The notes under the pieces were generated by a model. That model saw nothing but the letters and a program-made list of their open reading frames with translations, did not search any database and had not been told where the DNA came from. Position numbers and translations under genes: made by a program. From positions 8,883,612 to 8,947,611 of the forward strand of contig CM082594.2 in assembly GCA_040954595.2 (NCBI GenBank): DNA of 64,000 nucleotides, read 5' to 3'. How positions within the stretch are numbered: position 1 is the stretch's first letter; each line of letters begins with the position of its first letter. Shown piece after piece: positions 1 through 64,000 of the stretch. The stretch comes from Balanoglossus misakiensis. Its lineage: Eukaryota; Animalia; Hemichordata.

Positions 1-936
1 TCCCATCAAAGGCAAATTAAAAGTGTAAAATGATTGCTTCAATCAGAACTGTTAATGACTACATGCTGGAAGAACACTTTTGCCTGGCAGGGCTGTGTGT
101 CTTGCTGAGTTGTGTGGATTTATGCTGCAAACATTTTATATCAGTTCCTTAATTTAGAGCATTTAATGTCATTGACCTGCCCATTAATTTGACCATGAAT
201 TATTTTTTAATCAAAAGGTTTGTTTTGCTTTCCCCAGTGCAAGTGACCTCCCAGGCAGACCTGAAATTCTCATTTACTTAAATACTTTGCTTTCCATGAT
301 TTCAAGTTTTGTTGGATGATAAGGAAAATAGCTACCGTCTACTGGGCAGAATAAAATTTATGAAAACTCAGTCGTAATGAGGTTGATAAAATGTTGGGTT
401 GACCGTCTGAATGGGAATGGCCAAGCATTGTGATATCCCATGAGACCACCACTTTTTGCCTCTTGGTGGCGCTGGTCACGAAACAGCCAAGTTGTTAAAT
501 CTAAGAGGGCGACATTCACAATCTACACTTTATAATAGCTTGTATTGTTTCAATTATTTCAAAATCAAACCTAAACTTGGAATTTATACTCACAGTGTTT
601 AACCACAGAATGATGTTATAGAATTCATCATAAGTCAATAATCACATGCAGCAAAAAGGGAAAACCTTCTAAATGACCACTGTTTCTAAACTCGTAGTCT
701 TTCTTCTCTCCTCATTTTCCCAGTGACAATAAAGATAAAGACGATGATGATGCATCTGGTGAAGGTGGCAGTTCACAATATGGATGGAGTTACACATACA
801 GTAAGTCATAAAATTATTTATAAAAAAATGAACTAGTACAATAGTTATCAACATTATTTGACAAGTGAGTACATGTACATGTAATATGTTTTACATTCAT
901 TTACACATGCATGTGTTTTTCTATGTTTTATTTCAG

Positions 937-3900
937 AAGATGGACGTCCTATGTGTAGATATTGTGGCAGATCTTTCATGAGTATTGGAGGTTTGAAGAT
1001 CCACTCACATCGTTGCAGAGAAGAGAAAGCCAAGAGAGTCAAAGAACAAAAGGCGTCAAATCCTGAAGTTCAGTGCTGGAAGTGCAAAGCCATATTTTCT
1101 ACAAGAAGTTCCATGAAACGACACGAGAAGAAGTGCGGAAAGTTATACTTCCGATCTCGGCCGATGCGCGACATGGGGACCACCCGCTGCAATTACTGCA
1201 AGAAAGAGTTCCTGACTCGTTCTCTGATGAAACACCTGTCCCGGTGCAAATGGCTGACCAATTCGCAGCTGCAGATGCAGTATCGTCGGGTGATTCTCCC
1301 GAAAGGTTCAGACCCCGGGAGGGCGGAAATCGCACCCGCCAACCCGTCGCCGACCAGCACGACTGCACCCAGTGCAGCCACTTCAGTCGCTCCGGCACCC
1401 ATCAAGATCGCCCCGGCTCAACCAGCAACCTCCCCTGCGGCGGCCAGTAGCGTGCAGAGTCCACCTGCCCAGCAGCCAATAGCAGCAGCCATTCCCCAGT
1501 TACCACCTGCTGTGGTGATGACTGCAGCCCCGGGTTCACAGCCACCGCAGTTGCAGTACATCATGCCGGTCATGAGCACTGGGATGTCATCGCCGGGGAA
1601 TTCGACAGCGCCCATATTCATGGTCGCTAACGTCGGTGCAAACGTCCCACCAGGTTCTGTAATAGCTGGCAACGTAGTACCAGCAAGTTCCAGTGTTACA
1701 AACATCTTGCCCAGCGGCATACCAGCCTCTGGGGTGACCACCTTAGTTCCTGTCAGTATGGTTTCAACCACCATGGCAAACGTGCCCCCGAATGTAGCAG
1801 TCACCCGTGCCCTCTCCAGTGGTGCTGTTGTCATGCCTACCACCCCTGCCACCAACATTGCAGCGACCAGTGTTACAAACGTCCTGCCGGCAAACGGAAC
1901 TGCAACTCCCACACCGGCTGCCAGCGCAAGTACAGTTGCAGTTCAAGCTGCCAACGTAACTGGAGCTGCAGCAAACGCGAAGTCACCTACAGGGCCTGCT
2001 TCGGCAGCTGTACCCGTAACAACCGCTGCAACGGTAATGACCACTGCACCTACCCAGCAGTTGGTAATTCCAGCATTCCAACAGCCGGGCCAAGTCATAC
2101 AACAATGGCAGCCGAACCAAACAGCAAATCAGCCCTCGAATCTAGTCATTTCACAGGAAATCGGTTCTCACGGCAATGCAGTGAAACAGCCTATAGACAG
2201 GGCTCAAACCATCCCTGCATCTTCCTCACAAAATTCCTCTGAGAAATTACCTCGCAGATCACCAAGGAGACACGCCAAAAAATCATCAGAAACTGAAACC
2301 AGCAACAAGCAAGAAGAGAAGAGTACCCCACTTATCCTGCCCCAACCCACCATGCCGGGCAAAGTAGCCATCCCACGACTCAGCCGACCCATCGGAGGCC
2401 GGATTCTGGTTCCGGTTCATCGTATCAAGGCTATCCGCGCTCAGCAAATCACTACTCCACTCCAGGCCATCAAACCAAAACCGAGCGAAGCAACAACAAT
2501 GAGCAGCCCGGAGAAGCGAGTGGTGCTGGATGTGAAGTCGATGATGAACGTGAGGGAAGTGAATCTAGCGTTCCACGACAAGCAACAGGGTGTCTTCGCC
2601 CACCCTGCAGCGGCGGTGAAAGACAGCACGGCTGAAAGAACAAAGAGAAAGAAGGAAAGAGGCTCGGTCAAGAATCTTGATGCACAGGAGACTGCGAAGA
2701 AACAGAGAGTGGATGAAAGTAACAAGAGTCCATCACAAGTTGAAGATGGCAGGGATGAACCTGCGGAGAAGACTGATGACATCACCAGTGATCATGAAGA
2801 AGAGTCTGAGAACACTGTTCTTATTGATGGAAAAGCCTTTCAGATAAAACAAGAACCCTCATCACCACCCCAAGTGGACGACAACGGTAGCCCGGCAACA
2901 GAAGATGCAGATAAAAATACTCAAGATGGGGATCTGTACATCGGGGTCAGCATCAAGACGGAGAAACCGGAAGACAGTGAAGACAAAAGTGATCCCACAG
3001 AAAGTCAGGCATCAGTGAGCGGTTCAGTCTCAGAGGGGCAAAGTCAGGAGAAAGATGCAGCTTCCAATGAAGGAGAGACTGGAAAGACTAGTCAGAGTCA
3101 GAGAAGGTATCGGATGATAGCTCCAAAACCCACCGATCCTTCGACCGTTGCAGTTGAATCACATGGGGGCTCAGAGGATGAAGTCGGTGATGATGATAAT
3201 GATTCAGAGAGTGATGGAGGGGAAGAGGGAGATGGCAGAGTAGGAGGAAGAGGAGGAAGAAAAGTAACGATAGATGACAAAAATCCAATCCGCCACGCTG
3301 ACGGCCAGTTAGAATGTGAAGAATGCGGGCGGCTCTTCAAGAGCCTCCGCAACTACAACCGACACTACCCGTCTCACATCGATGACAAACGTTTCAAGTG
3401 CAACATCTGCAGCAAGACCTTTCACCTCTCCTATCACCTGAAGGAACACATGAACAAGCACTACGACCTTCGGCCCTACAAGTGTCACCTCTGCGGGAAG
3501 GCGTACAACCATTCGGGGACCCTGAGCGGCCACTTGAAGATGGCTCACAAGAACGAGAGCATTCCCCTGAGAGACATCATGAAGTGCAAGTTCTGTTGTA
3601 AAGTGTTTGCCTACGAGGGAACCTACTACAAACATCTTGAAGATAGACACAATGTCACAATGCAGAGATTCTACACACCACCCACACCAGGTTCGTGGCA
3701 GACAGTAACCAGCATCCCAGTGGGTCTTCCTGAAGGTAGCAACAAAGATGTCCCTCAAGCATCCGACACTCCGACGACAGAACTTCCTGTTCAAAACTAC
3801 GAGTATGTGCCCAAGGACGAGACACCCCATGTCAATCCACTGCCGCAGAGGGTATCACGGAAACGCAGAGCCATGAGGCTGGCGGGAAAACTAAACGAGG

Positions 3901-6236
3901 GAGAGCGGGGGAAATCTGAGGGAAGAGGAGCTGGGAAGGTTTCTGTCTCAAACACATTCACCCAGATGCAGCAGCCGTACTACCAGAATGATCCCAAATT
4001 CCGGGCTATTCTTCCAAGACCAACGGGCCAGCCAGTGAAAGCAAGTATAGTCAGTGTTCCAGCTATACCAGCCAACACAGTGACCACAGCAAACCCAGGG
4101 CTTCAGACAGCCATACCACTGGCTATCACCACCATTCAGCAACCACCTGTGTGCATATCCATGTCTGCCTCCACTGCTACTCCAACAAGCTCCACTGAAA
4201 CTGTGAGCAGTGTAGCTGGTGTAGTCATGGCTTCATCGACACCAGCAGTGGCCAGTTCTTCCAACCCTGCAGAAATATCTCCTCAAACATCTGATTCTGT
4301 CACAGCCGTCAGTTTAGAAGACAGACCAGTCACTGCCACCACAACCACCACTGCAGATCTACAGGACCTGACCATAACAGAGCCTGCTCCTGCAGAGGAA
4401 AACCAGAAGACAGCATCTGAAGTTGCAGATGACGTGACAGAGCAGAGGATCAGATTTCCAAGAAAACGGGCAGAGGATACATCACCCTCCAGACCAATCA
4501 AACCCTTTCCCTGTCACTACTGTCCGCAGGCTTTCACCACTAAGCTTCGTTTGTCCTTCCACGTGACGAAGGAACACTCCTCGCGGCCAATGAACAGCAT
4601 CAGCCACCAGAGAAAAGTTTCCTCTCTGAGGATATTCGGAGCGACGTCCAAACTGGTGGTTGCCAAGTACAGATGCGTGCTGTGTCTCTACTTTTTCCGA
4701 GACTTGCCGACTCTACGCAGGCATATCACCAATTACCACCGCTGCGTCGATCCAGAGATGTTCATCGCAGATGTGGTCAAAGAGCAGGAGGATAACATGT
4801 CGCATAGGAAGACACAGGATCATGAGAATCAATCCTTCATGGAAGTTCCCCCTGCACAGGAGTGTGCCGATCAGGAAAATGCTAAAAATGATAGTGATAG
4901 TGAACTTGATCCATCAGGGGATGAAACACAAGAGTCTTCAAATTCTCCTATCGACCAATCTCCAAGTCTCCATAGCGATGAAAACAGTATCACCGAGGCA
5001 ACACTAGGAGATCTTCTCCTTTGGAATGAAAGCCCAGAGGACAGTGATTTGACACATCACAGTCGTAGCCATGGTGACCGTTCAACAGAGAAATCTCCGG
5101 AGCCCTCGACATCAAAAGTGAAAAGACGTCTTAAAGCATCTTCAACTGATGAATCTCCCTCTACATCAGATGCAGAGCTGATGACATCTCAGAAGAAACC
5201 AGGTGTTCACTCGAAGGCCAATAAAAGAAGTGGCAAGGCACACAGCCCAGATGTTCATCAAGCTGCAGGACCAGTAAACCAGGAGGGTGGAATCTCTCTT
5301 CAACCAGTTTTGGTGGAATCAAAGCAGTCGCCAGAATCAGCACACGACACAACTCTGTGCTTGTTTCCCTTGCACTGTGCTACAGACAATCCTCTGTACA
5401 GCCGCACCGTGACACAACACTGTCCCAAATGTAACTGGTCTTTCCTCTGCAAAGTCAAGAAGGATCTCCAAGTGATCACGGTCAATTCCCTGACGGTCAA
5501 ACACATGTGTCCCTCGTGTTTGTATCGCTTTGAGTACGGCTTCACCGATGTGGACAGCGAGTCCGACTTCTTGTGTATGAAGTGTCGTCCCAAGTCCAAA
5601 AACAAACCGAAGTGTTACGTTGTGGTCAATGGGGCTCTGTGCGAAGAGCCGAGAGAAAGGGAAGACGGTCAAGATGGAGAGGATGGTGATAATGATGAAG
5701 AGAGTAATGAGTGTCGAACCAGTCCAGTGGGAGTCGTCGGGGTGCAGTCTTTTCCGTGCGAGTGTAAGAAATGCAGTGCTAAGTTCTTCGTAGAGGTGGA
5801 CACAAACAAAATTCTGTGCACAACCTGCAACGAATTTGTGGAACGAGAAAAGTTTAACGAGCACACAAAAATGCACGTGTTACGACCATCACTGCCGTCG
5901 TCGTCGCCGCCACAACCACCTCCGGCCAAAGCAGCAGGGCCCAACCAATGCAGGATCTGTTATCGCCAGGTCGATGATATGGAGTCTCACATGAAGATGT
6001 CGCACCGCACGATTCACGACGTCAAGGAGGAACGTAAATACCAGCGGAACACCGGAATGTACAAGTGCAAAGCGTGCGGCCAATCCTATCTTTTCCGGGG
6101 GAGCTTAGAGCGTCACATGGAGATGTGCCACAAGGAAATGACGGAGACCGAGAAATGCCAGGTGGCGAAATGTGGAAAGGTGTTCCAATCAGCAGAACGT
6201 CTGGCCATGCATATGAAGAACAGCCATGCTTTGTAA
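937..6236 (+). CDS. Large multi-zinc-finger protein (C2HC + C2H2), terminal coding exon; 5' exons lie upstream of the window
   Basis: 1761-aa ORF 951-6236 preceded by splice acceptor ttttatttcag ending at 936. Three N-terminal CxxC...H...C fingers, then P/A/T/Q-rich low-complexity and acidic regions, a central C2H2 cluster (CEECGRLF...HYPSH, CNICSKTF...HMNKH, linker DLRPYKC), and further C2H2 fingers to the C-terminus. Stop TAA at 6234-6236. Confidence 0.9.
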
Positions 6237-7517
6237 CTGAAAGAATTGCATGATACAAACTGTGCGTTTAGAATTACAGGCTTCCTTTTATGATATATCT
6301 TCAATGACGACAATAATTCATTTTTTTATAAATATTCATATCAAAGCGTAAAGAAGATATAAGTAGGACATTGTGATGGTAAATGAATACAATAATTTTA
6401 GCCGATGTCTATTTTGAGAAACAATCTGTTATCTTGATGCCGTGATTTTAAAGTTTCCTGACAGAAAATGACATGTTTGATATGTGTGTTGTTTGTGGGT
6501 CCAGTTGTGTGATGTTATTGCTGTCAGATTCTCTTTTCGCTTGTGACGTGTTATGGCGGAAAAGTGATTTTTTTTAAAGTAATTCAAACTGTTGATGTGT
6601 TTGATATTGATTTTTAATTCGGTATTTACTCAGAGTACCAGCATACTATCCATAAAAATCTCACATCATTGTATCAAGTTTATATGAAAGTGATCTCATG
6701 ATTAAGGATTTCTCTAAATACGAAAACTAAATAACCTCCAATAAGACAATAACAGTTTTAAAGTACATGTAATACAAACGTGTCTCTTCAGTGTTAATTT
6801 GATAAAATTTACTGTGTGATGAGTTAGAGAATATCTACATTCCAGAAAATACTGACTACCCGGTATTTTATTAATTGTTAGTGGTTCAAGATTGTTGTGT
6901 GGTGTTGTTGTTGTTTGGAAAACTTTGCTGTTTGATTTTCTGACTTATACCCATTTATGTTAATCATTTCCGTGTTCAACTTCAAAAAACCTCACCAAGT
7001 ACATGTCAAATTTAGCATTTTTTGAAGAAATCACTGATTATTTTGTGAATAGGAAGCATGAAATTTGTGTGTACGCATAGTGGATGACTACGTATTGCTT
7101 TTGTGGTTGCTTTTGCTTTCGAGTGATGTCAAATATTTCAATTTAGTTGTGATATTTTGGTTATTCAATTAGAGATTTATTTTGCAGATATTAATATTAA
7201 TGTTTTATACTAACTAAATACTTAGACTGCCATTTTACTAACACGACTAAAACTTGTGTTTTTTCTACTTGTGTGTTTCTGTATTTGTTTGTTTCAATGG
7301 AAAGATTAAAGGTCAAGAATCCAGAAACGTACATTCCAGAATCTTTGTACATTCTGGCCGGGAAGATTTCCACAGAACAAAATAATATTCTTATTACACC
7401 TTGTGAGGGCGTTATTGAAGTCTCAAAGTGTCCCGAGTTCATTGTTCTTGTGATGTTGTGTTGTCTTATTTGAAGCCTTAAGTTATTTGTATGTAAATGT
7501 TCAACTTTGAATTACAG

Positions 7518-7523
7518 AATAAA
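7518..7523 (+). terminator. Probable polyadenylation signal (AATAAA) of the zinc-finger gene
   Basis: AATAAA at the end of a ~1.3 kb U/GU-rich 3'UTR-like region, followed by T-rich sequence. Confidence 0.5.
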
Positions 7524-7939
7524 GGAGTTTGATTCTTAAGTTCTTCGGTAGACGTGTCATCATTAATTCCAAAGTCAGATTATGAGCAAAAACTCAACCT
7601 CTTAACCTGATGACTGCAATTTATTTGAGAATCAGCACAAAACTGCAGAAAAGGCGACAGCTACAGAATGAAAATAGCCAAGACGCAGACTATCTCTTCA
7701 GTTGATTTTAATTAAATTGAGTAAATGTTATGAAGGATCTGATCATGGTGCAGTAATAATGCACAACCAAAAATATATCTTCTCCACTACCTACCTATCT
7801 ACCTCTTTAGAAAAGTTATTTCAGAACCATTTTTGCATGGTATAATAATCACAGCTACGGTAACTTATATGACGTCGAAATTATGTCTTAAAAGCGGAGA
7901 TTTTATCGGGGTTCTTATTGAATCGCAACCAACACAATT

Positions 7940-8630
7940 TACGGCAATTGCTCTGTCCATTTGCCGGAATACCGAAGTCTATCAGCCATGGAGCTATTAG
8001 CAACCGCCTTAAAATCATGGGGAAAGGTATAGCGCCTCACAGCGTCGCAGACAAACACAAACTGGTCTGCCTTTGATATTTTAATGAAGTTTTTGGTGTT
8101 GTAATGGATCGATTTTAGGTATGCGGTACAATACACGATAGACAAACAGTCGGGTTTACCACTATACAGCGCTTTTGTGATCCAAAAAAACCACCGTGTA
8201 TCGCCGTCATTCAATACGACCCTCCTAGACGTACAATGTACATACTCGCAGATCGATCCAGTTAAACGCGACCGGAGAGCGCTTGATCGCACCAGGAAAC
8301 TGGAAAATATATTCGCCGGCGATCTTTTCCCTCGACTGATGGATAGGCGACAGACATGGTAACAAGTGGCTATTGAGATTACAAAAGAAGTGCTAACGAG
8401 TTTGTCACCGTACAATTAGCGGTGTGAAGTGTGAGCCAACACGCGAATCCAATTGTGTATAGACGACAGCACTAATACACAGAAGGGGCAGCAACAGCCG
8501 GACCCCAAGGGAGCATGGCTGCCCTGATCAACCGGTGGAAAGACCCAGATAATTGCAGAAACTCTCGATATCGGACCCGTGATCACGATCTACATACTTT
8601 GGATTAGTTTGATCACCGTCTAACAAAAAT
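7940..8630 (+). promoter_or_regulatory. CpG-enriched promoter / 5'UTR region of FBXL7
   Basis: Visibly higher CpG density than the flanks, a CCAAT element near 8450, and it lies immediately upstream of the FBXL7 ATG at 8629. Confidence 0.5.
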
Positions 8631-11600
8631 GGGGACGCATAATTCTCGACTGCAGGACGGAGAAGGTGGGTCGGGATTGTGTAATTGATAGGTCGTCCAC
8701 GCAGTGTGTTTGTCCATTGTACAATAATTACGTTCGTTGTTTGTTATGCGAGCGCTCAACGTACATATAGACTTAACAGGTGTTTAAAAAAATTAAGAGT
8801 ACGACTAGAAACGTATATATATTAAAACTGCTACATTGTATCCCAACTAGAAACGTGATTATTAAAAGTGCGACATTGTATCCCAAACTGTGCGAAACTG
8901 ACATGGGTACAACGTTAACGACATGTACATTTCATCTAAACGACACAGTAATACAGTGGTCGTTAAAGATGTTTATCAATGATTGTCGTTTAGTGCAGAA
9001 CTACACAACCAATAATTTTTCACAATGTTTTAAGTTGGTGTATAAGAGATATAGCAATTCTCGGGTTCTAGTGCACCTGTTTTACGAGATCACGAAGGTG
9101 GTAGGTCGGCATAAGACCCATATCGCATGAGACCATGTCCATTTCTTCTATTAATAGCAGATTACCTTAAACAAAGCAGCAAACAGACATAACGGGAAGC
9201 AGTTGTAACTATTTACAAGGTAGTTAAAAATAACATCATGTGAGGTCATTAACGTAATGGCGTTCATTCTGGGCGCGACGTAAATTTCACGCCTTTTTTT
9301 ACTGGTGCTAGAACCACTAGAACTGACATATTTTAAGCAACCTTTGCGCCGGTAGCGATCTCTTTTTACATACTACTGTATGTCGCACAACTCAACCACT
9401 ATGGTGTCCGATGTTGAAATAAGAATAGCAAAATGAGTTGTATTCTGTCATAGATTGGACACCATACAACCCCGGACGGATCGACATAACCGAGATGGGC
9501 GAGACACGAATAACAACAAGTTACTGGCGTCAAATTGATGTACTGCCTGTGCCAGTAACAATTTACCATGAAAGGGGCTTGGGTTAGGCTTTCACGAGGG
9601 GACAAAGCTTACAACGTGTCGCCCAGCCTAAATAAATACATAAATATTTGTTAAAAATGGAGGCTTGTTAAACCCGGCATCTAGTGTGCGCATTGTGAAC
9701 AAAATATCTTTTTAAATCGCATGGCTTGGGATTTTTAATCCATTGTTATATAGATTCCAACTGTCGATCATACTTTTTAATTAAAAAGCGGGGAAATAAT
9801 CCCAACTGATCGGTTTAGATAGTACCATCAGTCAACCTAACTTATGTACAGATACCTGCCCAGTGGTAAGCATTTGTATCACACGAGATTTTGCTTTGAT
9901 TTGTGTGTTAGACGACAAAACCAGACAATCCAAGGCAAAACTCCGAGCTACTGAACTGCGGCTACAATTCCTTCTACTGACAACCATAACATCATAAAGT
10001 GCAACTGTACAGTAATATTTTTGAGGAAATTATCCCGTTTAAAGCAATGGTCGAAAGCTGCCATCTTGAAATTCTATTGGCCATATGGATATTTATATCG
10101 CTCACCTATAGGAAGCGAAAACTTTTTCAGGTAGACTATTTGCATGATTTGAGTGGAATCCGGGACAAAAATACTTCATTGAATAAAATCAGCAGTGTTC
10201 TTGCAGTAATGGTGATAAAGAATGGTAGTTATCAACAACATCTCTGATATTTCTCTCGCAATATCGTATCCCATGGCAACCAGAAACTAGGTCGTGACAA
10301 TAAACTCATGTGGCCTTTCCCAGATCCTGCATCAAGATATTAACTGATAGAATATCCAACAAAAGAACTTTTGGTGTGTTATCTTGCACATTCTGCCCCC
10401 AAAACATTTCAAATCCTGCAGTGCACGAGTGGTGTATGGATCGTTTGAGTATTGGAGGTGATAAGGGTCGACAGCTGGCGAAAAATGGCATTCTACGAAC
10501 TCGATGTTTGAAATTTTTACGAGATGCAGTATTTTCTTGCATGCGTGAGATTCCCCCAGGAAATAATTCTTGGAGTGACAGAATATTCTGCCATTCAGTA
10601 AACATGTCAACCCTGCGTGAAATTATGTCACCCAGACATAAAAATCACAATCCTTTAGGGGGGACCATGGAAAACCCACAGGAAATTTCAGGGGGACCAC
10701 AGATTTCCTCCACAATTTACCATGGAAAAAAATATATCACCAGGAAAATAAAAAATCCTTCGGCCCCACCCAGACCAGTATTGAAGTCATCTTTGGCCAA
10801 TTTGCAGGTGATCCTTGATAAGAACATCTTATACTCATGTATTTTTTTCCCAATTTTCTACAGGGAAGACAAATTCAAGCCTATCGCAATCAGACTTGAG
10901 TTCCAACGATTTCACGCCACAAAAACCACTGCCAAACGGAACAGTTCATGGTACACAAGACCATGAATTGCAACTTTGTCAAAGACTACAAAGACACCAT
11001 CTTCGGGGTAAGTGTGTTAATAGTCTCTAAGTTTCCATTTTATGGTTAATTAGCCTTTAGTGAGGCATTGAGCCCAGGCTAGTGTAAAAATTAGTACAGG
11101 TAAAACACATGACATCATCTGGTATGGACTCAAGGTTTCAGAAATGACCAAAACGTGATTGACACTTTTTGTCTTCACAGGTACTATATAGGCATGTATC
11201 TTTGCTCCAAAAAATATACGGAAATTCACTGTTTTGGTCATTTTGTGTGAAAATGGGTCTTATAAGCCTCCTGTCTAAACTTGATGAAAGTCTTGACAGA
11301 ACTTTGGAGAAAAACCTGACAATTATCACAAAATGTGCATGGCTATAGAAGTTGTCTGCTTATTGGCTAATTATCCAGCATGACCAGAAACTGGCCAATC
11401 AGAAACCTTGTTCTTTCACTCTTGCTCACCATACAGTAGCACACTGCATGAAAGCCACGACTGAAACGCAAATAGAAGCATTTTCGACAAAGCCATTTGC
11501 AAGAGCCCACACCCATGATAGTCTAACTTGTGTGAATGCCCTTTTTGTCGGTTCAAAAGTAAATCTGCACAACATTATGGCATGGAGGTGTTGAACTCTT

Positions 11601-14600
11601 GAGACAATGTTTTTTTCTCAAAGTTGAAAAGGTTTCTTCAAATGGCAAAAATAGTTCAGTGCAAAAGTCAACATTTTTTTTCGCAGAGGATTTAATGGTG
11701 TAAGAAAACTCATTCAGCTTGAAAAGCCATGTATATTATGACAGTATCATTGCTATTTCAACAAAGAGTTACTTCATGTTGGTTGTGAAATTTTGGGTCG
11801 AAGTTTTTTGTATCATTGTGATGGTTAAGCACAGACTCTTTTGATCTTCAGATTTTACTAAATAAATATGGGTTATAGGTTGCAATGGGTGCAACACAAA
11901 TAGGTTTACCAAAGTACTCAGTGGTTGCCTTCGGGAATTCATTCCTTTGTCTTCTTTGTCTGGCAACCGTGTCTGGTCCAAAAGAAAATGGCTCACACAT
12001 TTTCCAGGATTTTGTCAAACTTCTTCCAGAATATATTCTATGTAATGTCTACCACCAAACGATCAGGGGAAGGGGTATGTCTAATTTAACATGTTACGGT
12101 TTATAAATACAAGGAAAATGTAGAATATGGGGAAATTATTAATAACTAGTAATATTAATCAAAATGTTCTGAAATCACTGAAAAGCAAATTAGAAGAAGT
12201 CTCATCAAGAACATAATTTTGCTGGAAGGAATTTCAATCAAGGTTACAGCTAAGTGGGGATTTGGGCTCAACAAAGTGTTCTCCCTTGAAGATGACTGCA
12301 CAAACATTTCAGAATGACAGAAATACATGTGTCTTGATCCGTGTTAAACACTGTCTTTGTGGTCTCTCCATTGAACAGGTATTATCAAGCACAAGATAAT
12401 CTCTCTTAGAATTAGACTGGATGTTTCAGACATTCATCTCTTTGATATCTTACAGAACCGCTATGACAAAACTATGTAGAAGAAAGCTGGCATGAACTCT
12501 AAGCGGGCTAGTTAAGGCATGTTTGTGTTCCAAGTTGATTTCAATTTGTACGTTGGCTGATGCTAAATATGTCGGAAGGTGGAGTACAATGAAATAAGTC
12601 CAATTCTTTCAAATGGTGAAATTGAGAAAGGTTTTAGCACGGTCTCGGTCCACACAAAATGAGAGGAGAAATTGTGGTTTTAAGTGGCGCTCTATTATTG
12701 TCAAATATGTTAATCTTACTGAGTATGACTGGTATTTGTGCAAACAAAATACCAATATGCAAAGGTTTTGAGAGAAAAAAGTCTGAAAAACAAAGCCGTT
12801 TTCAGAGAAGCTTCAATTGGTATGCGGCTGATCCAAATTCAGTTTCCAAAGACAGCACTCTTTTAGTATTGTCAACAAAATGGCCGCCAATGGGTTTGTT
12901 GATGTCGTTTGGAAATTCTGCATAGAGTCTAGCTATGCATAGGTTAGTAGTTCAGCGTACCTAGGTAGTTCATTATAACCAGAGTACCTCCACAGCTGGC
13001 ATGCCGTAGGCGATATATCGTCTTGCCCTCTCCGGTGACCCCCCACTTCTTCTCCGCAGTTTTCCTATTGTGGACACGTTTCATGCATGCTAACCCAAGA
13101 TCGTCGCAAGCAAAGGCTGCTTGTGACACAGGGCAGGTTTTAAAGTCAGAGTTCTGTGATTTATTTCGTAAAGTGGGGCTGGCCGTGTAGATTTAACCAG
13201 AGTTTGGCCCAGAGGGGTTCTGGCACAGCCAGGGGATATGTTTGTGTATAAATAAACATGCACCAAACTGAAGAGTACTGAGATAAGAAATTCAGATCTA
13301 CCGAGTCTGCAACTTTGACCGAATTTTAACTCCTATAGGTGTGTTCACATTTAGTTGGTTTTACTTTCATGATAAATCGCCACAGTGCAGACTCATCTCT
13401 TTTCTGTTCTTAAATTTTACCAACAGGTGTTCATTTTTCGTGGCCTGGTTTATGTGGTCTGGTTTTATTGTCCAAACAGATAAATCACCCACATAGGTTT
13501 TTATGTGGTGCAATTCTTGTATCAACCAGCAGACAGTGTATCATTTAAAATATCATGTAACTTACACTTTTCATATTTGCAGCAAATTTGATTATTCAGG
13601 ACAGACACATATCTGCCATATTTAAGGCTTATGGTAGTTAAATCTGATATTATTTGAAAACAGCTGACTACACACCTTTATGCAGCATGATAAATGGCCG
13701 TGACATTACGGGGGTCAAATTGTATCATTTCAAGAGCTCTCATGCATGGCCCGGACACTAGCAATGCCAAAGTCAAGATAAAGTGATAAACGCTTAGTTA
13801 ACTGCAGCCATGCATGCAATCACCATTTGCCTGTATTTTTGGCCATCAGACAAAAAGGTGCAGCACATGGATTAAGTGTCAATAATGATTTCTTAATAAA
13901 ATATATTTTATTTTGGTGGGAGGGGCACGTCTTTCAATTGGCAAAGTCCATAGGACATTGTCTGACAGCCATTGTAACAAGATTATTAAGATGTGGAACT
14001 ATGATAGGCGAGTAAATTGAGATAACCAGGCAGAGTTACAGCTTGATAATAGTTCCATAAAGTCCTTTCCAGTCATTTAAAACAATCTCTTTATTTTTTC
14101 ACTGACTGATGTTTAATGTCTACAACACAAGGCATCTGAGATTAGTTACACCTTTTTCCTTTATTCCCCTATATGGTAATCTGTGAGATTATTTTTATTC
14201 AAGACTAACATAAAAAAACAATTTTGAGCATTTTTGTAACAATGTAAATTATTTTCAAAAAAGGTACAGTCACCAGCAACCTCATATCTTTCTTTTGCTT
14301 TGAAAATAGTCTAGATTTCATTTTGTGTCTATTTATAGAATGGATTAGAGCAAATTACTTCCTGATTATGTTAAGCTATTATCACTTTGCAAAACAACTG
14401 GGTCTTCAGAGAAATATTGCTGAATGATTTGTCCACCTGTGATTGGTCAGAGATCATATTCTTGTCAGAACCTGTATGATACAGTTTGCAGCCAAGCGTT
14501 CACTTGTTGCCTCAGAGAAAAACTGTAAATCTTGTTTAAATTTTGTAGTGAGGCTTGACACTGAATGTAGTACACATCTCAAAATATTGATCTTGTCTTT

Positions 14601-17600
14601 GAACCCAGACATGTCATTGTCAATACTTCCACATGTCACATGATACAAACAAAAGATAATGAGATTTGTTACTTCTATTTGCATATTGATCGGTATACCC
14701 ACGAGGTGGCTGTAGTCTTGAATGACGTTCATTTTTCCACTTTTAATACATTAATAATAGTTAAATTAAATTTGAAACTTAAGATAAATATGGAATATGT
14801 CATAACAATGGATGTTTTCTGACTCCTATTTCTTGGGAGATCCAGCTGCACTGGCCTTCCTGTTGTTATTTTGTCTACAAATTCAAGTGTTCACATCTCA
14901 GGTGATTACATGCCCACTTACTCAGCTAAGAGGATCCCACACCCCGGAACACTCAAAAGAGATCACATCCATTTACTCCTTAAAATCCTGGTATTCTCTG
15001 ATGGAATTATTGTCAGGCCCTGATTTAGATTTATGTTGTTTTGGACAGACTTCCCACGTGGAGGGGTTCCACACATGCACAAAAGACTCCCTGCAAAAAT
15101 CGGGGTTTTGTCACGATTCTGTCGGTGCGATCTTTCAACATAAATGCCTCTCTGCCTTTTAGCATTTGTGTCTGGTCTTTCCCTCTCATTATTATCTCAT
15201 CTAGACAAGTGACCCAGTGATTGGCTGATTGATTGATTGGTTGGTTGAGTCGAAGTTCCCTTAAATGACCTCCATGTGTGGCAACTTAAAATGGAGATTT
15301 GGAGTTGGTCCCAAGAGGCTCATAGTAAGTCAAACAGGAAGTGAACACATATCTACAGTGCTTTGTTCATATCTTTAAGTTCATCTAGGACCTGACCTGC
15401 AGGAGGAAACCTCTCCACACTTGCACATGCATTTTAGATCTTGCCTGACCCGGACCTATCTATTTAATATATCATTTACCCTGGATTTTTTTGTGGTGGT
15501 GTGTTTCAATTGGCCAGCTAGCAATCAACAAAACATCTAAAACTAGCATGAGATTAAAAACTGTCAAAAGTGTGGTATAAAAAATATGACATAGGTTGAT
15601 GTCCTCTTTTCTATTGGATGATTGATAAAATGATTGGAATCTGGTTTTAATAATTTCTGTTACTTGTGCTGGTGGAAATCTTTTGTCTTCCTATCCTGCA
15701 TACAGCTTCTGCAATGTTGTTAAAAATTTGTTTCATTGAAAGAATTAGATTGCTAAACAAAGAAGTATTTTAGTATTGTCCACCCTTATATATGGAAGCT
15801 GTGGGAGGCAAAATACCTATACAGAACACAAATGGACCACATGACCAGGAAAATTACCATAAAACTAGCAGATTTGATAAAAGCTTTTAGATATTGACTG
15901 TATATTGCTATGCTGTAGTTGTTTCGATCAGAAAATGGCGTCAGAGTGGAAACAAGTCATGGGGTATGCTCAATGGTTTGGTGGTGAATGGGACACGTTT
16001 CCATGTAAGTAGTGAAAATATATTGTGTGGTTCTCCTAAACCCTGTCAAAAGCACAGATTTGTCAAAAAAATAAACAAAGGCATTTTTGGAATGTGCAGG
16101 TAATTTTTTTAGCTGTTATGGAGTGAACTTGCATACCTAGGTTGATTTCACTCTTGAAGGGACAATTGACGTCATGTGACTGTTTTGCTGGCCACTACTT
16201 GCATTACATCAATGAGTCTGGCTCAGAAAATTCTATCATTCATAAAAATTCACATTTTGTAGAGAAATTTAACCCAGGTACCATTTACCATTAAATACTT
16301 TTTAGTCCTGTCATTTATCAGTTTGGTTGTGTAGTTCTGACATCTCTGATAAATGGATTAACCTCTGCCAGTCTTTGTATGTATTCTGGAATCGACCCCT
16401 CTTAGGTAGATTAAGCTGTTGTTTTGATTTTCAGAAGTTGAAAATTTCCAGTTATTTTAACTGTGGTGTGCTTAATATATTCACATAAGTTCAACCACAG
16501 TGATGTAGATTTATGTGTGATTTATAAATATTGCGACTTGTGTTGTAAACATTTCCGGTATGAAACACTCCAGGATTGCTACATATGGCAGAGTTCCACT
16601 TGAGAGGTGTGATGGTGGTTTCTATATTCGGTACCAGCTGTCAAGTTGTCATGGTAACCCTCAGCTATTGACAGCAGGATGGCACTTCTTTTTTTCATAC
16701 GAGTGACCCCAACTGCTGACCTCAGCTTAATCAATAACACCCAGTCTGTATTCACACATTGTCAGACGTCGAGTCAGCCCAGTTGACTTTTATTGTCGTT
16801 TATTGTCGTAGCAGTGTAATTTCCATCACGCAAGAAGACCATAGTTTGCATATCGGTGGTCAGGAGGAATTTGGTTGGTTTTTTTTTGCTCCTTTTCTTT
16901 GTGACAACGCAGCGACAAGACCAACGCCAGTGCGAAAAAGGAAAACATGTCTACGGACGGCTCTGGGAGCATCTACTCAGGCGAGTTGATTTGTCAGTAA
17001 TCGTTGATTAAGAGAGACATGCTGTAAACATATCATGTGTCTGAGGAGTGTGTCTGGCATAATCGTGTTGTGAAGGGAACAACATGCTGGGTTCTTGTCT
17101 CAACAGAGGTCCACCAAGAATTTCTATCAGCACCAGTTGTATATACTATATACTTTATCAACGATACATTAATTTTCTGGAGGTGGAAACTATTTTTGTA
17201 ACTTTCAGACAAATTTGCTTTTCTTGAGAAACTGAGCAGAGTTTATCTCTCTTTTTTATATTTGTGTGTGCAAGCGACACCATGATTCAAGTGTGAAGTA
17301 GTTTATACAACACATATTTATAATATTAGTTTTAAGTTTTAAAACGTCATTTTTTGTTCTTCATTTTAAAGTTAGAATTAGATACTTGTTGTTCATGGGT
17401 TTATTGGACATTTTAATTGAAGCCTAACTTCAAAGCAATGGCTGATTCATGGCCCCAAATCACCCTTTGGATTGTTCAGAACCAACCAGGTATGTCTTAA
17501 GCACTGAGAATTGGCAACAGAATTCCATTTGGTGGAATCAGCTGCTTGGAGAAGCCTGCTTTGTTCTCGCTTACAGTCCCTGATTAACCAGTCGCAGATT

Positions 17601-20600
17601 TGGTTGTCCGAGCTTTTGGTTATTGCTAAAGTTAGTCATCGTACTTGTTAACTCACATACTTGAATGACTTGCATTAAAAAAGCATGCTTGATAAAGCGG
17701 TTATGCATGACATATATGCTGTTGATATGCTTCCCTGACTGCGTCACACCTTTGCCATGGCATAACCTGATTGAGTGTTTTCAACAGTTGAACTAAAAAC
17801 GACCAAGGGATTATTCATTGCATTTTATTCAGAATAATTCTCGTTATTCAACCATTTTATGTGGCAATTAATGTAGGAAGAATACATCCTTGTATAATTT
17901 CTTTGAAACTTTTGAGAATAATTTTTATGAGTGGCTGTAAAGTTTAACTTGTTCAACCTTTGTGACTCCGTAAATCAATTTTACTTCACTTCTTAAAATT
18001 TATTGCAACTACCTTTAGTTTTTTCATCAAAGATTCTCTTAGATTCAGAAGATACTTAAAAACACATTAGAGATATGAATATATTATCCTCGCTTGGTAA
18101 AGTGCTATTTAATAATCAAATAACATCCTGACACGTGATCTTGAATGACACAGTGATATTATTGGTAAACATGTTGATGAAGGTTACACAATCACAACTT
18201 GTTGACAGGTATGGCAACCTCACCCGAGGGGGTCAGGAGGCCAATCCTCAAATCGATCTGTTGAACGAAACAATGCTACAAACAAACCAAGTGTATCGCC
18301 GGCATTTTCATCATTTTGACATATTGAAGCCGCATAAAAAGCCTTATAGTGGCTATAAATGTGTGAAGTTTCCATGTATAAGAATTTAATGGAATACCCG
18401 ATTGGCACCATATGTCACTGCAAGCAGGTCTCAGATTAAAAATAGTCCGGATTGACAAGGATTCAGGATTTGTTATTGTACCGGTATATGTGTGGGTTAA
18501 TAAAATCTATAATCCATGCAAGCATTGTATTTTGAAATTATCAGTTTCCTGAAGGTGTTTCTGTGCTTGAAATTTATTTTTGATTCCGAATTCAAATTTT
18601 ACAACAATATGTGTTTTGACTTTTTTTCTCTCTAGATCAAGTACCAACAGATGGAAGCGTGTCGGTTAATTCCGGGAATATTTCCAGCAGTGGAAATGTA
18701 TCCAACGGAAACATGTCTAGCACGCCGGCTTCCAGCGACGCTGACATTGAGAGGCACGGGACGCGTAAAAAGACACGGATGAAAGTTCGTCATGTGTCTC
18801 TGTTTGAGATGATACCCGATGGGATCATCGTGAAGATATTCTCCTACTTGCCCACCACGGAACTATGCAAATGCACGCAAGTCTGCCGGCTTTGGTACCA
18901 CTTGAGCTGGGACCCGAATCTATGGAGGACGATCAAACTTACGAGCAATGCGATAAACGCTGACAAAGCATTACGGATTCTTTCGAAACGATTGTGTAGG
19001 GAGACACCTAATGTCTGCTTGACTGTGCAAAAGATAGTTCTCTCTGGATGCGAGCAATTAACCGACAGGGGACTCTTTGTGATCGCGAAACGGTGTCCTG
19101 AATTACAACGTTTGGAATTATCAGGATGTTACTACATCAGCAATGAGGCATTGTTTGAAGTTATCTCAAGGTGTCCACATTTGGATTATTTGGACATCTC
19201 AGGTAAGTTCATGAGCACCTAGCTGTCAGCCCTGTTATAAAATGATGCTGGCCGTCCTAGTACTCCAGTAGTGTCTAGTAAATTGCCATTGGACCTGGTA
19301 ATTTTCTGACCTTGAATCACGATAGTCAACAAAAATAATAAGTGTTTTTTTCAGGTTTTGGGTTAAAATTGATCCCTCCAACACATATGTTGTTTTCCCA
19401 GTCTGAATTAACTCTACCAACTGTCACAAAAATAAACCTGTGGGTAAACACTTCACAACAAAAGAAGATGAAATCTGCTGGTACATGTATTCAATTAGTA
19501 GCACGGTAGGGGATACTTGACTGCGGATAGCACATGAACAAAGAATTATTGCCTTTATGAGTTATGAAAAGTGTCCTAAAAATCTGCTGCTATTAGTATG
19601 CAAGCGGACTTCCCATAATCTACCTGTTCTTGTAGAAAATTGAAAATGGTGGAATACATAAAAACACGGTGACGTTTGGCGTTTTATTTCCGGGAAGAAC
19701 TGCACATCGTTGTGATTGCCGCTTGTGAGACACTCAAATTATCGTAGTTATATTATGAGATGACAGGTACTATTTATTGTGAAACAAAATGGCTGATCTG
19801 TAAATGTCGAAAGTGCCAATTTCTAGTGTTGGCACAGTGCCAACAGATCTTGCCTACAGAGTGGGTGTTATTCAGTGATGGAAATTTGCATAAACATCTG
19901 CCAATTCCAGAAATAACACGGCATATGATTTTTTATAAAAAAACATAAATACATGAATGACATGTTGGAATCACTAAATATGTTTTCAAAATTGTCATTT
20001 TTAAAAAATATTGGCATATATTATCAACCACTTTCTGGTAGACAGACTAGATCACAATCTGAACATTTTCTGCCATAAATAAAGTGAAGTGTAATTTCCA
20101 TAAATAATAATATCTGTTCAGAAAACAGAAAATTAAATTAGTAAATTAAATACTGGATTAATCATTGTAAATATTTAATAAACAGGTTGTGTAAAATATT
20201 TAGAATATGAAAAATTCAAAAAGGAGTAGTCATTTTTGTTTTCAATTCAGCATTTTTTTTTGAGGGGAAAAACTGTTTGTGTTGTGAGTTATAAACGACT
20301 GGCATGTTAATGGGACACAAGGCAATAAATCACCAGGGAAAGTGTGAAAGGAAGCCTGCAACCATTGTTTGAAAGACACTGTCGACTATTGTAGGTGTAG
20401 TGATTGAGGATCAACACCTCAGACAGTCTGTTACCTGATAAATTATTCTGTTTTTGTTCAAAAACACCCTTCAAAAGAAAGATTGATTTCGCCGAAAATG
20501 CCTTCAGACAAACACCTTGCCAAGTGGACTAGATACAGTGCGATAAACAAGTTTCCAGAACTTGTTACTAAATATTGTGGATTAATTTTTTCAAACTATA

Positions 20601-22019
20601 ATGTTTCTTCATGTAGATTTTAGAAAATGATATTTGCAAACAAGTGCAGTATGTTTTTGAAAGGCCAGTGATCTCAGAAGAGGCTCATGGGAATTTAAGT
20701 TGTAACAATTAATAAGCCCAAAGGGTCCAGAAATCATCTTGTGCTAGCTGTCTATCACTGGAGTACTGGTAGACTTGTTACATTGGACTTGAGAGGCCAA
20801 AACCAGTCATGCAGATAAACGGATGAAAGCATGTTTATATATTCACAAGACACTTGACACAGGGTGTGTGCTTACCAATGATACAAAGCCAACAAGTTTA
20901 CAGCCTGGGGGAGATTTTTACAAGTTTTCACTTGAGCTTTTGACAACAAGCTGACTTGAAGGCCGTTTAAACCGATGAAAAGTGGTGTATTCTCCTTATG
21001 AACTGCACACCACATGGACTATTTTTACAAGAAATTATCAATATACTGAAATTATAAATAGTGCATTGTTTATATGTAGAAATGTGCTAGCTAGAATAAT
21101 ACATTTTTCTTGGAAAAAGTACATTCACCAATCTACTTGTAATAAGTTTCCAACATTAAATATTAATATCTCATATAAAACAACACCTGCTTTACACATT
21201 ATTCAATTTCCGTTCCAGCCTTAAAGACTCGTTTTTACTTTTTCCGCATATTAACATTATCCGATGTCTCATTTTCCTGCAGGTTGTCCCCAGATAACAT
21301 GTATTGACTTGTCCTTGGAAGCGAGTCTGAACGTCTGTCCACTTCACGGAAAACGCATCCAGATCCGTCATTTGGATATGACGGATTGTTTTGCGCTGGA
21401 AGATGCCGGACTCAAGATAATCGCATCCAATTGCACCGAACTCACTAATTTATATTTACGGCGCTGTGTTCGCGTTACTGATCTCGGAGTACAGTACGTG
21501 GCGAACTATTGTACGATGTTGCGGGAACTGTCCATAAGTGACTGCTATAGGGTCACGGATTATGCCTTGAGAGATATTGCAAGGCTGAATCCCAAGCTTC
21601 GCTATCTCAGTGTTGCCAAGTGCGAGTTTGTGACGGATATCGGTATTCGCTACATCGCGAAATACTGCTACAAGATCAGGTATCTAAATGTAAGAGGCTG
21701 CGAGCAGGTAACAGATGTTAGCATGGAGCACTTGGCGCGTAACTGCCAACGACTTCGGTCGCTGGATATCGGCAAGTGCACTGCCATTACGGACTCAGGC
21801 CTGATCATCGTGGCCGCGAACTGCATGGGTCTTCGAAGACTGAGCATCAAATCGTGCCTCGGAATTTCCGATAAGGGGATTCTCGCCCTGGCCAAGTGCT
21901 GCCCGGAACTTCAGCAGCTCAACATCCAGGACTGTCACCTGACATTAGAAGCGTACCACGCTGTCAAACGACAGTGCAAGAGATGCATCATCGAGCACAC
22001 GAATCCAGCATTCTACTGA
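8629..22019 (+). CDS. FBXL7: F-box/LRR-repeat protein 7 (exons 8629-8665, 10864-11007, 18636-19202, 21283-22019)
   Basis: Exon 1 MGTHNSRLQDGE-G (37 nt, GT donor) and exon 2 GKTNSSLSQSDLSSNDFTPQK resemble the vertebrate FBXL7 N-terminus (MGANNGKQYGSEGKGSSSISSDVSSSTDHTPTK). F-box IPDGIIVKIFSYLPTTELCKCTQVCRLWYHLSWDPNLWR, then RLCRETPNVC, cysteine-type LRRs and the characteristic C-terminus CKRCIIEHTNPAFY. All three introns are phase 1 and join in frame. Confidence 0.95.
8803..8886. repeat. Two-copy ~43-bp tandem duplication in FBXL7 intron 1
   Basis: actagaaacgt...attaaaa(c/g)tgc(t/g)acattgtatcccaa occurs twice in tandem. Confidence 0.7.
14261..14720. mobile_element. Possible degenerate non-autonomous DNA transposon (MITE-like)
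   Basis: Imperfect terminal inverted repeats: aaggtacagtcacc (14261-14274) and ggtggctgtagtctt (14705-14719, reverse complement aagactacagccacc). No coding capacity. Confidence 0.25.
17438..17489 (+). CDS. FBXL7: Putative alternative first coding exon of FBXL7 (MADSWPQITLWIVQNQP-)
   Basis: gcaATGG start context, 52 nt ending in a strong CAG|GTATGT donor. Phase 1 matches the exon starting at 18636. Confidence 0.45.
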
Positions 22020-25000
22020 TTCCCACCAGAACTTGAACGTGCCTTCCAAATAAGGAATTGGAAATTCCATAATAGGAGTATGAAAGTCCAAATAGTGCAA
22101 AGTGTCATATCAGGTAATATGGCAAACTTATCCAATATGTCATTCAGCAGAAAAACAGAAAATTGTCACAATCAGACATCATCTCTAGTGGCCATATGGA
22201 AAGAAGACAGTTTTGAGAGATATTTTTAATGTGATGGCAATCTTAGCAATGATGGACAATTTTCCATCCCACTATCACGCCAAGATGGGCTATTTATTTA
22301 CTTTGGTGTAAATAATTAGTATTATCAAGTATTTACTTTTTTATATACTAATTACAAATTATACAGTGTACTAGTATTTTTTTCTAGGGGAAAACTGGGA
22401 GTTTTTATAGAACATTTCCATGGTAACATGTAAAAATAATTATATTTTCCAGAGGTAATTTTGTCAAATGGAGCACATATATTAAACTAAGACAATCTAC
22501 TTTGGGAAGCATGCTACAAGTGAAATACCCTATCTCCATTTAAAAGTGGACAAAAGTGAAGTTATTCAATATATTTTTAGGGTCAAAGCCAATTTGATAC
22601 AAAGTTTAAAGTGTTAATGAATTTTTTCTAAAAGATAAACAAAGATATGAATTCAAAAAGTATTTAATATTTTCTCAAGTCTTCCAAAAATAAGCCATAA
22701 TGCCTTGATGCCCACAAAAAACATCAAAAGAACAACTTTTATGGTAAAAAATACTGTATTTTCAGCAGAGAATTTCTAAACAAAGCAATCACCTTGTATT
22801 TCTGCCACTAACCATGCTTCAGTACAAGCTGTGAACTGCCATTTTTTGTTTCTTCGAATTTTTGTGCCAAATTCAGCGATAGACAATCTTTTTGAACTGA
22901 AAGTTGAAATACGCCACCACCACAACCCTAGAAGTACTGTGTATAGAAATCTAAACAAAATTGTCTGGGCTGGGAAATTTTCAAGCGTAATACTACTGCA
23001 CACCATTCCAACCTCGTGGCCCGTGTTTACATTACTCTATCTAAATCTTTTGTGTTGTTTGTCTGCCTCCACTCTAAGACTTCCACAAAGAGTACAATAC
23101 ACTCGTCTGACCAGACGCATATTTTAAGAATATTCCGGGACAGTTCACTCAGACGTTAAACGAGATTTTCCTCACCGCCAATTCCTTTTACATTTATTCA
23201 GGAAGTGTACAGAGATGCTTCCTACAGTGAACTAATAATACAAAATTCTCAGAGTTGTTTGAATTGTGTGACATCGCCATGGTAACCACCAGTGCACATG
23301 GTCTCACGATGACATCAAGTGACCTATGACCCACGCAGCTGACCCCCCTGTCAGACATCATCTTGAATGCATGGTAGAATAATTGTCTCGATAGAATTCA
23401 GTGTTTGCACTCAACAACTTTATGGAGTCTTCAGCTCCGTGTTTTGTAAATCCTGCGACAAAGATGTGTTTAACTTCCCGTACTTAACATAACTGTTACA
23501 ATTTTATGTGATAGAGATTTTTATGCATGCATGCTCTTTTTACAGTCTAACTTCAGTAGATATGAAAACATATGGCTTCAGATTTTTCGCTATAAAATCC
23601 ATAAATTACAAGCATACTGTGAAAGACCATGCAAAGGGGAGAGGTTTGACCCTTAAACCAAAAATGTCATTTTAAAATGTTAGAAACAAATTAACAATTA
23701 TAGACTTTAAGTTATCTCGAGTGTAAATCAAAATTGATGTGTATATCTATCCAACAATGACCGGTATTGCTCAATCCCTCTCCTTGTAAGTCAAACATTC
23801 TAATCTAGCTTGACAACTGCCAGGCAGTTCATAATACTCCATGTTAACCTCTGACCTTAATATCCCTGTCTTCCCGACATACCCCTTGTTGATGGCTCAG
23901 TAGGGGTCGGGTCGTTCTTCAAGGTCAGGTCGTAGGGGTCGGCTGAGCTGTTGTCGCCAATCATGTTTGCGATGAGTTGCTGAGTGGAAAGCTTTTTGCA
24001 GTAGCTGTTAATGTCCAAACTTTGGATCAGCTGTTTTATATAAAAGAAAGTACTTTTTGACTATAAATATCTGATTTGCAGTACAAAGTCCTTTTAATTT
24101 GACAGGCAGTGGTCGATTCTACGTAGGAATTAAGTATCTAACTGGTCTGCAGTATCACACAAAAGTCTAAAATGACAAATGTTTTATTTATTAAAAAATA
24201 GTTTAAAGTCACATATAGGGAAGTATTTATGACTGCTAGCTATTGAATTACAAAGTCTGTTATATGTGCTCTTGCTGTCACCGACTTATCAACTTGTCAA
24301 AGTCTGTCTGGAAACTTGAAGTGGAATATTAACAGCCATGTGGTATCAGAGTGCCACTGTCAATGTTAAATCGCGTTATTATTGACTGTCAGCACCTTTG
24401 TAAACAAATTAACATAGCGATGAAACCTGGTGAAACACGAATGCACAATGGGACGACACACAGTGGACTTTGATCAGTGTTTGGTTTGGAACTGTGTATA
24501 TTTGGCTGCTCTTGTTCTGATCAAAATATGATGAATTTATTTAACTATAAATGCCATCCTGACAGCAAGACCACCGCAAAACAAATAGAACTTACTTGGC
24601 TAGACTAGGAACATTGATTAACACGCAAAACTGTGAAAATTGTCAACATGAGGGGTCAAAGTTCAAAGAGAAGCACACATCTGCGGTGTGTTGAATATCA
24701 AACAAACATGTATTTGTATTTACAGATTGGGCTAAAATCCTGTAAAGCGATCACTAACTCTTGATCCATGTATTTCATAAATACTTTGCCAGGTAATCTG
24801 ACACTTCTTTCAAGTTCTGCATGACTGGCCATGTGCTGAACTGCAGTGGTCCATTCTTACATGTATAACACTACCCCCATAGACACATCAGCTACTGTTT
24901 GCCTGTGTGTGCCTGCCTTTAATGTCCTTTTATGAGTCTAAGCTGCTGTGTGTAGCACCCAACTGCACAGAAGCTGCAGTCAGTGAAATGTACATCTTGA

Positions 25001-26007
25001 CATTAGATATGAATAAGCCGGAAAGTCTTAAATTCCCCTCTCATAAGAAACAGTATTTCTAGGGCGGGTTAGGTAGTGAAAACCTATTTTCCCTTCAGAA
25101 AAACTAAAGCAGTACTTCTAGATTGGCCAAAACAAGCCAAATTCTGGCATCTTCTTCCCCATGCTCATTTTTCAAGCAGTATTTCAGAAATGAAATCAGT
25201 CTTTCATTAAGTTTGTTTTAATGTTGCAATTTCACGTGAAAACGCCTCATAAAAAATCATTCCAGTTCGAGCTATTTCAAACTTGAATGACATACCAATT
25301 CTACAACTAGTTCACCATTCATAAATAATCTTTGCCTGAACGGATGAATGACTTGAATCAAAAACACAGCCAGACACCAGGATTCCTAAGGTGTCATGCT
25401 CCCCGGGGCAAAGATCACATTCTTTAGCTATCAACAATGACCAAAAGAAACATTCAATTTGATTGGTTGGTGGAATCGTATATCAGGTTATCGGAGATTC
25501 TTCGGCCAATCAGACATTGCTTTCCAAGTGATACAGAGATCTATGCCTTGCTGAATCTATATTTAAGATTTTAATTTGTAATTGAGAGTTGCATGAAATA
25601 TCGCTTACAGATTTCTTATATTGAGTCATCAATTTGCAAATGGAATTTTAGTGCTTTATGTCTTCTTTGTGATGATAGAGGGCGCCCAACTAAACATGAA
25701 CTGTCGCAAAATCGATAACAAACATTACAAAAGAAAGAACTGAATTCTTCAAGTGCCTTGATTGAAATAGTTTACTTTTTCTAAGAATATGGATTTTTTG
25801 ACAAGTGTTATATAATTCTCAAAAAGTGCTGTAAATTGACATTTTTATTATGAACTTTCGCTGTGTTAGACACTGCTTTTTATAACAAAGCTGAGATGTA
25901 TTAATTTATATAATTATTGTTATTAATATTATTACCATGGTTAAATACTACATATAATATGTAGGCTGAGTTTTCTGAATACTGGATTTGTATTCTTTAA
26001 GCTGCTG

Positions 26008-26013
26008 AATAAA
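26008..26013 (+). terminator. Probable FBXL7 polyadenylation signal ending a ~4 kb 3'UTR
   Basis: AATAAA after an AU-rich stretch and followed by U-rich sequence; no coding exons between 22019 and here. Confidence 0.45.
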
Positions 26014-27700
26014 GATGTATATATTTCAAATATAATATTCTTTGCCAATTTTGTTGAATTTTATTTGGCAGTAAACATCTTCAATTACCTATTTTTATGT
26101 TAAAGTTACGCGCAAATACAAGTTGCCAAGAATAGTCGTGAAAGCAGAGCGCCCCCAACAGTAATAGTTTAAGATACTTTGTTTTTTAAGAAACTATGGT
26201 GGCGGAGTGGGATTTTGCGGACAGGGAATGATGATTGGGAAGGCTTGTCAAGTAAAATTTCCCTTTTTATTGGAACTTTGTGGAAGCGAAACATCCCCCC
26301 AGTCTTTGTGGAATTTAAGTCTTAATATGATTCAAGAAAACAAATATAAAGCTACTTACAGTTTGTAACACTGATGGCTATGGGTCATCTGTTGTTTGAC
26401 ATGGAGTGCCATCACTTTGACCAATTCACAGTCACACAATGCTTAGTCACCCTAGATTGAAATTAAACAACCATATATGTTTTATGAGGGACCGTTATAA
26501 TGGTACAACGCAGTCACAGTATATTCTGTTCCGATTAACATGTCCCAAGGCAAGATTGACTGGTTGGGCGCATTACAACCTCGAGCAGAAACACGCTACA
26601 AAGGATGGTCAAATAAATGAAGGACGCGAATATAGAATTTATAAAACCAAGCTTATTTAATTACAAGAATAAAAGTGACGATGAAGGAAGAATTATTTAC
26701 AGTGCATTACAATCTCAATGTAGTTTACTTTCAATCTACACGGATTGATGAGAGAGTTCTTAAAATTTGAGAAACGACGAAGCCGGGTTTTTGTCCGTGG
26801 AACCCAGTACATGTACATCAGTTTGCAAAGAGCAGCCACCATGACCTCAAGAGATACATGTACAGTCCCGACGAATAGTTCACGGAGAATAACTACAACA
26901 GGAGAGTCGCTAACCCTAAGAGTAGTGTACTCACAGGAATTCCAATAACAGTTCTTTCTTGAAGGACGACAGGGACATCATGTATCCAGGCTGCACGGTT
27001 GCACAGAAATTCACGCAAAAAATCGGAACCAAAACTTTCACTTGGGAGGCAGTGCGGCGTGCTAACACAGCAACGGATAGACGTGGCAGCACGTGGTCTT
27101 TCGAGAATCAAATCCATAAACACCTGGTCACGTGAATAGGTTCATAAACAAAGGGCCTAGACGGTTTACACCTGGTCAGGTAAAGTACTAGAAGATAGCG
27201 CCGCGTATGGCAATACTTCTCAGTGATGCTGTCCTGTATATCTTTCACGTTCAACAATACTGCTGGAATCAGTTTCTATGGTGACTGGAATATTTGTGAT
27301 GTTCAGAACCACACATAATCACTTATTATTTTTTTGAATTAGGTAAAACGTATGACTTATTATTATATATTGTTTGACTGTCGGGTTTTGACGTGTTAAA
27401 ATCCTCGTCTGACAAGTATGGACATAATTGTTTATTATATAAAGTCCAGTATATTCAGAATAATGAATAATTCATATTTTAGGCTATAATATCGATGACT
27501 TCTATTGTTTGTAGATCTGAAGTGTAAAATAATAGAACCCGTATAAAAATAATTGGCAGCAGTGATCCCATCGTTTCATGATTTCAAAAAATCAATGATA
27601 GCACATTTGGCAACTACCATTGTGTAGGATCCCTAGAATATTATGGAGGTATATTAATGTCGTATGGATAGCAATACTGCTGTGAGAGTATAGGTTCACT

Positions 27701-30700
27701 TTACTCGGGGATAAATTCTTCTGCTGGCATTTGGGATATTGCTTGTTTTAGATTTTCGAAGCTGTCACTGTCTTGCACAGTCGTGGTATCCGGGGAGACG
27801 GCGCCATTAGCGGCGGGGTTCGTCGCCATGGCCACCGTCTTGTAACCGTCCTCCTTGGTGTCTGCATCTCTCTTGCCTCTCAGTGTAAACCACGTGAGCA
27901 GAAAGCAGGCGAAGGCAACCATCTTGATGGCGAGTATGATACCAAAGTACTTCATGCGATAGGACGGCAGGTCGTACACCCAACACGCCGCTCGATCACC
28001 GCAGGGAGTCTGTCCCCAGTATTGGCACGTCGAGTCGAATGCAGCGCCGATGTATATAGGTGTGGGAATCCACGCTATAGGAGACAAAAAGTTGTCCGTG
28101 TAGAAAGCAAATAACATGAGTTTGGCAAGTGGTGTTATTAAACTAACTTTGACAAGAATGTGATCTATATAGATCATATTTGATCTATTGGTATGTCACA
28201 TCTAGTAAATGTTTTGAAATAGGAGGGTGTCTTACCGAAGACCTGGGAGAACATCGACCTGAGTCCGAGTGCGAAGGATTTGTCTGTTGGTTTGACGCTC
28301 CTGTAATGGACAAAAGTCATAATTATGATGAGCCCATAGCAGATAAGTAAAAGTTTGGAAGCTATGAAACTCTCTCTCTCTCCCTCCCTCTCTCTCTCCC
28401 CCCTCTATCTCTCTCTCTCTGTTTCTCTCCCCTCTCTCAAATGAAACTCACCTTAACAATATTTCAACAGCTGAAGTTTGTGGTATATGTTTCACCAAGG
28501 ATAAGATGAATGTCAGAAGTGTGAACACAACCAGCTGTTTCGTACACTGCCGTCCACAGATTCCGGGCTTGGAAGATCCACCGTCAACTTCTAACAGAGT
28601 ATATTCAGCGTCATCTGACAGCTTTGTTAAATCAAAACTCGTTGCTTTTCTGCTGTTGGTGCCGAAGTCTGGCGTGGTTGTTGCTTCGTCCAGTTGGGTA
28701 TGTGTACTTTGGTTCTTCGTTTCTTGAGCAGTGACATTTGCTGCGGTTGTTGTGACTTGCTCCAGCGCATAATACCTATCTCCGTCAGTGGACACTCCTT
28801 CAGTGGCAAATGATGCGCCATTGATGTGCGTCGTTTGTCTTTCTGTCTCCATATCGTCTACGCATGTGCAGCCGGTTAAAGTCTGTGAAGTAAAAGAAAA
28901 CCAAATCACACGAATATGTCGGATTATTAAGGGTAGGCAGACGGAAGAGAAACAAAACGAAATAAAACACCTTATGGCACAATCGCATTCCTTACAGGAG
29001 TGTCACCTTGGTAACCGTTCTTGCACCGGGTTTCTGAGCATAACACAACGGGTACTATCTTTTCAAACTTACCACGTTAGTCCCACCAGGAATCTCTGAC
29101 AATCCTCGACATCCCGCAAGACAGGCTGAATAGTAAGTGACACCGTTGGAACCACAGACTGGATTAAAGGGCGCATTTGGAGGACAAGAACATTCGCTAT
29201 TACACTGTGCACTGAGACCACTTGAAACACTGGTGTCACTATTACTGGAACACAAATTAAGATTTCATGAGATATGTACATCCAGTAAGAGGTTTCACCT
29301 CACATCGCATGACTAGGATCAGAGTCTAAAAATAACTTCAACGGTATGTCGCGTGTCACACATGTAATGTTCCATGGGTACCATGATTTGAACTTACTTG
29401 CCAAATGTATATGGATGATTGATCCCGGCAAAGGTGTAGTTTTCACAACCAATAAACAGCATTGGAAGAATTAAAACCAAACATACGACCTGGATCACAG
29501 TCGCATTCCTGGCAATGGTTTTCAAGGTCGGTTTGAACTTTCGCAAGAGGACGCCACCAACGAAGATGCCAGAAACAGAAGGGATGACGAAACCAATTGC
29601 TGCATAGATAATGGACACATAATTTTAATAATTATGTAAATACATAGCGTTAATATCAGGATCCGTTACACATAGAAGTACTTAAAGGTGCAGTGCTACC
29701 TAATAAACTTATTCACATCTGCAAAATTCTTTCAGTTTACTATACCGATCTATAACTTACCGACGATCATGGCGGCCAGAGATACGCTGGTTCTGAACTG
29801 GTTGAGAACATACTTGGTGCTGAACGACAGCACAGCGCCCAGCATAGCCGCATCGGCTGTGGTGGCTAGTATTACACACATCAATGTGGAGTTCGTGAAA
29901 AGACGCTTCATCGATCTCGGAAATTCTTTATTTCGAAAGGAAAGGCGATAAAACAACATAGATTAACACTTAAGTTGTTAGAACGTCCACGACTAGCCTA
30001 GGTTAGGTGTAAAAAAAGTAGAAATAGGTGTAAAATCACGACCACAAACCAAACAGTTGCTTGGTACTCTAATTCAAAACCTCGGGTGTTTTTTAAACGA
30101 TACGGTCCGCCTGAAAAATAACTGAAGGTATAGGTGTAAACGCACGCCTGCTTATGATCTTACCTTTCAATTTGTCGTGTAGGTACATCTGTTTAGCAAT
30201 CTCTCTGTCGCCCCTTGCACTCGCATCATCATCCTCATTTGGTTTCCTTAATTTCTTCGGTAGCATCAACAGTGGGATCACGCATAGGATCAGCGCCACG
30301 GCGTTGAAGAAGTAACCCAGCCACCAGGCACCTACCCAGCGAGGGTCGGACTTGTTGATCCCGATGGTAGACGTGTCAACTCGATAGTAATCAACGTATA
30401 TGCTGTTAAAGTATGCCGCCATCGGATAACCTATCAGCGGACCGATGCCGTACATCGCAAAGAGAATTCCTGGAACAGAATGGAAGAAATTGTTCAGAGA
30501 CTTTCCTAATGTGGCCTTCATAGAGAGGTGGAATTTATAGTGTAGCAAGGTGGCCACAATATACAGGTGGCCACTAACACTGGCTCCATTGTATATTAAA
30601 TTACTAAATTAATAAAAAAAAGAAGTACATCTTCTAAGAAATGTTGTCCAAATCTCAAAAATAACAAATAAAATGGTTCAAATTGTGTTGGCATACAAAA

Positions 30701-31479
30701 AATGATTTACGTTATTACAATACGCGGCCAATATTGCTTGATAGAAAGATGCACCAAATGGAAGGCTTACCACAATATAAGGGCGACTTCTTCCGTTCCA
30801 CGTGGTCATCAATATATGGAATGCCCAGCGTGAACAGAGGAGTGATTCCGAAACCCATGAAGAATAAGCCAAGAAATATACAGGGCAACACGGCCACACT
30901 GTGCCCGGACACTTCCTCGCTGCCACAGCCAGGACCAACGAGTTGACTGGGATCAACGGTGTGGTTTCCCGGCGAACAGAGCCCAACCGAGGTGTTTCGG
31001 ACCGCCAAGTTCCCGTACTCGTACAGATCAGACATAAACTGAGTCGAGCCAATTATCAGTAGACCCACGGCGATCAGCAGAATGTTGAACCCGATCCAAC
31101 GCGGTCGATGGCTGTTCGTCTGGCCGCCCAGATACGTCACAATGGGAAGGGATGCCAGGGAGGAGATGTCGAAGAAAGTGAAGCCCGCCCCGATCACTTT
31201 GGACGACAGACCGAACTGCCTCTCCCAGTTCACCACAGCCGTTGAAAATAGAGCCACATTGAGAGCCACGGACACCGTTGTCAACAGTATTATCACGAAC
31301 GCAACCTTGACGTTGGCAAGGAACTGGAGACTTTTTGGTCGCCATGGTCCTATTCCACAGGTGTAGTCGTCATCCACGTGATCACTGCGCGTGTGCGGTG
31401 ATTGGTCACCGTCAACGGGCCTGATCATTGGGATCTCAGTCTCCTGGTCCCTCGGCTCTTCGCTTTGGTTGACTGACAT
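27701..31479 (-). CDS. Organic anion transporting polypeptide (SLCO/OATP); exons 30771-31479, 30164-30469, 29761-29925, 29398-29599, 29073-29244, 28452-28882, 28236-28300, 27701-28074
   Basis: N-terminal CGIGPWRPKSLQ, HRPRWIG, LGIPYIDDHVERKKSPLY, the OATP signature DPRWVGAWWLG, Kazal-like CNSECSC...FNPVCGSNGVTYYSACLAGC, and C-terminal IPTPIYIGAAFDSTCQYW...CG...ACWVYD. Consistent GT-AG phases. Subfamily not assignable by eye. Confidence 0.95.
28371..28437. repeat. (CT)n-rich microsatellite in an SLCO intron
   Basis: Imperfect ctctct/ccct run. Confidence 0.85.
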
Positions 31480-33522
31480 TGCGTGTTCCTTGTAACTGAA
31501 AGAGATCAGAGGTAAATTTTAACCATTTAACCACCATTCCCACTAGCCTAAATTTAGATAAAGATTTAGTAACTACCATAGTCGATAGAATGATTCTGGT
31601 GGGAAAAAAACATCAAAATTAAATTTAAGGTTCTGCGGCGAAAAGAGTAATTCTTCAAACCAACTCAGGGGTGACCTAGAATACAGGTCAGGTGAACTCA
31701 CCGTTTTCTTTACAGTGATAGAAAGTTTGATGGGCATTGGGTGACATTCATTGTGCCGGTTCAATGACAAGAATTTGGAACGACTCTTTCAATTTAGGAC
31801 AAAACTTCTTTCCTTTTCGTCAGAAGTGGTCAAAGTTCACACACAGTACTATCGTGCCTGCGAAACGCGCACATCAAAGAATGCGACTAAAGCCAGAAAA
31901 AAACTATGCAAGAAAGTCTTCAAGTCTCTTTCTTCCTTTGCAACATTCTTTCTTTCACATGGAATCACTGGTTAGTTTTGACCAGTGTTTTCGAGTATAC
32001 TAGTCTTATTTTCATGGGGGAAGGAGGAACATTGAAATTAAATTTTACCCCCGACAGAAATTTAAATGTCAACAATGGCATTGCACCTTACACGGACGCA
32101 TACTTTGACAAGATCACCTTTCTTGTTGCCGCATAGACGAAAATAGTGAAATAATCATCATAAAAGTTCAGCTACTGTCCCTCCAAGCCAGTTTACCTGA
32201 CAAACGGGGACACGACAACATACTGTGCGTGTGACACACATTTAAAGTTATAACAGCAAGACAGCGAAGGTGATCTAGCGAGAATGGTGTCAACAAGATA
32301 TGTGAAAGTTCACATTTTGTAAGCCTTCAGTAATCGGAAAACATATATAACGTATACTTACTTTCCTTGCGCACTACACAGAAGATGGGGCAGATTACAC
32401 TCCCGGTACGGATGCAACTACAGGAGAAGTCACCGGGTTCATTTAGGTAAACATATCTCGTGATTGCGGCCTCCAAGACACTCAAATGCAAATTGTTTTG
32501 TCATTGAAAAGGCAGGCCTCCACCACTCATTATTATGCAAACTCTGAGGCGTGACGACTGGGTTGTCCTCTGCTGATTTGTCTTGTGGCTTTCGACTTTA
32601 ATAGGAGGGACCGGTGGTTGGGTACTGTGTGCTGAGAATGCTCAATCGGAGTCTGTGGGTTTTTCATATATACAATTGCGTCAAAAATGACAGACGCCAT
32701 GGAATGCATATTCGGACTCGGTTCGCATTTTAGATATACATAGACGTAAAATCGCCAAGCGTCAAATTATTCACATGCAAGTACACGGCCAGAAAATCAG
32801 CCATTGCCATGGTAATGCAAGATCTACAAAGAGTTGACCAATACGGTCGGCTTTACTAACAAGGTGACACACAGCACAGGCGCCTCGCATGAACCTGTTC
32901 ACATGTCTAAATTTAGCAACGCGCAATTACGTCATCAGCGCAAACTGGGCCTTTTAGTCATTCGTATGTCTCAAAACAATGTCAACCATAGATATAAATA
33001 GAATGCAGACTTCATTCAAATACAGATTGGTATATGTGTACGTTTTTTTTAATTCAATGACTATAATTCTAAAATGACAATGTCACTTATAAATAAACAT
33101 TACTCACAGTATATTTTCCCAGAAAGACGAGGCTAGACCAATTGGCTCGTCTTTCACCTCAATTTAAAATACTGAAATTTCAAGTTTTAAACAAGAAACA
33201 CGAATCATGCAAACAGCTGTCTGAAATAATCGTGTAAAGTACAAAGACTTCTGTGTACATAGAAATGTAAAAAAATGAATTAAATATCACCAAACTGAAT
33301 GTTGCTAAGCAAAATGTAAAAACAGGTTGTTCAAAATCTCTTATAAACCTATACTACACTTTGGGTCGTTTATACAAAACTTATGACTACATTGAGTGGC
33401 CAAGTCAAAAACTTGTGTTTTATGATGTGCGTTTGGAAAGGAAAATTGACCGCAGATTGTGGCGATCCATCATGATATATATGACGAGCTTGTTCGTGTG
33501 TTTCACAACAATCTTCAGAAGC

Positions 33523-35771
33523 TTATATCTGTTCCAAAAATAATTGATGTGATGATTTTATATCTTTGCAATCTCGCAAATCTGTCTGCAATTTTCGGGC
33601 TCTTTCCAAACACGCAGCAATGTTCTCATCATTTATTTTATCAACTATCGCTTTATGCACATTTTTCGTGTCTTCCTCCCAGGGATCGTTAGTTATCCCG
33701 GTATCAACACTAACAAACTCATCATGGTCGCTTCGAGGGAATACATCCAGCAGAAATTGCACAATTCCTGTGTACCCTGGCACAAGAACTGGTATCCCAG
33801 CCTGCATTGCAAGATAAGCAGCGAAATTGAATGAATCTACCTTTTCAGGGGCTACATACAGGCAACTCTGCAAAATACTAGTTTTGAAGTAGCTGAGTGA
33901 TTTGTTCGAATCGATGTTGATTCGGAGATATTTTGAGGATGCTTTGTCTTCCAAATACTTTCTGAACTTTTGAACGAATTTGGGTTCGACTCCGATCACA
34001 TTCCAGACGGGGAGTTTAAACTCATAGTGATGCGGCAAATGACACGAGTTTGCGGCCCTTCCCATTGCCATGGCGAGGAGAGCATAATTTTCGAAATCTT
34101 CCTCATCTTCTAAATTGACCATTGTCAGAACTTGTTTCTTTCGGCCAGGTGGGGTTACCTTCAGGACAATAAAACCATTGGTTATTTGTGGCGAGTGACA
34201 GTAATGAGCGACCTCTTTGTTGACAATTCCTCTGTACTTGTTTTCGAAATGATCGTAAACTTGGGGGCCAACTGAAAAGATCACATCAGCCTGGGCAGCG
34301 TACTCAAACGCCTTCCATTCTCTCTCTGTATCCCTGTGATCCTCAGGAATAGTGAGATTCAAAAGAATCACTTTAGCCCGAGGGAAGATAGATTTTTTCA
34401 ACTCAAAAGCTACCTCTGCTAGTTCATTGTCTGAACATGCTACCAGTGTTTCGACGCCTTGAATTGAGGTGAGGTGGGGATATAGGCTTTCGTGCTGGAA
34501 TAACCAGTCAATCGTTGGATCCTGATTGAGAGATTTTATCTTTTTCTCGTCTGGATGGATTAGAGTGACACCAGTCTTCTGATCTTTGACAAATGGCTTC
34601 ATACTTCTGCTCAGTTCTGTGATGTAAGGCGTCACCTCATTTGCAATGGAGCTGGCCAATTTGTGATAAAACTGGCCCCTTCCATGTGACGAGGACTCTG
34701 ACATTGGGGTCAAGAAGATTGCTGAAATATATAAACGGGTTTGAAAATATAGTCTCATGTAATTACTATAAGATTCTATAACACTGAAGTGTGTGCTTGA
34801 ATTTTGGATTTCACAAAATTGTCTATAGACATACGATTGATCGGTCTCCCCCCCCCCCAAAAAAAAAACATTATGTCAACTTTGAAGGGTGTCGGATCAC
34901 GAAATATAGTTTACCTGATCTTTCGCCGTCACATTTATCAGATTTACGGGTCTGTGGCAGATCTGTTGAGACAGCGCACTGCTGTCGAGTTCCGTCCGCG
35001 ACAAGGCTTGGTTGATTAACTGCAACAGCTGACGTAGTTGGTGATTCATCGTCACGTTGCCAAGGCTGGACCACTGTTTTGCCCTTGTCGCTTCGTTTCG
35101 GATCGTGTTCCTGGAAGCTCAGATAACTCAGTTGTGCCAGTTCGACGTCGTCACGGTGTTCGTGATCTTGTACGGGTTGGCGAGATTCGTGTTGACTTTC
35201 TCCGTGTGTTGACGTCGGGGGCAAATTCTCATCGGTATGTCCACCGCCAACCTCAAACTTGACAACGGCTGTGCCAGATCCGTGGTCGCTCTCATCGTCA
35301 CTGGTCCAACCGGGGTGGGTTTCTTGTATCGGGCTGGATGATTTCCGATTCTCGATCTGTGAGCACCTGTACGCTATTATATCGTCGTCGTCAGTATTTT
35401 CACCGGAAAGGCAAACACTCGACAGTCGTCGAGGTAAGGAGAGTGATAATGACGATCTTCGACGATTAACAAGATCAGACCGGGGAATCTCGTTTCCACT
35501 GTCGAGATCAACTCTAAAAAGTTCAAGAAAGAATACAAGTTCAAATCACCAAATAATTCAAAGTCAACGTCTAACAGAAAATAGTAGGCCAAGCTATCAC
35601 CATTATACTGTTTTTTATAATTCGTGAAAGCTTGTTGATTATCAGACATGACACAAGTTATCGAAATTTCAAATAAATTGGAAGTATGTATACTCACGAG
35701 GCAAATCCGCTATCATGTTCATCTGATTGTTGTCCGGGTTCAGATAAATCTTTGGAAATGGACTGGTCCAT
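33523..35771 (-). CDS. Protein with a disordered N-terminus and a C-terminal degenerate GT-B (GT4/Glycos_transf_1-like) domain; exons 35698-35771, 34915-35513, 33523-34721
   Basis: ATG at 35771; phase-2 and phase-1 introns join in frame (GFAS|VDLD..., ERS|AIFLTP). The last exon carries AAQADVIFSVGPQVYDHFENKYR, WNVIGV and SCLYVAPEKVDSFNFAAYLAMQAGIPVLVPGYTGI, which aligns with the GT4 'PSxxExFGLxxLEAxxxGxPVLV' region. Confidence 0.7.
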
Positions 35772-38012
35772 GACTTGGGATCAGCTGATTATCTACAAGT
35801 AATGAATGATAGAAAATTATGATTTTAATAACTACGTCCTAAATCCAAAACTAACTTCTGAAAACTAAATTGTAGTTTGAAATGCCGCAGTGACTGAATA
35901 TGCAGCTGTTAAGGTCAGAGATTTAGAAGCAGTTATAAGATCATATTGTCGATGAACAACACGGACTGACAATACAGGCTGTGCACACGTCATGTACTTT
36001 TAAAGAGTCTCGGGTGAGTCAGAAAGCAATTCACATTGCACAAGGCGCATTAGTCATTATGACGCTGACAAAGGAACTATCAATAAGCACGACAAGGTAA
36101 GCAAAGAAAATCGAGGAACGCCTTTAGTTATGCTGATACGCATTGCGTGTGCTGCATATTTATGTAGCCTGATGTCAATCCTGTTGAAGTCATACAACAA
36201 TACTGCTTCCGGGTGACGCTGCACGATGGCGCTATTTCCGTTTTACGCACCAGCCAAGTTCCGCCTTAGCGACTGGTTTCGAAAGCCTAAATTGCTGATG
36301 TGAGTGACAAATATAAACCAGAAATCAAACGAATATGGAGACTGAAGCAAGATACACACGCAAACATACACACGGGTATGGCCGTGATATACAGTAGGGA
36401 GAAACTGATTGTTGTTTGTACATTAAAGTCATATGAGGGACACTTTGACGTCCATTGATAGCCTACTGTCTGATGTTTGCAACGCCAAGAGTTGACTTAT
36501 CAAACAACACTTCTGTGGGCCTGCAGTCGACTTTGTTCTGTAATGGTGCTCTGACAAGCAAATAAGTGGGTATTTAGACGTGATTTAGCAAGTAGAAAAA
36601 GAAACTAGTTGACACAAGTAAAGACGCAAGTGTTGAAGAATGGGCAATGCTTACCGTTTGAGGATATTCAGTATGATGCCCGGGTGTGTCGCGGACCTCT
36701 CTCTCCGTCGGACTACTGGTTCTTCGGATTTTGTTCACGACTTGTTTGTAAATTCCCCTCAAATATAACGTCGTTCGGGTATATTTCGATATGTTGTAGT
36801 TTCGTAATCATCACTTGATATAAACGTTACTTATGAAATGATGACATTACCTATATTATAAAAATGCTGCGGACTCTGGACTCGACTCGAAGGCTGCTTC
36901 AAACCGCTCTGGCAAAACAACACCATAAAGCACACACCATCATGCTGGCCTTATCTCAGTCGATCGGGTTTTTTTTAGGCCCCTGGAAATCACCCCGTCC
37001 TGGAACATTCTCACACCACTTCTTTTTTCGTGGCTGATGATGTGGTTTTGAAACGCTGAGTTGCTGAGCATATCTCACTCCTAAAATTTGAACGGTGACC
37101 TCAACAACGATACAAATGCATGTCACTTCGGCCATTTTTTCTAACACACAAAACAAGCCAAGCTCTTGCAGGTGGATACGTGTGGGCGGGGGTTAAAGTT
37201 TAAGTGGATCCAGGTTGACAAAGTTGAGAAGTGCTCTCCCTGTTCAATATTACTTTTGATTTTATGATCATTTTTCTTCTTCTTTTTTTGCAGTTCAGTT
37301 ACTACAAGGTGTACTTAAGTATCTGTCGAAGACTTCAAACGGTAAAAATAACCCTCACACCATTTGTTTCGAAACTAGCAGCTATAGGAGGTGTTTTCCG
37401 ATTGGACGTAATACCAATTCATCAATGACCAACTATTGGCTAAGAATCAAAATTACCCCTAGTCCTTAGCAACCGGTTTCAGGGTTTATCGAAAGCGCGA
37501 TCTTTCTCGCTGTTTGGCTTGCACAGCATCGAGTAACCAATCACAATTTCTGGCGAGTAAAGCTCATAATTATCTTTTTTATATCTTAGTTCGTAGGGGA
37601 GTTCCACATTGCCTGTAATGAGAACCGTGCTTTGAAGAAATACATACGTATTTACGTGAAGTCCCGTGGCCAACGTAAGTCATGAGGTAATCTCCATTTC
37701 GCAGTTCTTAACGTCAGCCTGCTGATAGACTTTTGTCATAGAAATATACAATAATATACAATTATATACATTTTTGGCAATGCTTCAGCCATCTTCAATT
37801 TCAACCTATGTCTTCTGATTATTAAATATTGCACTAGCTATAGTCCACTATAATTCTATTAAATATAGTATGTAAATAAAATCCTCAGCAATCATCTGTG
37901 GTTTGATTCTCTCGTTTTTTTGTCATTATAGAGCCAGATTTTGTCACATATTAATATCCATACGCTTAACTGTATATCACCAATCTCACGTCTTGCTTGT
38001 GTCACGTGTGTT

Positions 38013-41000
38013 CTAATACGAATCAGCTGACGTCAGCGTTTCCAGTTTGTCCAATGCGGTGCTCAGTTTGCCAATTTCTTCCATGTTTTTCACTCCCAGC
38101 TCTTTGTGTGCGTAGTCGTAGAAGAATTCCGGAGCCTTGAAGTAAGCAAGACGACACAAAATGAACGAAGCAGTGGGAAAATGAGCAGCCATTTGAAAAA
38201 TACTGCATCAAATTTCAACAAACTGCAACAAATAACAGCATTTCACCGAAAACGTGAAATAAAAAGAATACAACTAATATACTGACCTCAATTCTTAAAT
38301 GCATCATCGATACAAGATTTGGTCCGGTAAGCTCAGCGCTCAGACTACAAACACAATGCAGAGTGAAACTTGAAGTTCATTACCCGTGGAACAATTATTG
38401 CATGTTTAACGCAGCATACTTTGGCTTGAACTCTCCCCCTCCTTTCCCTCTCTACCTCTACCTCCACCTCTCTCTCCACTCGTCTCCTCACTCTCCCCTC
38501 CCCTCTCTCTCCCTCCTCTCTCTCGTACAACAGGATAAGAAAAGAATAGACATAACACGAAAATCGAAACTTACAATTCGAGATTGTTCTGTTTCAGCCA
38601 TGCTGCCACTCCCATTTCGCTCCATTTCTTGGCCGGGTGGTATCTCATTGACGGTTTGATTCTGTCTGCAACGACGCTCTTCACACTGGAACCGCTCTGG
38701 GCTTGTTTTGCGACCCGTTTCATCAAATCGTCCAGTCCCTTATCCACAGACTGTGTGAAATCGACGTACAGCCTCTGGGCAACGACTAAACCAAGCCAGT
38801 TCATAGGTTTGTAATTCTCTAACCTGAGAGGGATGATGTGTTTTCCGTGTTCCATGGCATACTCCGCTTCTACGATAGAAGTTTGAAGTTGAAAACATCA
38901 AACCGTGAAGTAAACCTCACCTAGCTGACAGGAAAACCCTAATAGACCATTTCCGAACCCCACGAGACCCTGCGAGATCTCGCGTGACCAGGCACATGCC
39001 ACAGGCTAAATGCAAATTAGAGGTGTTTGCGTTCTCATACTGTAAGCACCAATATGCTATAAGTATACTTACCTCGTCTGCAGTTTGGGCTTTCGTAGTA
39101 AGCCTCTGCGATGCAAATCAGAACAATTGATGCGTTGTTGACAGCGTCGGCCATTGATTCTGTCAGAGATCCTCCCATTTTCTCCACATCAATCCACACA
39201 CCATAACCGTTTCTTTCCAAGAACTTCTTTATCTTGATGATCAAACTCTGGTAGCGCCAAGGGTAGCTAATCATGATGTGTCCACTCTTGTTTGTCGCTG
39301 CTTTGTCAGACACTGGTTTTTCTTTTGATGAGAACAAAAATATGTTAATTAGTATAAAAAGTATCTGAAAAAGCGGAAGTTTGAAAGAAATTCGCTATTC
39401 ACCCGGAAGTGATCGATCTGAATATAGTTCCCGGACTTACCTTTCTTGTCTTGCAAATTACTGAGGGCGCCGTGGGCTGCTTTCTTCACTCTCTGACTTC
39501 CGGTATCCAGAGAGCGGATGGTTAGGAGTGATTTTATGATGCTCTTGTTCTCTTTCAGTTTAGTTTTACAGTCGTCGTTGAAGGACAGATGATAAATGAT
39601 TTCGACGCCATAGTACTGTTCAGATTCGGTTTTCCTGGCCATAAGTTTCTCGCAGACCTCTAAGAGGCCAGCGCCGAGTAACTTCTCGTGGTGTTGTCGG
39701 TTATTTGCAGTGGCTCGGATTGAGTATGCCACCGCCTGAAAATTAAAACAAAGTGAGGTTTCATTGTGGTCCTATCCATGTTAGCTTAGGGGAGAACCAT
39801 TTGATTTCTGGGAGTTGAGGATTTTTGGAAACATATCACCAGGTGGGTGCGGTGCACACATCACTCTTACCTCAATTGAGATGGTCCCATAGCCATATTT
39901 GATGTATTCTACGCTCGAGTCTGATATATCGTTCTTGTGAAGTAGTTTTAAGCAGTGAGTGATGGAGTCATCGTCTGTATGACCCTCTTCAGTCTCCCGG
40001 TCTAAATTCACAACATCCAACATCATATAAGACATCAGCCTGAACACGTCATCTTCTGAGGTCTTGAAGTGGGTCATCGTTTCAATGACCCCGTGCTCGA
40101 CGAAGTATGATCTCTTCACTCCGCAGCGCAGGCTGTTGAACAACAATCCGATGTAATAGAACACAATATCTTTAATTGCATCCTGAAAAAAAATACAGAA
40201 TTACTGTCGTCAATGATAATCAAACATAAACCCTTGGAACAATTATTGCACGCCTAACTTAGTAGACCTTAACTCTCTTCCTCACTTAAGGTAAAAAGTT
40301 ATTGAAAGAAAATTAACAAAGTGAACGTCACCTGTCATAAATCAATTTATGCGTATACTGTACATCCGTGACATATATATAGTTCTAATCTTTAATTTAA
40401 AATCGCAAAATGCCGATTTTCTCACCTCTTTATATTTTTTCAGTATATCTTCTACGTGCCCATGTACGTGTATGCTGACGTAAGGTTCCTTCATTAAATT
40501 TCTAAGAATCTCCGCCAGAAACCCACTTTCCATCAGATGGTGACAAACGATTGGACTTTCGCTCGATGTGTTCAGCAGCGTATGTAAAACCTTTCTATAT
40601 ATCACTGTGGCATCTGTTACAACGTCCTGGTCGAGTTCTGTGTGCCAGCAAGCGAAAAGGGTTGATGCGAATTCCTGCAAAGCTATATCTAGACCATCAC
40701 AGGCGCACTGATCGGACAATACTCGCAATTTTTGCGATGGGCGGAGAAATTCTGCGTGGAACTTGTCAATTTTGTATTCGTAATAAGCATCGGAAACGTC
40801 TTTGAGCAGGGAGGTCAAATCGCTTTTACTTCCGGTTTTCAGTCCCTTCGTTGCATTTTCTATGACGAATTTGGCCTTGATAAAATCAGCCTGGTGTTCC
40901 AGAAAGTCGATTTCCGGCTGCTCTAATTTTTTGGTCCGGAATTCCTGAAGATATGTCTCCATAGCTTCGTCTCGAACAGCCTCGACGGGTTGAGGCCCGA

Positions 41001-41037
41001 CAACATTCTTGCTGTGGCGACTTGCACCGGAGCCCAT
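38013..41037 (-). CDS. ARM-like / TIR / SAM-like protein, paralog A (~647 aa); exons 40426-41037, 39871-40182, 39441-39735, 39073-39321, 38575-38869, 38287-38344, 38013-38135
   Basis: Starts MGSGAS (myristoylation consensus). Helical ARM-like repeats (LLGAGLLEVCEKLM, IIYHLSFNDDCK, KKAAHGALSNL). TIR_2-type domain HIMISY...GYGVWID...MADAVNNASIVLICIAEAYYESPNCRR|EAEYA...IIPLRL...WLG...LYVDF. C-terminal SAM-like KWSEMGVAAWL. All exons join in frame via GT-AG. Confidence 0.88.
38431..38523. repeat. Polypyrimidine CT-rich low-complexity tract in an intron of TIR paralog A
   Basis: About 90 nt composed almost entirely of C and T. Confidence 0.8.
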
Positions 41038-42672
41038 TTTGATTTAATGTAATTAAAATACAAACACTGAAAGAAAACAAAATTAGAATTGGTTTTCATA
41101 ACTTGCAGTTGCTTTGTATAAAAAGAAAACAACTGAGAAGGACAGCAACTTCGGCCAAAAACAGTAGTCGTTTCGTTTCTGTCAACTGCATATTATTGTT
41201 CTCGTTCTTAATCTGAATGGCACAGTCTACACAGGTGCATGGTTTGGTCAAGTCAACTCTGCCAATAGTTCCCTTTATGTAGTGTAATTTGTTGTTTCGT
41301 AACCACCTGAAACATTGCCAACATTTGACGCCGCCAAGAAAAAGAAGGATTGAGTACACGTTTCTCATACACGATCGATCTCCTTCGAAAATGTTGGACA
41401 CTTTGACTTATTTTCTGCAACTCTAAACTTGCAAACCGTAATTTGGTGACTCTTTTCGGATGATTTCATGAACATTCTCTGCCAGTGCCACATATCCCAT
41501 TTCTGGGCCAACCTCTTTACCAAACTTTAACAATTCAATCTTTTATTCGACATCTTTCTATTTGACGCTGTTCCATACATCACCTGAAGGGTTGCGTGAC
41601 ACCAATTTAATGTAGATGACAGGGACACAATAGGTAAAGGTCACTGCTATGGCCACGCGGCACTATAGCACAACAACAATACAAATCACTTGGCAGCGGT
41701 GCATGGGCATATAAACACCAGAACTCGCTTTAAGTGCTACAACGTCCAAGTGTAGGGAAATCAAGCAAAACGATACGATTATTTTGGTCTGAAAATTGTT
41801 TTCACGCGGTATTGTACTTGCTTGCAAAGAAAGAAGTATATTACAGGTGAAATTTCAGAAATACATTCCAAGACTTACCTTAGCTGTCTTCGCGGCTTCG
41901 GGTTGGAACACTATTGTATATACTGTGCCTAAGAAACAACTGTGTGAAGGCGTTTTGTGGACTGGAGCTGAGTACGCATGTACTACAAACGTCTTTATGT
42001 CAGATTTGCTTGCTAACAATGCCGAGTGGGTCATAGCGTATGTCGGTCACTCGATTATAGTCCATTGGACGAAATATATGGCACGAAGTGACCTCGCATT
42101 TTTTTACATTATCCATAAAGAGATCATATCATTACAGAAGCAGCATCAATTTTTAATCCCGGCAAAATGAAGGATATATTCAACAACACACTCGACGTAT
42201 AGCATTGTCAACATAACACAGTTATACCGATAGTACTATCATCACATGTATGTTTTGCATGGTCCTACTGACTACCCCCCAGGTTATGCATCATAAGTAC
42301 AATTTACTATGTATAGAGCTAAGATTTGTTATGATTTTGAATTTCGGCTTTCAAAATCTGAATGATTGTCTTCGAATTTCCCAGGTTCGGAAATATCACT
42401 GGACACTGAAACGGACAGACACATTTATGTGTGCATTTCCTACGGGATATCTTTCAATACATCTGTTAGAGGATCACCCTAAAATTGAGGAAAATAAATA
42501 AAATAAAAATAATATAACAAAAAGCATACTTTCGACAAATTTAGCATCACAAAAAAGCTGTAAATAGTCTAATAAGAACTCTGGTCTGATAGCCCTCCAA
42601 TGCAGCATTTGGTAACAATCTGCCCTCCTACCTACCCAAGGATGGCCCTCCTTTCCGCCGAGTTTGCACTGC

Positions 42673-50863
<8,191 letters not shown>

Positions 50864-51257
50864 GTTGTCACCGCTTGTTTGAACACCGTAATCGAGCTTC
50901 GTTTCGATACAACTTTGAAATGTCATTCACAAACACTTGTGACGAAATAGAATAAATGGCAGAGTTAGGCCCACTACTATAAACACTAATAAATCTAACA
51001 AACTTCATTGAACACGCGTGTGTGTCGTTGATTGGCCTGGTCATACTCATGGCTTTTGGCCAATAACGGACTGTTGACATCACCGAAACTGGCACTGAGA
51101 AATTGGGTTGATATATTGACTAAGCATTTCATAAAAGTCTCAAATAACAGTGGCCAGTTGGAGATCTTGCCTGACCTTGAAGAAGAATGACCGCGCAGCG
51201 ACACTCAGTGGCATTCAGACGCGACGCTTTCTTATTTAAAATGTACATTGAACTCAC

Positions 51258-52155
51258 CTGTATACAGTTACACGCGTTTAGTGAGACTTGTGAATACAAC
51301 TCAGACACTGATGGAACAGCGCAGCTCCTACAAGAGTATAGTGAAAGGTCATTTGGTTACAACCAGTTGAGGTCACACAATGCAAAGTGAAAGAGGTGTG
51401 GTGGCGACAGGGTAGTTTCTGCGCTTTCTGGTTGAGTCCAGCTAAACGATAAAATGTAAAAGAAGACAACCATGCTGTAAGGCTTGGAACACAATTTCTA
51501 TCGTACAATATTTGACGCGAACTGCAATTAGGCAAAAATCTCAAAAAGCCAAGTTAGATATATTTGTGTATAGGACTAAGAAAATAACATGTTAAATTTT
51601 TTTAAAAGCATTAGTGTCGATTCTATGCATATGGAACACTTTCAACCAGCTTAATAGACCACAGGTATTAGCTTGCTCTAATTGGGGGCAAATTTCCGAC
51701 GTTTGTCCAACAATGACAGTCAGAATGACGGTATCAATTACTTGAAGTAACTTAGAGACCGTGCACTTTTACATATTGACGCTTCTTGGTCCATACATAA
51801 TGTATATTGGACGTTTTGTGAATGTGCACTGACATTTGAACCACAGAAAGTTGTGGTCAACATGGGTCTTCGGATTGGCTTAAGCAAGAGAGAAAGAAAA
51901 TAATCTTCGGCCTAAAAGCATGATCTGTGTACGATATGAGCGGTCGTCTGGGGCATCTAAGTTCGCTCATTGTGTCTTTTCGTCATGTTTACAGTAATTC
52001 CATGTGGTTTGCTTTGAATAGCCTAAGTGCGATCGATTTTGCACGATGTCGAACACAACAGTAAATTTGCATATGAATAACACCTGCTGTAATGCCTCAC
52101 TGTCTGGCAGTAATCGCCACCAACCGGTTCACAACTTGTTTCTTCTTAAACATAG
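51258..52155. promoter_or_regulatory. Putative bidirectional promoter region between the TRPM gene and TIR paralog B, including their non-coding first exons
   Basis: A minus-strand donor CAG|GTGAGT at 51258 and a plus-strand donor TAG|GTAAGT at 52155 point away from each other. Matching acceptors lie just upstream of each ATG (~50912 and 53143). Confidence 0.5.
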
Positions 52156-53187
52156 GTAAGTACATGTCCTTCATAACGCTACATTTGCCATTCGGATTTT
52201 TTTCTTTGCATGCATTGACTGTTTTCAAACGACACGTAATGGTTGAAACACGCTGGAATGTATTTTAATCACTCGGATAAGTTAGAAGTTTTCGTATTGT
52301 GTCGGGTGGGGATGGATGGGTGGGTTGTTGATCTGTTGTCAGGCGGAGGCATACTCGCCCGAGGTTAAATATAACAGCTTTATTCTGAACCCACACTTAG
52401 TTTTATTTTACTACAGCGCCATTCTGTATTCGTAGCCCTATAGTATACTTTTTCTGAAAAACAGACAAAGTGTGAAATTCCTTCCATAGACAGAACATCT
52501 TTCCTGTTGATCTAATCCATCATATGGGCATAACATTATTAATGACATTCGTGATTTTTAACAACCCTTTTCACGCTAGGTTTCAATAGAGGACACATAG
52601 TTTGTGATAAAATGTACAGGTCTCATTTTTGGTAAAATTAGAAAATACGAGCTGTTTTTGACCGTCGTACGCGTGTGCAAACCGTTACCAACCAAAATAT
52701 ACAGTACACACATTTAATAATTGAGCGCGATTAATTATATATCGGCAAAGTGCAAATAATCGATGTTTGTTATACACGACCGAACTCCAAATTGAGATTT
52801 AAATATATTTTCATAATGAATGGACATCTCTCTGCAACAACACTGACATGACTTAACCCAATGCAGGTCATGAAGACTTTTAAGTGAAAAGGTATGTCTG
52901 TTGAGGTTGAATGAACGAAGTAAAAGGCGATCGGGTTACTAGGCTTGGAGTTTGAGATGCTTTCTTATTGTACGCCGTGCGGTAAGACGAGTAGAAAAAT
53001 GTAGCTCAGTGTGAATTTTCGATACATAAAGCCCTTTTCTGAGAGTCAGACGCACTATCATAAAGATACGGTTTCCTTTGACCCAAGGGGATTCTGATAA
53101 CATGTTATGTGCAACTTTCAACACGTTTTCTTTGCGCTTGCAGTCGTGTATTCTGGTTTCACGAAGGGCTGAATCAGGTACAGCACC

Positions 53188-56100
53188 ATGGATAGAGAAG
53201 AATGTTCACTTTTCTCGCCTGAAAACCTTCAAGAACACCGACGGCGACAGGCAGAACACCCGGAGATCGACCTGATCGTCATGCGCGAAAAGTTTATCAA
53301 AGCCAAGGATATCATAGACTCGGCCAGCGCTGACCCAACCTCCAGGAAGTCTGTCATGGGCGTCCGGGATATTATAGATCGTGAAAATCTTACCTCGCCT
53401 TGGATCAAGTTCGACAGTACGGAACAGCGGCGATTGGTGTGCGATCAGATGGCTTATGATGGCGTCACTGAAGCCCTGTGCAGGTATTCCTCGTGTCTCC
53501 TAGCAACCGGTCCCGTCGAAAGGAGCCCCGAAATCTTGGGCGTCTACGTGAAGAGCATGCAGGCGATATGGACCCCAAGCGACAATAGCCCCCTCATGTG
53601 CCAGTGCTGTCGGCAGTCGGGATTTCTAGAGAAGATTCTAGAAGAATTGAAAGCGGATAAATATCTACGGCAAAGTCAAGAACCTGGACTGACGGTAAAC
53701 GATTTTTTTCAGAAGTTCTCTAACTTTGATTTAACGAGAACCAACCAACAGTCTGCATCGTCTACATTTCAATCAATGACTTCATTGATTTTTTTACCTG
53801 TATTTCTTTCCAGAACCAATACACAACATTAAAATTGTACCTTGGGATAGTCTACAACTGCGCAAAAGCCGGAGTTCGTCGCAGTTTCTTTACCGACAGG
53901 GGCATTGAGAAGACCATCTTACCCTACACCAAGTCAAGAAGTGAACTATTGGTGGCGCTGTCGCACATGATCGTCGCCCATGTCGTGGATCTGACTGACC
54001 CCGTGACGGAGGGGACGGACACACCCGAGGGTGTTACGGCAACCATAACATTCCTGATGAAAGTTTTGAACAAGGCAGTTTCGCTACTGAGAGCAACCTT
54101 TGGCGAAATCATCGCAGACGGTACAAAGTTCACCGTTGAGGTATGGTAGTCACTATTGGCCTATTGGCCTATCTATATGCTTAACACATGGAAAGAAATA
54201 ATCACCCCATAGATGGAATATGCACCATATATTATCAATACAGACTGTATCAGAGTGATTGTTTTATATTAAACGCCTCTACAGCTTTCACTTAGACGAA
54301 AACTTGTTCCCTTAATTGTTGACCGAGTTTGAAAAGTCGTAGAAAAGTACCTGAAACGCGTCGTTTTGTATTCTTAAGTTTTTAGGTACAAACTTGACGT
54401 TTCGTGTAATTTCATTGCAGGAAGTTGTCCATTCTCTCATGGCACTATCGAGAAGAAGTCAGAACAAGGCGAAAATCGTCGATGCAGGCGCTTTGCCTGT
54501 GATGGTACAGCTGATGAAGAGGGGAGACGAGGGCGAACGATATTACGCTGTGATGACACTTTTCCATCTGGCATTTGAGGAAGCCAATATTCCCAAAATC
54601 AAACAGCAACCGGATTTAATTAAATCACTTTTGATTTTAGTATCTGATGAGAGTAGCAGAGTTAGCCAAAGCGCCAGTGGAGCTATATACACCCTCCAAA
54701 GAAATGGGGGTAAGATTTGACGTGCATGTTTTGCCTTCGTTTATTGTTGGTCTTTTGGCTTTCTGGTTTGTATCATAAACATGATAGAGTTGATATTATC
54801 TTTTGAAGGTCCCAAGCCTGTTGAGAACGGGAAGATTCGGACAGCTTCATCAACGTTGAGATCAACATCCGGGCACATCGCAATTAGCTGTCCAGCGGAA
54901 TACAAGAAACTGATGGGGAGGTTGAGAAGTTCCCTTCAAAGGAAAGGTTACAATGTGTGGATGGACGAGCTGGAGAATGGAAGTTGCCGGACACAGGTCG
55001 AGTCTATGGAAAGGGCAATAAGGGAGTCTTCCGTGGTTCTGGTATGCGCGTGCCAGGCTTACGAAGCCAGTCCAACATGTCGCCTAGGTAACACATCCTC
55101 TTATTGCAGAGGGGAGGGAGAGGGGCTCACCGAATACATGGTTTATCTGTAGCCAAGTACTTGCATGGGAAGAGGTTTTTGATTCGAAATCGGTTTATCA
55201 CCAGTGAATAGTGCAGCGTCGGGTTCAATAACCGACATTATGTTTCCAATATAAGACGTTGTGGGCTTACCTGTACAACCAGCTTCGTATCCAGAGAAAT
55301 GGCCTGGTTCCTCGGTCCACCCATGAAATAGTGGCGCCTTCAAGATACGTTCAGTTTCCCACACAACCGTGTCCATGAGAGTTTCAGTCATATCGAAATC
55401 GCGCAGAGCAACCCTTCAACGACGTGCCTTGCTTCAGGTTCTCTCGAATAAAATGAGGCAAGCATGCTCCGAATGGAAATGATTAGCATATGTTCACTAT
55501 TTACAAACCAACCAATCAGAAAGAGTTGCTAAAATTCAAATTAACAAGGTGCTTAGATACGTCATCGTTTATTATAATTATGCGTTTAATCTACGTCAAG
55601 TTATCCCTTTATTTGCAGAAGCTGAGTTGGCACACAAACTTGATAAACGGATAATTCCTCTGAAAGTGGAGAGATACGAGCCGATTGATTGGGTTTCTGT
55701 GATAATTAGTATGAAGTTGTATGTCGATTTTACCACAGTCCCGTTCAAGGACTGTGTGGGGAAGATTGTCCAGGTGATCGGCAACCAGGGTATAGGTGAC
55801 TGTGACGTCACAGGGAAAGAGGGGCTGACCAAAGAGAGGAAGGTACCCTCCTCCCGATATCATCCGGCAAAATTTTGGAACGATGACGCGCTGAAGAAAT
55901 GGATGAGAGAAAATAATTTGGCAATGTAAGTTTGATGGACACTAGCTCTCTTTGCTCTATAATAACGAAAGTTTCGTTATCTAAAACATATCTACTGGTC
56001 ATCTAATTATGAAAAATATTGTATCATATTCCTTTTTATTTGCAGATCATATCCCAACTTCACGGGAAAAACTTTGGTGTTTTTGATGAACCTTCGACTT

Positions 56101-56330
56101 GAGGTATGTACCAATCTACAGAGAAATATTCTTTTGCCTTATCTTAGCCATGTCAACTTTCTGGATCGACAGAGTTTACCCTGAAGGCTATTTTTTTCTC
56201 TCTCTTATAGGCCACTGAATTCTTTTACAACTATGTCTACAAAGAGTTGGGCATCACCGATTTGGATGCACTGCGAAAACTCAGCGATGCCTTGCACAAG
56301 CTTGAAGACTTATCTCAGTCACATGGATGA
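53188..56330 (+). CDS. ARM-like / TIR / SAM-like protein, paralog B (~628 aa); exons 53188-53694, 53814-54140, 54421-54709, 54809-55087, 55619-55925, 56046-56103, 56211-56330
   Basis: Colinear with paralog A (HPEIDLIV...FIKAK vs QPEIDFLE...FIKAK; RYHPAK in both; EFFY in both). ARM-like NKAKIVDAGALPVMVQLM...TLFHLAF. TIR GHIAISC...GYNVWMD...MERAIRESSVVLVC...YEASPTCRL|EAELA...IIPLKV...LYVDF. SAM-like FWNDDALKKWM. Same intron phases as A (0,0,1,1,2,0). Confidence 0.88.
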
Positions 56331-57092
56331 GTAGCTTACGAAGAAACAAAAACAGCATAAATATTCGGAATCACATAATGCAATCAGTAATAGACTTTTT
56401 TCAGTGTCTTGTGCATGATATCTTGTGGGCATGTGACTGTTAATGCATTTGCACAAACCACACCAATGGGGTTAAATATCCTTTATTTCAAATTCATGTA
56501 TAATAATGATTGTCACCAATTATAAAAATGGAATACATTTGGCACTTCCAAAATATTTTGAATACAATATACACTGTATAGATACTGATAACATAATTAG
56601 CGTCGTGTTTACATGCCTTGCTTTTTGTGTAGGCACCAGATCACAAGCCTCTGCCTCTTTAAGAAGAAAGCGACACTTTTGTATAATTTAAATATTATAA
56701 TAAGTCAATATATGTGATGCTTTGTATAATAAAACACTATATGGTAACATTAATGTTTTTGTATTTTTTAAATTTTAGATATCGCTATTTACATGTCATA
56801 CATCATTATTAAAATTGATAATGTTTTTTGTCATTTTCATAAAACAATAAAGTTCCAAACCCACATAAAACCTACTGGCTTTCACTACTGCAATATTTGC
56901 TTGGCAAATTGTGTGGATCTGGACGGAACAAATTCACTGATGCCCCCCCACCACAACACTGGGCTGTGGATAAGATTGATATAATATGGCATTTGATCAG
57001 CCAGTAGAGGGGCTGTGAGATCTGAGTCTATCCTACATAGCCTGTGCACAATACACTGAACAGGCAAGTGCAGGAGATGTCGTCCATCATGT

Positions 57093-60000
57093 TTAGAAAT
57101 ACTCGTGGTCAAGAAGACCTGGCTGACTCAAGTTATCAGGACTTCTGTTCATTTCATCGCCTCTCCAATTCCTTCTGGTTTGAAATCTTGACGAGTCACT
57201 CGACCGTGTTATACGCGTAGAGCCTCCACTGTAGTCGGAACTTGAAGACTGTGAATATTAAAGAAAGGGGATGTTTAAATTTGCAATACCAATTTATCTC
57301 TTGGTTCTTTCTGATATTGTCATCCAATGATGCTTCACCCAAATGAAAATGATAGACCCAAGAGAATTTGATTGGCCCACTGAGGTTTCGGTTAATTCCC
57401 ACAGACACACATATTCTAGGATCTCACCTCTTGTCCAGTAACGATAAATGGTCGAATAAAGTCAGCTCTTTCTAGGCGGCTTAAAGGATTCTCTGTGGCA
57501 CCATAGCTGTCGAACTGCGGGATCCGCGCTCTCATACGCTCCTGAAAATAAGAAGAAGGATATAAGAGTAAAATTCCTAAGATCAGGGTGCATTCGATGA
57601 TTGTGATTTGAACGATCAGTTTTGAAATGGTGGGGGTAAACAAAACAAGTTAGCATGATCATGATTACAACTGTCTGCCGTTGCTCTTTTTGCAAATTAA
57701 TTTGATGTGAAGAATTCTTCTTAGATTCTAAAGTAAGCAAACTACCCCAGAACTTGTAATCACCTGCATTAGAGATGCATTCTGTATGATTCTGAAGAAT
57801 CCCTTCCTTCGACTGCTCTCTGGTCTTGGTTCTGCCTCTGGTTCGGAGCTGGTAGTACTGCCCTGCCAAGGATCGGACGAAAAGAATCTATCGTCCACAG
57901 GAAGGGATCTTTCACGCGGCCATTGGCCGTAATCGCCACCAGCAGTCGCTCCACGATTGCGATACATCAACGGTTGACGCAATCGTCGTCGTTGCCGCTG
58001 TCGTTTTCTGGTTTTCTGCAGGTGAATGCAGTAAAAGACAACTGCAACAGTGACCCCGACCACTAGTATGAAAGCAGTTGTTCCAAGTCCAATAGCTATT
58101 GGACCAAGGATGTCGTCATCTGGTGGAGAAAATGAAAAACAAGTACATTTAATTTATTACATCACAAAACAGCAATGCTAAGATGGTACTACATCATTCA
58201 AGCTTACATAGTTGCAGTATCAGTTTGTCGTGTCCATGAGTATCAATGGTAAAAGGGTAATCACTCTGACTCTTTGACATGAGGATCGTGAATTTTACCT
58301 TTTGGGTCGACTTCTCCAACATCAGTGACATTAGTAGGTTCAGTAACGGTTTCCATCACAGTTATGTTGCATCTATTTCCTGAATATTCTGGTAAACACC
58401 TGAAAGAATACAGACACATGTTATTGATTGATTGATGGTTGGAATATGTAGTTGTCAACTGATTGATTGATTGATTGAGTGAGTGAGTTGGTAGTCATCA
58501 CCATCTTTACAAATCCCAAATATGCATTGTTCCATGTTCCCCTAATATACTGGTACATGACTCCACATGTGTATATGCTAACAAGCATTGCATATAGATA
58601 TGTCATGAATAAATACTTACTGACAGCTTATGTTTACAAGATTTTCTACAACACAAGTACCGCCATTCAAGCAGTAATCCTGAGGGCAAATTTCTGAAGG
58701 AAATCAAAACGACAAAACACAGAGTTATCGTACAATGTTTGGATATTCATGTCTACTACGGTACTAAGAAAATGACTGATGTAAATGATCTAATCAGGAA
58801 AAAGTTTAATACTTGGTTGATGCACTATTATCATACTGTGACAAAACAACATCATATGTTCATGAAGGAAATTATTTCACAAACATACCTTCACATTTTC
58901 TGCCTGGTCTATATTCCGATGTATCTTCCAATCCTTCGTTACACTGACACGTAAAACTGCCATTTGTGTTTAAACATGTTGCATTTACGGCACAATCGTT
59001 GGCGTTTACATTTGCACATTCGTTGTAGTCTGGTGGGAACAGAAAATACCAGAGCAAAAAATATTACTGAGACATCACAGTGTGTCTGCATGCGAGTCTG
59101 TCTGTCAGCACTATCTCCTTGCCTGCCTGTCTGTCTTTCTGTATGTATGTCCGTCTGTCCACTAACTTTGTATCTAGCACTGAAATGATTTCAAGACAAA
59201 AAATTACCATGAAACGCCACACTTGCAGCTACGATAAGTAACGACACCGAACCAGATGTGATCTTTATCTCCCCAAACTCGTCTTCAAATGACAGCATAA
59301 TCTCTTTCAGTTTATCTGCACCGTAAGTCGATTCCTCAGAGTGATACGTAACCAACTCAACATCCACACTGCCATTTTGGAACTGAAGATTGTCAGCGCC
59401 GTAGTAGTCGTCTTTGGTGATGGGACTTCTCATGAAAATGTATCTCAGCTAATGAAAAGGAAACAGAAGTAAAGTCCACCAAATCATTGACAGTACTGAA
59501 TTGTTGATACGTCAATTCACATTTTCCTATAAGGTGATGTGGTTTGTAATGAAAATAAATCAAATCTGCTTCAAAATCCAGCCAGGCTTACCGTTTCCTT
59601 TATTTTATTAGCAAGACTTGAAAACTCAGCACTTGTTGGGTCAGCCATATAATCATTATATTTAGCTCTGACATCATTGACTTCTAGGATAATAAATCTG
59701 AGCGAAAATGCTCTGGCATCTACAAAACAAGGTTATTATTTAAGAGTATCATCATTATTAATATCTGTCATACATCTATATCTCTTCAAAATTTTCTGGA
59801 AAACTATACGTAATAAAGTTTACACAAATTTTATGCAAATATCACCATAACCAAAAAACTTAAGACCACTATTATAATGAACAACTGTCAGTCAATTGTA
59901 GAGACTTACATGAGCAGGTTCCGTTATTTTGGTTGATTTTGAAATACCCTGGGAGACATTCGCACTGGTAACTTCCATCTGTATTCACACACTGTAGTTG

Positions 60001-63000
60001 TGTACTGTTACATAAATTGGGAGTTTCAGCACATTCGTTGATATCTGAATGAAAAAAGTGGGCAGTTGATTAAATCTTTGCTACATGAAAACCCAGGCCA
60101 GTAGTCTGTTGCTTTACGGATAATATATCCCAGAGTTCAATGGGCCTTTGTGACCAAAGGCTTGTCTGACTAGTGTCCAACTTACTGAGTACATTGTACT
60201 ATTATGATTGGCTATATTTGACAAAATTCTTGGTCATGAGATTACATACATGTACAATCAAAGTGTAGGCTTTAAGCTATTCAATCATGCTGTACCTTGA
60301 CAAGTGCCTGTGGTACTATCCAGTATCCATCCTTCATTGCAGTCGCACGTGTAATTCCCATCGCTTATAAACACACATGAAGCCCTCTGATCGCAGATAA
60401 AAGTCTGGTCAAAGCAAGGATTGTTGACTGAAAAAAAGAAAGAAAACTATCTATTTAGCATTTCACGTTCATAGATAGGGCTGTCTTTTTCATCCCTCTG
60501 TTATTTTAAAAACTCTGTGCTATGATTCATGCTATCTGGAAGATTGGTGCGTAATATAATTTTCATTTTAATACCTGGTACTTTGACTTTGAATGATCCA
60601 GGTATGACATAGTCATTTTCATGGATGATATTTCGGTATCTTCCCTTCAATCCATCTTCAAATGCATTCTCAATATCTGTGGCTGTAACGTTTGATTCTG
60701 GCACTAAGTCAATGAGAAACGTCACCAATACTCTCGAGTCGGCATCACTCATACTGATGACCCGGCTTCCAATGTAATCATCTGATATGCTGCTGTTTCC
60801 GAAGAGATGGTTCAGCTGTGAAAATTGCAAGAGAAAATATCAAGGTGTTATGTATATGTACTCCTGCTATCGTATTTACTAAATGGTACTTGTTTCTGGA
60901 AATGAATGTGTACATATAACCTGCACTACATGCAATTTAAAGGAAATCTATTTTGCGCAAAGATGTAGAAACAAGAGCTTACATCATTTTCTGTTATGTC
61001 GGCATACGTCTGATATTGCATGGTTCCACTGTAGCTGAGATCGGCCGTGTAAGTCCACACTAATCCACCAGCTCCGATGTATATCACAGATGCCTCGAAG
61101 GATATTATTTCTGGGGATAAAAAAATCAATGTCTGTGAAACTTGTTGATTGTGCCATTATCATTTATTACAAGCCCAGGCAAGTTGGTTCTTCCAGATCT
61201 TCGACATAAAGATAAACCCACTCACCTTTACATATGTCATCTTGTCTGTAGTACCCAACTAGACATTCACAGGTATAATTACCAGGAACGTTCAGGCATC
61301 TCTCATTCATATCGTAGTCACATGGTTTAGTGGTACACTCATCAATATCTGGTAAAATTATTTTGGAAAAATATTTGTTTTAATAATCCAACATAAACAA
61401 CATTGAACAGACCATCCCACCAAATTCCATTTAAATCGAGGCATCAACTTTGCCTGCAAAACATGTTGAAAAAAAGTTTTCCTACCAGTACATGTAACTC
61501 CATCGCCTTCATATCCGCTCTCACATTCACAGTAGTATTGTCCGTCAGTGTTCGTGCATATCCCTGCTTCTGAGTCACAGTTGTCTGTTGCGTGCAAACA
61601 CTCATCAAAATCTTTTAGAAGCAAAATAGAAGAAAGAAAAACCTGAGATTAGTTAACAAATAAAACCCCTAACTTCTTTTACCAATTAACTACAATGATG
61701 ATAACCTAATCAAGGGTTGAAAGAAGTTACTTTAACACAGGTCTGACTGTACTATTTTTATATCACCAAAGTAACACTGAGGTTGACAACATGGTAGTTT
61801 ACCTTCACAGATTCTGCCATCGCTGTCACTGACTGTCAAATACCCAGATGGGCACATGCAGGTGTAAGCACTGATGTAATTGGTGCACTCAGCCACTGGG
61901 TCACAATTATTCAAGTTGCTTGATGAACATTCGTCTACATCTGTAATGAGTAAGAACATATCATTAGTATCAGATAAGGACATTCTGTCTGTCCACAAAC
62001 ATTTACTGAAGTTGGGAGAAGTTCCTGAATGTATACTAGATTGTCAAACCATTTTTATGCAAAATTGCTCTTTAAAATTTGAAACTTAAATAGTGACTAG
62101 TTTCTTATGGTCCTCCCGGTTAAATGAGTTGACAATGACACTTCAATTGTGAATGATGTACTAAATATTCTCACCAACACAATGCGTTCCATTTCCGGTA
62201 AAGCCACTGCTACAAGTACACTCGTAAGACCCGGGGGTGTTGCTACATATGGCACTTTCATCGCAAATGGTTGGATTCTCTTGGCATTCGTCGATGTCAA
62301 CGCATTCCTCCCTGCCATAGGAGCGGTACCCCTCTTGGCAGGTACACAGGTAAGTGTAGTCGATGTTCTGGCAGACTGAATTGTTACCACAGTTGTTGGC
62401 GTTTGGACTGGAACATTCATCGATGTCTGTGTATTGAAAATTGTCAAACAATCAAGGTTTGAGACGTGTTATAAGCAAAAGGAATAATACCAGGTAATAT
62501 AACAAGAACTATTACATTTATCTGATATGTAAATCATTGAACAATCGACATGTATCACTTATCAGCCTTTCATTCTTTATTTACCTGCGCAGTGAGTTCC
62601 ATTGCCATGGAAACCAACCGGACAGTCACAACGATAACTTCCAGCTGTGTTGTTACATGTTGCTATGGCATCACAATCCGCTTTCCTTGGGTCATCCGCT
62701 TCCAGATTACACTCGTCAACATCTGGAAGAAAAAGAAGACAAAAATTTCAATCATGGCTCAGTTGGTCACCAAGAAAGTTACTTCACTTAAGCTAAAGCA
62801 TAGATCATCTCAGCATCGTGTACGTAACATCAGTACATCAATGCAAGCAGGAACTCTTTATAGATTGCCAGCAAATAATATCCATTTGCTAAATTCCGGT
62901 AAAGTTTCATAGCTAAGATTAATATAATATTACCTAAAATGCACAACATAGACCACTTACCAAAGCACAGCGCCCCGTCTCCCTGGAAACCAGGATTACA

Positions 63001-63947
63001 AACACAAGTGTAGGATCCAATATTGTTTGTACATCTGGCATCTGAATGACAGTTATCCAAACTCTCACTGCATTCATCAATATCTGGAATTAAAGAGAAT
63101 GAATTCTGAAGTCAGCCAGGGGTTCATTGAGTATAGTATTCAGAAGAATCTCAAGAAATACTGACTGTGTTTCTTGCGTTTACTGTTATCATTGCCAATC
63201 TTCAATACACACCAAATTCTTTTGGCCAGTTCTACGACTACTTTGAAATGAAACCAATGAACTTCATGAAGTAAATATGCCATACCTTCACAGATCAGTC
63301 CAGTCTTGAGATATCCATCTTTGCAAGTACAATTGTATGATCCAATGGTATTTTCACATTCAGCATTAATGTCGCAAGGTGATAGAAGGTTGCATTCATC
63401 AACATCTGAAAAGCAATTAAAAATAAAAACCTGTTGACCATGCACAAAGAACAACACAAAAGCAAGTACAAGCTCTGCTGTGAATGTTAGTGAGTGTTGA
63501 TGTGGTTATTCTTATGTGAAGCGTATACTTACCCTCGCAGGTGAATCCGTCGCCAAGGTAACCATCCATACACTCACAGAAGTACGATCCAATGGTGTTG
63601 TTACAAACGGCATTGGAACTACAGCCTGGGTCCCCATCACTACATTCATTGAAATCTATAAAACAATACATTCATAAAAGTGACATGTGATGTTTATACT
63701 GTACCAGTACAGGTACCTTCAATCCTATGTTTTATCAGTACAGAATATTGTGTGGTTGCACATCATCCAAAGGGGCATAAAAGCTCAGTCCCAATACAAA
63801 CAAGAATGACAGTATACCTTGACATATTCCTGTGACGTTTGTATACCCAGTATCACATACACATTGGTAGCCACCATACATATTGACACACACTTCATTT
63901 TGATCTTGTTTGCAATCATCTGAATCATCTTGACACTCGTTAATATC
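57093..63947 (-). CDS. Single-pass membrane protein with tandem Ca-binding EGF repeats and two SEA domains (mucin/fibrillin-like), 3' part; continues beyond the window
   Basis: About 14 EGF modules, mostly one per exon (DIDEC/DVDEC...CxNTxGSYxCxC). SEA-like exon pairs at 60574-61110 and 59208-59720. TM helix ([25 protein letters not shown]) near 58030-58100, basic stop-transfer [11 protein letters not shown], and a cytoplasmic tail ending ...LLDHEYF* at 57093. Confidence 0.85.
58421..58487. repeat. (ATTG)n / (GAGT)n tetranucleotide microsatellite
   Basis: attgattgattg runs, then gagtgagtgagt, in an intron. Confidence 0.75.
59096..59160. repeat. Degenerate (TGTC)n microsatellite
   Basis: gtctgtctgtc...cctgcctgtctgtc...gtatgtatgtccgtctgtcc in an intron. 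Confidence 0.65.
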
Positions 63948-64000
63948 TGCAACAAAGATTAATTAAGATAATGAACTATCCTATGATAACTTACAGTAAA

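Follow-up and report, generated by a model that had tools for sequence, protein, structure and literature searches.

SARM1 and TRPM2 are among the closest described systems. Knockdown of TRPM2 stops the degeneration triggered by SARM1-TIR activation (PMC8704956), and an action of TIR products on TRPM SLOG domains has already been proposed (PMC11025887), according to the available parts of both papers. The SLOG pockets of ThsA, the effector of type I Thoeris, and of TRPM2 superimpose (bioRxiv 10.1101/2021.01.06.425286; PMC10022894; available text). Eleven ARM-TIR genes are described for Aplysia (PMC9334734) and eight TRPMs for hemichordates (PMC13143021) in the accessible sections of these papers. 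Gating of invertebrate TRPM2 by ADPR needs MHR1/2 alone (PMC7201883).

We analysed a window of 64,000 nucleotides from the acorn worm Balanoglossus misakiensis. The original prediction had placed a TRPM channel between two paralogous ARM/TIR/SAM-like genes, and this is borne out by three gene models, with the channel gene flanked by the ARM-TIR-SAM paralogs A and B (Table 1). All three genes are intact, with GT-AG introns and zero internal stops, and Pfam searches with single exons recovered TIR_2, Arm, LSDAT_euk (SLOG), TRPM2, and Ion_trans. Between A and B, sequence identity is 33% (E 1e-110), and the six introns of one have the same phases as those of the other (0,0,1,1,2,0). In the tree, the two flanking genes represent one duplication, not two independent neighbours. 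The duplication falls within acorn worms, and the putative module appears to be recent.

A pseudogene reading was ruled out by the intact reading frames, the GT-AG introns, and the allele differences shown for B, most of which leave the protein unchanged (of 11 exonic changes, 8 are silent, and all 6 indels lie outside coding sequence; one sample). The DNA read depth is level across the three genes (run X1, which is probably the source sample and not independent), and this excludes mis-assembly as a collapsed repeat. In the channel model, the start codon and the last exon are provisional; an upstream exon matching the first 25 residues of the ortholog channel was not found. Within 2.5 kb of the A stop codon lies a glycosyltransferase gene, a neighbour that need not belong to the cluster.

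Table 1 Features of the TIR-TRPM locus, in positions of the window
Feature	Position	Strand	Details
Neighbour gene, family-4 glycosyltransferase of conflict systems (PF20706)	33523..35545	-	Pfam E 4e-24
Paralog A, ARM-TIR_2-SAM gene	38013..41037	-	7 coding exons, 647 aa; ortholog P0001 (XP_070535406)
A coding exons	41037-40426, 40182-39871, 39735-39441, 39321-39073, 38869-38575, 38344-38287, 38135-38013	-	
Spacer, channel stop to donor-like site 41878	41878..42672	-	Possible end of putative non-coding first exon of A
TRPM channel gene	42673..50379	-	24 coding exons, 1,154 aa; ortholog P0004 (XP_070535546/7)
Head-to-head interval, channel start codon to B start codon	50380..53187	.	2.8 kb
Paralog B, ARM-TIR_2-SAM gene	53188..56330	+	7 coding exons, 628 aa; ortholog P0005 (XP_070535400)
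B coding exons	53188-53694, 53814-54140, 54421-54709, 54809-55087, 55619-55925, 56046-56103, 56211-56330	+	

Paralog A: The N-terminus carries an MGxxxS myristoylation-type motif, and the TIR domain (aa 421-540, alphaC Glu490) is followed by a SAM domain (aa 570-641). Identity to the ortholog P0001 is 59% overall, with 88% in the TIR and 49% in the ARM region. The TIR agrees with 43 of the 49 family-conserved positions (family median 44), and its BB loop aligns with the BB loop of SARM1. The structure model of the A ortholog folds as a TIR domain (Z 16.5 against the SARM1 TIR, 9hq0; rmsd 2.1, 124 aligned), and the C-terminal model has a SAM fold (best Z 8.6, rmsd 2.9, 71 aligned). Judged from these features, A is likely the catalytic copy and is predicted to be an NAD+-cleaving enzyme. 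A diphtheria-toxin match at the N-terminus of P0001 (E 0.07) was put down to chance. The proposal that an Asn at the position of the alphaC Trp shifts the product towards linear ADPR was given zero weight. A term search found it neither in the available text of PMC10022894 nor in that of PMC11025887.

Paralog B: B has no myristoylation motif. In its TIR (aa 397-519), the first strand and the BB loop are altered and Glu468 is retained, so the alphaC Glu is indeed kept in both TIRs as predicted. The further claim that both are NADases is not supported in that form. B agrees with only 31 and its ortholog P0005 with 32 of the 49 conserved positions, and the Glu by itself is present in more than 70% of TIRs and is no guide to activity (PMC7075850). 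B and P0005 both retain the helix around the Glu, and P0005 lacks the near-invariant BB-loop Asp. Identity between B and P0005 is 72% overall, with 80% in the ARM region and 61% in the TIR, which is the opposite of the conservation in A. Among 303 family pairs with an ARM identity of 40-92% (mean TIR minus ARM identity +0.195, sd 0.081), the B pair is the minimum and the sole inversion. B likely serves as a regulator or as an enzyme of weak activity. A complex prediction that paired the TIR-SAM portions of P0001 and P0005 gave 0.02 (mark 0.34), which counts neither for nor against binding. What is new here is a pair of sister genes with seemingly divided roles, A conserved in the TIR and B in the ARM region.

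TRPM channel: The protein comprises a Cys-rich N-terminus, MHR1/2 (SLOG), MHR3/4, S1-S6, a TRP helix, and a coiled coil, and is 58% identical to its ortholog P0004. Residues E821, Q824, N847, D850, and E1039, which we take to be the Ca2+ site, are retained. All three SLOG exons tested score highest against TRPM2 structures. The six ADPR-contact residues from PMC7201885 (T122, T158, Y246, R253, T286, R308) are all kept, as are all six in the ortholog, which has lost the residue equivalent to human T339. NUDIX families gave no match, and the channel model stops after the coiled coil, as does the ortholog (1,160 aa). Hence, the predicted likeness to TRPM2 applies to the SLOG MHR1/2 and its ADPR contacts but not to the NUDT9-H domain, which is missing. 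The best PDB scores (TRPM2 623, TRPM3 601, TRPM7 541 bits) fit a TRPM beta-like placement without deciding the clade. A NUDT9-like phrase in the last intron was dropped, as it is intronic and two ORFs tested there had no Pfam match.

In the reading that we favour, with a probability of roughly 40%, the three genes would form one module in which A makes ADP-ribose, the channel opens in response, and B regulates A. Myristoylation would hold A at membranes, where a stress or infection cue acting via the ARM domains would activate it. A should cluster through its SAM and TIR domains and, once active, release ADPR or an isomer. Together with Ca2+, ADPR would open the channel via MHR1/2 alone, as in sea-anemone TRPM2. 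As the channel lacks NUDT9-H and with it a built-in ligand destruction, it would respond with a sustained influx of cations, which might end in cell death.

A serious competitor, to which we give nearly the same probability, is that A and B are local duplicates, an enzyme and a regulator, which act by NAD+ depletion or on other targets, and that an unrelated TRPM gene was kept between them by slow rearrangement. Acorn worms show strong microsynteny. A single duplication accounts for the sandwich, and the whole window is compact. The spacers of 0.8 kb and less than 1 kb in the original prediction are obtained only with putative first exons that lack coding sequence, suggested by donor-like sites at 41878, 51257, and 52156, whereas the coding distances are 1.6 kb from the channel stop to the A start and 2.8 kb from the channel start to the B start. 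Nor are these spacers operon-like, as gaps between unrelated neighbours in the window are similar, at about 2.0, up to 2.5, and about 1.1 kb, with a single gap of 5.7 kb. The channel-A spacer contains a polyadenylation-type hexamer at 42157. The head-to-head interval, which includes an interspersed repeat near 50470-50540, may contain a shared promoter and first exons without coding sequence. This head-to-head arrangement of B and the channel speaks against an unrelated TRPM gene, as do the full ADPR pocket retained despite the loss of NUDT9-H and the fact that one gene class yields the very molecule known to be a ligand of the other.

Linkage in other animals bears on the same question. In Ptychodera flava (P. 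flava), one ortholog each of A, the channel, and B (P0001, P0004, and P0005) is located on the same 40,130,686-base sequence, which indicates the same chromosome but does not by itself imply adjacency. Their accession numbers lie within 146, a closeness expected by chance in 10-19% of same-chromosome pairs, and the number of the channel falls outside the span from A to B. No TRPM was found beside TIR-family loci in metagenomes (0 of 79; these loci are short, and 8 of 79 reach 10 kb). For none of the six named family members from Saccoglossus, two lancelets, and a coral, which are not A/B orthologs, does the accession number come within 146 of that of any TRPM listed, and no TIR-TRPM fusion occurs among 154 proteins. 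The linkage is seen in P. flava at the level of the chromosome and was not seen outside acorn worms, in weak tests; the absence there favours an unrelated channel, and the weakness of the tests speaks against it. Two Saccoglossus family members share a 712,592-base scaffold and two Glandiceps members share a chromosome, both without evidence of a channel there; P. flava has at least four members of the ARM-TIR-SAM family. Both families are many-copied in this group, and a large scan is bound to meet suggestive neighbours. In favour of one module, a TRPM would, on assumed gene counts, adjoin a TIR gene of this kind by chance with a probability of only about 0.5-2% per genome.

A and B belong to a widespread ARM-TIR-SAM family (216 representatives at E <= 1e-30) that is found in molluscs, rotifers, green algae, lancelets, tunicates, corals, and lungfish, and they nest among its members in a FastTree of 42 rows (40 of the 95 full-coverage matches plus A and B). 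Invertebrate ARM-TIR proteins presumably are the ecTIR-DC class. Armadillo repeats precede TIR_2 according to Pfam on exons and orthologs, and the family profile matches armadillo structures; SAM_3, SAM_2, and SAM_1 matched weakly in 13, 11, and 9 of 38 family members. With the first exon of A as homolog query, none of 758 candidates was a match. Viral contigs gave zero matches with the channel and, among 38 candidates, none with the alignment of the ARM-TIR-SAM family, and prokaryote genomes gave five weak TIR_2 matches with zero ARM-TIR-SAM genes among them.

It is improbable that neither TIR is a useful NADase and that A and B are adaptors, which attach to other TIR proteins or to the channel and transmit signals through assembly, like most animal TIRs. 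Besides the wide occurrence of the Glu irrespective of activity, such a role would be consistent with the structural comparison of the TIR, in which a Hydra receptor TIR scores highest (Z 17.9) and MyD88 and IL-1RAcP are level with SARM1, and with the non-significant sequence similarity of P0001 to the SARM1 TIR (phmmer E 0.25-0.77). A measured activity for any family member was not found in the literature consulted for the family. However, the 155 family TIRs keep the Glu in 152, the first-strand Tyr in 152, and the BB-loop Asp in 153 cases, the closest PDB sequence is the bacterial TIR enzyme Cat1 (E 0.0075), and the accessory ARM and SAM domains mirror SARM1. Slightly less probable still is the reading nearest to the original prediction, in which A and B each have enzyme activity but differ in substrate or product: the changed pocket of B would yield another nucleotide, and the channel would be supplied by either paralog or by both. 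The Glu and its helix in B and P0005, the intactness of B, and its allele pattern speak for it, but the divergence of the B TIR between species and the missing BB-loop Asp look more like relaxed constraint than like a novel specificity under conservation.

The locus pairs two large invertebrate families, ARM-TIR-SAM proteins and NUDT9-H-less TRPMs, for neither of which a measured function was found in the available parts of the literature. It lends itself to a direct experiment: the likely enzyme comes with a drifted sister that can serve as natural control and with a channel whose ADPR pocket is intact, and the P. flava orthologs of all three are already in RefSeq. If the genes are coupled, TIR-to-SLOG nucleotide signalling, as in bacteria and in SARM1-TRPM2, can be hard-wired as an animal gene cluster. 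More doubtful is a Thoeris-like locus assembled de novo in an animal, in which duplication split a SARM1-like protein into B, a regulator with a conserved ARM, and A, an enzyme with a conserved TIR and a fast-changing ARM, and in which the NUDT9-H-less TRPM is a dedicated nucleotide-gated effector. If so, the ARM-TIR-SAM family would gain its first function, and invertebrate TRPMs without NUDT9-H would gain their first source of ligand. Even with an unrelated channel, the A/B split would be a clean natural division into enzyme and regulator in a SARM1-like protein.

SARM1-TRPM2: The original prediction knew of no description of such a clustered animal system. The signalling is in print for SARM1-TRPM2, and the locus is a variant of this logic; its clustering in an animal was not found in the available parts of the literature. 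As far as these parts go, both systems place a protein with ARM, SAM, and TIR domains ahead of a SLOG-gated TRPM, here predicted from the genes, and share a TIR fold with the alphaC Glu. The locus proteins are ARM-TIR-SAM with one SAM, whereas SARM1 is ARM-SAM-SAM-TIR with a C-terminal TIR. Two paralogs with split conservation, a channel without NUDT9-H, and neighbouring genes further distinguish the locus.

Type I Thoeris: As in the available descriptions of ThsB (TIR) and ThsA (SIR2-SLOG), TIR genes, often more than one, adjoin a SLOG-sensor gene (bioRxiv 10.1101/2021.01.06.425286; PMC10022894). Here, the SLOG domain is fused to an ion channel and not to a SIR2 NADase, none of the four proteins matches the PADLOC Thoeris models, ThsA and ThsB included, at E 0.01, and the linkage occurs in at most two related species. 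Hence, the locus is not a member of Thoeris, although it had been proposed as Thoeris-like.

Other relatives: The TRPM beta-like and gamma clades (PMC13143021) resemble the channel in lacking NUDT9-H, in having several hemichordate copies, and in the RefSeq label 'TRPM2-like'; the available main text mentions no ligand or TIR neighbour for them (term TIR, 0 matches). Opposite domain conservation and a TRPM neighbour set the locus apart from other invertebrate ARM-TIR members, in which neither was seen. In plants, paired NLRs follow the idea of a sensor and an executor. A and B differ from such pairs, e.g., RRS1/RPS4 as described in the available text of PMC9153377, in having neither NB-ARC nor LRR, and resemble them as linked paralogs of which one is likely catalytic and one likely regulatory.

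The locus comprises a TRPM channel gene flanked by two ARM-TIR-SAM genes, paralogs A and B, as the original prediction had proposed. We modelled the exons by hand from six-frame reads; all three genes are open and fully spliceable, with GT-AG at all introns of these hand-built models. Pfam-type matches in single exons of the cluster are TIR_2, Arm, LSDAT_euk, TRPM2 and Ion_trans. Ptychodera flava RefSeq proteins are colinear with the exons of the three genes and hence support the models in place of RNA; the source animal is likely an acorn worm closely related to this species. Identity between A and B is 33%, and their six introns agree in phase. In both, the codon of the αC catalytic Glu is split by an intron (39073/38869 in A; 55087/55619 in B).

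Features of the window and of one prokaryotic locus
Feature	Position	Strand	Remarks
Open frame with C2H2 zinc fingers	885-6233	plus	1,783 codons
F-box/LRR gene	18620-22019	plus	
OATP transporter	27701-31479	minus	
Family-4 glycosyltransferase of conflict systems	33523-35545	minus	PF20706, E 4e-24; adjoins paralog A
Paralog A	41037-38013	minus	647 aa
TRPM channel	50379-42673	minus	24 exons, 1,154 aa; start codon and last exon provisional
Paralog B	53188-56330	plus	628 aa
EGF/SEA membrane protein	~57420-64000	minus	
Short interspersed repeats	38950-38986, 48620-48690, 50470-50540, 55500-55550		very high depth and loose ends
Region with a standalone TRPM-type SLOG gene (Nodosilinea genome)	L081:3162-9258		SLOG gene (LSDAT_prok, E 4e-59) divergent from ShlB and TIR-TIR-TIR-CHASE2 gene

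Operon-like spacers of 0.8 kb and <1 kb had been predicted. These hold only given presumed non-coding exons, based on donor-like sites alone; measured between coding parts, the channel's stop lies 1.6 kb from the start of A, and its start 2.8 kb from that of B. Gaps between unrelated genes in the window are of comparable size: ~2.0 kb from the organic-anion transporter to the glycosyltransferase, ≤2.5 kb from the latter to A and ~1.1 kb from B to the EGF/SEA protein, with one of 5.7 kb. Hence, the tight packing does not speak for an operon-like unit. The conflict-type glycosyltransferase, whose PF20706 part is preceded by an acidic, low-complexity exon lacking a Pfam match, is only a hint at an immune role of the locus. 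The interspersed repeat at 50470-50540 lies just 5' of the first coding exon of the channel.

The channel terminates after the coiled coil, and its P. flava ortholog (XP_070535546/7, 58% identical) ends at 1,160 aa and gave no NUDIX match. It is therefore not TRPM2 proper, and the earlier label "TRPM2-like" does not suit a protein that, like its ortholog, lacks NUDT9-H. By domain content, it fits the beta-like or gamma clades, which lack NUDT9-H and have several copies in hemichordates (PMC13143021). Six ADPR-contact residues (PMC7201885) are all kept (T122, T158, Y246, R253, T286, R308) and, as mapped against TRPM2, are a candidate signature of ADPR binding. Equivalents of human G333 and T339 (bioRxiv 2024.03.18.584035, PMC6759353) are also present; the ortholog keeps the six contacts and not the T339 equivalent. 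In the sea anemone, ADPR gates TRPM2 independently of NUDT9-H (PMC7201883). For each of the three SLOG exons tested, TRPM2 is the highest-scoring match. By what we take to be the site assignments, the Ca2+-site residues and an acidic filter residue are kept. The channel is likely ADPR-gated.

A and B are members of an extensive eukaryotic ARM-TIR_2-SAM family. It has 216 representatives at E ≤ 1e-30, in the atlas chiefly from molluscs, rotifers and green algae. Named members (24 of 154 proteins looked up) come from lancelets, tunicates, a brachiopod, abalones, a coral, an annelid and a lungfish; the last (P0026, annotated in Protopterus annectens) indicates that the family reached vertebrates. 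Variant architectures (P0007, P0009, P0071) include two whole ARM-TIR-SAM units in tandem in Dimorphilus, three consecutive TIRs in Clavelina and TIRs among many ankyrin repeats. Many metagenome copies (L001-L024) match over 300-530 residues unbroken, i.e., without introns, in contrast to the 7-exon genes A and B. "ARM-TIR" genes appear in immune surveys with no function assigned (PMC9334734), and several eukaryotic TIR clades are called uncharacterised in PMC13142454. The AlphaFold2 model of A's ortholog (XP_070535406, pLDDT 80.6) has armadillo repeats, a TIR fold and a C-terminal SAM-domain fold. Its TIR matches the TIRs of Hydra TRR-2 (Z 17.9) and SARM1 (16.5) and ThsB (14.3); in Foldseek, the top-ranked entries are those of SARM1, at low TM-scores. 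No significant sequence similarity of this TIR to the SARM1 TIR was found, and the domain order of A and B is unlike SARM1's. A and 42 others among 155 family sequences (fragments included) start with MGxxxS/T, and B does not; this myristoylation-type motif (43/155) suggests that the family may be membrane-held.

In a 42-row FastTree tree, A and B each pair with their P. flava orthologs (100 each), and all four form one clade (99) whose sister group is a pair of Glandiceps proteins (99, under a midpoint root only). From this topology, the sandwich arose by one duplication inside acorn worms. In the TIR, 49 columns are conserved in ≥70% of 155 sequences; 43 of them are kept in both A and its ortholog, 31 in B and 32 in B's ortholog (median 44). 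In B, Cys replaces the first-strand Tyr; the BB loop is altered in B and its ortholog, and the ortholog lacks a near-invariant Asp. The catalytic Glu is, as predicted, kept in A and B, and also in both orthologs. Alone it proves little, since over 70% of TIRs carry it without correlation to activity (PMC7075850). Identities to the ortholog in the ARM region, TIR and SAM are 49%, 88% and 72% for A and 80%, 61% and 75% for B (Fisher p 2e-14 and 4e-5, respectively). The control was 6,216 non-independent pairs among 112 family sequences, kept by coverage from 167 candidates. In the 303 pairs with 40-92% ARM identity, TIR minus ARM averages 0.195 (sd 0.081) and is negative in 2; B and its ortholog are the minimum of these non-independent pairs (-0.19). 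That B is a pseudogene is ruled out by mostly silent exonic allele differences (8/11) and non-coding indels (6/6), among 40 of 80 differences listed for one sample. A division of labour is well supported by sequence; A would be the enzyme and B a regulator or weak enzyme. A is likely an NADase.

The P. flava orthologs of A, B (XP_070535400) and the channel share one 40,130,686-base sequence; other family members there lie on other chromosomes with distant accession numbers. The channel's number falls outside the A-B interval, and accession numbers this near to each other would arise by chance in 10-19% of cases, assuming 1,500-3,000 proteins per chromosome. This co-location is consistent with a conserved cluster, short of establishing adjacency itself. 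Three weak tests gave no linkage: TRPM sequence at E ≤ 1 in 79 metagenome loci of the TIR family (confirmed out of 242; 55 non-redundant, 313 kb, only 8 reaching 10 kb), TIR-TRPM fusions among 154 proteins, and TRPMs from part of Table S1 of PMC13143021 within 146 accession numbers of six named members other than the A/B orthologs (Saccoglossus, B. floridae, B. belcheri, Orbicella; nearest gaps 209 and 552). In one of five prokaryotic loci, a single case, a TIR-CHASE2 gene has a TRPM-type SLOG gene 2 kb away on the opposite strand.

We propose that A would cleave NAD+ and that its ADPR-type product would gate the neighbouring channel. This coupling is tentative (probability about 0.4) and in a near toss-up with a bystander channel that neighbours the TIR pair without functional coupling. 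On one side of the balance stand the low odds of a TRPM-TIR adjacency (0.5-2%, from assumed counts) and how well the TIR genes and the channel suit each other biochemically; on the other, functional clusters are rare in animals, no linkage was seen elsewhere, and a large scan has a selection effect.

SARM1-TIR activation kills axons partly via TRPM2 (PMC8704956). TIR products have been proposed to act on TRPM SLOG domains (PMC11025887), with an analogous proposal for a SIR2 protein (bioRxiv 2024.09.18.613514), and the pockets of ThsA and TRPM2 superimpose (bioRxiv 2021.01.06.425286). In the mostly open-access literature on TIR, TRPM, SLOG, Thoeris and invertebrates/hemichordates, no linked animal TIR-TRPM system was found; among the matches listed, papers joining TRPM, SLOG and TIR domain had Thoeris, SARM1 or SIR2 as their subject. 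If coupled, the locus would follow the same working logic as SARM1-TRPM2 and type I Thoeris, while being a member of neither.
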